From the NCBI GenBank assembly GCA_947629175.1, contig CANRCT010000003.1:16271-80270 (forward strand): 64,000 nt of DNA, read 5' to 3'. Made by a program: the position numbers and the translations under genes. Source of the DNA: an uncultured Muribaculaceae bacterium (lineage in GTDB: Bacteria > Bacteroidota > Bacteroidia > Bacteroidales > Muribaculaceae). The notes beneath the pieces were generated by a model. It ran no database searches, was not told where the DNA came from, and saw only the letters and a list, made by a program, of their open reading frames with translations. This document shows, piece by piece, positions 1 through 64,000 of the stretch (position 1 is its first letter; the number at the start of each line of letters is the position of its first letter).

Positions 1-2
1 TC

Positions 3-1376
3 GCTGCCGAAAACAATCCCGACAAGGCGGCTGCATGGCACAGACGTGCCGCCGGGATCCGCGATGAAGCCGCGTCGCTGACAGCTCTTGTCGACTCGCT
101 CAAACTGGCCATCGTGAGATACGTCGACGGCGAGGATGCCACTCTCGAAAGGATAGACAACCGGGAGAATCTTGAAGCTTCGTCGGTAGTGATGCTCAAT
201 CCGCTAACACGCAACGGCGAGCGCCTGCGCAACCGTGTCGAGAGATTCAGAGATATGGCCACCGCAGCCGTCAACGACTCAGTGAAGCGTCAGGGCATAG
301 CAATGATGCTCGACACCGATAAAAAACGCACCGAAGGATCGGACGTAGAGCGCAACTGGGAAAACGTCCGTTTCGAAAACCAGCCGGTGGTGGCCGCTGT
401 GGCTCTGCTGACAAAACTGCAGAACGACATACTCTACGCCGAGGGCGAGGCCATATCGTCGCTCCTGTCGGCAGTCGACGCCGGCGATGTCCGCGTCAAC
501 TCACTGAAAGCATTCGTCATCCCGGAGTCGCGCTACGTGATGCGGGGCAGCCGGTATGCCGCCGACGTGGTGCTCGCGGCAGTCGACACCACAGCCCGCC
601 CCGTCATGGTGATCGGAGGGAAACGCTTCGAACCCGGCATGGCACGATATGAATTCTCACCGTCGGCCAGCGGCGATTTCAAGCTGACGGGTACACTTGA
701 AGTGCCTCTCGGCGACGGCACCGTGGCATCTCACCCCTTCGAATCAGGTTATACCGTAATCGAACCGACAGCTGCCGTATCGGCTACGATGATGAACGTG
801 CTATATGCCGGCATCGACAATCCTATTGATATCGCGGTGCCAGGCACAGCTACGGATCATGTTTCAGCCACTATGACCGGCGGACAGCTCACGCGCAGCG
901 GAGCTCACTGGATAGCCCGGCCCGACGCGAAAGCATCCGAGGCCGTCATAAAAGTCAGTGTGAACGGTGCACAGGGCGGCTCGCAGCCTGTCGCCACGCA
1001 TACGTTCAAAGTCCGTCAGCTTCCCGATCCGTCGGCATATATTGCCATCAAGACAGCCGACGGACGTCCGGAACGATATCGCGGAGGGCGTCCGATAGCG
1101 AAAGCTTCGCTTCTCGCATCGCAGGGACTTGGAGCTGCGATCGACGACGGTGTACTCGACATCGACTTCATAGTGCAGTCGTTCGAGACCGTTTTTTTCG
1201 ACTCAATGGGCAACGCCATGCTTGAGAAATCCGATGGCGCCGACTTCTCACGCCGTCAGCTCGAAAGCTTTCGCCGTCTGTCGCGCGGAAAACGGTTCTT
1301 CATATCACGCATAAAAGCCACCGGCCCCGACGGCTCCGAGCGCACCCTCAGCCCCGTGGAAGTAATTGTCAACTGA
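3..1376 (+). CDS. gldM: Type IX secretion/gliding motility protein GldM/PorM, 5'-truncated by the window edge
   Basis: Frame is open from base 3 with no stop before the listed 114 start. Contains SAVDAGDVRVN, AVSATMMNVLYAGIDNPIDIAVPG and F(K/R)VRQLPDP segments typical of GldM; followed by gldN. Confidence 0.9.
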   Translation, partial: AAENNPDKAAAWHRRAAGIRDEAASLTALVDSLKLAIVRYVDGEDATLERIDNRENLEASSVVMLNPLTRNGERLRNRVERFRDMATAAVNDSVKRQGIAMMLDTDKKRTEGSDVERNWENVRFENQPVVAAVALLTKLQNDILYAEGEAISSLLSAVDAGDVRVNSLKAFVIPESRYVMRGSRYAADVVLAAVDTTARPVMVIGGKRFEPGMARYEFSPSASGDFKLTGTLEVPLGDGTVASHPFESGYTVIEPTAAVSATMMNVLYAGIDNPIDIAVPGTATDHVSATMTGGQLTRSGAHWIARPDAKASEAVIKVSVNGAQGGSQPVATHTFKVRQLPDPSAYIAIKTADGRPERYRGGRPIAKASLLASQGLGAAIDDGVLDIDFIVQSFETVFFDSMGNAMLEKSDGADFSRRQLESFRRLSRGKRFFISRIKATGPDGSERTLSPVEVIVN

Positions 1377-1395
1377 ATTTATTCCGTATCAGTAT

Positions 1396-2469
1396 ATGAA
1401 ACGAATATTGATAGCAATAATCCTGATGGCAGCCGCAATGCCTGCCGTAATAGCCCAGAAGAGCGTCAGCAGCGGCATAAGCCGACGAAGCGCGACGACA
1501 GACACCCGTCGCGGACCGAAAGATTCAAGAGCCACCCAGGCCACAGGCACCACCGAGGCCAGAATGACCGATCCGGCATGGATGAAGGTGGTATACCGGT
1601 CGCTTGACCTCAACGATGCGGCCAACGCTGTGCTCTACTATCCTGAAGAGGCAGCCGACGGACAGGACAACCTGTTCAGACTGATGCTCCGGCATATAGC
1701 CACAAACAGCCTCCCGGCCTACGAATATCTCGACGGACGGGAAAATTTCACCGATGCCAACCGCCTCAACGTAAAAGATATGCTGGAACGCTTCCAGATC
1801 ACATATGCCGAAGCTAAAGGCTCATCCGAAAAACGTCCTCTGTTCGATATAGCCGATGTCGACATGCCTTCCACTGAGATATTGAGCTATTTCATAATCG
1901 AGAGCAACGAGTTTGACCGACGCGACTCGCGCATGCGGCGCCGCATCGAGGCCATATGCCCGGTGCTTCACCGCACGGAAGAGTTCGGTCAGGATGCCGT
2001 CAGATATCCGATGTTCTGGGTAAGATATGACGATCTCAAGCCCCTGCTGGCGCTTACTACAGTATTTCTGAGCGATGACAACCATGTGGCATCCTCCACC
2101 CTCGAAGACTTCTTCAACCTCAATCTCTACAACGGCGAGATCTTCAAGACCCGCAATCTGCGCAACCGCTCAATGTCGCAGCTTTATCCCGACCCCGATG
2201 ATCTCAAGCATGCACGCGACAGCATCGACCGCCGCATCGACGCCTTTGCCGACGCCCTGTGGGTGCCGTCGCCCGAAGAGATTGAGCGTCAGAAAGAGCT
2301 GAAGGAGGCATCTGACACTGCCGCGGTCGCCTCCGATGACAAAAAATCACGCCGGCTGAACGCTGCACGCAATTCGACAAAAAAAGCCGACAAGAAGGTA
2401 AAGAAAGAGTCGCGCAGCCGGCGTTCGACTCCGGCCGCGACCCGCAGCGTGCGCAACAGGCGCAAATAA
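1396..2469 (+). CDS. gldN: GldN/PorN periplasmic T9SS component
   Basis: Signal peptide from ATG 1396. WMKVVYRSLDL, LPAYEYLDG, AICPVLHR and YPMFWVRY motifs; basic C-terminal tail; directly downstream of gldM. Confidence 0.88.
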   Translation: MKRILIAIILMAAAMPAVIAQKSVSSGISRRSATTDTRRGPKDSRATQATGTTEARMTDPAWMKVVYRSLDLNDAANAVLYYPEEAADGQDNLFRLMLRHIATNSLPAYEYLDGRENFTDANRLNVKDMLERFQITYAEAKGSSEKRPLFDIADVDMPSTEILSYFIIESNEFDRRDSRMRRRIEAICPVLHRTEEFGQDAVRYPMFWVRYDDLKPLLALTTVFLSDDNHVASSTLEDFFNLNLYNGEIFKTRNLRNRSMSQLYPDPDDLKHARDSIDRRIDAFADALWVPSPEEIERQKELKEASDTAAVASDDKKSRRLNAARNSTKKADKKVKKESRSRRSTPAATRSVRNRRK

Positions 2470-2525
2470 TATTGTCTTACCTTCTCTGGAAAAGTATCAC
2501 ATTACCGACGTTCCGGCTGACGCGC

Positions 2526-3845
2526 TCAGTCGGGACGTCGTTCTATATGTGCTCCGAGAGCGTTGAGACGGACGTCGATATCCTCGTAACCGCGGTCAAT
2601 CTGCGAGATATTGCCGATCTCACTCGTGCCCTTTGCCGACATGGCCGCAAGCAGCAATGCTATGCCGGCGCGTATGTCGGGCGAAAGCATGCGGTTGGCC
2701 TTCAATGTGTTTTTATGGTCAAGTCCGATGACCACAGCACGGTGAGGATCGCAGAGCATTATCTGCGCGCCCATGTCGATCAGCCTGTCGACGAAGAAAA
2801 GACGGCTCTCGAACATCTTCTGATGTATCAGCACCGATCCGCGGCACTGCGTCGCAACGACAAGCATCACCGACAGCAGGTCGGGGGTCAAGCCGGGCCA
2901 CGGAGCGTCGGCTATATTCAGTATCGAACCGTCGAGGGCGGTCTCTATCTCATAGACATCCTGAGCCGGCACGTAGATGTCGTCGCCGCGGCGTTCGAGA
3001 GCTATTCCGAGCCGCTTGAAGCTGTCGGGGATGATTCCGAGATTGTCGTACGACACGTTCTTCACCGTGATCTCGCTCGAATTGAGGGCGGCCATGCCGA
3101 TGAAGCTGCCTACCTCGATCATATCGGGGAGTATGCGGTGGCTGGCGCCATGCAGCAGGTCGGTGCCATGTATGGTCAGCAGATTCGATGCCAGGCCCTC
3201 TATTTTCACCCCCATAGCCGAGAGCATGCGGCAAAGCTGCTGCACATAAGGCTCACACGCGGCATTATAGATCGTAGTCACGCCATGGGCAAGAGTTGCT
3301 GCCATAATGATGTTGGCAGTGCCTGTGACAGAAGCCTCGTCGAGGAGCATGTACGTGCCCTTAAGACCTTCTTCGGGAGCAGTAAGCTTATAAGCGCGCT
3401 TGGTCTCGTCATATTCGAGTGAAGCCCCGAGATTCATCATGCCCATGATATGAGTGTCGACTTTCCGGCGCCCTATCTTGTCGCCACCCGGCTTGGCGAA
3501 AAACGCCTCTCCGAAACGGCCCAGAAGGGGGCCGACCACAAGGACAGAGCCGCGCAGCGACGCACACCGGCGGACAAAATCTTCCGACGTGATGTAGTCG
3601 GTGTCTATGTCATCGGCCTTGAACACATAGTCCCCTTTCCCCTTTCGCTCAACCTTAACGCCCATGCATTCAAGCAGACCGATAAGATTGCGTACGTCAA
3701 GTATTTCGGGAATATTGGTGACATGTACTTCCTCAGAGGTAAGAAGACAGGCGCTTATTATCTGCAGTGACTCGTTTTTAGCTCCCTGTGGTTCGATCTC
3801 GCCGGCGAGCCGGTGACCGCCCTCTATTATGAATGTGCTCATCAA
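2526..3845 (-). CDS. murA: UDP-N-acetylglucosamine 1-carboxyvinyltransferase
   Basis: GAKNESL, LRGSVLVVGPLLGRFG, PGGDKIGRRKVDTH (Asp in place of the catalytic Cys), HQKMFESR, SPDIRAG and IDRGYE motifs. Confidence 0.97.
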   Translation of the reverse strand: MMSTFIIEGGHRLAGEIEPQGAKNESLQIISACLLTSEEVHVTNIPEILDVRNLIGLLECMGVKVERKGKGDYVFKADDIDTDYITSEDFVRRCASLRGSVLVVGPLLGRFGEAFFAKPGGDKIGRRKVDTHIMGMMNLGASLEYDETKRAYKLTAPEEGLKGTYMLLDEASVTGTANIIMAATLAHGVTTIYNAACEPYVQQLCRMLSAMGVKIEGLASNLLTIHGTDLLHGASHRILPDMIEVGSFIGMAALNSSEITVKNVSYDNLGIIPDSFKRLGIALERRGDDIYVPAQDVYEIETALDGSILNIADAPWPGLTPDLLSVMLVVATQCRGSVLIHQKMFESRLFFVDRLIDMGAQIMLCDPHRAVVIGLDHKNTLKANRMLSPDIRAGIALLLAAMSAKGTSEIGNISQIDRGYEDIDVRLNALGAHIERRPD

Positions 3846-3860
3846 TGGTTGGTTTTAGGG

Positions 3861-4877
3861 TTATATTACATGTTCTACTTCGGGATGAAGCTTTATGCCG
3901 AAGCGTTGTTCGACAGCGTCGGTGATGTCGCGCTGCATCTCCATGATCTCATCGGGCGCCGCGCGGCCGGTGAGATTTACGATAATAAGCGGCTGACGTG
4001 ACCATACTGCGACATTGCCACGCTCCATGCCTTTGAAGCCGCACTGCTCAATAAGCCATGCAGCCGGAATCTTGACTGATCCGTTGGCAAGATCATAGTG
4101 GGGAGGCACTGCTCCGAAGCCCTCAGCGATCGCCTCGAATTTCGTCCGTTCCACCACGGGATTCTTGAAAAAGCTTCCGGCACTGCCGAATTCACCCACA
4201 GCGGGAAGTTTTGCCTCGCGGATTGAGATGACAGCCTGCCGCACATTCATCGGCGTAAGCGGCGTATCGCCCAGCGATGCGCGGAGATTGCCGTAGTCGA
4301 GCCTCGGACCGATCCCTTTGGCCAGGCGGAAACGCACTGAAATGACAATATATCTGCCGGAGGCCTGCGGAGTCTTGAACATCGACATCCTGTAGCCATA
4401 GCAGCAGTCGGCGGCTGTAAAAGACACCTCACATCTGTCGACTGTATCATAGCATCTAACTTCATCGACAATATCGGCGACTTCCACACCGTAAGCGCCT
4501 ATGTTCTGCACAGCGGCCGCCCCGGTCTGTCCCGGAATGGCCGACAGATTCTCCATGCCCCAGATGCCAGACCGACAGGCATGCTCAACCACATCGTCGA
4601 AAATCAGACCTGATCCTGCAGTCAGCAGGAAATCTCCGTTATCGTCGACTCCGGCCTCCATATCCAGAATACGCGAATGCAGCAACGCGCCCGGATAATT
4701 TCCCTCAAAGAGCAGATTGCTCCCCTCCCCTATCGCCTTGAACGGAGAAGAGCCGATGCGCCGGAATATCTCCGGCAGATCGCCGGAGGATGTGTATTCT
4801 ATCCATCTCGCACACTTCACACGCATTCCGAATGTGTTGTGGTGCGTAAGATCAAAATCTTCCAATTCAGTTATCAT
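3861..4877 (-). CDS. murB: UDP-N-acetylmuramate dehydrogenase
   Basis: IGEGSNLLF, ENLSAIPG, AVQNIGAYGVE, GSAGSFFKNP and KLHPEV motifs. Confidence 0.97.
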   Translation of the reverse strand: MITELEDFDLTHHNTFGMRVKCARWIEYTSSGDLPEIFRRIGSSPFKAIGEGSNLLFEGNYPGALLHSRILDMEAGVDDNGDFLLTAGSGLIFDDVVEHACRSGIWGMENLSAIPGQTGAAAVQNIGAYGVEVADIVDEVRCYDTVDRCEVSFTAADCCYGYRMSMFKTPQASGRYIVISVRFRLAKGIGPRLDYGNLRASLGDTPLTPMNVRQAVISIREAKLPAVGEFGSAGSFFKNPVVERTKFEAIAEGFGAVPPHYDLANGSVKIPAAWLIEQCGFKGMERGNVAVWSRQPLIIVNLTGRAAPDEIMEMQRDITDAVEQRFGIKLHPEVEHVI

Positions 4878-4988
4878 ATTGCAAAAATAGCCAATTTTGC
4901 CATCACAGCCAAATATCCCATTCTGTTAATATCTTTTAACCTCATTCTTCCTCCAATCATCGGATCAGCGTCATATATTTGCATAATC

Positions 4989-5990
4989 ATGGATAGTCGC
5001 AAGAATACATTAACACTCAACGATATCTCGCTGGGATACCGTTCAAGAGGGTCGGCCATTACAGTGGCTGAAGGCATTAATGCTTCCCTGCGCAGCGGGG
5101 AGCTGACATGTCTGCTTGGACCGAACGGCGCCGGAAAATCCACGCTGCTCAGGACAATAGCGGGATTTATCAGACCGCTCTCGGGCTATGTGGAGATAGA
5201 GAGCCGTAAACTCGAAGATTATTCACGCGAGGATATGTCACGACTGGTAAGCGTTGTACTGACCGATCGTTTCAACCTTCCCGATATGTCTGTACGACAG
5301 CTCATATCGCTCGGCCGGAGTCCGTATACCGGCTTCTGGGGCACACTTTCCAAGGATGATGCCCGGGATATCGACGAGGTAATGGCCCTCACCGCAACGA
5401 CCGGGCTCAGCCAAAGGCTTGTCGATACCCTGTCCGACGGCGAACGCCAGAAAGTGATGATCGCAAAGGCTCTCGCCCAGCACACTCCCATAATACTGCT
5501 TGACGAGCCCACAGCTTTTCTCGACTTTCCGAGCAAGGTGGAAACAATGAGCATGCTTCGACGTCTGAGCGCCGAACAAGGCAAAACGGTACTTCTAACG
5601 ACCCATGACATCGAGATCGCCCTGCAACTTGCCGACCGGATATGGATGCTCGACCGCAGCAATGGATTCATCGACGGCATACCGGAGGATATCATGATCT
5701 CCGGACAGTTATCCGATTTTTTCTGCAACAATACCATAACATTCGACACCAATACAGCCTCTTTTCATATTGAACTTCCTGAGTCCGGAGAAGAAATCTC
5801 TATTGCCGGCTCCGGTGTCATTCATAAACTGGCCGCAAGAGCACTACGGCGCTCGGGATACAGACCTGTCGAGGCGGCCTCGCATCAGACAGCCGACATA
5901 ATAGCAGAAAATGGCTGCATTTCCTTCCATGGGCGCCCGATGACGACGATAGCTGCGATGCTCAAGGCATTGTCGGACGCTGCCGACTGA
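4989..5990 (+). CDS. ABC transporter ATP-binding protein, FepC/BtuD (iron-chelate/cobalamin) type, with C-terminal extension
   Basis: Walker A GPNGAGKS, signature LSDGERQK, Walker B ILLDEPT, H-loop TTHD. ATG 4989 lies just after TATATTTG; the listed 4677 start overlaps murB and is unlikely. Confidence 0.9.
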   Translation: MDSRKNTLTLNDISLGYRSRGSAITVAEGINASLRSGELTCLLGPNGAGKSTLLRTIAGFIRPLSGYVEIESRKLEDYSREDMSRLVSVVLTDRFNLPDMSVRQLISLGRSPYTGFWGTLSKDDARDIDEVMALTATTGLSQRLVDTLSDGERQKVMIAKALAQHTPIILLDEPTAFLDFPSKVETMSMLRRLSAEQGKTVLLTTHDIEIALQLADRIWMLDRSNGFIDGIPEDIMISGQLSDFFCNNTITFDTNTASFHIELPESGEEISIAGSGVIHKLAARALRRSGYRPVEAASHQTADIIAENGCISFHGRPMTTIAAMLKALSDAAD

Positions 5991-6017
5991 TTTCAGAGAA
6001 TACTTGCCCAAAAAGAC

Positions 6018-6058
6018 GGGCGGCGTAAAGTCTCCGGCAAGAGAACATTACGCCGCCC
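6018..6058. terminator. Probable bidirectional terminator hairpin between the convergent ABC ATPase and spt
   Basis: 11-bp inverted repeat GGGCGGCGTAA/TTACGCCGCCC with a 19-nt loop between two convergent stop codons. Confidence 0.6.
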
Positions 6059-6085
6059 TTACTGCGTCAAAAAATGTTTACGACT

Positions 6086-7273
6086 TTACTTTATGATGCC
6101 GTGAGCGCGGAACACCCTCTGAATCTTTTCGAGCGCCGTGGTGACCTGTTCCTTTGAGTGGGTAGCCATCAGGCTGAATCGGATAAGAGTATCGTGGGGG
6201 GCAACTGCCGGCGACACGACAGGATTGACGAATATGCCCTCTTCGAGAAGATCGCGCGTGATAGCGAACGTCTTGAAGTTGTCGCGGACGAAGAGCGGTA
6301 TGATCGGCGTCGACGTATTGCCGATCTCGCAGCCCATATTCCGGAATCCGTCAAGAGCATAATTGGTGAGTTTCCAGAGATTCTCCTGACGCTCCGGCTC
6401 GTTCTGCATGATCTCCATGGCCTTGAGAGCAGCAGCCGTCGACGCGGGCGTGATGCTCGCAGTGAAGATATATGAGCGTGAGTGATGACGGAGGAAATTG
6501 GTGATCTCCTTGTCGGTGGCGATAAAACCGCCGAGCGAAGCAAACGACTTTGAGAATGTACCCATGATGAGATCAACATCGCCGGCCACTCCGTAATGAT
6601 GGCATACACCTCGACCGCCGGGACCGAACACACCGATACCGTGGGCCTCGTCGACCATCACGCTGGCGTCATACTTTTTCGCAAGCTCTACGATCGTCTT
6701 CACATCGGCCACATCGCCCTCCATAGAGAACACACTGTCGGTGACAATGAGCTTTACCTTGTCGGGCTCACATTTCTGGAGCTGCTTCTCAAGCGACGCC
6801 ATATCGTTGTGCTTGTATTTCAGGGACTGGCTGAACGAGAGGCGGCGTCCCTCGATGATGGAAGCATGATCCTGCTCGTCCCAGAGAATATAGTCCTCGC
6901 GGCCGGTAAGTGCCGACACCACTCCGAGATTGACTCCGAAACCGGTAGAATATATCATTACATCCTCCTTGCCTATGAACTCGGCTATCTTGTGCTCAAG
7001 TTCCTTGTGGAGATCAAGCGTGCCGTTGAGGAACGGCGAGCCGGCGCAGCCTGTGCCATACTTGCGTGTTGCCTCTATCGCAGCTTCCTTGATACGGGGA
7101 TCGTTTACCAGACCGGTATAGCAATTGGAGCCGAACATCAGCACCTTGCGCCCGTCGATAGTGACTTCAGGATCTTGCTCGCTCGAAATAGCTCTGAAAT
7201 AAGGATATACCCCTGCAGCCTTAGCCTTCTGGGGCTCAGTGTATTGGGCAAGCTTGGATTGTAACAATTTCAT
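6086..7273 (-). CDS. spt: Serine palmitoyltransferase (AOS/BioF-family PLP enzyme), sphingolipid synthesis
   Basis: MKLLQSKLAQY...GVYPYFR N-terminus, VDEAHG, PLP-lysine motif GTFSKS, GIFVNPVV and LIRFSLMATH closely match Bacteroides SPT as recalled; ATG 7273. Confidence 0.85.
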   Translation of the reverse strand: MKLLQSKLAQYTEPQKAKAAGVYPYFRAISSEQDPEVTIDGRKVLMFGSNCYTGLVNDPRIKEAAIEATRKYGTGCAGSPFLNGTLDLHKELEHKIAEFIGKEDVMIYSTGFGVNLGVVSALTGREDYILWDEQDHASIIEGRRLSFSQSLKYKHNDMASLEKQLQKCEPDKVKLIVTDSVFSMEGDVADVKTIVELAKKYDASVMVDEAHGIGVFGPGGRGVCHHYGVAGDVDLIMGTFSKSFASLGGFIATDKEITNFLRHHSRSYIFTASITPASTAAALKAMEIMQNEPERQENLWKLTNYALDGFRNMGCEIGNTSTPIIPLFVRDNFKTFAITRDLLEEGIFVNPVVSPAVAPHDTLIRFSLMATHSKEQVTTALEKIQRVFRAHGIIK

Positions 7274-7328
7274 ATTCTCTAACGTTGAGTGACTTCTGTA
7301 AAAAGGCCATTCAGGCACAATCAGGCTG

Positions 7329-7336
7329 CAAAGTTA
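7329..7336 (-). promoter_or_regulatory. -7 promoter element for spt
   Basis: TAACTTTG on the - strand matches the Bacteroidota TAnnTTTG consensus. Confidence 0.6.
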
Positions 7337-7460
7337 CAAAAAATAGACAATACTGTAACACAACGGCCCGATTTTTTTGCACTATTTCTTAATGTCTGTG
7401 CAATATGCAGAACTCGCTGACAAATTCCTGCAATGAATTGGCATCAGGATGAAAAATGAT

Positions 7461-7468
7461 TATCTTTG
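7461..7468 (+). promoter_or_regulatory. -7 promoter element for the RyR-domain gene
   Basis: TATCTTTG matches TAnnTTTG, 66 nt before ATG 7535. Confidence 0.6.
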
Positions 7469-7534
7469 CAACACTCCGGCACCTCTTATTTAAGAGAACC
7501 GTCAAAAACATTTTAACCATCTCTGAACAACCCG

Positions 7535-7819
7535 ATGAACAGATACGAACCGCAACCAGCCGACACTTCGGCCATAGAACTTCCCCCAGCCCTGCAGCCT
7601 CTCATAGAGGATATGGCACGCAATGTGCATGAGGTATGGGCGAAGTCGCGCATCGACCAAGGATGGACCTACGGGCCAGAACGCGACGACCGGCTCAAGA
7701 AGCATCCATGCCTTGTGCCATATGACGAACTTCCTGAATCGGAAAAGGATTACGACAGGGCGACATCGCAGGAGACCATAAGATTCATACTCTCCAGAGG
7801 TTTCAGGATCTGCCGTTAG
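7535..7819 (+). CDS. Stand-alone RyR (ryanodine receptor repeat) domain protein
   Basis: YEPQPADTSAIEL...MARNVHEVWAKSRIDQGWTYGPERDD..KKHPCLVPYDELPESEKDYDR is the RyR-repeat consensus. Confidence 0.9.
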   Translation: MNRYEPQPADTSAIELPPALQPLIEDMARNVHEVWAKSRIDQGWTYGPERDDRLKKHPCLVPYDELPESEKDYDRATSQETIRFILSRGFRICR

Positions 7820-7859
7820 TCTCTTCCCCGGCAGCGGCTGCTTGCAACGGAGAGTCGCA

Positions 7860-8342
7860 TCACCGAGAGTCGAGACTTTGCAATATCTCGGTCAGACGGA
7901 GATAGTCAGGAATACCGGGTAGAAAACGATAGCTGCCGTCGGGACTGTATACACAACAGTAATGGTCCATACCGTTGCTGACCATCAGCGCCCGGGCACG
8001 AAGCACGAAATTATAACGCGCTATCTGGTCGAATACTTTTTGGCTGACGGTTACCGACGGAGCCTTGTACTCAACGACCACAAGCGGGTGCAGCGAGCGA
8101 TCATAGACAACCGTATCACACCGACGCAGTGTACCGTTGAGCCTGAGGCCTACCTCATTGGCCGCAAGACTCGCCGGATATCCGAGAATGCCGGTAAGCC
8201 AGCCGACAAAATGCTGCCTCACCCACTCCTCGGGAGTGAGCGTCACCCATCGGCGCCTCAGGGAGTCGTAGACTTCGGCATGAGAGTCGGCCTGACGGAT
8301 ATCAAGCGGGGCCGGGGGCAGATTTAGCGCAGGGATGTCCAT
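7860..8342 (-). CDS. HsdR N-terminal-domain-only protein (HSDR_N_2), putative PD-(D/E)xK nuclease
   Basis: TPEEWVRQHF, RCDTVVY and VEYKAP motifs; ATG 8342; no motor domain and no hsdM/hsdS nearby. Confidence 0.85.
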   Translation of the reverse strand: MDIPALNLPPAPLDIRQADSHAEVYDSLRRRWVTLTPEEWVRQHFVGWLTGILGYPASLAANEVGLRLNGTLRRCDTVVYDRSLHPLVVVEYKAPSVTVSQKVFDQIARYNFVLRARALMVSNGMDHYCCVYSPDGSYRFLPGIPDYLRLTEILQSLDSR

Positions 8343-8393
8343 CGTTTCGGAAATATTGTGTAAATTTACACAAATATTCTGACAAACCACAAT

Positions 8394-9434
8394 ATGGCGG
8401 CTGCGACATCACCAACTTTCGACCAAATGATCCGCTCGGTACGCGACGGCGCTCCGAGCAACGTATATCTGCTTCACGGCGAGGAAAGCTATTTCATCGA
8501 CGAACTCGTCAGACGTTTCGAAGACTTCCTTCCTGAAAGTGAGAAAGCATTCGATATGACGGTGATCTACGCGCCCGACACCACCCCGGGTGCTATCGCC
8601 GACATCTGCCGCCGTTATCCGGTCGCTGCCCGTAGGCAGGTAGTAATAGTGAAAGAGCTTCAGAGCGTGGATGCCAGATGGAAATCAAAACTCTGCGGTT
8701 ATCTCGAAAAACCGTCGCCCACCACGTTGCTCGTTCTGGCATCGCGTGGAGAGGCCATAAAGCCCGCAGAAGTGGCTAAAGCAGTAAAGAAGGGTGAGGG
8801 AACGGTATTCGAGAGCACACGCCTTAAGCCCGCGTCAGTAGCGCCGACTATAGAGGCGCTCGTTCGCAACGCCGGGCTTCACATCGAGCCAAAAGGGATA
8901 GCGATGCTTACCGACTACATAGGTGTAGACGCGGCAAAACTATATAACGAGATCGGCAAGATGGCCATGATACTCGGCAAGGGCGCCACAATCACACCTG
9001 AAAGCATAGAGCGCAACATCGGAGTCAGCAAGGACTACAACAACTTCGAGCTGATCGACGCCATAGCGGCCAAGGATGCCCGCAAGGCTTTTGCCATAAC
9101 CGACTATTTCGCCAAAAATCCGAAAGCCAATCCGACAGTGATGACCATAGCCGCGCTGTTCGCATTCTTCTCCGACCTGCTGATAGTCTATTTTACAAAG
9201 GACAAATCACCGTCGGGTCTCAAAGCCGCTTTAGGGCTGAAATGGGACGTTCAGCTTCGCAAATACAGCGTAGCGATGCCCAACTACAATGCATTCAAAG
9301 CCATTGAGATTATTTCAGCGATAAGGAAAGCCGACGTACAGTCAAAAGGGGTCGGATCACGTCAAAACTCCGCCGACCTGCTGCACGATCTGGTATTCAG
9401 GATCCTGACCTGCCCGGGCGACATATCATTCTGA
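8394..9434 (+). CDS. holA: DNA polymerase III delta subunit
   Basis: VYLLHGEESYFID, RQVVIVKELQ and IERNIGVSKDYNNFELIDAI typical of Bacteroidota HolA. Confidence 0.93.
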   Translation: MAAATSPTFDQMIRSVRDGAPSNVYLLHGEESYFIDELVRRFEDFLPESEKAFDMTVIYAPDTTPGAIADICRRYPVAARRQVVIVKELQSVDARWKSKLCGYLEKPSPTTLLVLASRGEAIKPAEVAKAVKKGEGTVFESTRLKPASVAPTIEALVRNAGLHIEPKGIAMLTDYIGVDAAKLYNEIGKMAMILGKGATITPESIERNIGVSKDYNNFELIDAIAAKDARKAFAITDYFAKNPKANPTVMTIAALFAFFSDLLIVYFTKDKSPSGLKAALGLKWDVQLRKYSVAMPNYNAFKAIEIISAIRKADVQSKGVGSRQNSADLLHDLVFRILTCPGDISF

Positions 9435-9454
9435 AACAGCCGTCAGCCAGACGG

Positions 9455-10159
9455 TCATTTCACTCTGAACATGTAGCCGAGCGATACTTCTATCGACGTG
9501 CATCGCGATGCCGAGAACGGATCACGCTTCTTGGACGAGAATATGCTTCCAAGACCGAAATAATAACGTCCTTCAAGCATAATGCTGTGGCGACGCGCTA
9601 TAACAAACTCCACGCCTGCTCCACCGAGAATACCGTAATCCATCTTGTTTTTCACCGGAAGAGCCATCTGCTCGGTCTCGCGATAATGGAAAGGAGAGTC
9701 GGGACCGGTGTCGGGATTCAGATAGTCAAAATTTGACGATATTGAACTTGAAAGCATGTAGCTGACCGACGGGCCGAGATTGACAAATCCTTTGACCTTT
9801 GAGCTCCCGAAGTAAATATGGCACAACACCGGAAGAGTAATATACGTGAGTTTGCGGTCATACTTCAGCGGGCCGTCCTCCTTTTCAAAACCCTCTTTCC
9901 ATCCGCGCTGCGTGATACATAGTTCGCCGATCAGACCAAAGATATTCTCCTCCGTATAACGGACAGTCATGCCGGCCGTGACGCCCTGCACGAGCGCCTG
10001 CTTGACATGAGGCGAAAACTGCATGCTTGAGAATGTGGCGCCGGCCTTTCCGCCAAGATAAAGTTTGGGCTCATACTGACGCTGGGCCGAAGCTCCGGCA
10101 GTCATCACAATGACTGATATCACCACAGCTGATATTCTGACAAACAGATGCTTCATCAT
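9455..10159 (-). CDS. Outer-membrane beta-barrel protein (PorT/porin family)
   Basis: Signal peptide, alternating beta-strand pattern, YITLPVL, LEGRYYFGL and C-terminal aromatic strand LGYMFRVK. Confidence 0.75.
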   Translation of the reverse strand: MMKHLFVRISAVVISVIVMTAGASAQRQYEPKLYLGGKAGATFSSMQFSPHVKQALVQGVTAGMTVRYTEENIFGLIGELCITQRGWKEGFEKEDGPLKYDRKLTYITLPVLCHIYFGSSKVKGFVNLGPSVSYMLSSSISSNFDYLNPDTGPDSPFHYRETEQMALPVKNKMDYGILGGAGVEFVIARRHSIMLEGRYYFGLGSIFSSKKRDPFSASRCTSIEVSLGYMFRVK

Positions 10160-12255
10160 AGTGAAATCTTATCTATCAGCCCACTGGGACGGAAATTAAT
10201 CAGATAGAGTTCATTGTTGACCCAACCCCCGTCAGGCATTTTTATAAAGTTGAAACCGTTCTGGATTCCCGAATGCCGGAGCGGGTTATCCGCCCAGCGG
10301 GAACTCAACCAATTAATAAGAAACATTCCGGTATCGAAACCGAATGTTCCCTGACGCGGCACGAAATTTGCCATCTCGGATCCATACCAGCGGACAAAAT
10401 TCTCGTCGACTCCCCTTACAGCCGGATCATCAGGCACTGTATAGAAGCGTGAGAACACAACGGTATTCAGTTTATGCATATTGACAAGTGTCTCGCCGCG
10501 GAACGTGATCCATTCAGGATATCCGAAAATCCTTACAGGATCAGGCTGACCGGATCTCTCGCGGAATTCCGCGACTGCGCCGGTCAGACGATTGAGCTCG
10601 GCCTGACGTCCGCTCACGGGGATGAACACGTAGTTTCCTTCCGGATCCAGTTCGGCAAGATCCGAAAGCTTCAGGATGTTATCGAAAGTGACCTGATGAT
10701 ATTTTTTCCCCTCGCTGTCAAGACGACGCCGAAGAGCCGCGATAAACTCGGCCTTGTCATCGGGCGATTCGCTATGACTCACTATCACCGGCGTATAATC
10801 CCTGTAATTGTCAAGCAGGCCGCCGATAGCCTTGTCATACATCATCATGTGAGGTATATTGCCCTGCATCATAGCCGGATTACTGCGGAAGGATGTATCT
10901 TTGACCACAAACAGGTTCAACACTTTCCCACCACTGACACGGGCATAGTTGCCCAGCATGGCGAGCTGTGTCTCATCGTCAGGAGCAACGATTACATCGG
11001 CCTTCGTCAGCAACGAGTCGCCAAGAAGCGATCCTACCCGCATAGCCGAACCCTCTGTGTCAAATACATGTATATTGATAGGAGTGCCGCATCGGCGCAT
11101 CGTGTCCACAGCGAGAAGAAATCCTTTGTAGAACTCCGTATAAAGCTGCGCTTTCTTGGGCTGTTCGGGTTGATTGAGCATGAGCGGCAACACGAGGGCC
11201 ACATTGACTCCAGGAAGCTTCTCCTGCTCCACAACCGCTGTCATAGTATCATTATCGAGGGGTGCCATGGTAGGATCTACGACCACATTCCCATCATCTC
11301 CGTCGGGCTGACACTCCTCGGGCTTCGTCATGGAAACAGATCCATTGAGGGGGATATTGAGAATCATGCCCTCCTCAAGCACTCCCACCTCAGGATTGGC
11401 TTTCTCAAGCTGTTCGATGGTCAGGCCATGGGCGTGGGCGATGGAATAGAATGTCTCTTTGTTTTTCACCCGGTAACGGCCCATCGCCTTTTCATCCACA
11501 TCCGATCCATCCGACACCTCCGTCACATCTTTCACATCCGCCACATCCGATCCATCCGGTGCCGCCACTGCCGGAACCTGTATGGTCTGTCCGGCTTCAT
11601 AATGGTTCTCGTCAAGCCCAGGATTAAGCGCAAGAAGATTGCTTACTGTTGTATTATGGTTGACGGCGATACGATACAGGCTCTCTTTCTCCCCTATACG
11701 GTAAGGAACCGTCGCTGCTGTAGCCGAGGAGGGCTCTAACGTAGTCATAGTGCCTGATGCCTTCCAGCCCGGAGCAGAAGGGAGCGATGTAGCGGGGAGC
11801 GGTGCCTCGTCAACTTCAGATGATGCCTCTCCGGGACGATATGAGGGATCACTGACTATTAGCACCTGATCCTTGCGTATACCGTCACGTGCCTGCGGAT
11901 TCCACTGGATAAGCTGATCGGTGGTGATGCCATACTGGCGTGCGATGCCATATATTGTCTCCTTGGATTTTACCGTATGACGTCTGGGTTGCCATGACGA
12001 CGCTTCAATAGGGAAATACAACGTCTGGCCTGCCCTCAGACCATCTCTGACCGAAGGGTTGGCCTTCTCTATATCCTCACGTGAAATCTGTAGTTTGCGC
12101 GCGATTGAATACACCGTCTCGCCCTGCGACACCTCATAATAATGACAGTCACGGCCATTGACCTGCTTTACAGGTAGATTGTCGATACCATCGGAAGCTA
12201 AAGCGGCAAAGGCCATCATTGCGGCTGTCGCTAAATATATCAGTCGTCTGTTCAT
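10156..12255 (-). CDS. Multi-LysM peptidoglycan-binding protein with C-terminal periplasmic-binding-protein-like domain
   Basis: Four LysM repeats (YEVSQGETVYSIA, HTVKSKETIYGIA, YRIGEKESLYRIA, YRVKNKETFYSIA), then NVALVLPL...EFYKGFLLAVD. Confidence 0.88.
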   Translation of the reverse strand: MNRRLIYLATAAMMAFAALASDGIDNLPVKQVNGRDCHYYEVSQGETVYSIARKLQISREDIEKANPSVRDGLRAGQTLYFPIEASSWQPRRHTVKSKETIYGIARQYGITTDQLIQWNPQARDGIRKDQVLIVSDPSYRPGEASSEVDEAPLPATSLPSAPGWKASGTMTTLEPSSATAATVPYRIGEKESLYRIAVNHNTTVSNLLALNPGLDENHYEAGQTIQVPAVAAPDGSDVADVKDVTEVSDGSDVDEKAMGRYRVKNKETFYSIAHAHGLTIEQLEKANPEVGVLEEGMILNIPLNGSVSMTKPEECQPDGDDGNVVVDPTMAPLDNDTMTAVVEQEKLPGVNVALVLPLMLNQPEQPKKAQLYTEFYKGFLLAVDTMRRCGTPINIHVFDTEGSAMRVGSLLGDSLLTKADVIVAPDDETQLAMLGNYARVSGGKVLNLFVVKDTSFRSNPAMMQGNIPHMMMYDKAIGGLLDNYRDYTPVIVSHSESPDDKAEFIAALRRRLDSEGKKYHQVTFDNILKLSDLAELDPEGNYVFIPVSGRQAELNRLTGAVAEFRERSGQPDPVRIFGYPEWITFRGETLVNMHKLNTVVFSRFYTVPDDPAVRGVDENFVRWYGSEMANFVPRQGTFGFDTGMFLINWLSSRWADNPLRHSGIQNGFNFIKMPDGGWVNNELYLINFRPSGLIDKISL
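11496..11558. repeat. Intragenic 18-bp direct repeat in the LysM linker
   Basis: CCACATCCGATCCATCCG at 11496-11513 and 11541-11558, encoding DGSDV twice. Confidence 0.8.
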
Positions 12256-12323
12256 GCGTAATTTGTCAGTGTTGGATTGATTCGATTGGCAAAGTTACGC
12301 ATTTTTTGACTAATTTTGCGCTC

Positions 12324-12878
12324 ATGACACAATTCAATCCGCTCCAGACCATAAAACGTCGTTTTTTTGCCATGCGCAACGGCATAGTCTCCGACACTCT
12401 GCGCAAGGCGGGATCGCCTTACCGCATAATTTTCGGCCTCAACCTGCCCCAACTGGCGGAAATAGCGCGTGAGACCGGACGCGATGAGACTATGGCTGCC
12501 ATCCTTCGCGCTGACGACCATACACGTGAGAGCCAGCTCATGGCGCCCATGCTTGCCGATCCGTCAACGATCAGCCATCGCGAAGCGACGCAATGGGCTG
12601 ATGCGATGACGTCGGCCGAGGCCATCGACGTGCTTTGCCTCAAACTCCTCAAGCATATGCCTGATCCGGTAACTACGGCCGTCGAATGGGCGTCATCCGC
12701 ACCAGACGCCGAGCATCCACTGCGCCAATATGCCGGCGTAAGACTGATGTGGAATCTCATACCGCTGCATTCGGCGGTCATACGCCCGGTAGCTGCCAAA
12801 GTCGCGGAAGGCGACGGAGCCACCGCAGCGCTTGCCTCACGTCTGGTAGAGGAAATTGATTTTCTCGCAGGAGCCTGA
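12324..12878 (+). CDS. DNA alkylation repair enzyme family (AlkD-like HEAT repeat) protein
   Basis: FFAMRNGIVSDTLRKAG...IFGLNLPQL...RESQLMAPML resembles the Bacteroidales family; ATG 12324 follows TAATTTTG. Confidence 0.7.
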   Translation: MTQFNPLQTIKRRFFAMRNGIVSDTLRKAGSPYRIIFGLNLPQLAEIARETGRDETMAAILRADDHTRESQLMAPMLADPSTISHREATQWADAMTSAEAIDVLCLKLLKHMPDPVTTAVEWASSAPDAEHPLRQYAGVRLMWNLIPLHSAVIRPVAAKVAEGDGATAALASRLVEEIDFLAGA

Positions 12879-12888
12879 AAGATTACCG

Positions 12889-13806
12889 TCAACCCTTTCT
12901 GGCGCCAAGGCGGTCGCCGGCTATCACGCCTGCGAGAATCAGAACGCAACCGACACATCCGATCACTGACACCGCCTCGCCGAGCATGACAGCCGACAGG
13001 ACAAGAGTGACGATAGGAGAAAAATACATGTAATTGCCTGAAGTCACAGCACCCAGACCTTTCACTGCCTGCCCCCAGAGCAGATAGGCGATCATGGAGC
13101 AGAACAGGCCGAGAAACAGCAGATTGTAAAGAATCTCGGCATCGAGCATCTGTGCCAGAGGGAAGTGATGTTTTTCCATCACGAAAAACGGCAATGCCGT
13201 GACCACGCCGTAAAAAAAAGTCTTGCGGGTGATGAACCAACTGCTGTAGACTGTGCTAAGAGGCCTGAGGATTATTGAGTAGACCGCCCAACATACAGCA
13301 GCCAGAAGGGCGAGCATATCACCCAGAGGATTGACCTGCAGATTCATGCTCGAATTAAAAATCACACAGCCCACGCCGGTGAGCGCCACCAGCGAACCGA
13401 TTATCATAGGCTTCGAAATGCGTTCGGTTTTATAAAGCAGAGCTACCAGCATTACCGTGAGGAGCGGCGATGTCGATACAAGGAGTGATACATTGCTCAC
13501 GAGCGTATACGTCACGGCAGTATTCTCGGCGATAAAATAGACCGATCCGCCACAAATGCCACACAGCGCGAACTTCAATTCATCGCGTACAGAGTCGGAC
13601 AACAATGGCCGGGGACAGAAAAGCAATGTGCATAAATATGCTAAAATGAAACGATATATGTAAATCTCCACCGCAGTCATGCCGTGCTGGAGCAAAACCT
13701 TCGTGGAAATAAACGATGCGCCCCACGCACTGACTGCAATCAGAGCGCCCAAGTGATATACGATATTAGGACGCTGTTCTCTGCGGTCTTTATTGAAAAA
13801 TGCCAT
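12889..13806 (-). CDS. EamA/DMT family transporter
   Basis: About ten hydrophobic segments in two repeats; WGASFISTK, LGDMLALLA and YFSPIVT motifs. Confidence 0.9.
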   Translation of the reverse strand: MAFFNKDRREQRPNIVYHLGALIAVSAWGASFISTKVLLQHGMTAVEIYIYRFILAYLCTLLFCPRPLLSDSVRDELKFALCGICGGSVYFIAENTAVTYTLVSNVSLLVSTSPLLTVMLVALLYKTERISKPMIIGSLVALTGVGCVIFNSSMNLQVNPLGDMLALLAAVCWAVYSIILRPLSTVYSSWFITRKTFFYGVVTALPFFVMEKHHFPLAQMLDAEILYNLLFLGLFCSMIAYLLWGQAVKGLGAVTSGNYMYFSPIVTLVLSAVMLGEAVSVIGCVGCVLILAGVIAGDRLGARKG

Positions 13807-14072
13807 TTAGGTAATGATATCAGTCGATAAAAGTCGGTTGATCGTTATTGACTGCAAATATAGCCAAAATTTATGAAAGAATCATAGAATTTCTACCGTT
13901 TCTTTTCAGGGATTACCATATTGCAGGTTCGTTGCAGTCATTCTGCCGATCTCATTGACACATTTCCTAAACCAACGGGAGGCGATATGTGTTCTTTCAC
14001 TATAAAAGTTGAATTTTTTTCTTAACTTTGTGGACTAATTCAGATATGTGAAATTTAATTAAATTCTGAAAA

Positions 14073-14783
14073 ATGAAAAAGACACTGAAAATCATGAGCG
14101 CAGGCCTTATGGCTATATGCCTTCTGGTAAGCTCCGGATGCAGCAGTATGAACAACACCGGTAAGGGAGCCCTCATCGGCGGTGGCGGCGGAGCTGCCCT
14201 CGGCGCAGGTCTCGGCGCCATAATCGGCGGAGGCAAGGGCGCGGCCATAGGCAGCGCGATCGGTGCGGGCGTAGGCGCAGGCGCCGGTGCCCTTATCGGC
14301 AAGAAGATGGACAAGCAGCAGGCTGAACTGCAGCGTGAGCTTGCCGAAAAAGCCAAGGTCGAAGAGGTACAGGATCAGAACGGCCTGCAGGCGATCAAGG
14401 TCACATTCAGCTCGGGCATACTTTTCCCGACCAATGGCACCACTCTCAGCATGTCGGCCCGTAACGATCTGACCCCGTTCGCGACATCGCTCATCAACAA
14501 TCCGGAGACCAACGTACAGATCTACGGTTTCACCGACGACACCGGCTCGATGGAAGTGAACACCCGCGTGGCCGACGGACGTGCCAACGCTGTACGCCAG
14601 TTCCTGCTCAACAGCGGAGTCGCTGCCAACCGTCTGACTGCTGAAGGAATACCGATGGCCGACTACGTAGCATCAAACGCCACGCCCGAAGGACGACAGC
14701 AGAACCGCCGCGTGGAGATCTACATCACCGCCAGCAAGCAGATGATCCAGCAGGCCGAGGCAGGCACGCTCTCGATGCGCTGA
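14073..14783 (+). CDS. OmpA-family lipoprotein with glycine-zipper domain
   Basis: Lipobox VSSGC, Gly-zipper GALIGGGGGAALGAGLGAIIG, OmpA-C motifs ILFPTNG, GFTDDTG, RANAV and NRRVEI. Confidence 0.92.
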   Translation: MKKTLKIMSAGLMAICLLVSSGCSSMNNTGKGALIGGGGGAALGAGLGAIIGGGKGAAIGSAIGAGVGAGAGALIGKKMDKQQAELQRELAEKAKVEEVQDQNGLQAIKVTFSSGILFPTNGTTLSMSARNDLTPFATSLINNPETNVQIYGFTDDTGSMEVNTRVADGRANAVRQFLLNSGVAANRLTAEGIPMADYVASNATPEGRQQNRRVEIYITASKQMIQQAEAGTLSMR

Positions 14784-14806
14784 TCACTGATAGATAATCT
14801 ATATTC

Positions 14807-14844
14807 AAGGGCCACCGTCGATTTTCGTGTCGATGATGGCCCTT
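14807..14844. terminator. Probable bidirectional terminator between ompA and ABC-F
   Basis: Imperfect hairpin AAGGGCCACCGTCGA/TCGATGATGGCCCTT between convergent genes. Confidence 0.55.
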
Positions 14845-14853
14845 GGTGTTTCA

Positions 14854-16728
14854 TCAGGCTTTTTCAGAGAGCTCAAGCCAGCGCATCTCCTTTTCGTCGA
14901 GCTCGCCGAGCAGCGTCTGGTATCGTGCGGAGGCTTTCGCTATCTCATCGGCCGGGGCGCCCGAGTTGAACAGAGCCTCAAGCGAGGATTTCTCGGCGTT
15001 TAGAGCTTCGAGCTCACCCTCCAGAGCTTCAAATTCGCGCCGCTCCTTGTAGGTTAGTTTCTGCTTTTCGGGGGCGGAGCGCTGTTTCTCCTTCGCCGGC
15101 TCTTCCGCAGCTTTGATATCAGCCGCGGCTTCGCGCTCGCGCCGGTCATTGTATTCACGCCATTCGGTGTAGTTGCCGGGGAAATCATAGACCTCTCCTG
15201 TCCCGTCGAGCACAAATATGTGGTCGACTATCGAATCAAGGAAGAATCGGTCGTGGCTTATCACGATCAGGCATCCCTTGAACTCCGCGAGACAATCCTC
15301 CAGTATGCCGAGCGTCATGATGTCAAGATCATTAGTCGGCTCATCGAGAATCAGGAAGTTGGGCGAACGCATCAGCACCGTCGCAAGCTGCAGCCTGCAC
15401 CGCTCTCCACCGCTCAGGGTGCGTATATACTTCTGCTGATCGGCAGGCTCGAAGAGAAACCGTTTCAGCCACTGCATGGGCGAATATCGCGCCCCGCCGT
15501 CGTTGACACTCACCTCCTCCGCGTAGTCAGTGATGGCATCGATCACCTTCTTGTCAGGATCAAACTCCATCCCCTCCTGACTATAGTAGCCGAAACGCAC
15601 TGTCTCGCCGACATTCCATTTTCCTCCGTCCTGGGCCACGAGCCCCATGAGCATCTTTATGAAAGTCGATTTCCCGGCGCCGTTGCGGCCTATGATGCCG
15701 AGTTTCTCATAGCGGGCGAAGACATAGGAGAAGTCGCGGAGTATCACCTTTTCGCCGAAACGCTTCGAGATGTGCTCGGCCTCGAAAATCTTCGATCCGA
15801 TATATGAAGAGTCTACATCGAGATTCACCTGTCGCTCCGAAAGATTGACCATCGACCGCTTGCGCAGGTCATGGTAGGCGTCTATGCGGTATTTTGCCTT
15901 GCCGGCACGCGCCTGAGGCTGACGCCGCATCCACTCGGTCTCGCGGCGCAGAGTGTTGCGCACGCGGTCGAGTTCGGCCGCCATCGCCTCGTAGCGCTCT
16001 TCGCGACGGCGCAGATAATATTCAAAGTTTCCGTCATAAGAGAACAGTTCCTGGCGGTCGATCTCTATGATGCGGTTGCACACACGGTCGAGGAAATATC
16101 GGTCGTGGGTGACCATCAGCAGCGTGGCCCTCGATTTCGTCAGATATGCTTCGAGCCACTCTATGACATCAAGATCGAGATGATTGGTAGGTTCGTCGAG
16201 GATCAGCAACGAAGGATCGTCGAGCAACGTGGCCGCAAATGCCACGCGCTTGCGCTGACCGCCAGAGAGATGATCCATCATCTCGTCGGGATTGTCGATC
16301 CGCAGCTGCGCGAGCAGCTGGGTCAGGCGATCCTCATAGTCCCATGCCGATGTCTCATCCATACGATGCGTTGCATCGGCGACTGCCTGGTCATCGCCTG
16401 TCAAAAGCGCCCTGCGGTATCCCCCCACGGCTCTTGCGGCAGGAGTGTCGGCGAGCAGACAGGCTTCGAGCACGGTAGTGTCCGGCGCATACTCCGGCAG
16501 CTGAGGCAGATAGCCTATACGCAGCCCGCTGCGGGCCGTGACTGTGCCGCTGTCGGGCGCCTCTTCCCCGGCTATAATACGCAGCATGGTCGATTTGCCG
16601 GTGCCGTTTTTGGCCACAATGCCTATCTTGTCGCCTTCGTTGATGCCGAACGTCACATCGGCGAAGAGCATACGGTCGCCATAACTTTTGGTAAGACCCT
16701 CTATCTGCAGAAATGAATTAATTGCCAT
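14854..16728 (-). CDS. ABC-F family ATPase (Uup-like)
   Basis: Two ABC cassettes (KNGTGKS/LSGGQ and RNGAGKS/LSGGE), no TM segments, C-terminal coiled coil ending RWLELSE. Confidence 0.93.
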   Translation of the reverse strand: MAINSFLQIEGLTKSYGDRMLFADVTFGINEGDKIGIVAKNGTGKSTMLRIIAGEEAPDSGTVTARSGLRIGYLPQLPEYAPDTTVLEACLLADTPAARAVGGYRRALLTGDDQAVADATHRMDETSAWDYEDRLTQLLAQLRIDNPDEMMDHLSGGQRKRVAFAATLLDDPSLLILDEPTNHLDLDVIEWLEAYLTKSRATLLMVTHDRYFLDRVCNRIIEIDRQELFSYDGNFEYYLRRREERYEAMAAELDRVRNTLRRETEWMRRQPQARAGKAKYRIDAYHDLRKRSMVNLSERQVNLDVDSSYIGSKIFEAEHISKRFGEKVILRDFSYVFARYEKLGIIGRNGAGKSTFIKMLMGLVAQDGGKWNVGETVRFGYYSQEGMEFDPDKKVIDAITDYAEEVSVNDGGARYSPMQWLKRFLFEPADQQKYIRTLSGGERCRLQLATVLMRSPNFLILDEPTNDLDIMTLGILEDCLAEFKGCLIVISHDRFFLDSIVDHIFVLDGTGEVYDFPGNYTEWREYNDRREREAAADIKAAEEPAKEKQRSAPEKQKLTYKERREFEALEGELEALNAEKSSLEALFNSGAPADEIAKASARYQTLLGELDEKEMRWLELSEKA

Positions 16729-16825
16729 ATGACAAAATTACACATTTTTTGCCGGGGCGTGAAATTTTTTGCGCGAGCATGCGTCAAATGAAAAGAAAGT
16801 GATAAATTTGAACAAATTTTAAGCA

Positions 16826-17758
16826 ATGGACAATATCCTTGAAGTTATCGGTGTCAGCAAGAATTACACCGGCCACAAGGCTCTTGACGACGTCAGCATC
16901 AACATCGCGCGCGGCACGGTGTATGGTCTGCTGGGGCCCAACGGAGCCGGGAAGACCACTCTCATACGCATCATCAACCATATCACTGCCCCCGACAGCG
17001 GCACGGTGATGTTCGACGGCCATACCCTCACGGCGGCCGACGTCAGCCAGATCGGCTATCTTCCCGAAGAGCGCGGCCTCTACAAGAAGATGAAAGTCGG
17101 CGAGCAGGCCATTTTCTTCGCGCGCCTCAAAGGGCTGTCGAAAGCCGACGCCACGACCCAGCTCAAACGGTGGTTTGAGAAATTCGGCATTTCCGACTGG
17201 TGGGACAAAAAAGTTGAAGAGCTTTCAAAAGGCATGGCGCAGAAAGTGCAGTTCATAGTCACCGTGCTCCACCGCCCGAAACTGCTCATCTTCGACGAGC
17301 CTTTCTCCGGCTTCGACCCGATCAACGCCAATCTGCTCAAACAGGAGATACTTCAGCTCCGCGACGAAGGAAGCACCATCATCTTCTCCACCCACAACAT
17401 GGGATCTGTGGAAGAGATCTGCTCCGACATAACGCTCATCAACAAGGGGCAGAACATACTGACGGGCAATGTCGACGAGCTGCGCCACCGTTTCAGCGAC
17501 GGTCGGTGCTCCCTGACATTTACCGGCGATCCGCGTCAGCTGATGGAGCAACTCAAACCCATGGCAAGCGAATTCTTCCTCGACGAGCCCAAAGGCGACG
17601 AGCAGCGTCTGGAACTCAAGCTCGCCCCCGGCGCCATGCTTCGCGATGTCATTGCCGCAGCCAACGAATCGACCGATCTTATAGAAGTGGGCCGGGTGAT
17701 GGCATCAATGAACGACATATTCATCAAGACAGTAAAACAAAACGAAAACAACGACTGA
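16826..17758 (+). CDS. ABC-2 transporter ATP-binding protein (NatA-like)
   Basis: GPNGAGKT, LSKGMAQK, DEPFSG and STHNM motifs. Confidence 0.92.
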   Translation: MDNILEVIGVSKNYTGHKALDDVSINIARGTVYGLLGPNGAGKTTLIRIINHITAPDSGTVMFDGHTLTAADVSQIGYLPEERGLYKKMKVGEQAIFFARLKGLSKADATTQLKRWFEKFGISDWWDKKVEELSKGMAQKVQFIVTVLHRPKLLIFDEPFSGFDPINANLLKQEILQLRDEGSTIIFSTHNMGSVEEICSDITLINKGQNILTGNVDELRHRFSDGRCSLTFTGDPRQLMEQLKPMASEFFLDEPKGDEQRLELKLAPGAMLRDVIAAANESTDLIEVGRVMASMNDIFIKTVKQNENND

Positions 17759-17759
17759 T

Positions 17760-19076
17760 ATGGCAAACAACATAATGCTCGTCATCCGGCGCGAATTTCT
17801 CGAACGGGTCAAGAAAAAGAGCTTCATCATCACAACAATACTAATGCCCGTGCTCATGCTCGCCATGATGGCCGCCCCTGCGCTCATCATGATGGTGAGC
17901 GGCAGCGAGGAGCGCGACATCACCGTCATCGACGAAACCGGCATGATCGGCTCCAGGCTGCAGAGCGACAAGGAGACGCACTTCAACAATCTCGCCGCCA
18001 CTCCCCTCGACTCGGCCCTGGCCGATACCGACGTATCCGGCGTGCTGTATATCCCGGCAGGAACGATGGACGGCAAAGCCACTCCGCGTCTCTACACCAA
18101 CGGATCATCGTCGATGTCGCTTGAGAGCAACGTCACATCGCAGATCAATGATATAATAGAGGACGAACGGCTCAAACAATATGACATAGAGAATCTCGAC
18201 AAGATACTCGAAGAGGTGCACAGCGACGTGAAGCTCATGAGCATCCGCAACGACCGCGAGGAAGGAGAGGCGCAGTCGGCATCGGCCACTGTCAGCTATC
18301 TGATAGGCATCATACTGACCTTCCTGCTCTACATGTGTCTGCTGCTCTACGGCCAGATGGTGATGACCAGCATCATCGAGGAGAAAAACAACCGCGTGCT
18401 CGAGATCGTGATATCATCCGTCAAGCCCACTCATCTCATGCTCGGCAAGATCTGCGGCATAGGACTCGTGGCCGTCACCCAGATACTGATATGGGGAGTG
18501 CTGATAGCCGCTATGTCGGCGTTCGTGCTTCCGGCTCTGATACCCGACGCAGCCTTGAGTGAAATGGCAGCCCTCAACGCCGGCACCCTCGACGCGTCGA
18601 GTGCCTCGATGGACATGGAGGTGCTTCAGGCAATGACGCTGATGAGCAATGTTGGCTACATACTTCAGCTCTTCGGCCTCCTGATACTCTTCCTTATCGG
18701 AGGCTTCCTGCTCTACGCAGCTATCTATGCAGCCATCGGCTCGGCCGTCGACAACATTCAGGACGCAAGCCAGCTCCAGTCGTTCGTCATCTTCCCGATA
18801 ATCATAGGCATCATCTTCGGCATGACCGCCGCCGGCGACGCCTCCTCTCCGGCCGCCCTTTGGACATCGTTCATACCCTTCACCTCACCGATGGTGATGA
18901 TGGCCCGCGTGCCCTCGGGCATACCGATGTGGGAAGTCTGGGTATCCCTGGCGATACTCTACGCGAGCTTCCTCGCTATGGTATGGATCGCAGCCAAGAT
19001 CTACCGCGTGGGCATCTTCATGTACGGCAAGAAACCCACCTTCAAGGATCTCATCCGCTGGGCCCGCTACAAATAA
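17760..19076 (+). CDS. ABC-2 transporter permease (NatB-like)
   Basis: REFLERVKKKSF N-terminus, IIEEKNNRVLEI and PFTSPMVMMAR motifs; 1 nt after the ATPase stop. Confidence 0.9.
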   Translation: MANNIMLVIRREFLERVKKKSFIITTILMPVLMLAMMAAPALIMMVSGSEERDITVIDETGMIGSRLQSDKETHFNNLAATPLDSALADTDVSGVLYIPAGTMDGKATPRLYTNGSSSMSLESNVTSQINDIIEDERLKQYDIENLDKILEEVHSDVKLMSIRNDREEGEAQSASATVSYLIGIILTFLLYMCLLLYGQMVMTSIIEEKNNRVLEIVISSVKPTHLMLGKICGIGLVAVTQILIWGVLIAAMSAFVLPALIPDAALSEMAALNAGTLDASSASMDMEVLQAMTLMSNVGYILQLFGLLILFLIGGFLLYAAIYAAIGSAVDNIQDASQLQSFVIFPIIIGIIFGMTAAGDASSPAALWTSFIPFTSPMVMMARVPSGIPMWEVWVSLAILYASFLAMVWIAAKIYRVGIFMYGKKPTFKDLIRWARYK

Positions 19077-19108
19077 ACGACGCAACCGCTCAATCCAACA
19101 TGCAACCT

Positions 19109-19159
19109 CACTCCCTCTGGCAGTCAGAAACGACCGCCGGCGGGAGTGTGGTTTTGTTT
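19109..19159. terminator. Probable terminator between the permease and GNAT
   Basis: CACTCCC...GGGAGTG stem with inner pairing, followed by a T-rich tract. Confidence 0.5.
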
Positions 19160-19182
19160 ATCATCTGTAGCAGGCGCGTTCT

Positions 19183-20238
19183 TCACATGAAGAATGAGGG
19201 ACGGACGGAGGGGAAGCCGATGATGGAGCCGATGGCTGGTGAGGAAAAAACGATCCGGCAGAGCACTTCGGCCGTGATGTCGAAGTCGGGACGGTCGGTG
19301 CGCTCGTCGGCCAGATACAACGAGCCGTTTTCAATCACGTAATAATGTGAGTTATCAATGATTATCCGGTCGGAGATACGCATACTCATGCATAGCTCCG
19401 GATTGGCCGCCGCCACTATTTCCAGACATTGCGCCACATTGACAATCCTCGCCATCCCGCAGGCGTAGAGCCGACGGTGAGTGTCGCCGGGCACGGCCAT
19501 GATCTGCACCGCCACGTCGGGGAAACGGCGTCGCAGTTCATGCATGGCTCCCCTCATGGCCGGGCGGTCGATGCCAAGCAGATCGGTAACCGTCAGGAGC
19601 TCTCCGTCAGCCGACAGACTTGCCCATGCCATCGCCGCCACCCGTCGGGATCCGTCGGCAACGGCGACGAAAGCCTTCCCCGGTTCGTCGGCGGCATTCT
19701 CGACGCTCAGGCGAAAATCGGCCGCAGAATGCAGGACGGCGCATCCGCGATGCATCTCCATGCGATGAAACGCCTCGAACACTTCATCGGCCAAGGGATT
19801 TTCCACCGGCTGATAGTCCTCTCCGGCACCAAAAGTGTGGAGTGATGTAAACCTTTGGCGATCATTGTAAAAAACCGTTGAGAAACCGAGATGGTCGAAA
19901 AAGAAATAGAGCCAGTCGCGTGTCGGCACAAGAGCCGTCAGCATGTCGCCCCTTCTGCGTGACTCATGGAGTGATTCCGTAACAAGCTCGGACATGAATC
20001 CGTTTCCGCGGGAAGCCCGGCGCGTCGCGCAACTTGATATATACGACATGCCTGCCGTCTGGCCATGAAACAGCAAATCATAGTGACGCATCACAAGGGT
20101 GCTGACCGGCTGGCCCCCTTTTTCGAGAAGCATAGCGTCGCTATCGTCATACAACGGATCAAACATTTTTTTCATGAGGGCGTCGGAATATCCGAAACTC
20201 TCTTTCACTATCCTGCGGACGGCTTCTTTCTTTTCCAT
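19183..20238 (-). CDS. GNAT-family acetyltransferase (Eis-like)
   Basis: YISSCATRRASRGNGFMSEL acetyl-CoA motif, LVPTRDWLYFFF, GMARIVN. Confidence 0.8.
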   Translation of the reverse strand: MEKKEAVRRIVKESFGYSDALMKKMFDPLYDDSDAMLLEKGGQPVSTLVMRHYDLLFHGQTAGMSYISSCATRRASRGNGFMSELVTESLHESRRRGDMLTALVPTRDWLYFFFDHLGFSTVFYNDRQRFTSLHTFGAGEDYQPVENPLADEVFEAFHRMEMHRGCAVLHSAADFRLSVENAADEPGKAFVAVADGSRRVAAMAWASLSADGELLTVTDLLGIDRPAMRGAMHELRRRFPDVAVQIMAVPGDTHRRLYACGMARIVNVAQCLEIVAAANPELCMSMRISDRIIIDNSHYYVIENGSLYLADERTDRPDFDITAEVLCRIVFSSPAIGSIIGFPSVRPSFFM

Positions 20239-20299
20239 ACATCAGTAAAGTTTCTCCGGCCGGCAATTAGCAAAATGGGCCGTCAGATAGTAAACGCAT

Positions 20300-20333
20300 G
20301 CGACCCCACGAGAGTTTGATCCCGCGGGGTCGC
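20300..20333 (-). terminator. Hairpin downstream of DUF4301
   Basis: On the - strand GCGACCCCGCGGGA pairs fully with TCTCGTGGGGTCGC when G-U pairs are allowed. Confidence 0.5.
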
Positions 20334-20368
20334 CGTGACTGATGTGCGGTCGCGCTGCGACCGGCAGT

Positions 20369-21889
20369 TTACTGATGTGCCGGACGGAGAAGGTCGTTGA
20401 CGGTCTTGACCGGATTGAAAGTCTCGATGGGAACTTCAACGAATGCCGTGTTCCAGTCGCTCATTGCTCCGTTCCAGAGGCCGGGCAGTTCCAGTGCCTT
20501 GAGTTCCTTGCCGTGCGACGACTTCGACGATATGAAGCCGGTGGCCGGATCGGTATGTGCTGTAAGATCGTAGTTGTTGCCATGGCGATCCTTGATATAG
20601 CATACGAGATCCACCGGATTGAAGTGTGTGGCGGATTTCAGCATAGCCACATATTCCTCGTTGTTTTTGTCAATCTGATGGCTCTCGAGAATCTGTAGCG
20701 AAGCTGATCCGTCGGGGTTCACAGCGATAAACGGGCCGCCGCCGGGTTCGCCCTCGTTGCGCACCATACCGCAGACACGCAGAGGCCGGTCGAGCTTGTC
20801 GTGGAGATATACAGCGCGGTGAGGCACGTCCATCTTGGTGAAGTTCTTGTCGGAAAGCGAGAGACGGTCGCGCATGAACACGAAAATCTCGTCGAGCAGA
20901 GGCTCGTCGTACTTTCCGTCGGCGAGCGCCATCTGATATTCCACCATCTTGTCGCGGAGCTCAAGCATATATCCGGCTATGACCTCCTTGTAACGGATCG
21001 TGGGCTGGCGCAGAGCGTCGGGCACCACATTGTCGATGTTTTTTATGAACACCACTGCCGAATCAATATCATTGAGATTCTCAATGAGGGCGCCATGGCC
21101 GCCAGGACGGAAAAGGAGCTTGCCGTCCTCACGGAAAGGTGTGTTGTCGGGATTGGCCGCAACCGTATCTGTGGATGGCTTCTGCTCCGACAGGCTGATA
21201 TTGAACTTCACGCCCATGCGTTTCTCTGTAGCGGGAAGCACTTCCGCTATCTTCTCCTCGAAAAGTTTGCGATGATTGGACGACACAGTGAAATGCAGAT
21301 TGACCGTGCCGAGCGAATTGGCGGCAGTCTGAGCGCCTTCGGTCATCTGTTCCTCCAGCGGTGTGCGCGAGCCTTCGGGATATTTGTGGAATTTCAGCAG
21401 CCCCTTGGGCAGACCTCCGTAATTCATTCCCTCAGGCTTGATCAGGGCAGAAATAAGGTCCTTGATGCGGCCTTCGGCAATGAGCTCCGCGGCTTTCTTG
21501 CCGTGCAGACTCACTACCGTGGCGTCGAGTTCCTTTGCAAACGGCAGCCGGTCGAAATTCTCTACAAGCTGCGCCACAGGCGATCCGGGTGCAGGAATTT
21601 CATCCTGACCGTCGACAAACTCAAAGAGAGCCTTGAACATACGCGATGCGGCTCCCGAAGCCGGAACGAACTTGGTGACTTCGCCGCCATCGGCAAGATA
21701 ATGATGCCAACGCTGACGCGCGGCTTCTTCCTGCGCAGGAGTAAGCACTGTTATGCCTCTGCCGGGACGAGCCGCCGCAAGGATGTCAAGAAAGGGAAAT
21801 CCTTGCTCGAAACGTTTGAGCTGGGCCTCAAGCTGGGCCTCAGTGATGCCTTTGGCCTCAAGCTGGGCCAGATCTTCAGGTTGTAACAT
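20369..21889 (-). CDS. DUF4301 family protein (nucleotidyltransferase-like)
   Basis: KFVPASGAASRMFK, PKGLLKFH, FRPGGHGALIENL, GEPGGGPF, THFNPVD and TFNPVKTVNDLLR motifs. Confidence 0.92.
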   Translation of the reverse strand: MLQPEDLAQLEAKGITEAQLEAQLKRFEQGFPFLDILAAARPGRGITVLTPAQEEAARQRWHHYLADGGEVTKFVPASGAASRMFKALFEFVDGQDEIPAPGSPVAQLVENFDRLPFAKELDATVVSLHGKKAAELIAEGRIKDLISALIKPEGMNYGGLPKGLLKFHKYPEGSRTPLEEQMTEGAQTAANSLGTVNLHFTVSSNHRKLFEEKIAEVLPATEKRMGVKFNISLSEQKPSTDTVAANPDNTPFREDGKLLFRPGGHGALIENLNDIDSAVVFIKNIDNVVPDALRQPTIRYKEVIAGYMLELRDKMVEYQMALADGKYDEPLLDEIFVFMRDRLSLSDKNFTKMDVPHRAVYLHDKLDRPLRVCGMVRNEGEPGGGPFIAVNPDGSASLQILESHQIDKNNEEYVAMLKSATHFNPVDLVCYIKDRHGNNYDLTAHTDPATGFISSKSSHGKELKALELPGLWNGAMSDWNTAFVEVPIETFNPVKTVNDLLRPAHQ

Positions 21890-22040
21890 GATATTGATAT
21901 TATGGGTTTGAAAAATTCATGATGGATTGCCGGCATGACATTCAGTATGCATTCCGACCCCAAAAGTAAAATTTTTTTTCGTAACCACCGCTATGGCCCA
22001 GTAGATTTTTTTGACTATTTTTGCAGCATATTGACAGAAA

Positions 22041-22619
22041 ATGACAAAAGACACCATAACCGACCTGGAATCAGCCGTCGCTATCCTGAAAGCGGGCGGA
22101 GTGATACTCTATCCCACCGATACTGTGTGGGGGATAGGATGCGACGCCACCCGTCAGGAGGCGGTGGAACGGATTTACCGCATCAAGCGTCGCATCGACT
22201 CCAAGGCGATGATTTCTCTCGTGAGCGATACCGCCATGCTTGAGCGGTGGGTCGAAGATATACCTGAGACGGCTCTGCAACTCGCCGATGTGGCAGTCAG
22301 ACCGCTGACCATTATCTATGACCATCCGCACGGACTGGCCCCCGGGCTGCTTGCGGCCGACGGCAGCGCGGCCATCCGCATAGCATCCGATGAATTCTGC
22401 CAGAGCCTTTGCAGGAGGCTGCGCCGGCCGGTGGTATCGACATCGGCCAATATCAGCGGCAAGCCTGCTCCCGGAAGCTTCGCAGAGATAGAAGCAGACA
22501 TCAGGGAAGCAGTCGACTATGTGGCTACGAGCGGACGCCCCGCGGCTGGATCCGACAACCGCCCGTCGTCGGTCGTTAAAATCTCTGACGGAGGAATAAT
22601 CAAAATCTTACGCCCGTGA
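22041..22619 (+). CDS. tsaC: L-threonylcarbamoyladenylate synthase (YrdC/Sua5)
   Basis: LYPTDTVWGIGCDA, STSANISG and PSSVVK motifs. Confidence 0.93.
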   Translation: MTKDTITDLESAVAILKAGGVILYPTDTVWGIGCDATRQEAVERIYRIKRRIDSKAMISLVSDTAMLERWVEDIPETALQLADVAVRPLTIIYDHPHGLAPGLLAADGSAAIRIASDEFCQSLCRRLRRPVVSTSANISGKPAPGSFAEIEADIREAVDYVATSGRPAAGSDNRPSSVVKISDGGIIKILRP

Positions 22620-24463
22620 ACAGCACAGAATACTACAACGGCAGTGACGCCGCGACTGAAAACGAGCCCACCCGCCACGGCGAGGGACGCGCCCACACGC
22701 TTTTCATGCGCTTTCTTATCTGGCGCGAGAAACACGTGAAGGAGAAGACCTTTGTAATATTCGTCTCGCTGATCATAGGAATACTCGGCGGCCTGGCGGC
22801 TCTCCTGCTGAAGACGCTGATACATCTGATATCGTCGGCGCTGACGTCTCATCTGTCGGTGACGGGAAGCAACTGGCTGTTTTTTCTTTATCCGGCGCTC
22901 GGAGTGCTGATCACCGTGCTGTTTGTGCGCTATTTAGTGCGCGACAATATATCGCACGGAGTCACACGCGTGCTCTATGCCATCTCACAGAACAAAAGCC
23001 GCCTCAAGCGTCACAATACATATACCTCGCTCATAGCAAGCTCCATCACCATCGGATTCGGCGGATCGGTCGGTGCGGAGGGCCCGATCGTATATACCGG
23101 CGCCGCCATCGGATCCACCGTCGGGTCATGGCTGCGCATGTCGCCGAGGGTATTGATGATCCTTGTAGGCTGCGGCGCAGCGGCCGGCATAGCAGGCATA
23201 TTCAAAGCGCCTATAGCCGGGATGCTTTTCACCCTTGAGGTGCTGATGATAGATCTGACGACTGTCTCGGTGATGCCGCTGCTGATATCGTCGATCACAG
23301 CCGCTACAATTGCCTATATATTCACAGGCTATGACGTGGAGTTTTTCTTCGTACAGAGCGAGCCGTTCGTGACGGCACGTATCCCCTTCGCCATATTGCT
23401 GGGCGTATTCACCGGACTCGTTTCGCTTTATTTCACACGCGTAATGAATCTGATGGAGAACACCTTCGGCAAGATACGCAATCCATGGCTGCGCATGGCG
23501 GCCGGCGGGGCACTCCTTTCGAGTCTCATATTCCTGTTCCCGCCGCTCTACGGCGAAGGCTATGGGTCGATCGTGGCTCTGCTCAGCGGCAACATATCGA
23601 GCATCGTCGACGGTTCGCTGTTTTATGCCGACCGCGACAACGTATGGTTCATCCTGCTGTTCATAGCCATGATTATCCTCACCAAAGCTTTCGCCACCTC
23701 CTCCACCACCGGTGCGGGAGGCGTCGGGGGCACCTTCGCTCCGTCGCTTTACGTAGGCTGCATGGCAGGTTTTTTCTTCGCCTACTTTATCAATGAGCTT
23801 TTCGGACTTGATCTGTCGGTAAAGAATTTCGCACTGATGGGCATGGCAGGGGTGATGTCGGCTGTAATGCATGCGCCGCTTATGGGCATTTTCCTGACAG
23901 CCGAGCTGACGGGAGGGTACGAACTCTTTCTGCCCCTGCTCATAGTATCGACGCTCTCTTACGGCACTATCAAACTTTTCGAGCCTTACAGCATCTACGC
24001 CATGCGTCTTGCCCAGCGAGGCGAGCTCCTGACGCATCACAAGGACAAGGCTGTGCTGACACTGCTGAAGGTCGACAACGTGATAGAGACAGATTTCGTG
24101 CCCGTCAGGCCCGATATGAATCTCAAGGAAATGGTCGGAGTGATCTCCCGCTCCAACCGCAACCTGTATCCGGTGCTTAATAAGGAGGGACGCCTGCAGG
24201 GAGTGGTGCTTCTCGACGAGATACGCAACATCATGTTCCGCCCGGATCTTTACAGGCGCATGTATGTCGACAAATTCATGAGCATGCCGCCGGGACGCGT
24301 GGTTATCGGCCAGAGCATGGAGCAAGTGATGAAGACATTTGACGATACCGGGGCATGGAACCTGCCAGTGGTGGAAGCCGACGGCAAATATGTGGGCTTC
24401 GTCAGCAAATCCAAGATATTCAATTCCTATAGGCGAGTGCTCCGCCATTATTCAGAGGACTGA
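22616..24463 (+). CDS. ClC chloride channel/antiporter with C-terminal CBS pair
   Basis: GGSVGAEGP with gating Glu, FKAPIAG, GGTFAPSL and HAPLMG; CBS domains; GTG start overlaps the tsaC stop. Confidence 0.92.
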   Translation: MNSTEYYNGSDAATENEPTRHGEGRAHTLFMRFLIWREKHVKEKTFVIFVSLIIGILGGLAALLLKTLIHLISSALTSHLSVTGSNWLFFLYPALGVLITVLFVRYLVRDNISHGVTRVLYAISQNKSRLKRHNTYTSLIASSITIGFGGSVGAEGPIVYTGAAIGSTVGSWLRMSPRVLMILVGCGAAAGIAGIFKAPIAGMLFTLEVLMIDLTTVSVMPLLISSITAATIAYIFTGYDVEFFFVQSEPFVTARIPFAILLGVFTGLVSLYFTRVMNLMENTFGKIRNPWLRMAAGGALLSSLIFLFPPLYGEGYGSIVALLSGNISSIVDGSLFYADRDNVWFILLFIAMIILTKAFATSSTTGAGGVGGTFAPSLYVGCMAGFFFAYFINELFGLDLSVKNFALMGMAGVMSAVMHAPLMGIFLTAELTGGYELFLPLLIVSTLSYGTIKLFEPYSIYAMRLAQRGELLTHHKDKAVLTLLKVDNVIETDFVPVRPDMNLKEMVGVISRSNRNLYPVLNKEGRLQGVVLLDEIRNIMFRPDLYRRMYVDKFMSMPPGRVVIGQSMEQVMKTFDDTGAWNLPVVEADGKYVGFVSKSKIFNSYRRVLRHYSED

Positions 24464-24502
24464 CCGGCAGACTTCAAAAACGCGTGGATTAAACTCATTT
24501 CA

Positions 24503-24533
24503 CATGGGTGTGCATTATTATTGCACGCCCATG
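24503..24533. promoter_or_regulatory. 12-bp inverted repeat overlapping the promoter of the 24576 ORF (operator or terminator)
   Basis: CATGGGTGTGCA-ttattat-TGCACGCCCATG with one G-T pair; TAACTTTG follows at 24538-24545. Confidence 0.5.
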
Positions 24534-24575
24534 TTCATAACTTTGCGTCAGGAATAAAACTTAACGCAAAGCATC

Positions 24576-24833
24576 ATGAAACGCATCAACTCCTCCGACG
24601 TGATCATAGCAAGCCTTACCCAGAGAGGACGCAATGTCGCCAACCTCCGTATAAGCGGCCTGTCGGATATCAGCCAGGTCATCGACTATATCAGACGCAC
24701 CATACGCGGCCTTATCGGGATGACAAGCCTTCGCCTCCGCAACGGATCGCAGGGGTGGGTGACTGAATTGAGCCTGATGTTCGGCACTGTGGCTGACCAC
24801 GCAACGGCCGCTCATCAGTTGTCGCTGTTCTGA
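24576..24833 (+). CDS. Hypothetical 85-aa protein ending in QLSLF
   Basis: Own -7 element, A-rich leader and a clean ORF between clc and the TPR gene; no family recognised. Confidence 0.7.
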   Translation: MKRINSSDVIIASLTQRGRNVANLRISGLSDISQVIDYIRRTIRGLIGMTSLRLRNGSQGWVTELSLMFGTVADHATAAHQLSLF

Positions 24834-24848
24834 CAGCGAACCGGACGA

Positions 24849-25130
24849 TCAGGGATTTAGCAGATCGGGATTGAAAAAGCTTTCGACGGATCGGGCCATC
24901 TCAAGAGCCCTTGATGCCGGCCCGTCGGGATCGATATCGGCAGCCTTAATATAATCGGATGTCGCCTCAGCGCGACGGCCAAGCTTCCACAACAGTTTCC
25001 CGCGCAGAAACAACGCGTCGCCGCTTGCCGGAGAAGCTGTTATAATCTCGTCGAGCAGAGCTATCGCCTCATCTGTGCGTCCTTGCGAGGCGAGAGTGCG
25101 GGCATCTTCTATGGTATGGGAAGTGGACAT
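24849..25130 (-). CDS. Small TPR-repeat protein
   Basis: DEAIALLDE...ALFLRGKLLWKLGRRAEATSDYIKA and C-terminal FFNPDLLNP; ATG 25130. Confidence 0.8.
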   Translation of the reverse strand: MSTSHTIEDARTLASQGRTDEAIALLDEIITASPASGDALFLRGKLLWKLGRRAEATSDYIKAADIDPDGPASRALEMARSVESFFNPDLLNP

Positions 25131-25134
25131 AGCT

Positions 25135-25172
25135 AAAAAAGAAAAAGCTCCCATGTAGACCTACATGAGAGC
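25135..25172 (-). terminator. Intrinsic terminator of the tRNA-Val pair
   Basis: - strand GCTCTCATGTAG-gt-CTACATGGGAGC followed by TTTTTCTTTTTT. Confidence 0.8.
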
Positions 25173-25186
25173 ATTCGTTTCATCGT

Positions 25187-25264
25187 TGGTGGGCGCTGAG
25201 GGATTCGAACCCCCGACCCTCTGCTTGTAAGGCAGACGCTCTGAACCAGCTGAGCTAAGCGCCC
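25187..25264 (-). tRNA. tRNA-Val(TAC), CCA encoded
   Basis: GGGCGCTTAGCTCAGCTGG...CTTACAAG...GGTTCGAATCCC...GCGCCCACCA cloverleaf. Confidence 0.97.
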
Positions 25265-25316
25265 TCGTCATATGCGAGGAAAATGGTTTCGGGCAACGAG
25301 TCATGATCTCTTGGGG

Positions 25317-25391
25317 TGGGCGCTGAGGGATTCGAACCCCCGACCCTCTGCTTGTAAGGCAGACGCTCTGAACCAGCTGAGCTAAGCGCCC
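25317..25391 (-). tRNA. tRNA-Val(TAC), identical body, CCA not encoded
   Basis: 75-nt body identical to the 25190-25264 copy, followed by CCC rather than CCA. Confidence 0.97.
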
Positions 25392-25579
25392 TTCGTTCCC
25401 GAAAGCGATGCAAAGTTACGACCATTTTCCGAACTGACAAAATTTTCCGGCAATTTTTTTGCTCATTTTTTCAAGCGGCAGACAATCCGATGTGATTATA
25501 CATTGATACAGCGGACGTTGCACAAAACGTTTTCAAATTATTTTTTCAAAGCATCTATAATTACTATCTTTGCAGACAT

Positions 25580-26626
25580 ATGGCTACGACACAAAAGAAG
25601 CGCAAGAAAGCTTCGGGCGGCATGAAGCTCGGACTGATTATCGGAAGCATATCCGCTGTACTGTTGGCGGCAGTATGCATCTTATTCTGCGTTCAGCCGG
25701 CAGCTCCTGCCGACGGCGAGCGATGGGTCAGGATACCGTCGGGATCCGACCGACAGGCAGTGGGCGACTCCCTGAGAGCTGCCTTGGGAGTGACCTGCGG
25801 CAACCGGGTATATACAATCTGGCGCATTATGGGCGGGAATCCCGACAGAGCGCACGGGGCCTACAGAATAAACCACGGCACAAGCACGCTGACAGCTGCC
25901 CGACGCATCAAGAACGGCAGCCAGACACCCGTCAGACTGACCTTCAACTATGCCCGCGACATCTCCGACATGGCTTCGCGGCTGACGCGAAACCTGGAGA
26001 TCGAGCCGGAAGCGCTCCTTGCGGCATGCGATACGATACTGCCACGCCACGGATTCAGAAGAGAACAGTTTCCCGCCGCATTCATGCCCGACACCTACGA
26101 AGCTTACTGGACCGACGACGGAGAGCGGATAGTAGACAGGCTGCTGACCGTGCGCAACAATTTCTGGAACGACGACCGGCGTCAGCGCGCGGCCGACCTC
26201 GGACTGTCGCCGGCAGAAGCGGCCACTCTTGCATCGATAGTGGAAGAGGAGACCGGCAAAGCCGACGAACGCCCCACGGTGGCACGGCTCTATCTCAACC
26301 GCCTCAGCAAAGGGATGCTTCTTCAGGCCGATCCGACCGTGAAATTCGCCACAGGCAATCCGGATCTCCGGCGCATCACCGGACGGCATCTCACGATCCA
26401 GTCGCCATACAACACCTATCTTCACCATGGCCTCCCCCCGGGCCCGATACGCATCGCCGACGGACGCACCATTGACGCCGTGCTCAATGCTCCCCGCCAC
26501 AACTACTTATATATGTGCGCGAGAGAGGATTTCTCAGGATATCACAACTTCGCTTCTGATTATGCCACACACCAGGCCAACGCCAGGCGTTACCGCCAGG
26601 AACTCGACCGCAGGGGCATCAGATAA
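25580..26626 (+). CDS. mltG: Endolytic transglycosylase MltG
   Basis: N-terminal TM anchor, LASIVEEET, LQADPT, SPYNTY..GLPPGPI and YLYMCA motifs. Confidence 0.95.
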   Translation: MATTQKKRKKASGGMKLGLIIGSISAVLLAAVCILFCVQPAAPADGERWVRIPSGSDRQAVGDSLRAALGVTCGNRVYTIWRIMGGNPDRAHGAYRINHGTSTLTAARRIKNGSQTPVRLTFNYARDISDMASRLTRNLEIEPEALLAACDTILPRHGFRREQFPAAFMPDTYEAYWTDDGERIVDRLLTVRNNFWNDDRRQRAADLGLSPAEAATLASIVEEETGKADERPTVARLYLNRLSKGMLLQADPTVKFATGNPDLRRITGRHLTIQSPYNTYLHHGLPPGPIRIADGRTIDAVLNAPRHNYLYMCAREDFSGYHNFASDYATHQANARRYRQELDRRGIR

Positions 26627-26670
26627 GCGCGCATGAACATTGTCTCATCCCTATCCGTTAGTCAACTATC

Positions 26671-26913
26671 ATGAACGACAGCAACGACAACAGCAGCACA
26701 GTATTAAACACGTATTCCACCGATTGGGAAGCCCATATCGCGGAAGGCGTACTGTCAAGCAACGGCATACCATGCGCCCTCACCAACGAGACGTTCTCAT
26801 CGATATATCCGATCGGATTCAACAGTATCGGAGGGATCAACCTCATTGTGCCCGCTGAATACGCCGCTCAGGCACGCGAACTGCTCGGACTTGAGACCGC
26901 AAACGATGACTGA
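26671..26913 (+). CDS. DUF2007-like (putative signal-transducing) protein
   Basis: EAHIAEGVLSSNGIPCAL...GGINLIVP pattern. Confidence 0.75.
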   Translation: MNDSNDNSSTVLNTYSTDWEAHIAEGVLSSNGIPCALTNETFSSIYPIGFNSIGGINLIVPAEYAAQARELLGLETANDD

Positions 26914-26955
26914 CGCCACTTCCAACAGAATTATAAAAGCGGCATCGCCAAAACA

Positions 26956-26987
26956 TTTGCGCATTAGGAAAATAATCACTACCTTTG
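26956..26987 (+). promoter_or_regulatory. Consensus Bacteroidota promoter (-33/-7) of the sigma factor gene
   Basis: TTTG 26956-26959, 20-nt spacer, TACCTTTG 26980-26987. Confidence 0.8.
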
Positions 26988-27009
26988 CACGCTAAATCTC
27001 AAGAAACGA

Positions 27010-27870
27010 ATGAGACAACTTAAAATCACCAAATCGATCACCAACCGCGAAAGCGCGTCGCTCGACAAATATCTTCAGGAGATAGGCCGTGAAGAGCTTA
27101 TATCCGTAGATGAGGAAGTAGAGCTTGCACGTCGCATACGCCAAGGCGATCAGAGAGCGCTGGAAAAGTTAACTTGTGCAAATCTTCGCTTCGTGGTATC
27201 AGTAGCTAAACAGTACCAGAACCAGGGGCTCAGCCTCCCCGACCTGATCAACGAAGGCAATCTTGGCTTGATTAAAGCTGCACAGAAGTTTGACGAGACC
27301 CGCGGTTTCAAATTCATCTCCTATGCCGTGTGGTGGATACGGCAGTCAATCCTTCAGGCGCTGGCCGAACAGGCCCGTATCGTGAGGTTGCCCCTCAATC
27401 AGGTGGGAGCATTGAATAAAATCAGCAAGGAGCTATCGAAGTTCGAGCAGGAGAACGAGCGCCGTCCTTCGCCCGAAGAGCTTGCCGCACGACTCGATGT
27501 GCCCCTCGAAAAAATTTCCGACACCCTCAAAGTGTCGGGCCGCAGCATTTCGGTCGACGCCCCCTTCGTCGAGGGCGAGGACAACAGTCTGCTCGACGTG
27601 CTGACCAACGACGACTCCCCTGCCGCCGACTCCACTCTGACTCAGGAATCCCTGTCGAAAGAGGTGGATCGCGCCCTCCGTCAGCTCCATGAGCGCGAGC
27701 GCGAGATACTCAAGATGTTTTTCGGCATCGGATGTCAGGAGATGACTCTTGAGGAGATCGGAGCTAAATTTGACCTTACGCGCGAGCGCGTGCGCCAGAT
27801 CAAGGAGAAGGCGATCCGCCGCCTCAAAGGTCAGAAGAGCCGCCTGCTGAAAACCTATCTCGGTCAGTAA
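27010..27870 (+). CDS. rpoD: Primary sigma-70 factor, Bacteroidota type lacking region 1.1
   Basis: [54 protein letters not shown] and [12 protein letters not shown]. Confidence 0.95.
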
Positions 27871-27937
27871 GCCCGACCGGCATCCAACGACAATTCAGAT
27901 CGCAAGGACAATAGATGTAATATTTTTCTCATGGTGA

Positions 27938-27974
27938 GAAAGCGTGCGTCGTGATGACGTGCGCTTTTTCTTTT
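27938..27974 (+). terminator. Intrinsic terminator after rpoD
   Basis: AAAGCGTGCGTC-gtgat-GACGTGCGCTTT plus T-tract. Confidence 0.8.
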
Positions 27975-28121
27975 ATCAATCCGACAGAAAAACCGGAAGC
28001 CTGCCTTACAATATTTAACACATACATGCAACGCCGTTGCCCATCATCAGAATAACTTTGCATCGTCAACACCGACCCGCGTGTATCCTCACCGGGCCAC
28101 ATCAAAAAACTATCATAAGTC

Positions 28122-28556
28122 ATGAAACTCTGGGATCTTATCGGCGGCCTCGCCTTATACCGCCTCCTGTTCGGACGGTCATCATCGGCCCGACAATCAC
28201 AGCCGCACCCAACGCAGCCACAGTACACGCCTCTCTACAGTGGAGCGTCCGACCGCTTTGCATCTACTCCCGACGCCTCCGCCTACGATCTCAACGACCC
28301 CGACGAGATTCAGGACCGCATAGACGAACTGGAGGACATGCTGTCGGAATGCGACGACGACCGCTACGACGACATCGAGCGCGAGATAGAGACCCTGACC
28401 GCACGGGCTGAAGAGCTTAACCGGATAAACGACCGTGAATTCAACGCCCTCGTCGGCCTGGACAATGACGACGATATCGGCGCAGATTACTTCACGGCCG
28501 ACGATCCGTATGACTGCGCCGACCCTCTCGATGATGACGATCCGTCCGACTGGTAA
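28122..28556 (+). CDS. Hypothetical highly acidic protein
   Basis: Own TAACTTTG (28053-28060), hydrophobic N-terminus, Asp/Glu-rich helical core and tail. Confidence 0.7.
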   Translation: MKLWDLIGGLALYRLLFGRSSSARQSQPHPTQPQYTPLYSGASDRFASTPDASAYDLNDPDEIQDRIDELEDMLSECDDDRYDDIEREIETLTARAEELNRINDREFNALVGLDNDDDIGADYFTADDPYDCADPLDDDDPSDW

Positions 28557-28607
28557 GCGCCGGAACGCCTAACCAATCCGATGAGAGCAGCCGGGCCAAG
28601 GCGCAAA

Positions 28608-29852
28608 TCACTCTTCAGATGGCCCCAGCTCGCTTTCGAGCACTTTGCGCGACTTGTCGAACGCCTCGCCGAAACCGCGCGCCCTGATTTTCCCGTCGGG
28701 CCCGATCAATGCGAAAAACGGCCATCCTGTGATACGGAAAGCATCCATCACCGGCTTATTGTCCGGAAAATCCTCTACCTCCACCTCGATCCACGGGTGA
28801 CGGAGCATCCCTTCAAGCACTGGGCGTATGTCGTCGACTCCATCCGACGGGACTTTCCTGTCGGCCGGCAATCTTTCGTAATTCTGGCGCACCATGTCGA
28901 GCGACTCGGTCAGGCCGAGCACTTCGAGTCCGCGACTGTTATAGATATCGTGGAGCCTAAGCACATACTGGTCGATAAAGACCGATCCCGGGCAAAGTCC
29001 CCAGTGATAGATTAGCAGATAGCGCCCTTTGAAATCTTTCTCTGTAATCTTCTTTCCGTCGACAGTTGTCAATGCGAATTCAGGCACAGGCTGCCCGTCG
29101 GCAAGCCGTTCCATATCCGCCAGTTCTCGGGCGAATACACGCCCATAGTAGGTATCCTTCAGCTCCCGGCTCCAGCTATCGTATTTCGCCCTCGACTGCT
29201 CTACCGGCGTACTTGCGATGCGCTCGAGAGCATCTACAAGCAGCGACAAGGTCCCTGCGGGATTGGCGTTGACATATGCCTTTCGGGCATCACGCATCCG
29301 CGCTATTCCGGGATTCGACTTGGCGCGGCTAAACGCATTGACCTTATGAAACCATTCTTCGGCACGCGCCGTATCCTTTTCTTGCTGCGCCGCCAGCAGT
29401 TCTCTCATATAGTCATCTCTGATCTTACCGATCGAATCTTCGAGGCGAAGTGACTCCGCCAGCATAGGCTCATCGTAAATGCCGCCGCTCAACCGACTAT
29501 AGTAAATTTTCCCGACCGAACCAGAGAGCCTGATACGATCGCCATCGGTTATGATCAGAGTCAAGGCTAATCTGGAGCCCATCCGGGGCGCTCCTTTTTT
29601 CGGGTGAAATGTCATTCTGTACACCTGATCATGCTCCTGCATGCCCTTATAGAAGAAAGTATCAGGCTGCTCCACAACGATATCAAAAGCCCCCTCCCTG
29701 TTCCTTCTCAGAAAAATGACCTGCTCGAAGCGCAGCGTATCGCCCTCATGCAAGCCCGCGATGCGCCCGGAAAGCGCGAACGATTGCATATTTTCCGCTG
29801 AAGCCATAGATGCAACAGCCACAACCGACGCCAAAACAAAAGATCTGACCAT
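28608..29852 (-). CDS. Secreted TlpA/redoxin-like protein (thioredoxin-fold C-terminus, CPGS motif)
   Basis: Signal peptide; GQPVPEFALTTVDGK...FKGRYLLIYHWGLCPGS...GWPFFALIGPDGKIRARG matches the AhpC/TlpA fold pattern. Confidence 0.75.
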   Translation of the reverse strand: MVRSFVLASVVAVASMASAENMQSFALSGRIAGLHEGDTLRFEQVIFLRRNREGAFDIVVEQPDTFFYKGMQEHDQVYRMTFHPKKGAPRMGSRLALTLIITDGDRIRLSGSVGKIYYSRLSGGIYDEPMLAESLRLEDSIGKIRDDYMRELLAAQQEKDTARAEEWFHKVNAFSRAKSNPGIARMRDARKAYVNANPAGTLSLLVDALERIASTPVEQSRAKYDSWSRELKDTYYGRVFARELADMERLADGQPVPEFALTTVDGKKITEKDFKGRYLLIYHWGLCPGSVFIDQYVLRLHDIYNSRGLEVLGLTESLDMVRQNYERLPADRKVPSDGVDDIRPVLEGMLRHPWIEVEVEDFPDNKPVMDAFRITGWPFFALIGPDGKIRARGFGEAFDKSRKVLESELGPSEE

Positions 29853-29970
29853 AACAAAAATAACGGTATTGATTTATCCCACAAATATAGTAAAAACCAC
29901 ACTTTCTTTACATTTCCCTCATATGCTTAACAACATAACTGCATTTATCCCCACCAATAACATTTTTTTG

Positions 29971-29978
29971 TAACTTTG
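29971..29978 (+). promoter_or_regulatory. -7 promoter element heading the islet
   Basis: TAACTTTG consensus; predicted TSS near 29984. Confidence 0.65.
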
Positions 29979-29983
29979 CACCT

Positions 29984-30215
29984 GATTTCAGAGCCATAGA
30001 GTTGGCCAACGGAATCAACAACTTTATAAAAAGGTGTTATTGAAATTTTATCTTCGTCATTCAAACTTGGCGGTTTATATGCAGTGAAGATGAGATTGAC
30101 AATAGCACCTGCATCGGATGCTTATACCCTGCTATAATCAGCAGCTTATATGGCATATCGGTGTGGGGCTATTGTTTTATCCACTGCATAGGTACGCCAA
30201 GACCTGAATGACGGA
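29984..30215 (+). ncRNA. Candidate structured leader/ncRNA: small 5' domain plus ~160-nt rod hairpin
   Basis: Nested stems read by eye: CGTCATTCA/TGAATGACG, CTTGGCG/CGCCAAG, TATGCAGTG/CACTGCATA, GACAATAGC/GCTATTGTT, GCATCGG/TCGGTGT, ATGC/GCAT, CTGCT/AGCAG. Confidence 0.6.
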
Positions 30216-30296
30216 TAGAACAAGATACAATCCTCACACCTTTTTCATATCTAAATGTAAGCGTTGCAGAGAGGATTATGCAACCGCCAAATTAAT

Positions 30297-30626
30297 ATGA
30301 ACGCTAAAAGCCTGAAAAGAATACGCACTATTGTAACTAATGCGCGTAAGCACCCTTATTATGTCAATTATGAAATTGAATCATATGCTGAACTTAGAGG
30401 AACCTACTGTATAGACATTTCAAAGCATGGTTGTTTAATCAATAAGTTTATGTTTTGTCCTGACACTGACGGCAACATCGAGTCTATCGCTATCTACGGT
30501 GACAATCTACGGGGTCACATGAATGCCATACGTCAAAGCATGAAGATTTTTGACATGGATGTCGAGAGCGTTGATTTTGAAAGCGGATATTCTGATTATG
30601 TGGATGTATATCTAAAAACGGAATAA
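30297..30626 (+). CDS. Hypothetical protein (islet ORF1)
   Basis: ATG 30297 after A/T-rich leader; 109-aa alpha/beta-looking ORF; no family recognised. Confidence 0.7.
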   Translation: MNAKSLKRIRTIVTNARKHPYYVNYEIESYAELRGTYCIDISKHGCLINKFMFCPDTDGNIESIAIYGDNLRGHMNAIRQSMKIFDMDVESVDFESGYSDYVDVYLKTE

Positions 30627-30630
30627 TATT

Positions 30631-31314
30631 ATGTCAACCACCGTATATCTTACAAAAGGACAACGTATCTGTATCACCAATTTCCTCAAATGGTTAATGG
30701 TGGATTTTGATGTAGAGTTAAATGAAGCAATCTTTGAAGATTACATATCAGGGATTGGCTCAACTATGCACGAAGGTATAAATAATGAAATATTGGAAGC
30801 GCTCCCCCAAGAGGTCAAAGTGGATATTATCAATAAATTACTGCTGTCTTTTGGTAAAATATCTGACCTGTCAATACTATTAAAATTGTCTCAATATCTT
30901 GAGGATTCTATGATTGGGTCTTGGAGCGAATCAGTTATGATTCGTTCTATAATTGTTATTGCTCAATATTTCTTCGGTGAGTCTGTCAAGATTGTTCCAA
31001 GGACATTCAACAAACCCACATCTAAATTATCAGTATATTTGGATAATGCCACTTTTGAGATAACCACTTTGATGTCGTCTTTCTCTGCGCAAAAACTTGT
31101 TAGAATAACTTTAGACGATAAAATTCTTCATAAAGTTATGGAATATGAAAAACAGCCCTCTCAATTTGACATAGAGGAACTTTTAGGCAATTTACTATGT
31201 ATGCCCTATGCTCCCGTTGATTTATCTCGTTGTGAGTACATACATAGCTCATTTAAGAATATGAGCTACTTGGATATTAAGCTGACAAATATCATACCCC
31301 AAAGACATCCATAA
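30631..31314 (+). CDS. Hypothetical protein (islet ORF2)
   Basis: 227-aa ORF in AT-rich DNA, 4 nt after ORF1; no family recognised. Confidence 0.75.
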   Translation: MSTTVYLTKGQRICITNFLKWLMVDFDVELNEAIFEDYISGIGSTMHEGINNEILEALPQEVKVDIINKLLLSFGKISDLSILLKLSQYLEDSMIGSWSESVMIRSIIVIAQYFFGESVKIVPRTFNKPTSKLSVYLDNATFEITTLMSSFSAQKLVRITLDDKILHKVMEYEKQPSQFDIEELLGNLLCMPYAPVDLSRCEYIHSSFKNMSYLDIKLTNIIPQRHP

Positions 31315-31386
31315 CACCCTCCATAAAATTAGCTATCTAAAGAATTATGCCCATATTAACCACAACACAATATATGAGTATTAAAT

Positions 31387-31947
31387 ATGGTTACGTTTGA
31401 CAGCCCTGAATTAAAAAAATTGGTAGAGCATGACAATCAGATCCTTTCCAAAGGCAAGATTGATTGGGAAGCCAAAATACTGCCTATCGCCAACAAGATA
31501 GCGGAATGTGAGAAACACTTAACTGTCCCTGATGTTGCATTAAAGCTATATTCAGAGGAACATCCTGAATTTTCCATAGATAAACATAAGGCTGATTTTG
31601 AGGAAAGATTAGTTAGAGCAAAAACCGAGTTAACCCAGCTTATAGCGTCAATATCAGACAAAGAGGCTAATGATAGGATTGAAGCTCTTGCCAACGAAAT
31701 TAAGAATTGGGAAAAACAAGAAGGGCAATTTTCATGGAAAGATGTGGCACTTTCCATACTTGAACTTCCTGAACGAATCATCTTCGATTATGACCGTTGC
31801 CCTGATTGCGGACATTCAAGAATCCGCATTTATTTCCATTCTCCTAAATGGACATGGGCTATGATGTGCGGCAAAGCAGGTGAAATGGCAATTTGTCCGT
31901 CCTGCAAAACACAATCTGGATTATTCGGAATAATAACAAGCGCCTAA
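31387..31947 (+). CDS. Hypothetical coiled-coil protein with C-terminal Zn-ribbon (islet ORF3)
   Basis: Helical N-terminus then CPDC...SPKWTWAMMCG...CPSC. Confidence 0.75.
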   Translation: MVTFDSPELKKLVEHDNQILSKGKIDWEAKILPIANKIAECEKHLTVPDVALKLYSEEHPEFSIDKHKADFEERLVRAKTELTQLIASISDKEANDRIEALANEIKNWEKQEGQFSWKDVALSILELPERIIFDYDRCPDCGHSRIRIYFHSPKWTWAMMCGKAGEMAICPSCKTQSGLFGIITSA

Positions 31948-31950
31948 GTC

Positions 31951-32094
31951 ATGTATTTAATATTAGACCAACTCGCGAGTAGAGCGAAACTGATATGGAT
32001 TCTCATCCTCTGTCTTATATTCACATTCTATATTTTAGACCCTATTGTGAAACGGATAGATAAGTGGATAGACAATCACAAAAAACGTAAATAA
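31951..32094 (+). CDS. 47-aa single-pass membrane peptide (not in ORF track)
   Basis: MYLILDQLASRAKLIWILILCLIFTFYILDPIVKRIDKWIDNHKKRK; fills the gap 3 nt after ORF3 and 5 nt before the SanA-like gene. Confidence 0.55.
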   Translation: MYLILDQLASRAKLIWILILCLIFTFYILDPIVKRIDKWIDNHKKRK

Positions 32095-32099
32095 AAAGC

Positions 32100-32720
32100 A
32101 TGAGCCGTATGCAGAAGATAATATTTCATTGTCCCATAATCGCTACAATCATACTGATCTGTATGATTGGTATATGTTATATTGTCGTTTCGGTCAATGC
32201 CAGTAAGAAGACATACACCATTGTGAACTGTATTCCACAAAATAAGGTTGGCCTACTTCTCGGCACTTCTCCGACAACTCCGCAAGGAGAGCACAACTAT
32301 TATTTCGACAATCGGATTCAGGCCGCAGCGCAACTTTACCATAATGGCAGAATCAGCCACATAATAGCAAGTGGTGGCGATTACTCCAGAGAAAACGGTT
32401 GCAATGAACTCACAGCCATGCGGGATTCATTAGTAGCTCTTGGAGTTCCTGACAGCATTATCACATTGGACTATCAGGGCTTGCGCACTCTTAATTCAAT
32501 AGTCAAAGCGAAAGAGATCTACGGCCTTGACAGCGTCACTATAATCTCGCAAAAATATCACAACGAGAGGGCCATTTGGCTTGCAGATCATTATGGACTT
32601 AATGCAATAGCCTACAATGCAAAGACTCCCGATATTACGGACAAACGAATCAAAAACATCTCACGCGAACTTCTTGCAAGAGTCAAGATGGTTATTGATA
32701 TTTTAATGCGTAATCAATAA
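32100..32720 (+). CDS. SanA/YdcF (DUF218) family protein
   Basis: TM anchor, GLLLGT, YFDNRIQAAAQLY, IIASGG, NELTAMRDSL, DYQGLRTLNS, ISQKYHNERA and RELLARVK. Confidence 0.9.
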   Translation: MSRMQKIIFHCPIIATIILICMIGICYIVVSVNASKKTYTIVNCIPQNKVGLLLGTSPTTPQGEHNYYFDNRIQAAAQLYHNGRISHIIASGGDYSRENGCNELTAMRDSLVALGVPDSIITLDYQGLRTLNSIVKAKEIYGLDSVTIISQKYHNERAIWLADHYGLNAIAYNAKTPDITDKRIKNISRELLARVKMVIDILMRNQ

Positions 32721-32725
32721 TCGCA

Positions 32726-32765
32726 ACAATTCCGACCGCACAATTCCGGGACAATTCCGACCGCA
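32726..32765. repeat. Three tandem ACAATTCCG copies (two full ACAATTCCGACCGCA) at the right edge of the islet
   Basis: ACAATTCCGACCGCA at 32726-32740 and 32751-32765, ACAATTCCGGG at 32740-32750. Confidence 0.8.
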
Positions 32766-32792
32766 GATTTTCGGGATGATTTTCGCTGGGGA

Positions 32793-32824
32793 TTTGGAGA
32801 TTAGGCGGGAAATCACTACCTTTG
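32793..32824 (+). promoter_or_regulatory. Consensus -33/-7 promoter of rplY
   Basis: TTTG 32793-32796, 20-nt spacer, TACCTTTG 32817-32824. Confidence 0.8.
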
Positions 32825-32903
32825 CACCGCTTTTTAGGCATCCCGTGTGATGGGAAATTAAGGAGCGCTTAATTTTTAGTAACACAAACAAAACGAACAA
32901 ACA

Positions 32904-33563
32904 ATGAAGACATTCCAGCTCAGCGCCGAGCCCCGTACTGATCTCGGCAAGAAGGCCGCCAAGGCTCTCCGCAAGGAAAACAAGATCCCCGTAGTGCTCA
33001 ACGGCGGCGAAGTGATCGACCTCCCCTACAACGGCAAGCTCCGCGAGGGCGAGAAGGTGGTCGTGATCGAGAAAGACCAGTCCAAAGGCCTCATCACCAC
33101 CGATCTGGCCGTGACCACCGACTCCGTGCGCAAGCTCATTTATACTCCTGACATCTTCGCTATCGAGCTCGACCTCCACGGCGAAAAGCGTATGGCCGTG
33201 CTGAAAGACATCCAGTTCCACCCCGTGAAGGACACCATCCTCCACATCGACCTGCTTGAGGTGAACGACAAGAAGCCCGTCACCATCGAGGTACCCGTGC
33301 AGCTCGAAGGCCACGCCGAGGGCGTGAAAGCCGGCGGTAAGCTGACTCTCTCGATGAAGAAGATCAAGGTGAAGGCCACCTACGACAAGATCCCCGAGCG
33401 CGTGGTAGTCAACGTAGACAACCTCGGCCTCGGCAAGACCATCCAGATAGGCGATCTCCACTACGAGGGTCTCGAACTGACCAACGCCAAGAATGCCGTT
33501 GTCTGCGCCGTTCAGCTGACCCGCGCAGCCCGTGGTGCGGCAGCCGCAGCAGCTGCGAAGTAA
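32904..33563 (+). CDS. rplY: 50S ribosomal protein L25/Ctc
   Basis: RTDLGKKAAKALRKENKIPVVL, KDIQFHPVKD.ILHIDL, GVKAGGKL and IQIGDL motifs. Confidence 0.95.
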   Translation: MKTFQLSAEPRTDLGKKAAKALRKENKIPVVLNGGEVIDLPYNGKLREGEKVVVIEKDQSKGLITTDLAVTTDSVRKLIYTPDIFAIELDLHGEKRMAVLKDIQFHPVKDTILHIDLLEVNDKKPVTIEVPVQLEGHAEGVKAGGKLTLSMKKIKVKATYDKIPERVVVNVDNLGLGKTIQIGDLHYEGLELTNAKNAVVCAVQLTRAARGAAAAAAAK

Positions 33564-33596
33564 ACCAGTCACCTCTGATTCATAACCCGGTATCAA

Positions 33597-34160
33597 ATGA
33601 AATATCTGATAGTCGGGCTTGGCAATATCGGCGACGAGTACGCCATGACACGCCACAACATAGGTTTTATGATATTGGATGCCTTTGCGAAGGCATCCAA
33701 TATTACTTTTACCCCCGAGCGTTATGGCGACGTGGCCCGGATGCGGCTCAAGAACGCGCAGCTGATACTCCTCAAGCCCTCCACCTACATGAATCTCAGC
33801 GGCAACGCCGTGCGCTACTGGCGTGACCGCGAGAAGATCGACAACGACCATCTGCTCGTGGTGGTCGACGACATCGCGCTCCCCTTCGGAGCCATACGCC
33901 TCAAGGCCAACGGCAGCGACGCCGGCCACAACGGCCTCAAAAACATCGCCGCCATGCTCGGCACGCAGGCCTATCCGCGTCTGCGGTTCGGGATCGGCAA
34001 CGACTACCAGCGCGGACAGCAGATCGAATACGTGCTCGGGGCTTTCACGCTCGATCAGCGGCAGCAGCTGCCTACGCGTATTGAGGTGGCCACAGAGGCC
34101 ATCAGGGCTTTCTGCCTCTCGGGCCTCGACTTCGCGATGTGTAATTTCAACAACAAGTGA
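33597..34160 (+). CDS. pth: Peptidyl-tRNA hydrolase
   Basis: [32 protein letters not shown] and RLRFGIG motifs. Confidence 0.97.
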
Positions 34161-34162
34161 CC

Positions 34163-34621
34163 ATGGCCAAGACCGAAGAGAGAATCGACAAATGGATGTG
34201 GGCCACCCGCATATTCAAGACCCGCACCATCAGCTCCGACGCGTGCAAGAAAGGACGCATCAGCGTAGGCGGCGCCACGGCCAAACCGTCGCGTACCATC
34301 AAGGTAGGCGACGTCATAGAGGTGCGCAAACCGCCTGTCACCTACAGTTTCCGCGTGAAAGCACTGACCGAGAACCGTCTGGGAGCCAAGCTCGTGCCCG
34401 ATTACCTGGAAAACATCACTCCGAAGAGCCAGCTCGACCTGCTGGAGATAGTGAAGATATCCGGATTCATCGACCGCCGCAAAGGGCTCGGACGCCCCAC
34501 CAAGCGCGAAGGACGCGAACTGTCGAAATTCACCTCAGAGGCGATGGAGAGCGACGGATGGGACTTCGACTTTGACTTCGACGACGATGATGATGACGAT
34601 GACGCTGGCCTCGACGGCTGA
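34163..34621 (+). CDS. hslR: S4-domain protein Hsp15/HslR with acidic tail
   Basis: RIDKWMWATRIFKTRT, AKPSRTIKVGD and GRPTKREGR motifs. Confidence 0.9.
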   Translation: MAKTEERIDKWMWATRIFKTRTISSDACKKGRISVGGATAKPSRTIKVGDVIEVRKPPVTYSFRVKALTENRLGAKLVPDYLENITPKSQLDLLEIVKISGFIDRRKGLGRPTKREGRELSKFTSEAMESDGWDFDFDFDDDDDDDDAGLDG

Positions 34622-34661
34622 TCGCACCGAACCATGCGGCGGCTCTGATTGTTTGACACTC

Positions 34662-35309
34662 ATGCACACCTCACCAATATCCATAGGCATCTTTATCGAC
34701 GGAGGCTATTTCTCTAAAATCAACGATGAGCTCCGGCGCCGTCGCCAGCTACAGATCGACATCCACGGATATCTCGAATACATCCGCGGACGCATAGCGC
34801 AACATGCCGGCACAGACCCCTCCGACTGCCTTATCACCGAAAGCCACTACTTCCGCGGACGCTTTCGCGCCGCAACGGCAAACGAGAAACACATATTGCT
34901 CCCCGAGCGTTACTTCGAGGACGCGCTTATCGACAACGACGTAATATTCCACTACAAGCACCTGCGCGAGGTACCCAATTCAAGCGGAGGCACCACCATA
35001 GTGGAAAAAGGGGTGGACGTATGGTTCGCCCTCGAAGCTTACGAGCTTACGAGCATCCGACGCTTTGACTATGTGGTGCTCATCACCGGCGACGCCGACC
35101 ACGAAATGCTCATACGCAAGCTGAAGGCATTAAAAGTCAACGTGTTGCTCTATACGTGGAATCTCGGTCCGCAGTCGGCCACATCGCCGTTTCTCGAAGA
35201 GGAGGCCCCGTGGCACATCGACATGGAACATGAGACGTCGGCCCACCCGGCCCTTCTGAACCAGGTGTGCCGCAGGCTGTCGCAACGGCGCGACGATTCC
35301 GCCGACTGA
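34662..35309 (+). CDS. NYN-domain (PIN-like) ribonuclease
   Basis: IFIDGGY, EKGVDVWFALE and LITGDADH acidic motifs; ATG 34662. Confidence 0.88.
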   Translation: MHTSPISIGIFIDGGYFSKINDELRRRRQLQIDIHGYLEYIRGRIAQHAGTDPSDCLITESHYFRGRFRAATANEKHILLPERYFEDALIDNDVIFHYKHLREVPNSSGGTTIVEKGVDVWFALEAYELTSIRRFDYVVLITGDADHEMLIRKLKALKVNVLLYTWNLGPQSATSPFLEEEAPWHIDMEHETSAHPALLNQVCRRLSQRRDDSAD

Positions 35310-35318
35310 CCAGCATCG

Positions 35319-36512
35319 TCACAGCTTCAGACCGTTGACATTGGCAGGGGGGCGCCCGGCCTCAAGCTCCGCCTTCATAAAATCCATATAGGGAGCGGCA
35401 TGCTCAAAAAACGCCCGGTAGCCCTCGCAAAGATAGTTCAGTCCCGGTTCTCCTTCCGAGGAAACGGCAAAGCGGTTGCGCGGGCACTCTCCGTGGCAGG
35501 CAAACATCCAGCGGCACTCCTTGCACTGGCGTGGCAGTCCGGCCTGCTTGCGCGCGCCGAATTCGAGCTGACGGTCAGAAGCCATCATCTCTATAAGCGT
35601 GGATTCATGAATGTTGCCGAGCTTATACTGCGGGAACACGAAATGATCGCATGCGTAGACATCGCCGTTCCACTCCATAGCGGCAGCATGGCCGCACATT
35701 GACGAGAGCGTGCACACTCCGGGCATCGCTCCCACCCAGTTGGCAAGGGTAGCATCGAAAATCTGAACGAACACCTTGCCGACATCCTCCCTGACCCATT
35801 CGTCAAACAGGCCTATAAGAAAATCGCCCCACTGGCGCGGAGTGACCGAAAAGTCGGTCAACTCTCCCGGACTGGCCACATCGGCCAGCATATTGTCGGG
35901 CTTGATGCGCTCCACCACGGGAGTAAACTGTATATAGCGGCAACCGATCTCCTTGAAAAAACGGTAGAACTCCACCGGATAATCGGCATTGTAATCATTG
36001 ACCACCGCAAGAGCATTCCATTCCACTCCATGACTCTGCAGCATCTTTATGCCACGCATCACGGCGTTAAACGTCGGACGTCCGTCGGCCATGCGCCGGT
36101 ATTCGTCGTGAAATTCCTGAGGGCCGTCGATCGACACTCCCACAAGCCAGTCGTGGCGCTTCAGAAACAGACACCACTCGTCGGTGAGCAGCGTGGCATT
36201 GGTCTGCAGACAGTTGATTATGTTACGTCCGGCACCGTACTTTTTCTGTAATTCCAAAGCCTTACGGTAAAAATCAAGCTTCCTGACGGTGGCTTCTCCC
36301 CCATGCCAGGTGAATATCACCTCCGGAGTGGTCTGCGCGGCAATATACTGTTTTATAAACTCTTCGAGAGTGGCCTCCGACATCAGCTGACGGCGTGCAT
36401 CGGGATAATATTTCTTCTTCTCAAGATAATAGCAGTAGCGGCATGCCAGATTGCAGGCTGATCCCACAGGTTTAGGCATGACGTAGACCGGGGTAGCAAA
36501 AGGATTGATCAT
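35319..36512 (-). CDS. chuR: Anaerobic sulfatase-maturating radical SAM enzyme (anSME/ChuR)
   Basis: CNLACRYC radical-SAM motif, FTWHGGE, VSIDGP and SPASM cysteines (CTLSSMC, YACDH, CKECRWMFACHGECP). Confidence 0.92.
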   Translation of the reverse strand: MINPFATPVYVMPKPVGSACNLACRYCYYLEKKKYYPDARRQLMSEATLEEFIKQYIAAQTTPEVIFTWHGGEATVRKLDFYRKALELQKKYGAGRNIINCLQTNATLLTDEWCLFLKRHDWLVGVSIDGPQEFHDEYRRMADGRPTFNAVMRGIKMLQSHGVEWNALAVVNDYNADYPVEFYRFFKEIGCRYIQFTPVVERIKPDNMLADVASPGELTDFSVTPRQWGDFLIGLFDEWVREDVGKVFVQIFDATLANWVGAMPGVCTLSSMCGHAAAMEWNGDVYACDHFVFPQYKLGNIHESTLIEMMASDRQLEFGARKQAGLPRQCKECRWMFACHGECPRNRFAVSSEGEPGLNYLCEGYRAFFEHAAPYMDFMKAELEAGRPPANVNGLKL

Positions 36513-36532
36513 CGCGGCTTCATTAACATGAA

Positions 36533-36592
36533 ATAAAACGACGGGCCGGAGCCTCCCGAACGAAATGGGAGAATCCAGCCCGGAATTTCGCG
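36533..36592 (-). terminator. Hairpin between rpmH and anSME
   Basis: - strand CGGGCTGGATTCTCCC/GGGAGGCTCCGGCCCG followed by TCGTTTTATTT. Confidence 0.5.
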
Positions 36593-36605
36593 TCAGAAAG
36601 AGATA

Positions 36606-36761
36606 TTACTTGCCGGCGATCGAGCAGCTGACAGTAAGACGCTTGCGGCCTTTCGCACGACGACGTGCAAGCACCTTGCGGCCATCGGCTGTGGCCATTC
36701 TCTCACGGAATCCGTGCTTGTTGACTCTTTTTCTGTTAGAAGGTTGGAATGTTCTTTTCAT
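36606..36761 (-). CDS. rpmH: 50S ribosomal protein L34 (not in ORF track)
   Basis: [51 protein letters not shown]. Confidence 0.97.
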
Positions 36762-36794
36762 TGCCGTATGTTGATTATCTTATTAATATATTTG

Positions 36795-36866
36795 TATCCC
36801 CGTGGGGAGTCGAACCCCAATCGTTGGAACCGGAATCCAATATTCTATCCATTGAACTACGGAGAC
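36795..36866 (-). tRNA. tRNA-Arg(CCG)
   Basis: GTCTCCGTAGTTCAATGGATAGAA...TTGGA-TTCCGGT-TCCAA...GGTTCGACTCC...CGGGGATA; CCA not encoded. Confidence 0.95.
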
Positions 36867-36956
36867 TTGTCGCTTCCGGCCCCCTAAAAGAGGCTCAAAA
36901 ACGGTGCAAAGTTACTGATTTTTTATTATCTTTGCAAAAGAACTCGCAAAAAAGCA

Positions 36957-37619
36957 ATGGAAGTAAGAATCGACAGCAGCTGGAAAGCGGTCCTCGGGCC
37001 CGAATTTGACAAGGAATATTTCCGCCGGCTCACTGATTTTGTCAGAGCCGAATACCGGCGCCGCATTGTATATCCCCCTGCCGGCCGGATCTTTGCGGCC
37101 TTCGATTCATGCCCGTTCGACAAGGTCAAGGTCGTGATCCTCGGCCAGGATCCTTATCACGGAGAGGGCCAGGCCAACGGGCTATGCTTCTCTGTCAATC
37201 CGGGCACAGCTCTACCCCGCTCTCTCGTCAATATTTTCAAGGAGGTGGCCGACGACACAGGCTGCCCCGTGTCAGCCGACGGAGATCTCAGCCGCTGGGC
37301 CCGTCAGGGAGTGCTGATGCTCAACGCCACCCTCACTGTTGGCGCCCATTCTCCGGGATCGCATCAGGGACACGGATGGGAGGAGTTCACCGACGCCGTG
37401 GTAAGAAACCTCGCCGAGCGGCGAGAGGGCCTCGTCTTCATACTCTGGGGTTCATATGCCATACGCAAGGGAGCGATGATCGACCGCAACCGACATCTTG
37501 TGCTCACATCGGCCCATCCGTCGCCTCTCAGCGCGTCAAGAGGTTTTTTCGGCAACCATCATTTCACACGGGCAAACGAATGGCTGCGTAATCACGGACA
37601 GACCCCCATCGTATGGTAA
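36957..37619 (+). CDS. ung: Uracil-DNA glycosylase family 1
   Basis: ILGQDPYHG, GLCFSV, GVLMLNATLTV and SAHPSPLS motifs. Confidence 0.97.
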   Translation: MEVRIDSSWKAVLGPEFDKEYFRRLTDFVRAEYRRRIVYPPAGRIFAAFDSCPFDKVKVVILGQDPYHGEGQANGLCFSVNPGTALPRSLVNIFKEVADDTGCPVSADGDLSRWARQGVLMLNATLTVGAHSPGSHQGHGWEEFTDAVVRNLAERREGLVFILWGSYAIRKGAMIDRNRHLVLTSAHPSPLSASRGFFGNHHFTRANEWLRNHGQTPIVW

Positions 37620-38872
37620 TCTCTCGTCGGGCTATCGCTGCGTTTGCAGCCCTTACGGCTGTCACGGTTCAGGCTCAGGTATATCTGACCAGATCGCCTG
37701 AAATAGCGAGCGTCACAGCCCGCATCGCCGGCCACGACAGCGCGCCACCCGTAATAATGCCGACAGCCGGCGACCGACTGAAAGTGGACTTCGACCGCTT
37801 GGGCACGGATAACCGCCATCTGCGCTACCGGCTCGTGCACTGCGATCCATGGTGGCGACCTTCGGGTCTGATCGATTCTGAGTTTGTCGACGGATTCAAC
37901 GAAGCTCAGGCCGATGACGGCGAATATTCGAGAGCCACACTGACACACTACGTACATCATTCAATCACAGTGCCGTCAGGGATTACCCCGACGATCAGCG
38001 GCAACTACCTGCTCGAAATATGGGACGATGACGATGACGCACGCCCTGTGATTCTCAGCATACCCTTCGGTGTCAGCGAACAGTCTGTGCCAATAAACGC
38101 CACCGTATCACCGCGTACCGACAGGGATTATCTCGGCGAACACCAGCAGCTCTCCATAGATCTGGATCTTCACAGGATTTGGGGAGAACTTGGCAGCCCG
38201 TATACCGACATCACCCTCACAATAGAGCAGAACTCCCGTCCGGAGACCAGAGTAATACTGACATCTCCGACAGGAATATACGGACACCGCGCACACTACG
38301 AACATATGCCGAAGCTTATTTTCAAGGGGGGCAACGAATACCGCCGTTTCGAGACCGTCGATCTACGCCAACGCGGACTTGGGATCGAATCAGCAGGCCA
38401 GACACCCGAAGGATATACTGCCGACGTTGCCAAGGCCATGCCCCGCTCCGGCACTCCATATGTCTACGACCAGACACAGCACGGCCGGATGCTTATAAGA
38501 AGCACCGACACCGACCGCCACAATACGGAAGCCGATTATGCCGACGTAAGCTTCAGACTTGTCACCGACCCCATTCCAGGCCATGACATCTATCTGGAAG
38601 GAGAAATGACAGGCCGAAGGCTCGATGCATTCAGCCACATGACATACGACTTCGCGTCGGGGGCATACCGTCTGACACTTCCCCTCAAACAAGGGGCGTA
38701 CAATTATCAGTTCGTCGCTTTAGACCGTCGGACAGGCCAACCGTCAGAAGGTCTTATCGAGGGCAACTTCCATCAGACTGTCAACGAGTACACCATAAAA
38801 GTATATTACCGACCGCGGACCGGACGTGGCTACAGGCTCGCCGGAATGACAGTAATAACCACCGACAGATGA
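37613..38872 (+). CDS. DUF5103 / T9SS plug-like protein
   Basis: LKVDFDRL, YRLVHCD, TLTHYVH, ISGNYLLEI, GGNEYRRFE, LKQGAYNYQF and EGNFHQTVNEY motifs. Confidence 0.82.
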   Translation: MVISRRAIAAFAALTAVTVQAQVYLTRSPEIASVTARIAGHDSAPPVIMPTAGDRLKVDFDRLGTDNRHLRYRLVHCDPWWRPSGLIDSEFVDGFNEAQADDGEYSRATLTHYVHHSITVPSGITPTISGNYLLEIWDDDDDARPVILSIPFGVSEQSVPINATVSPRTDRDYLGEHQQLSIDLDLHRIWGELGSPYTDITLTIEQNSRPETRVILTSPTGIYGHRAHYEHMPKLIFKGGNEYRRFETVDLRQRGLGIESAGQTPEGYTADVAKAMPRSGTPYVYDQTQHGRMLIRSTDTDRHNTEADYADVSFRLVTDPIPGHDIYLEGEMTGRRLDAFSHMTYDFASGAYRLTLPLKQGAYNYQFVALDRRTGQPSEGLIEGNFHQTVNEYTIKVYYRPRTGRGYRLAGMTVITTDR

Positions 38873-39477
38873 CAACCACTAATGAAGAAATCATGATAGA
38901 GATAGGCAATACGCTTGTGTCGCTCGACCTGGCCGAACGTTACTTTTGCTGCGACCTCGACCAATGCCTCGGACAGTGCTGTATCGAGGGCGATGCCGGA
39001 GCGCCAATCACGACCGACGAGAAAACCGAACTCGAACGGGTGCTTCCGATCGTCGGGCCGCAGCTGACGCCTCAGGCGCGCCGCATTATCGACGAGCAGG
39101 GAGTAAGCTATATCGACGAAGAGGGCGATCTCGTCACTTCGATTGTCGACGGACGCGACTGTGTGTTCACCTGCCGCGCGCCGGGAGGCAAATGCCTCTG
39201 CTCTATCGACCACGCTTACCGGCAGGGCCTGACCGGCTCTTTCCGTAAGCCGATCTCTTGCTATCTCTACCCGCTGCGCATCACCGAGTATCCTACATTT
39301 ACCGCCGTAAACTACCATCGGTGGAAAATATGCCGCAGCGCCGAGGCCAACGGGCGCAGGCTCGGAATACGCCTGTATCAGTTCATGAAAGAGCCACTGA
39401 TCGCGCGCTTCGGCAAAGAGTGGTACGACGAACTCGCCCAGGCCTGCGAGGCCATAATCGAAAACGGCATTGAATAA
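38869..39477 (+). CDS. DUF3109 family Cys-rich protein
   Basis: FCCDLDQCLGQCCIEGDAGAP, KPISCYLYP and NYHRWKIC motifs. Confidence 0.9.
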   Translation: MTTTNEEIMIEIGNTLVSLDLAERYFCCDLDQCLGQCCIEGDAGAPITTDEKTELERVLPIVGPQLTPQARRIIDEQGVSYIDEEGDLVTSIVDGRDCVFTCRAPGGKCLCSIDHAYRQGLTGSFRKPISCYLYPLRITEYPTFTAVNYHRWKICRSAEANGRRLGIRLYQFMKEPLIARFGKEWYDELAQACEAIIENGIE

Positions 39478-39500
39478 ATCAATCAAACACCCCTTCTATC

Positions 39501-41528
39501 ATGAAATCAATCAGGATTTGTCTTATCATGGCGCTCGTGGCGATAGCTGCCACGGCAGCCGCAAGACCGTCGCTTGCCGACTTTGCTCTTCTGCCGGTTC
39601 CGCAGGAGATAGAATTCCGCAATGGAGAGACGAAATTCTCTGCCGCCCGGCTTGAGATGCCGGCATGGGCCCGACAGTGGACCGACTGTCTGGCGCAGCT
39701 CGGTGCGAAAGTCGATCCGCAGGCCCGTTTTCTCATCAAAGGCGAGATCGTCGACTCCATAGCCGGAGCCGGCACCAACGACGAGGCATACACCCTCACC
39801 GTAGGCAGCCACGGCATTACGGTCACCGCCATATCGGAAAAGGGCATTTTCTGGGCCTTGCAGACACTCCGCCAGCTCGGACAGGGGTCGACCGCCCGGC
39901 AGGCACGGTTTCCGCACTGCGAGATTGTCGACTGGCCCGCATTCCCCTGGCGGGGCTTCATGATGGATGTGGGCCGCTCCTATATCAGCATGGATGAGCT
40001 CAAACGTGAGATCGACGCCATGTCGCTCTTCAAGCTCAACGTGTTCCACTGGCATCTGACCGAAAATCAGGCCTGGCGCCTCGAAAGCCGGATTTTTCCC
40101 ATGCTCAACGACAGCGTCAACACCATCCGTCAGCCTGGCAAATATTATACAATTGAAGAGGCCCGGGAACTTGTAGCCTACTGCCGCGACCGCGGCATCA
40201 TGCTCGTGCCCGAGATCGACATGCCGGGTCATAGCGCAGCTTTCGAACGTACGTTCCGTCACGACATGCAGTCGCCCGAAGGCATGAAGATACTCAAGCT
40301 TCTCGTAGAGGAGGCCTGCGCCACATTCGACGAAGTTCCCTACCTGCATATCGGCACAGACGAAGTGCGCTTCACCAATCCGGATTTCGTGCCTGAGATG
40401 GTGGCTTTCGTCCGCAGCCATGGCAAAAAAGCCATATCATGGAATCCCGGATGGCATTATGAGCCGGGGCAGATCGACATGACCCATCTCTGGAGCTACC
40501 GCGGAAAGGGTCAGACAGACATCCCTGCCATCGACTCAAAACTCCATTACCTCAATCACTTCGACCTGTATGCCGATCTCCGCGCGCTCTACCGGAGCAC
40601 CATCTACGGCCACACGTCAGGCACACCCGACGTAGCCGGAGTAGAGATAGCTATATGGAACGACCGCTATGTGGCCGACGAGGCGAGCAATGCCAACCAG
40701 AACAATCTCTATCCCGCGATGCTTGCCGTGGCCGAACGATCATGGCACGGAGGGGGCACAGAATACTTCGACCGTCTGGGATCGAACATGGCTGAGCCAG
40801 GGACTGACGATTTCAACGAATTCGCCGATTTCGAGCGCCGCCTTCTCCATCACAAAGCCACCACGCTCAGCCATCTTGACATCCCGTATGTAAAGCAGAC
40901 AAACGTCAACTGGCGCATAACCGATCCGTTCCCCAACGGAGGTGATCTCAGCCGCCGGTTTCCGCCCGAAATAGAGGGGATGAAACAAAGCTACGAATAT
41001 GAAGGCGCCACCTACGGCACCCGAAAGGCATCGGGAGCCGGCATCTATCTTCGCCACGTATGGGGCCCCGGGACAATCCCGGGATTCTATGCCAATCCGC
41101 AGCCCGATCATACAGCCTACGCCTTCACACGCGTCTACTCCCCTGCCGACCAGACACTCGGACTGCAGGCCGAGACGCAGAACTACAGCCGATCGGAGCC
41201 CGATATCGCTCCCGAACAGGGCAAATGGGACTATCGTGAAAGCCGCATATGGATCAATGGCGTGGCAGTAGAGCCGCCCGTATGGCAGTCGACCCATAAG
41301 ACACGTGATAACGAGATCTCGCTGACCAACGAGAACGCATCGGCACGCAAACCGCTCCCCGTAAAACTCCACAAAGGCTGGAACGACGTGATGATAAAAC
41401 TCCCGATCGGTCAGTTCTCCACTCCGGAGACACGACTGGCCAAATGGATGTTCACGTTCGTGCTGACCACACCCGACGGGACGCGTGAGGCCGACGTGGT
41501 CTACGATCCCGATGCTCAGGGAAAATAA
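39501..41528 (+). CDS. GH20 beta-N-acetylhexosaminidase with C-terminal accessory domain
   Basis: DWPAFPWRGFMMDVGR, FHWHLTENQ, PEIDMPGH and catalytic HIGTDE motif. Confidence 0.93.
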   Translation: MKSIRICLIMALVAIAATAAARPSLADFALLPVPQEIEFRNGETKFSAARLEMPAWARQWTDCLAQLGAKVDPQARFLIKGEIVDSIAGAGTNDEAYTLTVGSHGITVTAISEKGIFWALQTLRQLGQGSTARQARFPHCEIVDWPAFPWRGFMMDVGRSYISMDELKREIDAMSLFKLNVFHWHLTENQAWRLESRIFPMLNDSVNTIRQPGKYYTIEEARELVAYCRDRGIMLVPEIDMPGHSAAFERTFRHDMQSPEGMKILKLLVEEACATFDEVPYLHIGTDEVRFTNPDFVPEMVAFVRSHGKKAISWNPGWHYEPGQIDMTHLWSYRGKGQTDIPAIDSKLHYLNHFDLYADLRALYRSTIYGHTSGTPDVAGVEIAIWNDRYVADEASNANQNNLYPAMLAVAERSWHGGGTEYFDRLGSNMAEPGTDDFNEFADFERRLLHHKATTLSHLDIPYVKQTNVNWRITDPFPNGGDLSRRFPPEIEGMKQSYEYEGATYGTRKASGAGIYLRHVWGPGTIPGFYANPQPDHTAYAFTRVYSPADQTLGLQAETQNYSRSEPDIAPEQGKWDYRESRIWINGVAVEPPVWQSTHKTRDNEISLTNENASARKPLPVKLHKGWNDVMIKLPIGQFSTPETRLAKWMFTFVLTTPDGTREADVVYDPDAQGK

Positions 41529-42343
41529 CGGCGCGAAAGCTTCCGGTAAATCTCGGTCTGGCGCTGCGCCTCCATGACCGTATCGAGCCGGCTCACCAGC
41601 AGTGAGTCGGCTTTTCTGCATATCCACGACTGGAACTGATTGAACGACACTGCTGTAGACACATCCACCCGCGGATAATCCGCTGCCATGGCGCGGGCTA
41701 TACGCTCATTGACCACAGCCGACGGTATCTCCCCGGTAGCAGTCATGATAAACAGCTGTTCGCTGCCATAAGCCGGATCTTCGACTACATAAATGGTATC
41801 ACCGATCTCCGACGCAAGATTGTGAAGACGGTCGGCCACCGGCGACTGTGCCATGACCCATACTTCATGTCGTGCCAAGTCGAGCTGCGAATTGACAGGC
41901 ACATTGCCCGATGAATCACGCAACTGCACGAGAACCTGGCGGTCGATATACACCGGCATGGTAAACGCATAATCCTCCCTGTAGCGCTCGGTCATAGGCA
42001 TAGCCGCCACCACAATATCATATATACCTTCGTCAAGGCCGCCAAGAGCCTCGCCGATAGTCACTATAGGGTGGAACTTCAGTTTCAGATCATGATCAGC
42101 CGCCATCTGACGTAAAAGATCGTAGGAAAAGCCCCCGAGGGTATCGTCGTAGCGGTAGAATGACAAAGGTCCGTATTCAATCGCAACATCTATCGTATCA
42201 CCGCCCGAAGGCTGACGCGATGAGACATGTAGCGTAGGTACACTGCATGTGCGGACACACAGCATCAACGTCAGCGCCGCCACGAGAAGCAGCCCGTAGA
42301 GCGCGAGCCTTGACGACGGCTTGCGAACATATCGTAGTTTCAT
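41516..42343 (-). CDS. Family 3 substrate-binding-domain protein (MltF-N-like)
   Basis: N-terminal anchor, GFSYDLL, LDEGIYDIVV and YAFTMP motifs. Confidence 0.8.
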   Translation of the reverse strand: MKLRYVRKPSSRLALYGLLLVAALTLMLCVRTCSVPTLHVSSRQPSGGDTIDVAIEYGPLSFYRYDDTLGGFSYDLLRQMAADHDLKLKFHPIVTIGEALGGLDEGIYDIVVAAMPMTERYREDYAFTMPVYIDRQVLVQLRDSSGNVPVNSQLDLARHEVWVMAQSPVADRLHNLASEIGDTIYVVEDPAYGSEQLFIMTATGEIPSAVVNERIARAMAADYPRVDVSTAVSFNQFQSWICRKADSLLVSRLDTVMEAQRQTEIYRKLSRRYFP

Positions 42344-42345
42344 GA

Positions 42346-44334
42346 TCAGTTGGCGAAATCAATTGACAGACCTATCTGGAAGCGACGCGGGTTCATCGGA
42401 TAATGAGGCATCGCGAAGTAGTTCTTGCCGGTCAGTCCCTGGTTGATATGCGACATCATGACATAGAACCGCGTGCGGCTGAGCTTCATATTGGCATAGA
42501 GGTTCATGAACGGATAATTGCCCACCTCAACCGACCGCTGGTTGTAAAACGCCATGGTCGCCGGCTGATACGACGGGGAATAGTAGCGCGTATAATAGTC
42601 ACAGTCGAGGCCCAGCTGCACTTCAAGCACCTTCGCCACTTTGAAGTAGACGAACAGGTTGGAATAAACGGCAAGCTTTGGCGCGGGCAGCACATTTTCA
42701 TCGGAAGTCACCTGATATGTGATGTTGTTCTGCCAGTTGAGAGCCCTGTAGCGGAAATCCTGCCGGAGATTGACACTGATCACCTGCACGCTTCCCTTAT
42801 GTTGCACCGGCAGACAGTCCTGACCGAAATAGATGTAATTCTGAATATTTTCCACTCCGGCATTGACATAGGTGCCGGTGAACGGTATCCTCAGCCATCC
42901 TCCCGCCTTAAGCCGTCGCGTCTTGCCGAAATCGTTGTTCCATATGAAATGGTTGGACACATACTGGCGCATGAGCAGAGGCGCCTCTTCGTTAGAAAAG
43001 TGGAAATAACCGTTGATTCTGACAGTATCGTTCTTGAGCTGGAACAGAGTGGACAGATTGGCATTTACCCTGACATCACCTGCCACCGGGCCAGCTATGC
43101 CTATCCGACCGGTCAGATCATACCTGAGCACACGTCCTGATTGTTTAGTAAGCTGACCTCCGGCATAAAACAGGTTTTCTGTGACTTTTGGGCTCAACTT
43201 GCTTTCAAACGGATATGGGGTAAGTCCCTGGGGACGATCCGCACCGGCGATCGGTATGCTGTCGACTGTCTGGTTATAGCGGCGAATCTCATGAGTGATA
43301 TATGCCGCCAGTCCGGCCTTGGCATACTTATGGAAACCTTCGAGAAGCGACACCCCGAGAGTGTTGGACAGCGACCAGTACGATGTATTGTCGTGCGTAG
43401 AGCCGTCAGACAGATACGTGTTGCGCCAGAAATCTTCTATCTCAGGCGCCACGGTGTTGTCAAACACATGGCGCCCCTTGTTGTAATCGAGCGTCCATAT
43501 AAAGCTCGACACCGGGATATAGGTACGGTGCTCTATAGTATCACCGGGTATTGAATCATTGGGAGGTGTCACATGCCAGTAGCCGACCTTATAGCGCGAG
43601 TTGGCCATAAATTCCGTACCGGTGACCCTCGAATGCGCTCCGGTGAGGAACGTCGGTATCGACTTGGGATTGATCGACGCGGATCCACCCTGCAATATTT
43701 CAGGATTTGTAATGTAAAGGTCATCCGTGATGCCGCCGTTCTCCTTCGCTACAAGATTGTAGTGATTGACAAAAGTCTGCAGTTCATAACGGTCGCCCAT
43801 ATACGATGATGCCAGCCCCCATGCCAGATTCTTGTCGGCCTGGTTGGCATAGCTGCCCTTGGAGTAGAGATAATCCACCGAAGCGCCGATCTGAAGCCTG
43901 CTGTTGACATTGCCCGAGAAATCAGCCTGCAGACGGTCCTGGGCCGTCTCGCGTCCGCCTGAGTTATTGTAACTCAGTAGCGTCATCGGTATTCGCGTAT
44001 TGTAATATTTGTGATTGCCCTGCATGGGAAGCCACTGGCGCACGGCGTCGCGGAAGAAAAAGTCGCTCATTGCCGGACGCTCGAACAATATCATGTTAAT
44101 GCCCGGCGATCCGAGATTGCCTGTGGAAGCCCAGGCGGGAGACAGAGCCGACGGCACTGATTGCATAGAATAGTCGAACAACAAAGTATCGATAGTGGCA
44201 GGCTCATGCAATCCCAGCGGGGGGAGCATGGTCCAGGCATAGGATGGCGCTATCACAGGGGCTTTTTTCTGCCCTGCCGCGCCTATTGCTGCTGCAAAGC
44301 AGAGGACAATCAGTGGTAAGGCTCTTCGTAACAT
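42346..44334 (-). CDS. Putative outer-membrane porin (Bacteroidota Porin_10-like)
   Basis: Signal peptide, YYNTRIPMTLLSY, YLYSKGSY, YPFMNLYAN and C-terminal FQIGLSIDFAN strand. Confidence 0.8.
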   Translation of the reverse strand: MLRRALPLIVLCFAAAIGAAGQKKAPVIAPSYAWTMLPPLGLHEPATIDTLLFDYSMQSVPSALSPAWASTGNLGSPGINMILFERPAMSDFFFRDAVRQWLPMQGNHKYYNTRIPMTLLSYNNSGGRETAQDRLQADFSGNVNSRLQIGASVDYLYSKGSYANQADKNLAWGLASSYMGDRYELQTFVNHYNLVAKENGGITDDLYITNPEILQGGSASINPKSIPTFLTGAHSRVTGTEFMANSRYKVGYWHVTPPNDSIPGDTIEHRTYIPVSSFIWTLDYNKGRHVFDNTVAPEIEDFWRNTYLSDGSTHDNTSYWSLSNTLGVSLLEGFHKYAKAGLAAYITHEIRRYNQTVDSIPIAGADRPQGLTPYPFESKLSPKVTENLFYAGGQLTKQSGRVLRYDLTGRIGIAGPVAGDVRVNANLSTLFQLKNDTVRINGYFHFSNEEAPLLMRQYVSNHFIWNNDFGKTRRLKAGGWLRIPFTGTYVNAGVENIQNYIYFGQDCLPVQHKGSVQVISVNLRQDFRYRALNWQNNITYQVTSDENVLPAPKLAVYSNLFVYFKVAKVLEVQLGLDCDYYTRYYSPSYQPATMAFYNQRSVEVGNYPFMNLYANMKLSRTRFYVMMSHINQGLTGKNYFAMPHYPMNPRRFQIGLSIDFAN

Positions 44335-44444
44335 GCGGCAAAGTTACGAAGAAATTGGCCAACATACGGGAGTGGATGACGTTTTTTTACGCGTTCGGCC
44401 ACTTGCCGACGAGCCGGAAGAGGATCATGCATGACGCGACGGCG

Positions 44445-44738
44445 TCATAAGTCATCTTCATCCGTGCCTTTTTTCCTGAATATGAAGCTCAGGCACCACA
44501 GAATGATCGCACACACGACGACTGCCCCTACAAGGGATATCGTCTGCCCGTAATCATTCTCGCCAAACCACATCATGAAAGCGTAGCCTCCGCCGACTGC
44601 CGATGCTACTCCAACTATTACGTTGACAATCGCAGACAAGCCGCCGGATGTCAGCAGACGGCCGCACATATACCCTCCTATCGCGCCGATCAGAGCCCAT
44701 ACGAGCCATGTGGTCAGTCCTATATCAGCAAGTATCAT
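44445..44738 (-). CDS. GlsB/YeaQ/YmgE-like small membrane protein
   Basis: Three Gly-rich TM helices (LIGAIGG, IVGVASAVGG, LVGAVV). Confidence 0.7.
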   Translation of the reverse strand: MILADIGLTTWLVWALIGAIGGYMCGRLLTSGGLSAIVNVIVGVASAVGGGYAFMMWFGENDYGQTISLVGAVVVCAIILWCLSFIFRKKGTDEDDL

Positions 44739-44905
44739 GACAATATGTTGAAATTACGTGATGTATTGATTATCGCACGCGCGGCCACGTCGGTGTCGCC
44801 CCAGAGATCGGCCATCGTGAGCCAAATCACGAGGAGAACTATCAGCACTATCACTCCCACGACAAGCCAGGAGTTGACTTTAGAGTTTTTTTGTTTCTTT
44901 TCCAT
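44735..44905 (-). CDS. Small single-pass membrane protein
   Basis: MEKKQKNSK...WLVVGVIVLIVLLVIWL; stop overlaps the next ATG (ATGA). Confidence 0.65.
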   Translation of the reverse strand: MEKKQKNSKVNSWLVVGVIVLIVLLVIWLTMADLWGDTDVAARAIINTSRNFNILS

Positions 44906-45056
44906 CTTTATTATCACAATGAAAACGATTGAAAAATCAGGGTTAGTTTTATAAAAAAACGTTCACTTCGGGGAATTTGTTCCTTTTTTTAGGTCAATTT
45001 CGGGATATTGCCTAAATTTGCGTATAAAATTCAACCTAATCAATTACCCTGTAAAA

Positions 45057-46073
45057 ATGGAACTGATAGAGAAAATGACCGCCCGGGCCAAGGCCAATCC
45101 CCAGCGGATAATACTGCCTGAAGGCACAGAGCCCCGCACTCTTTCGGCCGCCGACCGTATCATAGCCGAAAAAATCGCTGACATCACCCTTATAGGTGAT
45201 CCTGCCGACATCCATGCCCTCGCAAAAGAGCTGAAACTGGAGCACATCAAAGATGCCAGGATAGTCAACCCTGCCGATGAGAAAGTCATTGACCGCTATG
45301 CTCCGCTCTTCTTCGAACTCCGCAAGAAAAAAGGCATCACGATGGAAGAGGCGCGTCTGACCACGGCCAACCCGCTCTATCTCGGCTGCCTGATGGTCAA
45401 GGCAGGCGACGCCGACGGACAGGTGGCCGGCGCACAGAACACCACCGGCAACGTGCTCCGAGCCGCTTTCCAGGTCATAAAGACACAGCCCGGCATCAGT
45501 GTGGTCTCAGGAGCGTTCCTGATGCTTCTCCCCGAGGGACTCAATTTCGGCACCGACGGCATACTGATATTCGCCGATTGCGCGGTAGTGCCTGATCCGA
45601 CTGCCGAAGAGCTCGCACAGATCGCCGTGTCGGCATCCCAGACCGCACGCGACATAGCCGGCATAGAGCCGCGCGTGGCCATATTGAGCTTCTCCACCAA
45701 AGGCAGCGCGAAGCATGAACGCGTCGACAAGGTGATCCGCGCCACAGAGATCGCCAAGGAGATGGCTCCCGGTCTGATTCTTGACGGCGAGCTTCAGGCC
45801 GACGCAGCCATAGTGCCCGGCGTAGCCCACTCAAAGGCTCCCAATAGTCCGCTCAACGGACGTGCCAACGTACTGGTGTTCCCGTCGCTCGAAGTCGGCA
45901 ACATCGCCTACAAGCTCGTGCAGCGTCTGGGTGGCGTTCAGGCAGTCGGTCCGGTGCTTCAGGGCCTTGCCGCTCCGGTCAACGACCTGTCGCGCGGCTG
46001 CTTCCCAGAGGACATCTACAAGACCATCATCATGACCTGCAATCAGGCTATTGGTCTTAAAAACGGAAAGTAA
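45057..46073 (+). CDS. pta: Phosphate acetyltransferase
   Basis: [37 protein letters not shown] and PVNDLSRG motifs; ATG 45057. Confidence 0.97.
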
Positions 46074-46101
46074 TCCATAACCAGAATCATCTCATACAGA
46101 C

Positions 46102-47310
46102 ATGAAAATCTTAGTGCTCAACTGCGGCAGCAGTTCCGTAAAATACAAACTCATAGACACCGACAACGACCGCACCATGGCCGAAGGCGGAGTGGAAAAG
46201 ATCGGACTCCCCGACGGATTCCTCAAATTCAAGAAAGCCGACGGCTCCAAGGAGATCAAGGAACTTGGCCTCACCGACCACAAAGGAGCTGTCGGAGCGA
46301 TCCTCAACAACCTGACCGATCCTACAGTCGGATGCATCAAGGATTACTCGGAGATCGACGCCGTTGGCCATCGCGTGGTGCATGGCGCGGAAAAATTCAA
46401 CAAATCTGTCCTTATCACCGATGAAGTGATACAGCAGGTGAAGGATTGCTACAACCTCGCCCCGCTTCACAACCCCGCCAACATCACCGGCATCGAAGCC
46501 ATCTCGGCCCTCATGCCCGACGTTCCGCAGGTGGGAGTGTTCGACACCGCCTTCCATCAGACGATGCCGGCCAAGTCGTTCATGTATGCGCTCCCCTACC
46601 GTTTTTACAAAGAGGACGGAGTGCGCCGCTACGGCTTCCACGGCACCAGCCACCGTTACGTGTCGGCACGCGCATGCGAATTCCTGGGACTCGACATCAC
46701 CAAGCAGAAGATGATCACTTGCCATGTGGGCAACGGAGGTTCGATCACAGCCGTTCTCTACGGCAAGAGCGTCGACACCTCCATGGGCCTCACTCCTACC
46801 GAGGGCCTCATGATGGGCACCCGCGTAGGCGACGTCGATCCGGGAGCGATCACTTACCTGATGCACCGTCACGGCTATACCGTCGACGACATACAGCGCA
46901 TCATCAACAAGGAGAGCGGCATGGCGGGAGTCAGCGAGATATCCTCCGACATGCGTGAGATCGAGGCGGCTGAAAAGGCCGGCAACGAACGCGCAAAGCT
47001 CGGCATGGACATGTATGAGCAGCGTATCATCAAATATGTAGGCGCTTATGCTGCCGAAATGGGTGGCGTCGACGTGATAGTCTTCACTGGAGGCGTCGGC
47101 GAAAACCAGACCGGAGTACGCGAGAACGTTTGCGAGCCGCTCAAATTCATGGGCGTGGAGATCGACAAAGAGCTCAACGCACGCACCCGCGGAACCGAGA
47201 CCGAGATATCCACCCCTGCTTCAAAAGTAAAAGTAGTGGTAATACCCACCGACGAGGAGCTGATGATAGCCCGCGACACCCGCGACATCGTGTCGGCTCT
47301 CCACAAATAA
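46102..47310 (+). CDS. ackA: Acetate kinase
   Basis: LNCGSSS, GHRVVHG, LAPLHNP, RRYGFHGTSH, TSMGLTPTEG and PTDEE motifs. Confidence 0.98.
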   Translation: MKILVLNCGSSSVKYKLIDTDNDRTMAEGGVEKIGLPDGFLKFKKADGSKEIKELGLTDHKGAVGAILNNLTDPTVGCIKDYSEIDAVGHRVVHGAEKFNKSVLITDEVIQQVKDCYNLAPLHNPANITGIEAISALMPDVPQVGVFDTAFHQTMPAKSFMYALPYRFYKEDGVRRYGFHGTSHRYVSARACEFLGLDITKQKMITCHVGNGGSITAVLYGKSVDTSMGLTPTEGLMMGTRVGDVDPGAITYLMHRHGYTVDDIQRIINKESGMAGVSEISSDMREIEAAEKAGNERAKLGMDMYEQRIIKYVGAYAAEMGGVDVIVFTGGVGENQTGVRENVCEPLKFMGVEIDKELNARTRGTETEISTPASKVKVVVIPTDEELMIARDTRDIVSALHK

Positions 47311-47332
47311 CCCGTTAAACATTCCGATCAGA

Positions 47333-48229
47333 ATGAACAAGATCAAAGCAGCCATAGTGGGATATGGCAACATAGGCCACTTTGTGCTCCAGTCGCTTCA
47401 GGAAGCCGACGACTTCGAGATAGCCGGAATTGTCCGGCGCTCCGTCGGTTCGCAGCCCGCTGAGCTCGCGCCATATAAGGTCGTGACAGATATCGCTGAA
47501 CTCGGCAAGGTCGACGTAGCCATCCTGTGTACGCCCACACGCGAAGTCGAAAAACACGCTTCCGCCATGCTTGCAGCCGGCATCAATACTGTCGACAGCT
47601 TCGACATACATACTCTTATCCCGCAGCTGCGCCGCGACCTCGGCGAGATCGCGCGTAAGCACGGCACGGTAGCCGTCATTTCGGCCGGATGGGATCCGGG
47701 CAGCGACTCCGTAGTGAGAGCCCTCATGCAGGCTGCCGCACCGAAAGGGCTGACATATACCAACTTCGGCCCGGGCATGAGCATGGGTCATACGGTATGC
47801 GTCAAGTCAAAGCCGGGTGTCAAGGACGCACTGTCGATGACCATACCTCTGGGCACCGGCATCCACCGCCGCATGGTGTATGTGGAGCTTGAACCGGGCG
47901 CGAGCCTCGAAGAGGTGTCGGAGGCCGTGAAGACCGACCCCTACTTTGCAAGCGACGAGACCCACGTGATCGAGGTGAAATCGGTAGATGAAGTGAAGGA
48001 TATGGGCCACGGAGTGCACATGACACGCAAAGGTGTCTCAGGCCGCACGCAGAACCAGCGTTTTGAGTTCAGCATGAGCATCAACAACCCGGCTCTAACC
48101 GCCCAGATACTCGTCGGCGCCGCCCGCGCTGCCATGCGCCTGCAGCCCGGAGCCTACACCATGATCGAAATCCCGGTCATCGACCTTCTCCCCGGTGACC
48201 GCGAGGAGCTCGTGGCCCATCTCGTATGA
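47333..48229 (+). CDS. ddh: meso-Diaminopimelate D-dehydrogenase
   Basis: VGYGNIG, NTVDSFDIH, SAGWDPG, TNFGPGMSMGH and MGHGV motifs. Confidence 0.93.
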   Translation: MNKIKAAIVGYGNIGHFVLQSLQEADDFEIAGIVRRSVGSQPAELAPYKVVTDIAELGKVDVAILCTPTREVEKHASAMLAAGINTVDSFDIHTLIPQLRRDLGEIARKHGTVAVISAGWDPGSDSVVRALMQAAAPKGLTYTNFGPGMSMGHTVCVKSKPGVKDALSMTIPLGTGIHRRMVYVELEPGASLEEVSEAVKTDPYFASDETHVIEVKSVDEVKDMGHGVHMTRKGVSGRTQNQRFEFSMSINNPALTAQILVGAARAAMRLQPGAYTMIEIPVIDLLPGDREELVAHLV

Positions 48230-48242
48230 CCTCACCCGGCAT

Positions 48243-49625
48243 ATGACATCCATTTCCGACATTCTTACGCAGGTAGCCGACACTTTGTGCGGCTACCCGC
48301 TTTTCATTACCCTTATCGGGGGCGGCCTGTTCCTCTTCATTTATTCGGGTATGGTTTCGGTGCGCTTTCTCCCGGATGCGATATCAGCGCTGCGTGAAAG
48401 CCACGGCACTGACGGCTCCGGGCGCGGCATCACCTCCGCCCAGGCTTTGATGTCGGTAGTGGCAGCCACAGTCGGCATGGGCAATATAGCCGGTGTGGCG
48501 ATAGCCCTGGCCATGGGCGGTCCCGGCGCGATTTTCTGGATGTGGGTCAGCGCCATCGTCGGCATGAGTACGAAATACCATGAGGGAGTGCTCGCAATAC
48601 TCCACCGCTCCTCGCGACCCGACGGTACGCCTACCGGCGGCCCGATGTATATCATCACCTCGGGCCTCGGACGCCACTGGCGCCCGCTTGCCGTGATCTT
48701 CGCGATAGCCGGCATGTTCGGCACGCTTTGCATCATCAACGCCAATCAGCTCGCCGAAGCGCTCGCGTCGGCGGCTCAGTCGGCCGGACTGGCCGGTGAT
48801 TCGATGACAATGCGGATGTCAATCGGTGTTCTCATAGCTCTCACGGTAGGGTCGGTGGTGATGGGCGGCATAAAGAGAATAGCGTCGGTGGCGACAGTGC
48901 TTGTGCCGTTCATGGTGACGATTTACTTCATGATGGTGGCATATATCGTGATGACCGATATCGGGAATGTACCGGATGTATTTGCCTCCATATTCCGCGA
49001 AGCGTTCAGCCTCAGGGCCGGATGGGGCGCCCTTGCAGGAGTGGCTATAATCGGAGCCCGCAGAGCCGCTCTAGTCAACGATGCCGGGGTGGGAACAGCT
49101 TCGATCATGCACTCTACCTCTGCCAACAAAGAGCCCGTCAGGGAGGGATTGGTGGCGATGCTCGGGCCGGCCATTGATTCAGGATTCGTGTGCACTCTGA
49201 CAGCTGTCGCTCTCCTGCTCGCAGGCGATTTCAGCAAGGGCGGCACTCAAGGGCTCTCACTGGCTCTCGACGCATTCGGCCGCGCCATCCCGTTCGGCGA
49301 GTATATGCTGACGGCTGTCGTCACATGTTTCGCGCTGAGCTCCATGTTCACCTATTCGTTCTACGGCAGCCGCTGCGCGGCCTATCTGTTTGGCGACGGC
49401 AGCAGCCGATGGTACACTCTGGCTTTCACACTATCGCTCATACTTTTCGCCACTGTTCCCCTCAGTGCGGCTGTGGCCATGTGTGATCTGTTCTATGCCC
49501 TGATGGCATTTCCTACCATGTTCGCGCTCATCATGCTGCGCAAAAGTGTAAGGACTGCGACACGCAAATATTTCAACAATCCTCAAAAAAACTATGCTGA
49601 CACCCGAAGAGAAGCTGCAACTTGA
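48243..49625 (+). CDS. Alanine/glycine:cation symporter (AgcS family)
   Basis: ATVGMGNIAGVA, GGPGAIFWMW, GGPMY and MGGIKRIA motifs; ATG 48243. Confidence 0.9.
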   Translation: MTSISDILTQVADTLCGYPLFITLIGGGLFLFIYSGMVSVRFLPDAISALRESHGTDGSGRGITSAQALMSVVAATVGMGNIAGVAIALAMGGPGAIFWMWVSAIVGMSTKYHEGVLAILHRSSRPDGTPTGGPMYIITSGLGRHWRPLAVIFAIAGMFGTLCIINANQLAEALASAAQSAGLAGDSMTMRMSIGVLIALTVGSVVMGGIKRIASVATVLVPFMVTIYFMMVAYIVMTDIGNVPDVFASIFREAFSLRAGWGALAGVAIIGARRAALVNDAGVGTASIMHSTSANKEPVREGLVAMLGPAIDSGFVCTLTAVALLLAGDFSKGGTQGLSLALDAFGRAIPFGEYMLTAVVTCFALSSMFTYSFYGSRCAAYLFGDGSSRWYTLAFTLSLILFATVPLSAAVAMCDLFYALMAFPTMFALIMLRKSVRTATRKYFNNPQKNYADTRREAAT

Positions 49626-49917
49626 AGAGAAAGTCGTGGCAATGCTCAAGACCGTGTTTGATCCCGAGATCCCGGTCGACATATATAGCCTCGGACTTGT
49701 ATACAATATCGAAATAGACGATGACGCCAATCTGAAAATCGACATGACGCTCACCGCCCCCAACTGTCCGGCCGCCGATTTCATCATCGACGACGCCCGC
49801 ATAAAGCTCGAGAGCATTGAGGGAATAAAGAGCGTCGATATCCGTCTGGTGTTCGAACCGGTGTGGGACAAGGACATGATGAGCGACGAGGCCAAGCTCG
49901 ACCTTGGCTTCATGTGA
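49594..49917 (+). CDS. DUF59/SufT-like Fe-S assembly protein
   Basis: VFDPEIPVDIYSLGLVY, MTLTAPNCP and WDKDMMS motifs. Confidence 0.92.
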   Translation: MLTPEEKLQLEEKVVAMLKTVFDPEIPVDIYSLGLVYNIEIDDDANLKIDMTLTAPNCPAADFIIDDARIKLESIEGIKSVDIRLVFEPVWDKDMMSDEAKLDLGFM

Positions 49918-49937
49918 TTAAGTCAGGCTGCCTCGCA

Positions 49938-50687
49938 ATGGACAATAAAAAGGCATATTTCATTTCCGATATCCATCTTGGGGCAGGATGGATCGCTGAC
50001 CCGCGTGCCCATGAGCTTGCCATATCACGATGGATAAGCTCTCTTGCCGGCAAAGCGTCGGCTCTCTACATATTAGGCGATGCGATCGACTACTGGTATG
50101 AATACCGCACGGTGGTACCACGTGGTTTCGTGCGTTTTTTTGCCGCCATTGCATCGCTGACCGACGCTGGAATACCTGTCTATTGGCTCAAAGGAAATCA
50201 CGACATCTGGATATTCGACTATCTTCCCTCTGAAATAGGAGTAAAAGTGATTGACGGAGCATTGGATACTGAAATTCTCGGCCACCGGTTCTATCTCGAA
50301 CACGGGGATCTGAGCGGCGAACCGCGTCGGTCATATCGGCGGATGCAACGGATTTTCCGCAACCGGACGGCTCAACGGCTTTTCTCAGCCATTCATCCGC
50401 GGTGGACAGTTGGATTCGCCCACCGATGGTCATCGCATTCACGGCTCAACGGTAAGGAAGCCTCCGAAATGCTTCAGGCTGACGACCCGCTGATGCGCTT
50501 TGCTGAGCAATACAGAAAGGAGCATCCTGACACGGAATATTTCATATTCGGCCACAGACACATTCTTGTCGAAAAAACGTTGGCTCCCGACTGCCATCTG
50601 GTAATACTCGGTGAGGGATTCAGGCTCATGACTTATGGAGTATTTGACGGCGAATCTTTCAATATTCATAAAATTAAGCAATATTAA
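49938..50687 (+). CDS. lpxH: UDP-2,3-diacylglucosamine diphosphatase
   Basis: FISDIHLG, LGDAIDYW, GNHDIW, HGD and FGHRH metallophosphoesterase motifs; ATG 49938. Confidence 0.88.
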   Translation: MDNKKAYFISDIHLGAGWIADPRAHELAISRWISSLAGKASALYILGDAIDYWYEYRTVVPRGFVRFFAAIASLTDAGIPVYWLKGNHDIWIFDYLPSEIGVKVIDGALDTEILGHRFYLEHGDLSGEPRRSYRRMQRIFRNRTAQRLFSAIHPRWTVGFAHRWSSHSRLNGKEASEMLQADDPLMRFAEQYRKEHPDTEYFIFGHRHILVEKTLAPDCHLVILGEGFRLMTYGVFDGESFNIHKIKQY

Positions 50688-50802
50688 CAAACGGCCGTCG
50701 TTTTACCATCAAGCACTTGTCGACTGTATATCAACAGATTGAGTCCAAAGCTCGCTCAATTGTGCGTAATAATGATGTTTCACAACATATTTATTTATTA
50801 GA

Positions 50803-50837
50803 TGGTGACAGAATTAAGGCATACCTTTGTGTCACCA
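50803..50837 (+). promoter_or_regulatory. Promoter TACCTTTG (50822-50829) bracketed by an 8-bp inverted repeat
   Basis: TGGTGACA 50803-50810 and TGTCACCA 50830-50837. Confidence 0.6.
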
Positions 50838-50921
50838 AACTAAAACAATCTTTTTTACCTTAGAAATTCTACCTTATTGAAAATCATGAAAGAGGATTCC
50901 GACGTTTCGGAATCCTCTTTT
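50836..50921 (+). ncRNA. Candidate ~85-nt trans-acting sRNA
   Basis: Consensus -7 element upstream, perfect 14-bp terminator as 3' end, no ORF contained between them. Confidence 0.6.
50889..50921. terminator. Perfect 14-bp intrinsic terminator
   Basis: AAAGAGGATTCCGA-cgtt-TCGGAATCCTCTTT followed by T. Confidence 0.9.
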
Positions 50922-51049
50922 ATATTTCCACATGACCTGCATAAGTCCCCGACGATAGAAGCTATCGTATCTTTCCATCAAAAAATATAGCACCGCCCTC
51001 CGAAGCAGGCTTACTTTGCAGCCTGAAAAGACTAAACGAATACGACACT

Positions 51050-51241
51050 ATGTACAGACCATTACTCACCTGGGCCATTATGGCAGCAATATTTATACTG
51101 CTGTTTATCCTGAAAGGCACAGGCTTGTTCCGACGGCATCACAAGAAGAGCCTCATCGAGATATCAACCGAACGTGAAGAATTTTTCGTACCGGGCGATC
51201 TTACGAGCCATGACAGAAGCAGAGACTATGAAGACTTCTGA
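51050..51241 (+). CDS. 63-aa single-pass membrane protein upstream of the ThrE pair
   Basis: A-rich leader, TM LLTWAIMAAIFILLFIL, basic RRHHKK; overlaps the next gene start. Confidence 0.5.
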   Translation: MYRPLLTWAIMAAIFILLFILKGTGLFRRHHKKSLIEISTEREEFFVPGDLTSHDRSRDYEDF

Positions 51242-52004
51242 GCATGATACGGATAAGGTGAGAGAGCTTCTGACCGACTATGCCGGCTGGCTGCTCGGAT
51301 GCGGAGCCACATGCATAAGACTTGAAAAGAATCTCCGGCGGATCGCCGATGCCTATGGCCAGAACCTGGAACTCACCATCACCCCGCACCACGTGCACAT
51401 CGCCATTGCAGACCGCCGCGACAGAGTGGTGTTCACCTCTATAGCTGCTGCCCGCGGAGGCGTCACAAGTTTTGACACCATAACCCGCCTGAGCGCTTTC
51501 AGCTGGAGAATTGCCGACACTGATATGAATATCGACGAGGCCCGACGCCATTTTGACAGCATAGTCAGCGAAAAACCTCGCCATCAGTGGGCCGTGGCTC
51601 CGCTGGTCGCCTTGGCCAACGCATCGTTCTGCCGCCTGTTTGGAGGCGATGCCGCAGCCATGGCGGTGGTATTTGTAGCCACTCTTGCCGGCTATTGTCT
51701 GAAACTATGGCTGTGCGGACTTCACACTGATATCAGACTCGTTTTTCTCTCATGCTCATTCGTGTCGTCAGTGATCGGGGCTTCCGGATATTTTTTCGGA
51801 CTCGGATCCACTCCTCAGCTTGCTGTCGGTACGAGCATACTGTATCTCATACCGGGAGTGCCGTTTCTCAATTCGTTCAGCGACATGCTCCATAGATTCT
51901 ATCTGTGTTCGCTCGGACGGCTCATGGATGCATTGGTGCTGACGGCTTGTCTGTCGATCGGATTATGTGCCGGAATGATGGCTACGGGGACAGGCATGTT
52001 CTGA
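51228..52004 (+). CDS. ThrE-family exporter, large subunit
   Basis: LLGCGATCIRLEKN, NASFCRLFGGD and LYLIPGVP motifs; start at 51228 or 51210. Confidence 0.88.
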   Translation: MKTSEHDTDKVRELLTDYAGWLLGCGATCIRLEKNLRRIADAYGQNLELTITPHHVHIAIADRRDRVVFTSIAAARGGVTSFDTITRLSAFSWRIADTDMNIDEARRHFDSIVSEKPRHQWAVAPLVALANASFCRLFGGDAAAMAVVFVATLAGYCLKLWLCGLHTDIRLVFLSCSFVSSVIGASGYFFGLGSTPQLAVGTSILYLIPGVPFLNSFSDMLHRFYLCSLGRLMDALVLTACLSIGLCAGMMATGTGMF

Positions 52005-52037
52005 ACAAAATCTGTTATTGCATATTATCAATATATC

Positions 52038-52520
52038 ATGGATCTGAATATTCTCTCCGACGCACTGTTTGCCGCTCTGGCGGCTGTAGGGTTCTCTTCG
52101 ATCAGCCGTCTGCCGTTGAGAGCTTATCCGTATTGTGCCGCGATAGCGGCGATCGGTCATTCATTGCGCTATTTACTGATGCTGAGCCCGGAACCTGCTT
52201 TGCATATTTTCTGGGCAAGCCTCATCGCATCGTTTGTGATCGGCGCGCTTGCCGTACTGTTGTCGCCGAAAGCACACACTCCTGCCGAAGCATGCTTTTT
52301 CCCTTCTCTGTTGCCCATGATTCCGGGCATGTATGCCTACAAAGCTTTCGGTGGACTGGCTGCCTGCGTGCTAAACGATGATCCTGATAAGTTCGGCTAT
52401 TATTTCTACCAGTTTGCAAGCAACGGGTTCGTGTGCCTCGCCGTTTTGGCCGCTATGGTTGTCGGAGCTACGCTACCATTGTTCATGTTCAAAAAAATCG
52501 CATATCAGGCCACCCGTTAA
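52038..52520 (+). CDS. ThrE-family exporter, small subunit (ThrE_2)
   Basis: FAALAAVGF, AAIGHSLRY and LPMIPGMYAY motifs. Confidence 0.88.
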   Translation: MDLNILSDALFAALAAVGFSSISRLPLRAYPYCAAIAAIGHSLRYLLMLSPEPALHIFWASLIASFVIGALAVLLSPKAHTPAEACFFPSLLPMIPGMYAYKAFGGLAACVLNDDPDKFGYYFYQFASNGFVCLAVLAAMVVGATLPLFMFKKIAYQATR

Positions 52521-52573
52521 CACGGATTATTTGCTACTTTTGTTTTTAACCGTCCTATACCTCAAAACTAACG

Positions 52574-53473
52574 ATGGAACTTCGTCAGATCAGATATTTC
52601 GTGAAACTCGCCGAATGCCTCAGTTTTTCCGAGGCGTCGCGATCGCTATGCATCACTCAGAGCACACTCTCCCAGCAGATAAAACAGCTTGAGACAGAAT
52701 TCGGCACACAGCTCTTCATACGCACCAGCCACAGCGTAGCCCTGACAGAGGCAGGGCTCGAACTGCTGCCGATGGCACGCCGGGCTATCCGTACGGCCGA
52801 CGACTGCCGCTCGCGCATCGAAGATCTGTCGCAACTCAGATGCGGCACGCTCAATATAGGCGTGACTTACTCTTTCAGCCCGATACTTACCGAAAGTATC
52901 GTTACGTTCATGAAACTGTATCCCGGCATCAAGCTCAATGTCCTCTACAAACCCATGTCGGAACTTATGGAGGCCATGAAGCGGAGGGAAGTGGACTTTG
53001 CGCTCGCGTTCAAGCCTCTCCAGCCTATTGAAGGAGTAGAATCACATATCCTTTTTCAAAGTTTTCTCGCAGCCATAGTGCGGCCTACCCATTCTCTCGC
53101 TTCGCATGAAAGGCTATCGCTTAACGATCTTTCCGCCTACGATCTCGCGCTTCCTGCCAAAGGACTACAGGCACGCAACGCTTTCGACAGCGTCGCCTCA
53201 CACCTGTCAAAGCCAAGGGTCAGAATAGAGCTGAATGAAGTGAACATATTGCTGAAACTCATCGGACAGACTGATCTCGTCACTATTCTGGCAGAAGCTA
53301 CCATTCATAATGTCAGTGGGGTGAAAGCCATCCCCCTCGATATACCCGACAATGTGATGACAGGTTGCGTCCACGTGCTTTCCGATTCTTACCGCAAGCA
53401 GTCAATGCAGGAATTTCTGCGTATTCTGAGCGATTCGATCGCGGTCAAGGAGAGGCAAAATGCATGGCTTTGA
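52574..53473 (+). CDS. LysR-family transcriptional regulator (CynR-like)
   Basis: MELRQIRYF..LAECLSFSEAS...TQSTLSQQIKQLE HTH and substrate-binding domain. Confidence 0.95.
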   Translation: MELRQIRYFVKLAECLSFSEASRSLCITQSTLSQQIKQLETEFGTQLFIRTSHSVALTEAGLELLPMARRAIRTADDCRSRIEDLSQLRCGTLNIGVTYSFSPILTESIVTFMKLYPGIKLNVLYKPMSELMEAMKRREVDFALAFKPLQPIEGVESHILFQSFLAAIVRPTHSLASHERLSLNDLSAYDLALPAKGLQARNAFDSVASHLSKPRVRIELNEVNILLKLIGQTDLVTILAEATIHNVSGVKAIPLDIPDNVMTGCVHVLSDSYRKQSMQEFLRILSDSIAVKERQNAWL

Positions 53474-53475
53474 TA

Positions 53476-53512
53476 GTCATACTCTTAAAATGACTGACTA
53501 TCCGAGTATGAC
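53476..53512. terminator. Inverted repeat between the convergent LysR and LuxR genes
   Basis: GTCATACTC/GAGTATGAC with a 19-nt loop. Confidence 0.45.
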
Positions 53513-53530
53513 AGAAACTTAAAACTTTTT

Positions 53531-54490
53531 TCACACCGGAGTGACTTCATTGACATCCACAAGATGATGTATAATAGCGAAAATGGTCAGTCCGGCAGCC
53601 GTATGAATCTCCAGCTTAGCGCTGATATTGCGGCGGTGGGTGGCGACGGTATGCACCGAAATGCATAATTCGTCGGCTATCTCCTTGTTGACTTTTCCTT
53701 GTGCCACTCCCCTGATGATCTCCTTCTCACGCTCACTGAGCAGAGCGAGCTGTGCCGATGTATCTCCGTCTACATCAGGCTCCAGACCCTCGCTTTCCGA
53801 CATCGAACGCCGCTTCTCCATCTCAAGCCGTTCTACGGCAGGGATGAAAAGCTGACTCTCTACGTCGAAATGGCGCAACATGTCGCGCTCGCACATTATT
53901 ATGTCGAACAGCACTCCGCTCAGTCGGTCGTTCTCCTTCTGCTTATAGTGATATATGAAGATATCCTTCAGCTCCTTGAGTTTCTCGGCCGTATCGACGT
54001 GGCCGGCCGAATAGCGCGCGATATTGAACTCCTCGTCGGCTTCGCCACGGATCAGACGCTCCACATAGCGGAATATGACATCGTTCTCATAATCCATGTG
54101 TTTCTTCACCTCTACCACATAATCGTCGTAAAACTTCATGAGCAGCAGAGCCGCCTCATTCGATGCCGAATAGTTGATGGCGTCGATCAGATAATGGCGT
54201 ATCTTCGGGAACTGCACGTCGAGAAACGACGTGTGGGCCCGTTTGAGATACCCCATCAGCGACTCCAGCGATATTTTCACCACATCATGAGGATAGCCGC
54301 TCAACAGATTGCATACGCACAGAAAAGTATCCGTATCGACTCCGTTTTCCCTGCACACCTGCGCTACCGTGCCGTCACCGAAGCCAAAAGCGATATCGAA
54401 ACGACTGATAGCCGGCAACAGCATGGCATTGTCGCGAATCAGCTCTCTCATTTTATTGGACGAGAGGTATCCTTGTTGCTTATCGATCAT
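53531..54490 (-). CDS. Regulator with RIC/ScdA-like N-terminus, hemerythrin-like domain and LuxR HTH
   Basis: FGFGDGTVAQVC (ScdA_N-like); H and HxxxE motifs (RAH, KKHMDYE, LRHFDVE); LSEREKEII...TVATHRRNI. The -7 element at 54522-54529 sits too close to ATG 54520, so 54490 is preferred. Confidence 0.82.
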   Translation of the reverse strand: MIDKQQGYLSSNKMRELIRDNAMLLPAISRFDIAFGFGDGTVAQVCRENGVDTDTFLCVCNLLSGYPHDVVKISLESLMGYLKRAHTSFLDVQFPKIRHYLIDAINYSASNEAALLLMKFYDDYVVEVKKHMDYENDVIFRYVERLIRGEADEEFNIARYSAGHVDTAEKLKELKDIFIYHYKQKENDRLSGVLFDIIMCERDMLRHFDVESQLFIPAVERLEMEKRRSMSESEGLEPDVDGDTSAQLALLSEREKEIIRGVAQGKVNKEIADELCISVHTVATHRRNISAKLEIHTAAGLTIFAIIHHLVDVNEVTPV

Positions 54491-54643
54491 AAAGGAACCA
54501 TCGGGCTGTGTTTTTCCCATGCAAAATTAATATCTAATATCTTCTCTGCAAATACCCGAAAGCGATGATAATATTCTTCCGACATGCCTCTATCTGTCGC
54601 GGTAGAGATACAAAAAGTCCGAAATTATCATTTCATCACGGTA

Positions 54644-54674
54644 TTGATATGCCTTGATGACAGATATAATTTTG
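54644..54674 (+). promoter_or_regulatory. Promoter of the PepSY/hmu-like operon
   Basis: TTG 54644-54646, 20-nt spacer, TAATTTTG 54667-54674. Confidence 0.65.
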
Positions 54675-54704
54675 CACTTGAAAAAATCAACCATCACAGA
54701 CTGA

Positions 54705-56231
54705 ATGAAATCCAACCGACATATTCTGACATGGAAAAACGTCCACAAATGGATCGGACTCGTGCTGACGGTATTTCTTTTTCTGTTCTGCCTTTCGGGT
54801 CTGGTGCTCAACCACCGGGGACTTTTCACGTCATGCTCGGTCAGCCGGTCGATACTCCCATGGGCATATCATATCAGAAATTTCAACAATGGCATCATAA
54901 AGGGCACAATCCCTTTTTCCGCCGACAAACTGCTTGCCTACGGCAACGCGGGCGTATGGCTTGCCGACCGGGAGCTCGCTTCGATATCAGACTTCAACGA
55001 CGGGCTGCCGGAAGGAGCCGACAACCGTAACATACGCAACATCATCCGTACGTCGGACGGCACGCTGTGGTGCGCCGCCCAGTTCGGCCTTTACCGGCTT
55101 GACGGTGGCAGCTGGACAAAAACGTCCCTGCCCGAAAACGACGAACGCATAGCCGACGTAACCGTCACGCCTGACAGTGCCGCCGTTGTGGTGATGAGCC
55201 GTTCGGCTATCTACCGGATGACCGGCCACGGATTTCAGCGTAAGGAGCTCGCTCCGCTCGAAGGCCACGCTGAAAAGGTGTCGCTCTTCAAGACCATCTG
55301 GCATCTGCACAGTGGGGATCTGTTCGGCATTGCCGGAAAAATAATAGTGGACATCATAGCGATAGTCATCATATTTCTCTGTCTGACCGGCATCGTGCTT
55401 TTCGTACTCCCTTATTCTATAAGAAAGGGAACCAAAGCAAAAGCCGTATCAAAGGCAAGAATGCTCAAATGGAACTTCAGATGGCACAATAAGGCCGGAT
55501 ACTATACAATAGTGCTGACACTGCTGATTGCCGTCACCGGAGCATGTCTGAGGCCTCCGCTGATGATCCCCCTCGTTATGGTCAAGACCGCTCCCCTCCC
55601 AGGCTCCACGCTTGACAGCGACAATGCCTGGCACGACAAGCTGCGCGGCATCCGTTGGGACGCCACAGAGGGCAACTGGCTGATATCCACTTCCGACGGC
55701 TTCATCCGTGCCGACAGGGATTTCACAGGTCAGCCGCAGAGCGTGGACTCCAAAACAACCCCTCCCGTCAGCCCTATGGGCATCAACGTATTCGAGCATG
55801 CCGGCGACGGCAAGTGGCTCATCGGATCTTTCAGCGGTCTGTATTTGTGGGATCCCCGCGAGGGCGCCGTCAATGACTATTTCACCGGCGCGCCATACAT
55901 GACTTCGCGCGGTGGCCGACCGGCTGTGGCGTCGCACCTCGTATCGGGCTACAGCTGCGATCTGACATGCGGCCATGCGGTATTTGACTACGTCAGGGGA
56001 GCCGATCCCCGGCTGAAAATGCCACAAGTGCTGGCCGAACAGCCGATGTCGCTCTGGAACTTCGCACTCGAGCTTCATGTGGGCCGCTGCTACTCCCCTT
56101 TCCTGGGACCGCTGTCGGATCTGTTCGTATTCCTTTCAGGCATGATACTGGCGATCGTGCTGATCTCGGGCCTCATAATCCACAACCGCATCAGCCGGAA
56201 AAACAAAACGCATAACCGAAAAACAATATAA
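54705..56231 (+). CDS. PepSY-associated TM protein (iron-regulated membrane protein family)
   Basis: Four TM helices with conserved His (HKWIG, WHLHSG, WHNKAG, ELHVGR) separated by two large periplasmic domains. Confidence 0.85.
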   Translation: MKSNRHILTWKNVHKWIGLVLTVFLFLFCLSGLVLNHRGLFTSCSVSRSILPWAYHIRNFNNGIIKGTIPFSADKLLAYGNAGVWLADRELASISDFNDGLPEGADNRNIRNIIRTSDGTLWCAAQFGLYRLDGGSWTKTSLPENDERIADVTVTPDSAAVVVMSRSAIYRMTGHGFQRKELAPLEGHAEKVSLFKTIWHLHSGDLFGIAGKIIVDIIAIVIIFLCLTGIVLFVLPYSIRKGTKAKAVSKARMLKWNFRWHNKAGYYTIVLTLLIAVTGACLRPPLMIPLVMVKTAPLPGSTLDSDNAWHDKLRGIRWDATEGNWLISTSDGFIRADRDFTGQPQSVDSKTTPPVSPMGINVFEHAGDGKWLIGSFSGLYLWDPREGAVNDYFTGAPYMTSRGGRPAVASHLVSGYSCDLTCGHAVFDYVRGADPRLKMPQVLAEQPMSLWNFALELHVGRCYSPFLGPLSDLFVFLSGMILAIVLISGLIIHNRISRKNKTHNRKTI

Positions 56232-56250
56232 ACAATAAAACAATAACGTA

Positions 56251-56727
56251 ATGAAAACAATCACTACCCTCTTCGCATCAATGATGCTCTTCGCCGGACT
56301 GACGGCCGCATTCACATCATGCTCCGACGAAAAGTACGAACCCGAAATCCCCGCGGCCAAGAGCGTGGCCGGAACCTATACCGGCGACATGTCATGCACC
56401 GTGATGGGCAGCGAATCGACATTCGAGAACATGACTTTCACGGTGACCGCAACGGACGACGCCACGGTGACCGTGAAGATCCCGACATTCGGCAACCCGC
56501 CGATGCAGGTGCCTGAGATCGACATCCAGGGCGTGAAGGTATCGGGCAGCGAAGGCACATACTCGCTTGCGTCGACCGAGTTCAGAGGCTCTACCGATGC
56601 CGGCCGCGAATATTCCGGCACCGTACAGGGGGCGTTTGCCGACAACACTCTCACCATACGGTTCAGCCTCCAGTACGGAGCCATGCCGATGCCGATGATC
56701 TGCGCATTCTCCGCCCCAAAACAATAA
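56251..56727 (+). CDS. Calycin-like beta-barrel lipoprotein, probably surface-exposed
   Basis: Lipobox FTSC (Cys24), acidic SDEKYEPE after the Cys, VAGTYTG, all-beta pattern and GAMPMP. Confidence 0.78.
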   Translation: MKTITTLFASMMLFAGLTAAFTSCSDEKYEPEIPAAKSVAGTYTGDMSCTVMGSESTFENMTFTVTATDDATVTVKIPTFGNPPMQVPEIDIQGVKVSGSEGTYSLASTEFRGSTDAGREYSGTVQGAFADNTLTIRFSLQYGAMPMPMICAFSAPKQ

Positions 56728-56732
56728 TTGTC

Positions 56733-58877
56733 ATGACTGGAAGTCTGAGGTACATACTGATTTATGCCGTCGGACTTCTGTCTCCGCTCACAGCCCTTGC
56801 CGACGCATTCGCCGGCAAGGTGCTTGATGAGACAGGGAGCCCGCTGCCGGGAGCCATCGTAAGGATCGACGGCTTCAGACAGCCGGCCATAACCGACCCC
56901 GACGGCCGATTCACATTCGAGATACCGCAAAAATCCACCGCCGACATCACGGTCAGCTATGTCGGCTATACCCCCAACTCCACCGTCATACGCGCCGACG
57001 GCAGCGAGAAAGACAATACGGTGCGCATGAATCCTGATCCGACAATGCTCAGCGAGATCGTTGTGACGGCCACGCGTACACCCAAAACCCTCAAGGATGT
57101 GCCGGTGGTGACACGCGTCATATCAGCCGACGACATCGCCAAGACCGACGCCACCGACATTCAGGATCTTCTGACGGAAGAGCTTCCCGGACTGGAGTTC
57201 GGCTACGCCATGAGTCAGGAAACCTCGCTCAACATGAGCGGCTTCGGAGGCAGTTCGGTGCTCTTTCTCGTCGACGGTGAGCGGCTTGCCGGCGAGACGA
57301 TGGACAATGTCGACTACAACCGCCTCAATCTCGAGAACGTGGGCAAGGTAGAGATCGTCAAAGGAGCCTCTTCGGCCCTGTACGGAGCCAATGCCGTGGG
57401 CGGCGTAGTCAACCTGATCACTCAGGAGAACAACGAGCACTGGCATCTCAACGTCAACTCGCGCTATCGCAGCGCAGGCAAGGAGTGGCGCACCGGAGGC
57501 GAACTCAGCTTCAACTCCGGCAAGTGGAACTCCAACACGTCGGTACAGCACTCTACCCGCAATACGATCAGGCTTACGGACGCATTCGACACCAAATCGA
57601 AGATCCACGAGATCTACGGAGGCAACACCCTTAACATCAAGGAGCATCTCACCTACCGTCTGTCGGATCGCCTGCGTCTGATCGCACGCGGAGGCTACTT
57701 CGCGCGTGTCAGCGACCGGGCCAACTACGATGATCATTACCACGACTACAATGGCGGCCTGCGCGGCATCTGGGATATCGACGACAGTCAGAACCTGGAA
57801 CTGTCATACAGCTACGACCAGTATGACAAGACGCGTTTTGTCAACGACATCCGCACACACGACCACGATTACAGCAACCGGCAGCACATAGTGCACGGCC
57901 TCTACAACAAACTCTGGGGCCTGAACGGACTGACCGTGGGTGCGGACTACATGCACGACTATCTGACGACCTATCAGTTTGTCGACAACGAATCGCATTC
58001 GCAGACATCGATCGACGCATTCGTACAGTTTGACTACAACCCGCTGTCGTGGCTCAACATTGTGGCTTCGGTACGCGACGACTATTTCTCGGAATCCGAC
58101 AACAACGCCGTAACATCGCGCATCGCCACGATGTTCAAGCTCAAGCCGCTGTCGGTCCGTGCCTCCTATTCGGGAGGATTCCGGGCTCCGACTCTCAAGG
58201 AGATGTACATGTGCTTCGACATGGCCGGCATACAGATGATCTACGGCAATCCGGATCTGAAACCTGAAAGGAGTCACAACTTCAATCTCGCGCTGGAGCG
58301 TAACGGCCAGGTACGCGGCGGCATACTCGCTGGCTCCTACAGCCTGACCCTCTCGGGATATTACAACTACTACGACAGCCGTATCACCACCACCGACTTC
58401 CCGGCTACGGCCGACATGGAGGAAGGGGCCATCTATACCAACGAGGACGGAGTGAATGTGATGGGCATCGACTTCAATGCCCGTTACCGCACGCTCTTCG
58501 GCATAGGAGCCTCGGCAAGCTACAACTATCTCCATGTCGACGGCAGACGGTACGACTCACAGTTCAACCAGCCGCGCCCCCACTCGGCTACTTGGCGCCT
58601 TGACTATGACCGGCAGATATGCAGCGGCTACAGAATCTACGCGGGTATCTCCGGACGCTATATGTCAAAACCGGTCAGCCGATACGAGACCGACGGCGCC
58701 TACTCGCTGTGGAAATTCACCCTGCAGCAACGGATATGGCGCGGCATCAGCCTGAACTTCGTGATCGACAATCTGCTGAACTACCGACCCAAGATCTACT
58801 ATTGGAATTCGGCGCCGACCGACGGCCGCTCATGGTCTGTCGGACTGTCAATCGACGTCAACGATTTCTTCAAATAA
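56733..58877 (+). CDS. hmuR: TonB-dependent receptor, HmuR-like
   Basis: N-terminal CarbopepD-like domain, plug (IVVTATRT, VEIVKGASSALYG), FRAP and NPDL motifs; directly upstream of hmuS. Confidence 0.78.
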   Translation: MTGSLRYILIYAVGLLSPLTALADAFAGKVLDETGSPLPGAIVRIDGFRQPAITDPDGRFTFEIPQKSTADITVSYVGYTPNSTVIRADGSEKDNTVRMNPDPTMLSEIVVTATRTPKTLKDVPVVTRVISADDIAKTDATDIQDLLTEELPGLEFGYAMSQETSLNMSGFGGSSVLFLVDGERLAGETMDNVDYNRLNLENVGKVEIVKGASSALYGANAVGGVVNLITQENNEHWHLNVNSRYRSAGKEWRTGGELSFNSGKWNSNTSVQHSTRNTIRLTDAFDTKSKIHEIYGGNTLNIKEHLTYRLSDRLRLIARGGYFARVSDRANYDDHYHDYNGGLRGIWDIDDSQNLELSYSYDQYDKTRFVNDIRTHDHDYSNRQHIVHGLYNKLWGLNGLTVGADYMHDYLTTYQFVDNESHSQTSIDAFVQFDYNPLSWLNIVASVRDDYFSESDNNAVTSRIATMFKLKPLSVRASYSGGFRAPTLKEMYMCFDMAGIQMIYGNPDLKPERSHNFNLALERNGQVRGGILAGSYSLTLSGYYNYYDSRITTTDFPATADMEEGAIYTNEDGVNVMGIDFNARYRTLFGIGASASYNYLHVDGRRYDSQFNQPRPHSATWRLDYDRQICSGYRIYAGISGRYMSKPVSRYETDGAYSLWKFTLQQRIWRGISLNFVIDNLLNYRPKIYYWNSAPTDGRSWSVGLSIDVNDFFK

Positions 58878-58883
58878 CAGATA

Positions 58884-61800
58884 ATGAGCAAAAAAAAGAC
58901 AATTCTACTATCTATAGCTTGCGTTGCCGCAGTCGGCGCAGGCTTCTTGCTTTGGAACAGCCTGGCTTCGCGGACACGCATCGCTTTCGTCAATTATCAG
59001 GCGATAACGCTGGGACAGATCTCCAAGGCCAACGACAACTCTTCCGTGACAATCCATGAGCTCGCACCCGACCAGCTCGGCAAAGCGGGCAAGTATGACA
59101 TGGTATTCGTCAACGGGATGGGACTCCGCATCGACGCCGAGCAGCGTCAGCAGCTTATCGACGCCGCCGAGGCGGGGACGCCGGTGCTGACCACAGCGGC
59201 CACCAATCCGCAGAACCAGATAAATTCGGTCGACTCCATCGACAGCGAGTTTCTGCGCCAGTATCTCACCGGGGGCCGCAACAACTACCGCAACATGCTC
59301 TGCTACGTCAGAAAGTTCATCGACGGCAAGAAACTGTTTGTCGATGAGCCCGGCGACCCGGTTGTAGCGGCGGGATCGCTGCTTTATCATCCCTCGGCCG
59401 ACGATGATCTCACATTCGGCTCGGTGGCCGAGTACGAGCAGTGGCTCCGCAGTCAGGGCAAATGGAGCGACACGGCTCCACGCATCATTCTGACCGGGCA
59501 GATGGGAGTGGCCGACAGTCTCGTCAGCCACCTCGAAAGCACAGGCAATATGGTATATCCTGTGAGTGTCATACAGCCCTTCATCGCCGCCGGGCATGCC
59601 GACTCCGTGCAGGCCTCGGCGATGATCAATATGGCTCACGGACGCATGGGCGACGCTGTGGTGCGCTGGCTCGACAGCCATAACATACCGCTTTTCTCGC
59701 CGGTCAACGCCAACCGCGACTATGACGAGTGGATGGCCGACAAAATGGGCATGAGCGGAGGCTTCATGTCGCAGAGCATTGTCACTCCCGAGATCGACGG
59801 AGCCATCCGACCGTTCACGCTCTTCGCGCATTTCACCGGCGACGACGGACTGCCGAGCGTGGAAGCCATTCCCGGACGCCTCGACGATTTCGTGGCCACT
59901 GTCAACAACTATACGGCGCTTGCACGCAAAGCCAACAAGGACAAGAAGATCGCCATATTCTATTTCAAGGGACCTGGCCAGAGCGCGCTGGTGGCTGAAG
60001 GTATGGACGTAGCCCGGTCGCTGTATAATCTGCTCGTAAAGCTCCGCAACGAAGGCTACAAAGTCGACGGCCTGCCGGCCGACGCCGCCGGACTGGAGAA
60101 GCTGATCGCCGCCAACGGCCGTGTATTCAACGAATATGCCGAGGGAGCGCAGACCGATTTCGTCCGCAACAACAATCCGCAGATGATCAGCCGTGAGGAC
60201 TACGACGCCTGGTGCGACAATGCTTTCTCCAAGGAGATGCGCGGAGAGATCGACGCCGTCGACGGCGAGTTTCCGGGCCACGGGCTGAAAGACGACGCGG
60301 GCAATCTGGCACTGGCACGCATCAGTCTCGGCAACGTAGTGCTCATACCGCAGACTGCGACCGGGCTCGGCAGCGATGACTTCAAGAACGTGCACGGCAC
60401 CGACGCCGCGCCGCCCCACAACTACGTGGCCGCCTATCTTTGGGCGCGCTACGGATTCGGCGCCGACGCGCTGATGCATTTCGGAGCCCACGGCTCTCTC
60501 GAGTTCACTCCGCGCAAACAGGCAGCCCTCGGCAGCGCCGACTGGCCCGACCGCCTGGTAGGCACGATGCCCCACGTCTATGTCTACTCAACCTCAAATG
60601 TGGGCGAGGCCATGATAGCCAAGCGGCGCACATATGCCGGGATAGTCAATTATCTCACCCCGCCGTTCATGGAGAGCGAGGTCAGGGGCATCTACAAAAA
60701 TCTGACCGATGCCATCAACGACTATAACCGCGCTCGCACTCCGACCGATTCGCTGAGGGCATCAGGACTGGTGAAGCGCTATACCCTTGATCTGGGCATA
60801 CACCGCGAACTGCGCATCGACAGCACGGCAGCGCTGACTCCCGACGACATCATGCGCATAGAGAACTTCGCGGAGGAGCTCGCCAACGAAAAAATCACCG
60901 GCGCGCTCTACGTGATGGGAGAGCCCTACGCCGACAAGCATATACGGTCGACCGTCGAGGCCATGACGGTGGATCCGCTCGCCTACAGTCTCAAAAAGCT
61001 CCGCGGTGGTGATCTCCGCGACTGGCGCCGCAAAGCAGTGGAGCTCGTCAGATCGGGCGCTCCTGCCGATGACGCGGCGATATGCCGCATGGCCGGAATC
61101 ACCCCGAGCGATCTTGACAGCGCGCGCAACATACTCCAAGCAGTCGAAGGATCGAAGGATATGCTCTCGCGCATGATGGTGATGGGAGCCATGATGCCCT
61201 CGAAGCCTCAGACCGTCGCGAAGATCTCGGAGCGGCCGGCCACAAAGAAACCGCACGGGATGCTCCCGGGCATGTCGGCCGACAAGGCCATAGAGATGGC
61301 CCGCAAGATGGGAGCCGACGATGAGGCTATCGAGAAGATGAAAGCCGCCATGCAGCGCAAGAGCGTCGCTCCGGCTGCCGGGGGCAAAGCCTCTTCGGGG
61401 CATCTGGGCGGACATCCGGGCATGCAGAAGCCGGCGCTGACAGCCGACCAGATCGCATTCGCCACAGCCGTAAGCGAGGTTGAGCGCGCGCTCGGAAACA
61501 TCGGCCGTTACCGCGAGGCGCTCGCCGGCAGTCCGGCCGCCGAGCTCGCCTCGATAGTCAACGCTCTCAACGGCGGCTACGTTGCTCCGACCTCGGGCGG
61601 CGATCCGGTACTAAATCCCGACATACTGCCTACCGGCCGCAATATGTTTGCGGTGAATGCCGAGGAAACGCCGTCGGCCGTGGCATGGGAGAAGGGCAAG
61701 GAGCTTGCCGAGGGGACTATAGCGATGTACCGCAAGGCCCACGGCGACTCAATTCCCCGCAAGGTGAGCTATACGCTATGGAGCAGCGAATTCATCGAGA

Positions 61801-63131
61801 CCGAAGGAGCTACTATAGCCCAGATACTCTATATGCTCGGCGTGGAGCCAGTGCGCGACCCGTTCGGCCGCGTGACCGACCTGAGGCTGATCCCGTCGGA
61901 GGAGCTGGGACGGCCGCGCATCGACGTTGTAGTGCAGACCTCCGGACAGCTCCGCGACCTGGCCGCCTCGCGCCTCTTCCTCATCAGCCGCGCCGTCAGG
62001 ATGGCGGCCGCAGCCGATGACGACAAGTATCCCAACTATGTGGCCGAGGGCGTAGTCGAGTCGGAGCGCCATCTCGTTGACCGCGGCGTCTCGCCCAAGG
62101 AGGCCCGCGAGCTGTCGACCTCGAGAGTGTTCGGCGGAGTGGGCGGCAGCTACGGCACCGGCATACAGTCCATGGTGGAGGCGGGCGACCGCTGGGACGA
62201 CGCTTCAGAAATAGCCGCCACCTACATCAGCAACATGGGAGCCGACTACGGCAGCGAGGAGTCGTGGGAACAGATGCGCGACTATGCCTTTGAGGCGGCG
62301 CTGACACGCACCGACGCCGTAGTGCAGCCGCGCCAGAGCAATACGTGGGGAGCGCTGAGCCTCGACCATGTGTATGAATTCATGGGCGGCATGAACCTCG
62401 CCGTCAGCAACGTGACCGGCAAGGAGCCCGACGCATACCTGAGCGACTACCGCAACCGCAACCACGCGCGCATGCAGGAGGTGAAGGAGGCGATCGGCGT
62501 GGAAAGCCGCACGACCATACTCAACCCGACGTATATCAGGGAGAAGATGAAAGGCGGATCGGGCGACGCGGCCGCGATAGCGCAGGTGGTCACCAACACC
62601 TACGGATGGAACGTCATGAAGCCCGACGCCATCGACGATGAGCTCTGGGACGGCATCTACGACACCTACATGGCCGACAAGAACCACCTCGGGGTGAAGG
62701 ACTTCTTCCGCTCCAAGAGCCCGGCGGCCATCCAGGAGATGACGGCCGTGATGCTCGAGACGGTGCGCAAGGGCATGTGGGACGCCTCGCCCGAGCAGAT
62801 CGCCGACATAGCCCGGCTTCACACGGAGACGGTAGAGGAATTCGGAGCGGCATGCACCGGTTTCGTCTGCGACAACGCCAGGCTGCGCGACTTCATAGCC
62901 TCGAAAGTCTCGCCCGAGTCGGCCAAAGCCTACAACGAGGCCGTGGCCACGGCAAGAGCCGAGAATATCGCGGCCGACGACAACTCTATGGTGATGAAAC
63001 GCGAGGATCTCAACTCCGCGGAGACCACGACCAACCGCATCAACGGACTGATCGTGGCCGCAGTGGTGGCCGTGGCCATCGCCGGACTTGTGCTCCTCAT
63101 CCGCCGTCGCCGCAAAAACATCCGACAGTAA
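58884..63131 (+). CDS. hmuS: CobN/Mg-chelatase-family membrane protein, HmuS-like
   Basis: MHFGAHGSLEF, LPTGRN, RPRIDVVVQTSG and LSLDHVYEFMGG motifs; N- and C-terminal TM anchors; hmu gene order. Confidence 0.88.
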   Translation: MSKKKTILLSIACVAAVGAGFLLWNSLASRTRIAFVNYQAITLGQISKANDNSSVTIHELAPDQLGKAGKYDMVFVNGMGLRIDAEQRQQLIDAAEAGTPVLTTAATNPQNQINSVDSIDSEFLRQYLTGGRNNYRNMLCYVRKFIDGKKLFVDEPGDPVVAAGSLLYHPSADDDLTFGSVAEYEQWLRSQGKWSDTAPRIILTGQMGVADSLVSHLESTGNMVYPVSVIQPFIAAGHADSVQASAMINMAHGRMGDAVVRWLDSHNIPLFSPVNANRDYDEWMADKMGMSGGFMSQSIVTPEIDGAIRPFTLFAHFTGDDGLPSVEAIPGRLDDFVATVNNYTALARKANKDKKIAIFYFKGPGQSALVAEGMDVARSLYNLLVKLRNEGYKVDGLPADAAGLEKLIAANGRVFNEYAEGAQTDFVRNNNPQMISREDYDAWCDNAFSKEMRGEIDAVDGEFPGHGLKDDAGNLALARISLGNVVLIPQTATGLGSDDFKNVHGTDAAPPHNYVAAYLWARYGFGADALMHFGAHGSLEFTPRKQAALGSADWPDRLVGTMPHVYVYSTSNVGEAMIAKRRTYAGIVNYLTPPFMESEVRGIYKNLTDAINDYNRARTPTDSLRASGLVKRYTLDLGIHRELRIDSTAALTPDDIMRIENFAEELANEKITGALYVMGEPYADKHIRSTVEAMTVDPLAYSLKKLRGGDLRDWRRKAVELVRSGAPADDAAICRMAGITPSDLDSARNILQAVEGSKDMLSRMMVMGAMMPSKPQTVAKISERPATKKPHGMLPGMSADKAIEMARKMGADDEAIEKMKAAMQRKSVAPAAGGKASSGHLGGHPGMQKPALTADQIAFATAVSEVERALGNIGRYREALAGSPAAELASIVNALNGGYVAPTSGGDPVLNPDILPTGRNMFAVNAEETPSAVAWEKGKELAEGTIAMYRKAHGDSIPRKVSYTLWSSEFIETEGATIAQILYMLGVEPVRDPFGRVTDLRLIPSEELGRPRIDVVVQTSGQLRDLAASRLFLISRAVRMAAAADDDKYPNYVAEGVVESERHLVDRGVSPKEARELSTSRVFGGVGGSYGTGIQSMVEAGDRWDDASEIAATYISNMGADYGSEESWEQMRDYAFEAALTRTDAVVQPRQSNTWGALSLDHVYEFMGGMNLAVSNVTGKEPDAYLSDYRNRNHARMQEVKEAIGVESRTTILNPTYIREKMKGGSGDAAAIAQVVTNTYGWNVMKPDAIDDELWDGIYDTYMADKNHLGVKDFFRSKSPAAIQEMTAVMLETVRKGMWDASPEQIADIARLHTETVEEFGAACTGFVCDNARLRDFIASKVSPESAKAYNEAVATARAENIAADDNSMVMKREDLNSAETTTNRINGLIVAAVVAVAIAGLVLLIRRRRKNIRQ

Positions 63132-63826
63132 TGGCTATAGTGGTTATGATCATCATGGCTCTGGTCATCTTCAGCTTCGTGCTGAAGATGACGTGCCATG
63201 GCTGGGCCGGACGCATCGCCACATGCGCCGTGGCCGCCCTCTTCGTCATCGCCACCTACGGCGTGGCCTCCGGACAGTCGAAGACGCAGATAGCCGACTG
63301 GCTCATGCAGCCCGACCTGATGCTCGACCTGTCGGTGTGGCTCACCGTCGACGTAGCGTTTCAGACCGCATTCTGCATTCTCGCCGCCAAACGGCTCTCC
63401 GGACCGCTCGACCGCATGAGGCGGGCGATGCTGGGCGTGTGCCGGTGGGTGCCGGGGCTGCTGATCTTCCCGGTGCTCTTCGCCGTGCTGACCGAGCTGA
63501 TATTCTCCATGCCTGGCGTCGGTTTCGCCACCATAGCCTGGAGCCTGGCCGCAGCCGTGCTCATCGCGGCTCCGCTGCTGGGCGCCGGCCTCCGCTGGCT
63601 CATACCTGAGACCGAGATCAGACTCGAACTGCTCTTCATGGTCAACATGCTCATCGCCGCGCTCGGAGTGGTGGCCACCGTCAACGGCCGCACGGCCGCC
63701 GCCGGCACCAACGAAGCCCACTGGAGTGCGCTCGGCGCCGTAGCTCTCCTGCTCCTCGCCGGCCTCGCCGCAGGCATCGTATGCGACAGATTTCTCACCC
63801 GCAAAAAAATATCCAAAATAAAATGA
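63131..63826 (+). CDS. hmuT: HmuT-like polytopic membrane protein
   Basis: ATG overlaps the hmuS stop (TAATG); about six TM helices; QSKTQIADWL and ELLFMVN segments. Confidence 0.75.
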   Translation: MAIVVMIIMALVIFSFVLKMTCHGWAGRIATCAVAALFVIATYGVASGQSKTQIADWLMQPDLMLDLSVWLTVDVAFQTAFCILAAKRLSGPLDRMRRAMLGVCRWVPGLLIFPVLFAVLTELIFSMPGVGFATIAWSLAAAVLIAAPLLGAGLRWLIPETEIRLELLFMVNMLIAALGVVATVNGRTAAAGTNEAHWSALGAVALLLLAGLAAGIVCDRFLTRKKISKIK

Positions 63827-64000
63827 ACGTAATATCCAACATTCTCTACTGGATCTCCACCGGCCTGCTCGTGCCGGTGATCGTGCTCCTCATCTTCTTT
63901 TTCATCCGTGCGATCATCATGATCGGCGCCTTCTTCGGCCAGTATCTCAACGAAAAGCGCCTCACCGCCCCGCTCTGCCGGCAGCTGCAGCAGCTGACGC
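63823..64000 (+). CDS. hmuU: HmuU-like MotA/TolQ/ExbB protein, 3'-truncated by the window edge
   Basis: MNVISNILYWISTGLLVPVIVLLIFFF; ATGA overlap with hmuT; expected operon position. Confidence 0.7.
   Translation, partial: MNVISNILYWISTGLLVPVIVLLIFFFIRAIIMIGAFFGQYLNEKRLTAPLCRQLQQLT

Follow-up and report, generated by a model that had tools for sequence, protein, structure and literature searches.

A large RNA with two mutually exclusive conserved folds heads unrelated accessory genes in gut Bacteroidales

Introduction

Bacteroidales dominate the mammalian gut, and to our knowledge few cis-regulatory RNAs are known in them. The closest described systems are the trp, his and pyrBI attenuators of E. 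coli and the riboswitch platforms, cis-acting 5' leaders in which one segment has two exclusive partners; in the attenuators one helix stands directly before a U-tract. The leader described here shares these properties (its shared segment is CCUCACACC, X/P1b below), and the outcome of its folding would likewise gate the entry of RNA polymerase into the genes behind it. It differs in carrying neither a leader peptide nor a recognisable aptamer, and in that a whole rod of ~215 nt re-pairs into two arm hairpins, whereas the attenuators exchange pairings locally (1:2/2:3/3:4). Here there is also an extra conserved pairing that reaches beyond the U-tract into the 5' UTR, the genes controlled have no common function, and the unit itself is portable and occurs in multiple copies.

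Other systems are similar in single respects. The c-di-GMP-I (GEMM) riboswitch is also one leader class that precedes many unrelated surface, adhesin and unknown genes in several copies per genome, but the present leader has no Rfam match and a long-rod architecture, and the likeness is one of logic only. Conserved leaders that mark acquired AT-rich surface operons are represented by ops/JUMPstart (RfaH) and by the UpxY-dependent capsule leaders of Bacteroides; these are short DNA or RNA motifs read by a NusG paralogue, in contrast to the ~300-nt RNA with two covariation-supported folds found here. Viroids, which are replicating RNAs, show rod versus metastable-hairpin isomerism, and the rod of the Listeria prfA 5' UTR is a simple thermosensor that controls expression by masking the ribosome-binding site. 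Viroids have in common with our leader a long imperfect rod whose arms can also fold locally, and prfA a 5' UTR rod that controls expression, in neither case with any sequence relationship. A promoter-bearing head followed by exchangeable AT-skewed genes is known from integrons (Pc plus attI) and from the rAID-1 arrays of Bacteroidales (bioRxiv 10.1101/471110), but in our case the Pfam families listed for the neighbours of the leader include no integrase or XerD-type recombinase, attC-like repeats are absent between the genes, and there are usually only 1-3 cargo genes.

The locus lies in a 64,000-nt stretch of an uncultured Muribaculaceae genome (GenBank assembly GCA_947629175.1, contig CANRCT010000003.1, forward strand), referred to as the window, to which all coordinates refer. 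An initial annotation, made from the letters alone, flagged a long hairpin at 29984-30215. We find that this hairpin is one copy of a large folded RNA that heads many unrelated accessory genes in gut Bacteroidales, and that the family is absent from Rfam 15. A literature search, which was not exhaustive, returned no description of it.

Results

Extent of the leader and upstream signals

The whole unit occupies window positions 29971-30284 on the + strand, with the originally flagged hairpin as its core. It consists, in order, of a -7 box, a 5' hairpin, a rod of ~215 nt, a U-tract, and then a long-range pairing (X:X') that extends to the 5' UTR of the gene next downstream. Upstream of the rod the following features were located:

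29946..29962, + strand: upstream box TATCCCCACCAATAACA ((T)ATAGCCCCACCAATRACA in relatives), at a fixed position exactly 22 nt before the -7 box
29971..29978, + strand: Bacteroidetes-type -7 promoter box TAACTTTG (TAnnTTTG), by motif match
29984..30016, + strand: 5' lead hairpin, GAUUUC/GGAAUC plus GCCA/UGGC with loop UAGAGU, by RNAfold and compensatory variants

Transcription is predicted to start near 29984. The TAnnTTTG motif is found 33-99 nt upstream of P1a, the 5' strand of the rod's closing helix, in 136 of 141 copies (mode 52-58 nt). In the interval from the U-tract to the ORF it is present in no more than 2 of 139 copies, compared with a background of 6%. The 5' domain, which had been proposed to close by pairing of 29985-90 with 30041-46, is closed instead by a conserved stem of GAUUUC (29984-89) and GGAAUC (30011-16), with compensatory forms in relatives (GAUUCAC/GUGAAUC, GAUUUAC/GUAAAUC). 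The loop of this first hairpin is AGAG, UAGAGU, GGAG or AAGAGA in most copies. The upstream box, which resembles GGUGUGGGGCUAUUG of the rod in reverse complement, occurs at its fixed position in ~20 of 137 copies. It could serve as a site for a regulator, or as a third partner for pairing where transcripts enter from upstream.

The rod fold

The nested stems originally proposed are present in the sequence. On the + strand, 29984-30215 folds in RNAfold at -95.9 kcal/mol, compared with -54.2 +/- 4.5 for shuffled sequences (z -9.3, none of 200 shuffles as good), and on the - strand at -77.2 kcal/mol (z -7.1), so that the + strand is the better folder. The minimum free energy fold within 30055-30213 has 63 pairs, 7 of them G-U, in agreement with the initial count of about 60 with seven G-U. 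The rod does not end there. Three further helices extend it outward (UUUUAUC/GAUAGAA, UAUU/GAUA and then P1), and the U-tract that had been reported missing lies just outside the range first considered. These outer helices and the U-tract escaped the initial annotation, as did the X:X' pairing and the second, exclusive fold described below. Between P1a and helix 8 the rod also contains P2 and variable helices, and its main parts are:

30031..30245, + strand: core rod, covariance-model match (model R1, 244 bits)
30031-37 / 30236-42, + strand: P1, AAGGUGU / ACACCUU, closing the rod
30100-17 / 30157-74, + strand: helix 8, strands H8a / H8b
30118-56, + strand: apical hairpin of the rod
30241-45, + strand: U-tract TTTTT, directly after P1

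Model R1 was built from ten BLAST homologues and has 217 positions and 73 pairs. Across 87 strong copies standard pairs form in 97.1% of cells, and double-sided changes are seen in 39 of the 73 pairs, compared with 40-47% and 15-22 pairs when the 3' partners are slid; none of 500 shuffles matched the observed values. P1 co-varies by subclass (AAGGUGU/ACACCUU, AAGACGU/ACGUCUU, AGAGCGU/ACGCU and AAAGCGU/ACGCUUU). Model scores are 150-246 bits for the + strand but drop to 30-45 bits when the same loci are read in reverse, and several rod pairs are conserved as G-U. Together, these indicate that the + strand is the functional one and acts as RNA, as the initial annotation had argued from its G-U pairs. 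In the internal loops and helix 8, sequence conservation exceeds what pairing requires.

The alternative fold

Each arm of the rod can also fold on itself, giving a second structure with two hairpins:

30032..30110, + strand: 5'-arm hairpin, AGGUGUUAUUG (30032-42) with CAAUAGCACCU (30100-10), inner helix AUCUUC:GAAGAU, by RNAfold and covariation
30160..30245, + strand: 3'-arm terminator-like hairpin, GGUGUGGGG (30160-68) with CCUCACACC (30232-40), inner helix UUUUAUCC:GGAUAGAA, followed by UUUUU at 30241-45

Alone, the 5' arm folds at -32.3 kcal/mol and the 3' arm at -31.4 kcal/mol (RNAfold). In the former, P1a/P2 pair with H8a, the 5' strand of helix 8; in the latter, a GC-rich helix of 9 bp is followed directly by U5. 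RNAalifold on 89 3' arms predicts the same tail helix together with an inner helix UUUUAUCC:GGAUAAAA. The U-run is preceded by a 12-nt tail, made up of X and P1b, whose best partner in every subclass is the GUGGG box of helix 8 at a distance of 80-90 nt upstream, and the tail helices are compensatory among relatives (GGUGUGGGG:CCUCACACC, AGCGUGAG:CUCACGCU, GGGCGUGAG:CUCGCGCUC and GGAGUGGGU:ACCCACUCC). The U-run is 5-6 nt long in 98 of 141 copies. Both hairpins are supported by covariation, with 91.3% of cells paired in the 5' arm (51 diverse copies; 43-67% when slid) and 93.5% in the 3' arm (89 copies; 46-59% when slid), and with 63 double-change cells against 6-22 and 178 against 21-61, respectively, part of which separates two large subclasses, so that the independent events are fewer than the cell counts suggest. 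As the rod alone needs no complementarity within one arm, this pairing indicates that the alternative fold is itself under selection.

The P1b/X segment has two exclusive partners, P1a in the rod and the GUGGG box in the 3'-arm hairpin. The locus therefore has two mutually exclusive conserved folds sharing one segment, and a stable helix, GGUGUGGGG:CCUCACACC, followed by U5, as in a terminator and antiterminator pair. The 3'-arm hairpin with its U-tract looks like a transcription stop signal. For the window copy the rod form has a computed energy of -105.8 kcal/mol, compared with -86.1 for the separate hairpins added together (lead, 5' arm, apex, 3' arm), and since the rod is ~20 kcal/mol more stable the hairpin form would be rare without kinetic trapping. 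In the nascent chain the 5'-arm hairpin is the minimum free energy structure until about 30170, and the rod from about 30190. A helix stands directly before the U-tract in both folds (P1 in the rod, H8b:X/P1b in the hairpin form); because P1 also abuts the U-tract, either fold could by sequence be the ON state, and termination need not be the regulated step.

A conserved pairing into the 5' UTR of the cargo

A further pairing joins the leader to the gene behind it, through two elements:

30229..30235, + strand: X, AAUCCUC, unpaired in the rod; the alternative terminator-like helix takes up part of it
30263..30284, + strand: small hairpin GUUGCA/UGCAAC, the loop carrying X' (GAGGAUU, 30271-77), ending 13 nt before the ORF1 start codon

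X comprises the 7-8 nt immediately 5' of P1b, and in nearly all copies a complementary X' is found 18-35 nt past the U-tract, usually in the loop of a small hairpin with a variable stem (GUUUC/GAAAC, GCGCC/GGCGC). The two elements change jointly among relatives (CAGUUCCU/GGGAACUG, UAAACCUC/GAGGUUUA, UAAUCUCC/GGAGAUUA, GACUCCC/GGGAGUC and GGUUCUC/GAGAACC). Over 30 distinct X variants the mean duplex energy is -8.8 kcal/mol for cognate and -5.5 for non-cognate combinations (permutation p < 1e-4). X:X' crosses P1, and would therefore produce an H-type pseudoknot if both form together. A Shine-Dalgarno/anti-Shine-Dalgarno reading of CCUC/GAGG can be set aside, as X' is unlike a Shine-Dalgarno sequence in other subclasses (GAGAACC, AGUGCC, GGGUAU).

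Family membership and distribution

Searching 27000-34000 with cmscan against Rfam 15 at E <= 1 returned two chance matches elsewhere and none on the leader. At the gathering score the whole window contains three tRNAs and nothing else. Two of these (25190-25264 and 25317-25391, - strand) have an equal Rfam score of 73.2 bits, are 127 nt apart and look like a tandem duplicate; the third is at 36795-36866. The interval separating DUF218 from rplY has a weak match to GHRLOS at 32807-32879 (24 bits, E 0.01), which is almost certainly due to chance; this interval could hold an L25 leader.

Homologues were found by BLAST in sister genomes, with three in one genome. Of the 70 genomes available for the genus, 44 carry the leader according to model R1, each in 1-4 copies, and the other 26 have none. 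In a wider sample of Bacteroidales it is found in at least 47 of 401 genomes and at least 31 of 237 genera, which is an undercount as five candidates were scored per genome. The exact 22-mer AAGGTGTTATTGAAATTTTATC occurs in >119 contigs, almost all labelled Muribaculaceae, Muribaculum, Duncaniella, Sangeribacter or "uncultured Porphyromonadaceae", and a 20-mer of the second subclass occurs in assemblies of Prevotella, Alloprevotella, Paraprevotella, Parabacteroides, Alistipes and Bacteroidaceae. This 20-mer was also found in two contigs binned as Lachnospiraceae and Methanosarcinales MAGs (L240 and L241), which are probably mis-binned Bacteroidales. Searches of IMG/VR and of phage and plasmid collections gave no match to the leader.

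Within the window's own genome (G000) BLAST finds one copy and the model adds one diverged copy, so the element is not a MITE or other repeat of this genome. The second copy (G000:C2:125122-125376, - strand; locus L190:4123-4377; 255 nt, 33 bits) belongs to the subclass with P1a AAGGCGU and lies 53 nt upstream of a gene for a 632-aa N6_N4 DNA methylase. It carries the same C-U mismatch in P1 and in the alternative helix.

Cargo genes and their exchange

Most loci have an ORF in the same orientation that begins no more than about 110 nt from the leader, mostly at 50-65 nt. The cargo of the window comprises three ORFs:

30297-30626, + strand: ORF1, 109 aa
30631-31314, + strand: ORF2, 227 aa
31387-31947, + strand: ORF3, 186 aa, with a C-terminal Cys4 motif CPDC...CPSC

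None has a significant match in Pfam, PADLOC or PHROGs; the Cys4 motif of ORF3 resembles a zinc ribbon, without a family match. The cargo region (30297..31947) is 33-41% GC compared with 54-60% in its flanks, in keeping with the initial description of an RNA heading an AT-rich islet, and the gaps between its ORFs are 3-72 nt.

Across 77 loci the first ORFs include, by Pfam, 16 BspA-type LRR proteins, 4 TerB, 3 VWA, 3 HEPN (pEK499_p136) and 2 LytTR, as well as outer-membrane barrels, and the majority have no family. The second and third ORFs (109 later ORFs in all) are a similar mix and then housekeeping genes, which indicates that the cargo is short; it is usually 1-3 genes. Copies of the second subclass head genes for a DNA methylase, an acyltransferase_3, a sulfatase-like protein and an HTH protein. 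Upstream neighbours at 75 loci are unrelated to one another, as judged from their listed Pfam families.

The slot at 29850-32250 is also present in a sister species (G007; locus L052, G007:C27), with the same order of a thioredoxin-like gene followed, beyond leader and cargo, by DUF218-rplY-pth. The flanks are 92-94% identical and the leader 92%, whereas the cargo is unrelated: homology is lost ~9 nt past the U-tract and returns only within the DUF218 gene. G007 has an additional 1.4-kb insertion after DUF218. In other loci cargo is shared as mosaics. The simplest explanation is that cargo is swapped by homologous recombination through the conserved leader of ~300 bp. The gene upstream of the leader, encoding a 414-aa thioredoxin/AhpC-like protein (28608-29852, - strand), is confined to these two among the 70 genomes of the genus and so is accessory itself, which means that it leads to no empty site for comparison.

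Discussion

Proposed mechanism

We consider, with a probability of roughly 0.6, that the element is a portable, cis-acting, bistable 5' leader of ~300 nt on the islet mRNA, which acts as an attenuator and is likely to determine the expression or silence of the genes that follow. The initial annotation had offered an attenuator- or antisense-type leader of mobile cargo. The first part holds in the broad sense, given the leader's own promoter, the fixed distance to the ORF, the variable cargo and the terminator-like alternative fold, and the second, a simple antisense RNA, is not supported. From the computed elements (both folds, X:X', the promoter and its spacing pattern, the scarcity of internal promoters, and the heterogeneity and swapping of cargo) we infer a model in which termination would occur at the U-tract, one of the folds would give read-through, and some factor or condition would bias the choice. 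Kinetic attenuation appears to be its most economical form.

In such a scheme transcription would begin at the leader's own TAnnTTTG promoter, and the 5' arm would fold on itself as it emerges, with P1a/P2 pairing with H8a. Two outcomes may follow. If the 3' arm also folds on itself, the GC-rich GGUGUGGGG:CCUCACACC helix would form in front of the U-tract as a terminator-like hairpin, a leader RNA of ~260 nt would be released and the cargo would be off. Alternatively, the 3' arm may invade the 5' hairpin from an unpaired toehold, GCAUCGG, beside the apical hairpin, producing the favoured rod; the GUGGG box would then be sequestered and the weaker, AU-rich P1 alone would close the structure. 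In read-through transcripts the free AAUCCUC could pair with GAGGAUU in the cargo 5' UTR, 20 nt before the start codon, and the pseudoknot of X:X' and P1 may lock the state or set translation or stability.

Several described types of leader do not fit. The only ATG-started ORF in the leader (15 codons from 30092) has AUA in the family consensus, which is against a ribosome-mediated attenuator of the trp type. A metabolite riboswitch would be recognised by coherent genes, but the 77 first and 109 later ORFs are heterogeneous, and downstream genes without a common function would be unusual for one. T-box and type III antitoxin readings were rejected on anatomy and neighbours.

Alternative explanations

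Post-transcriptional control is a serious rival to attenuation and could coexist with it, although as the main account we consider it rather unlikely. The U-tract would then not be used as a terminator, and the fold of the leader on the mRNA, be it the rod, the hairpins or the X:X' pseudoknot beside the start codon, would set ribosome access or RNase sensitivity; the rod of ~60 bp, with its long near-perfect duplex stretches, could be an RNase III substrate. The covarying X:X', 13-30 nt before the start codon, is meaningful solely in a full-length mRNA, and with both folds abutting the U-tract, termination could be equal in the two. However, this leaves unexplained why a GC-rich helix and U5-6 are conserved in the alternative fold of all subclasses.

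It is less likely still that the element is a stand-alone gene for a trans-acting RNA, a protein-sequestering or base-pairing rod with its own terminator, from which the downstream genes would be transcribed by leakage. Such a gene could be expected to have the promoter and terminator-like 3' end that are observed, several copies per genome, and the conservation of internal loops and helix 8 beyond pairing needs. But in most loci the ORF behind the leader has a fixed orientation and lies at a fixed distance, such ORFs lack their own promoter box, and X:X' physically couples the RNA to the 5' UTR of each cargo. The patchy distribution and variable copy number are also unlike those of housekeeping RNAs, and a 6S-like or other housekeeping rod RNA in particular is not compatible with 0-4 copies per genome tied to a downstream ORF.

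A role at the DNA level, as a cruciform or as a recombination site that takes up cassettes in the manner of integrons (attC/attI) or rAID, is suggested by the slot shared between G000 and G007, where different cargo follows a 92%-identical element with the break ~9 nt after the U-tract, and by the mosaic cargo of related loci. We regard it as very improbable. There is no integrase or recombinase among the 25 most frequent Pfam families upstream (75 loci) or in the downstream tallies, so that an integron or rAID-1 platform finds no support there, and the gaps between the cargo ORFs of the window contain no repeated site. Moreover, the conserved G-U pairs and a strand asymmetry of ~200 bits favour RNA, and homologous recombination through the ~300-bp leader is sufficient to account for the swapping.

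The remaining suggestions of the initial annotation, an antitoxin or RNA partner of ORF1/ORF2, an antisense immunity RNA like P4 CI/c4, or a retron RNA without its reverse transcriptase (RT), drew on a long hairpin directly upstream of small ORFs without known function and can be dismissed almost entirely, as this RNA is found ahead of dozens of unrelated genes in >140 loci, no Rfam family matches it at E <= 1 (C4 included), neither the ORFs flanking it in the window nor the listed neighbour tallies contain an RT domain or RVT family, and the anatomy is wrong for a retron, with no msr stem-loops between a closing repeat and the long hairpin.

Significance

Surface, defence and envelope-modifying genes are phase-variable classes in other bacteria. 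We entertain the possibility, well short of the attenuator reading itself, that the leader represents a new class of large RNA switches that respond to an effector and are peculiar to gut Bacteroidales; it would place a scattered set of horizontally acquired surface, defence and envelope-modifying genes under one common signal and, in addition, serve as a ~300-bp homology arm for the exchange of cassettes between loci and species. If true, the leader would be an integrase-free "plug-in socket" for accessory genes.

As both conformations are evolutionarily fixed, the family would offer a rare model, open to direct test, of an RNA switch that involves the whole molecule and is under kinetic control. 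An Rfam entry would improve the annotation of long "empty" intergenic regions in gut metagenomes. If the attenuator reading holds, this is among the larger structured leaders of bacteria, distributed in Muribaculaceae, Prevotella, Alloprevotella, Parabacteroides, Alistipes and Bacteroidaceae, and controlling BspA adhesin-like, outer-membrane, restriction-modification and other accessory genes. It would then reveal a regulon made up of newly acquired genes, and may account for the way in which these are installed with control of their expression already in place.

Follow-up and report, generated by a model that had tools for sequence, protein, structure and literature searches.

A divergent regulator and a seven-gene hmu operon

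We analyzed a 64,000-nucleotide stretch of DNA (the window) from an uncultured, Paramuribaculum-like member of the Muribaculaceae whose genome is 99.9% complete. It contains a locus of ~11.2 kb, extending from 53531 to about 64757, which consists of a divergent regulator and a seven-gene operon in the order PepSY_TM, calycin-like lipoprotein, HmuR, HmuS, HmuT, HmuU and HmuV (Table 1).

Table 1. Genes and other features of the hmu locus (positions counted from the first nucleotide of the window).
Feature	Position	Strand	Description or basis
Direct repeat, left copy (77 nt)	53424-53499	+	Flanks the regulator-plus-operon unit
Hemerythrin-LuxR regulator	53531-54520	-	Pfam Hemerythrin 28.4 bits, GerE 60 bits
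-7 promoter box TAATTTTG, Bacteroidetes-type	54667-54674	+	Pattern scan
PepSY_TM	54705-56231	+	508 aa, inner-membrane protein; PF03929, 82 bits (Pfam)
Calycin-like lipoprotein	56251-56727	+	158 aa; PF13944, 77 bits (Pfam)
HmuR, TonB-dependent heme-type outer-membrane receptor	56733-58877	+	Pfam Plug, barrel, CarbopepD_reg_2
HmuS, CobN-like periplasmic heme de-chelatase	58884-63131	+	CobN-Mg_chel, 4e-288 (Pfam)
HmuT, polytopic inner-membrane protein	63131-63826	+	231 aa; orthology to HmuT of the canonical operon
HmuU (MotA_ExbB; MotA/ExbB-like)	63823-64428 (window holds only 63823-64000)	+	Read beyond the window end
HmuV (DUF2149)	64425-64757 (window-equivalent, past the window)	+	110 aa; read beyond the window end
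Direct repeat, right copy	64760-64836 (window-equivalent, past the window)		Comparison with the left copy

All seven ORFs are intact and tightly coupled. Spacers of 19, 5 and 6 nt separate the PepSY_TM gene from the lipoprotein gene, the lipoprotein gene from hmuR, and hmuR from hmuS; these are followed by a TAATG overlap at which hmuT starts (63131) and an ATGA overlap at which hmuU starts (63823). ORF positions and junctions were exactly as described in an earlier, sequence-only reading of this DNA. That reading had placed six genes behind one promoter: the single promoter stood, but the operon has seven genes, and the hmuV that it proposed to seek past the window was found there together with the remainder of hmuU.

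The sigma-70-type promoter and terminator scan was uninformative in Bacteroidetes, and a scan for the pattern TAnnTTTG was used in its stead. A single -7 box, TAATTTTG, was found upstream of the operon, 31 nt from the first ATG, that of PepSY_TM; the other TAnnTTTG matches in the operon fall only within hmuS, and TAnnTTTGCA boxes occupy the equivalent position in related loci. Neither a cobalamin riboswitch nor any other RNA leader was detected near the operon (Rfam, 50000-64000, E≤1).

The direct repeats on either side of the unit are 84% identical and have no further copies in the genome, and one genome of the same genus (L158) has the empty site. The GC content of hmuS and hmuT is 62-63%, compared to 53.8% for the genome; this is only near the upper tail of 5-kb windows, and composition is not decisive as a sign of transfer.

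The regulator has an N-terminal RIC/hemerythrin-like di-iron domain, above the Pfam cut-off of 25.3 bits, and a C-terminal LuxR/GerE helix-turn-helix. Its ligand set H...HxxxE...H...HxxxE (H96, H141/E145, H174, H217/E221) is conserved in 28 homologues. The gene is the divergent neighbor at 27 loci of our first HmuS set and is also found at about half of the Muribaculaceae calycin-HmuY loci. Furthermore, DNA similarity to the nearest relatives is bounded by the regulator stop codon at one end and the hmuV stop codon at the other. Regulator and operon are one unit of inheritance, in keeping with the earlier proposal of a di-iron regulator belonging to the operon. An EM search recovered a 16-nt motif, CTATTTTTGGGTATTG, on both strands in most regulator-operon intergenic regions, which we considered as a candidate operator and did not take as evidence: a genome scan with a cut-off of 11 bits returned 131 hits, the weaker local site scored 11.3 bits, and the motif, non-specific genome-wide, may be generic -33 promoter sequence. 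Because this shared motif is not genome-specific, it is co-inheritance alone that suggests control of the hmu operon by the adjacent regulator.

The back end of the operon matches the HmuSTUV machinery

HmuS has recently been shown to strip iron from heme without oxygen in gut Bacteroidales (PMC12583661, 2025). The HmuS encoded here aligned over its full length with B. thetaiotaomicron HmuS (PDB 9D26; E=0, residues 1-1412 against 1-1460) and retains every functional motif published for that protein. The site-1 ligands Met79 and His254-Gly-Arg (PMC12583661) correspond to M79/G80 and H252-G-R; His538 in HFG(T/A)HG to the catalytic motif HFGAHG at 532-537; and His1209/Glu1212 in LSLDHxxEFMGG to LSLDHVYEFMGG at 1158-1169. 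The Met-rich insertion (13 Met within 741-860) and the TM helices at both ends (6-24 and 1388-1406) are likewise in place, so that ligand and catalytic residues, insertion and double membrane anchor are all common to this operon and the canonical one.

HmuT had no Pfam match; it has several hydrophobic segments and 40-72% BLAST identity to the gene that follows hmuS at every locus surveyed. HmuT, HmuU and HmuV have orthologues in P. vulgatus, T. forsythia and B. hominis. Judged by homology, the HmuSTUV back end is known Bacteroidales machinery, and the assignment of an hmu-type heme uptake and de-chelation operon held. Compared to the hmuYRSTUV operons of P. gingivalis and B. thetaiotaomicron (PMC12583661), HmuR-S-T-U-V are orthologous and in the same order, whereas here there is no HmuY in operon or genome, PepSY_TM and the calycin lipoprotein are extra in front, HmuR belongs to a separate clade, and the hemerythrin-LuxR regulator lies divergently beside the operon.

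HmuY is absent and the calycin-like lipoprotein is a regular operon member

As the sequence-only reading had it, HmuY is missing from the locus, and it is missing from the whole genome as well: a genome search with PF14064 gave no match at E≤1, and a local HmuY HMM gave none at E≤0.01 against all genome ORFs of at least 60 aa. On the lipoprotein, Calycin_like (PF13944) was the sole Pfam family (2e-21, against a cut-off of 30 bits) and the HmuY profile was not matched. Its lipobox cysteine, C24, is invariant in 56 sequences and is followed by acidic residues (S-D-E here; consensus CSDxDxDEP), which resemble an export signal.

The AlphaFold2 model (pLDDT 86.6) is an eight-stranded barrel. Its best fold match in Foldseek was PDB 3RWX (BF2706; query-normalised TM-score 0.69), a crystal structure that is unpublished and for which we found no paper; a profile match to 3RWX (2e-16) agrees with this. 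Lipocalins and nitrobindins came next among PDB entries, and two heme-binding barrels, nitrobindin and alpha-1-microglobulin, are among the weaker hits. The top 50 PDB hits that Foldseek listed include no HmuY structure. There are two calycin domains in BF2706, whereas the lipoprotein in the window has one, of the C-terminal-domain type (GAMP motif), and is 31-32% identical to the P. vulgatus protein. Four nearly invariant residues, C49, M85, M145 and M147, map to loops b1-b2, b3-b4 and b7-b8 in the alignment and model; because the barrel is of the up-and-down type, these loops lie at one barrel end, where the conserved Met, Cys and Pro residues are found. The mature calycin protein has no conserved His.

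The orthologue of BF2706 is the first gene of a Caly-HmuY-R-S-T-U-V operon, and we surveyed HmuS neighborhoods for HmuY and calycin genes; many of the surveyed loci come from MAGs and their taxon labels are unreliable. In the first HmuS set, 31-32 of the 80 loci have a calycin gene upstream of hmuY, as do about 31 of the 63 loci in the second; when positions upstream of hmuR are counted as well, the gene is present in about 63 of the about 68 loci that could be scored in the first set, and in about 33 in the second. The calycin-like gene is the usual first hmu gene in Muribaculaceae, Phocaeicola and Bacteroides. In the operons of Phocaeicola vulgatus, the B. fragilis group and many Muribaculaceae, this PF13944 first gene is shared with the present locus, but hmuY is kept between it and hmuR, and PepSY_TM was absent from such operons in this survey. 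The lipoprotein had been read as an unrelated all-beta protein in the HmuY slot; its fold is indeed not that of HmuY, but it replaces nothing there. Because calycin genes lie upstream of hmuY elsewhere, the calycin gene is a genuine and regular operon member, not an HmuY substitute.

The PepSY_TM protein has the histidine pattern of di-heme reductases

The first gene of the operon matched the PepSY_TM profile over residues 13-492 (8.7e-23, against a cut-off of 28.8 bits). In the AlphaFold2 model (pLDDT 90), four TM helices (10-36, 205-241, 244-281 and 461-507) form a core, and the two periplasmic loops jointly build one beta-propeller and contain no PepSY domains. H37, H202, H261, H458 and R461 are invariant in 60 homologues and H14 is nearly so; H14 and H261 face the cytoplasm, H202 and H458 the periplasm. 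This set agrees with the ligand and propionate-contact pattern of FoxB and with an alignment of the motifs, and the four-helix core is predicted to carry the His ligands of two b-type hemes. The His-bearing PepSY_TM protein noted earlier in front of the lipoprotein does have the conserved His set of di-heme reductases.

The propeller's best PDB matches in Foldseek were BT4673 and BT4663, periplasmic sensor propellers of Bacteroides HTCS proteins. FoxB (PDB 7ABW) gave a weak sequence match (E=0.15) and was not on the Foldseek list, the search being dominated by the propeller; the FoxB analogy therefore draws on Pfam model, His pattern and topology.

The host genome has one copy of PepSY_TM; among cultured strains, Duncaniella muris DSM 103720 and Bacteroides heparinolyticus DSM 23917 carry the gene. 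Homologues lie beside hmu genes in 53/80 loci in at least five gene orders, with placements that include directly after hmuV, directly before hmuS and beside an HmuY paralogue, and stand alone beside greA in about 21/80 (e.g. Segatella copri). None of eight HmuY-type genomes tested had a homologue, and of eight genomes whose HmuY-less cassette itself has no PepSY_TM gene, six had none elsewhere either. One locus (L006) holds a 78-aa remnant. The gene has been lost repeatedly and, since hmu-bearing genomes exist that have no homologue, PepSY_TM is dispensable for HmuS and cannot be essential to it.

An exchangeable intake cassette in front of hmuSTUV

HmuR has an N-terminal CarboxypepD_reg domain (CarbopepD_reg_2) followed by Plug and TonB barrel domains. 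TonB-hemin (TIGR01785) was its best NCBIfam family, at 165 bits and thus under the cut-off of 317, and the B12 receptor model TIGR01779 matched over its full length, also below threshold. The ligand box, FRAP at 483 and NPDL at 506, is kept in both HmuR clades and is almost letter-identical in HmuY-linked and HmuY-less receptors. The HmuR tree groups all HmuY-less loci in a single clade (support 100), which is separated from the HmuY-linked receptors by a branch of length 0.54.

The trio PepSY_TM-calycin-HmuR is not a chance arrangement. Of 80 loci retrieved through the PepSY_TM alignment, 43 have it; so do 15 of the 80 loci in our first HmuS set, which overlaps the former, and the second HmuS set contains one (L120). 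In the HmuS tree, by contrast with that of HmuR, monophyly of the HmuY-less loci was rejected (log-likelihood difference 1639, AU p=2e-5) and 20 or more architecture changes are needed. Comparisons between pairs of loci show where the DNA similarity breaks off. L045 and L047 are 85% identical in the regulator and again from a point 19 nt ahead of hmuS as far as the hmuV stop, and the DNA in between shows no similarity; L045 and L062 differ by a precise 1.47-kb PepSY_TM indel. The breakpoints are clean at the regulator and at the hmuR-hmuS junction.

What distinguishes the operon is the whole front-end cassette, PepSY_TM-calycin-HmuR instead of calycin-HmuY-HmuR; the calycin in it is of the BF2706 C-terminal-domain type, and the HmuR belongs to the distinct clade. 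From these alignments and trees, PepSY_TM-calycin-HmuR appears to be a mobile module that has recombined against calycin-HmuY-HmuR on closely related hmuSTUV backbones. A simple in-situ deletion of hmuY from a neighboring Muribaculaceae operon was rejected: the HmuY-less HmuR and calycin are a separate lineage, and the DNA records replacement of the whole cassette. This intake module is present in many gut species and has not been studied previously; a figure legend in PMC12106395 labels arrows 'cal' and 'pepSY' without analysis, and the earlier description of the system as little-described was fair.

A proposed route for heme iron and its alternatives

We consider it probable, with some reserve, that this is a self-contained heme-iron harvesting locus, in which an HmuY-less intake cassette serves HmuSTUV. 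The calycin lipoprotein, presumably exposed at the surface, would bind heme at the open, Met-rich mouth of its barrel and pass it to HmuR, which would import it, energised by the ExbB/ExbD-like HmuU and HmuV (homologous here, with a function taken from the published model). PepSY_TM, as a FoxB/XusC-like di-heme conduit, may carry electrons from the cytoplasmic side to the periplasm and there reduce either ferric heme that has been imported or the heme at the regulatory site 1 of HmuS; the propeller of PepSY_TM is a putative docking or substrate site. HmuS would then take out Fe(II) and leave protoporphyrin IX, an activity of the B. thetaiotaomicron orthologue whose motifs are found here, and the di-iron regulator may tie expression to iron, O2 or NO status. 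That heme is the ligand is supported by the FRAP-NPDL box, as in HmuY-linked receptors, and by the absence of a cobalamin riboswitch from the region scanned.

The front end could instead be of humbler function, the calycin serving the receptor only structurally, as a lid or stabiliser comparable to the small barrel lipoproteins that bind SusCD-type transporters, HmuR taking up free heme alone, and PepSY_TM being a general periplasmic ferric or cupric reductase parked by iron-regulated genes. The fold of the lipoprotein weakly resembles that of BT2261, itself a SusCD-complex lipoprotein (5FQ6_E, 3H3I), and because calycin genes coexist with the hemophore HmuY, as they do in most operons, the calycin need not itself bind heme. 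Likewise, PepSY_TM family members take part in siderophore-iron reduction or copper handling, and the homologues that stand alone (about 21/80 loci), with the absence of the gene from most hmu-bearing genomes tested, suit a general reductase. However, a linkage of PepSY_TM with hmu genes that recurs in five or more independent gene orders is hard to explain unless they share a function, and the Met/Cys/Pro cluster of the lipoprotein gathers at one barrel mouth, as for a ligand site. We regard this alternative as unlikely, though not negligible.

Import of another metallo-tetrapyrrole, a corrinoid or a non-iron porphyrin from which HmuS would remove the metal, is quite improbable. It revives an old idea, as the citation in PMC6460266 has it, in which the CobN-like BtuS was first proposed for metalloporphyrin salvage, and both the deep split of the HmuR clade (branch length 0.54) and the full-length, sub-threshold match to TIGR01779 are compatible with it. 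Yet the Rfam scan found no cobalamin riboswitch, the FRAP-NPDL box hardly differs from the one in HmuY-linked HmuR, the catalytic and site-1 residues of HmuS are unaltered, and one hmuSTUV backbone, at 85% DNA identity, serves both cassettes. The patchy presence of hmu in Muribaculaceae (HmuS in 20/121 species genomes) and the repeated deletion of PepSY_TM might also suggest a decaying locus in which the loss of hmuY is degeneration; with seven intact, tightly coupled ORFs and a cassette conserved across dozens of species (50-80% protein identity, functional residues invariant), we find this scarcely credible.

The harvesting locus that we favor follows the logic of XusABC in B. thetaiotaomicron (PMC13142918) and of FoxA/FoxB in Pseudomonas aeruginosa, in which a TonB-dependent transporter is combined with a lipoprotein at the cell surface and a PepSY_TM reductase in the inner membrane, and it shares with them the four-helix core with conserved His for two b hemes. 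It differs in that the receptor is heme-type, whereas those of XusABC and FoxA are siderophore-type; the lipoprotein is a calycin barrel and not the DUF4374 propeller of XusABC; the periplasmic part of the PepSY_TM protein is a beta-propeller, where FoxB and XusC have two PepSY domains; and the presumed substrate is heme iron. The authors of PMC12583661 state that the electron route to periplasmic HmuS is not known to them. Because PepSY_TM adjoins hmu genes in at least five independent arrangements, it is a concrete candidate for this missing step. One possible, if somewhat doubtful, reading joins these points: the propeller-bearing PepSY_TM would be a heme-specific transmembrane electron route for anaerobic de-chelation and the calycin a second, non-HmuY class of Bacteroidales heme capture with Met ligands, forming with HmuR a portable 'Xus-like' trio that is swapped against the HmuY cassette.

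Our survey also shows that the six-gene textbook operon does not cover the full gene set of most gut Muribaculaceae, Phocaeicola and Bacteroides, and in operons without HmuY the calycin-like lipoprotein, hitherto an orphan crystal structure (3RWX), is the sole lipoprotein that remains. Nutrient acquisition has here evolved in a clearly modular way, with intake cassettes exchanged while the processing backbone is conserved. There are cultured strains with each of the three layouts: PepSY_TM-calycin-HmuR in Duncaniella muris DSM 103720, calycin-HmuR in Paramuribaculum intestinale DSM 100749, and calycin-HmuY-HmuR in Phocaeicola vulgatus ATCC 8482.

An hmu operon of seven genes without HmuY

ORFs were called mechanically throughout, and the ORF listing together with junction reads showed that the gene anatomy given by the sequence-only reading was exact to the base. 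Its description of six packed genes held for order, gaps and overlaps, but the operon has a seventh gene: when we looked for hmuV beyond the window, we found it there as a DUF2149 gene. The host is a Muribaculaceae close to Paramuribaculum. Its HmuS shares 85% identity with the one from P. intestinale DSM 100749, where the layout naturally lacks PepSY_TM, and 96% with the HmuS of an uncultured Muribaculaceae MAG. A search against Rfam revealed no cobalamin riboswitch or other Rfam element ahead of the operon.

Features of the hmu locus and its surroundings (positions past 64000 are window-equivalent; L002 is a contig stretch that reaches past the window end)
Feature	Position	Strand	Remarks
sRNA BTnc060-like match	50717-50923	+	overlaps sRNA candidate at 50836-50921
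Direct repeat, left copy	53424-53499		
Hemerythrin + LuxR/GerE protein	53531-54520	-	upstream, divergent from operon
Bacteroidetes -7 box TAATTTTG	54667-54674	+	ahead of operon
PepSY_TM	54705-56231	+	19-nt gap to next gene
Calycin-like lipoprotein	56251-56727	+	5-nt gap to next gene
HmuR, TonB-dependent receptor	56733-58877	+	6-nt gap to next gene
HmuS, CobN-like, 1415 aa	58884-63131	+	TAATG overlap with next gene
HmuT	63131-63826	+	ATGA overlap with next gene
HmuU, MotA/ExbB-like	63823-64428	+	passes window end
HmuV, DUF2149	64425-64757	+	ATGA overlap with HmuU
Direct repeat, right copy	64760-64836 (L002 3031-3107)		
FadL/TodX-type outer-membrane channel	64873-66252 (L002 3144-4523)		3' of hmuV, own promoter

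The absence of HmuY was borne out at the level of the 99.9%-complete genome: neither the Pfam model (E<=1) nor an HMM that we built from four confirmed HmuY proteins and ran on all stop-to-stop ORFs of at least 60 aa gave a match. The back end of the operon is of the known kind. HmuS aligned over its whole length with 9D26, the structure of the B. thetaiotaomicron heme de-chelatase (E=0). It retains the residues that bind the heme of site 1, Met79/Gly80 and His-Gly-Arg, and HFGAHG (532-537), the HFG(T/A)HG motif in which the essential His is located (PMC12583661), as well as LSLDHVYEFMGG at 1158, the Met-rich insertion and one TM anchor at each end; all features that PMC12583661 links to function are kept. 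For HmuT, HmuU and HmuV, the orthologues lie 3' of hmuS in Phocaeicola vulgatus, Tannerella forsythia and Bacteroides hominis. HmuR carries a FRAP/NPDL box that is almost letter-identical in HmuY-partnered and HmuY-less receptors, and because of this near identity its ligand is very probably of the same class, heme. The GC content of hmuS and hmuT (58884-63826) is 62-63%, compared to 53.8% for the genome (~95th-99th percentile of 5-kb windows), and that of the regulator gene is 51%.

The calycin lipoprotein is a regular hmu component

The lipoprotein belongs to the Pfam family Calycin_like and was modeled, from a 56-sequence alignment, as an eight-stranded up-and-down barrel (pLDDT 86.6). The only strong PDB match found by Foldseek was 3RWX, the structure of B. 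fragilis BF2706, followed by lipocalins and, more weakly, by nitrobindin and alpha-1-microglobulin, two barrels that bind heme. Among the top 50 PDB matches listed there was no HmuY structure; the protein thus did not model as an HmuY fold, the outcome that would have refuted the earlier view of it as unrelated to HmuY. It has a lipobox with acidic residues, the mature protein covering residues 25-158, and its conserved Met, Cys and Pro are found at a single mouth of the barrel, within loops b1-b2, b3-b4 and b7-b8.

The same reading had placed this lipoprotein in the slot of hmuY, and here it failed. We surveyed two sets of HmuS loci, 80 akin to that of the window and 63 akin to that of P. vulgatus, about 140 of the ~500 HmuS loci in the species collection, many of them MAGs with unreliable labels; upstream genes were classified by local HMMs, with representatives checked against Pfam. 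Calycin stands ahead of hmuY, in the order Calycin>HmuY>HmuR, at 31-32 of the 80 loci and at about 31 of the 63. The first set also contained Calycin>HmuR (16 loci), PepSY_TM>Calycin>HmuR (14 loci plus one PepSY_TM-calycin fusion ORF) and 2-3 loci with no calycin gene, mostly on cut contigs; the second included about 15 classical HmuY>HmuR loci, among them those of T. forsythia, Alloprevotella and Proteiniphilum. In addition, a Calycin-HmuY-R-S-T-U-V operon begins with the gene for the 3RWX protein, which is 99% identical in B. hominis. This survey and the B. hominis gene order therefore establish the calycin lipoprotein as a regular, unstudied hmu component; we found no paper mentioning BF2706 or 3RWX. 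In the HmuY-less cassette the calycin protein belongs to the BF2706 C-terminal-domain type, has a GAMP motif and shares 31-32% identity with that of P. vulgatus; those in Muribaculaceae HmuY cassettes are mostly of the N-terminal-domain type or double-domain proteins.

In one MAG (L005 4631-6670, the same locus as L164), the PepSY_TM and calycin frames form a single 679-aa ORF right before hmuR, which may be a genuine fusion or result from an assembly error or a spurious frameshift.

A PepSY_TM protein linked to hmu genes

The first gene product of the operon matches PF03929 (82 bits) and is the only member of its family in this genome. It was modeled (pLDDT 90) with four long TM helices and with both periplasmic loops jointly forming a roughly seven-bladed propeller resembling the sensor domains of Bacteroides HTCS proteins. 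Of the conserved residues, His14 marks the cytoplasmic end of TM1 and His261 that of TM3; on the periplasmic side, His202 lies where TM2 enters the membrane and His458, followed by Arg461, where TM4 does. In a motif alignment this layout matches that of FoxB, for which the same His arrangement has been described for its two b hemes (bioRxiv 10.1101/2021.01.28.428567). H37, H310, M287, M358 and M448, on the periplasmic side, are conserved as well.

Using the alignment of this protein we found 80 PepSY_TM loci, and at 53 of them hmu genes adjoin it. Since the linkage holds whatever the gene order, it argues for a function shared with Hmu. No PepSY_TM homologue was present in eight HmuY-type genomes, and of eight genomes with an HmuY-less cassette lacking PepSY_TM only two gave a match, one a full-length homologue elsewhere and one a remnant beside the calycin gene; these counts speak against an obligatory role.

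Gene orders around PepSY_TM (80 loci)
Order	Loci	Examples
PepSY>Caly>HmuR>HmuS...	26	
HmuS>T>U>V>PepSY>Caly>HmuR	17	B. heparinolyticus DSM 23917, Prevotella spp.
HmuR>S>T>U>V>PepSY	3	
PepSY>HmuS	2	
HmuY>PepSY	3	B. hominis
PepSY, HmuY>HmuR ~2 kb downstream	1	locus L219
REG(-)>PepSY, contig cut	1	locus L163
Stand-alone PepSY_TM	about 21	Segatella copri, adjoining greA

At three loci (L231, a Bacteroides hominis chromosome, 4251-8485; L226; L239) in the B. fragilis group, a 50% identical homologue lies directly 3' of genes for a TonB-dependent receptor and a paralogue of HmuY, at a distance from the main hmu operon. These loci are a second, HmuY-containing context of the reductase-like gene.

The trio of TonB-dependent receptor, surface lipoprotein and PepSY_TM protein mirrors XusABC of B. 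thetaiotaomicron (PMC13142918). From its lipobox with acidic residues and the conserved residues at its barrel mouth, the calycin lipoprotein would capture heme; by homology to characterised proteins, HmuR would import it with power from HmuU and HmuV, and HmuS would de-chelate it to Fe(II) and protoporphyrin IX. The PepSY_TM protein may transfer electrons across the membrane and so reduce periplasmic heme, with the di-iron regulator possibly supplying control. Such electron transfer would address the open question of how the site-1 heme of HmuS gets reduced (PMC12583661). The locus is a variant of the known hmu system, already glimpsed in a paper of the Olczak laboratory, where a figure legend lists arrows for "cal" and "pepSY" without analysis (PMC12106395); what our results contribute is that PepSY_TM is repeatedly linked to hmu genes, that the calycin lipoprotein is a component of hmu operons in general and that cassettes are exchanged.

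Recombination between intake cassettes

In a tree of HmuR, the HmuY-less loci formed one clade (support 100, stem 0.54) and the HmuY-linked receptors the other. On HmuS the two types were thoroughly interleaved, with at least 20 changes needed, and monophyly of the HmuY-less loci was rejected (25 sequences, log-likelihood difference 1639, AU p=2e-5). The large trees were made with FastTree; this AU test, run in IQ-TREE on a subset of the sequences, and direct alignments of DNA back them. L045 (Duncaniella muris, PepSY_TM type) and L047 (a MAG with HmuY) share 85% DNA identity over two stretches, one in the 5' portion of the regulator gene and one that begins 19 nt upstream of hmuS and ends at the hmuV stop; the front end in between shows no DNA similarity. 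The sole difference between L045 and locus L062 is a precise 1.47-kb PepSY_TM indel, and in L006 a C-terminal remnant of PepSY_TM, 78 aa long and complete with stop codon, survives directly 5' of the calycin gene. Judged from these trees and alignments, the HmuY-less variant represents a different intake cassette, swapped by recombination. Many Prevotella-like MAGs, as well as B. heparinolyticus, have the permuted order HmuS-T-U-V-PepSY_TM-calycin-HmuR (L182, DSM 23917; L194, L192 and others). The PepSY_TM-calycin-HmuR trio moves as a block relative to hmuSTUV.

Regulator and operon as one transferable unit

In the comparison with P. intestinale, only two stretches were similar: the regulator gene, from its stop codon to just beyond the start, and the part that opens with the calycin gene and closes with the hmuV stop. 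Both flanks were unrelated. A 77-nt direct repeat, whose two copies are 84% identical and the only ones in the genome, brackets the regulator and the hmu unit, and a same-genus genome has the empty site, with left and right flanks joined (L158, 2585-2603). HmuS occurred in only 20 of 121 Muribaculaceae species genomes. We found no integrase or other mobility gene inside the bracketed unit. These comparisons indicate that the locus is a discrete transferable unit, regulator included. The regulator ligands H/HxxxE/H/HxxxE are kept in 28 homologues. That the hemerythrin-LuxR gene serves the operon is best supported by their being inherited together; a shared promoter motif considered as its operator turned out to be non-specific.

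The right repeat copy contains the TAACTTTG promoter box of the FadL-like gene. We rejected this gene as an operon member because it adjoins the left flank in a same-genus genome without the hmu unit. Its position after hmuV is kept only in the closest MAG (L067). Elsewhere in the window, the match to the Bacteroides sRNA BTnc060 was weak (41 bits, E=0.0013, gathering score 229).
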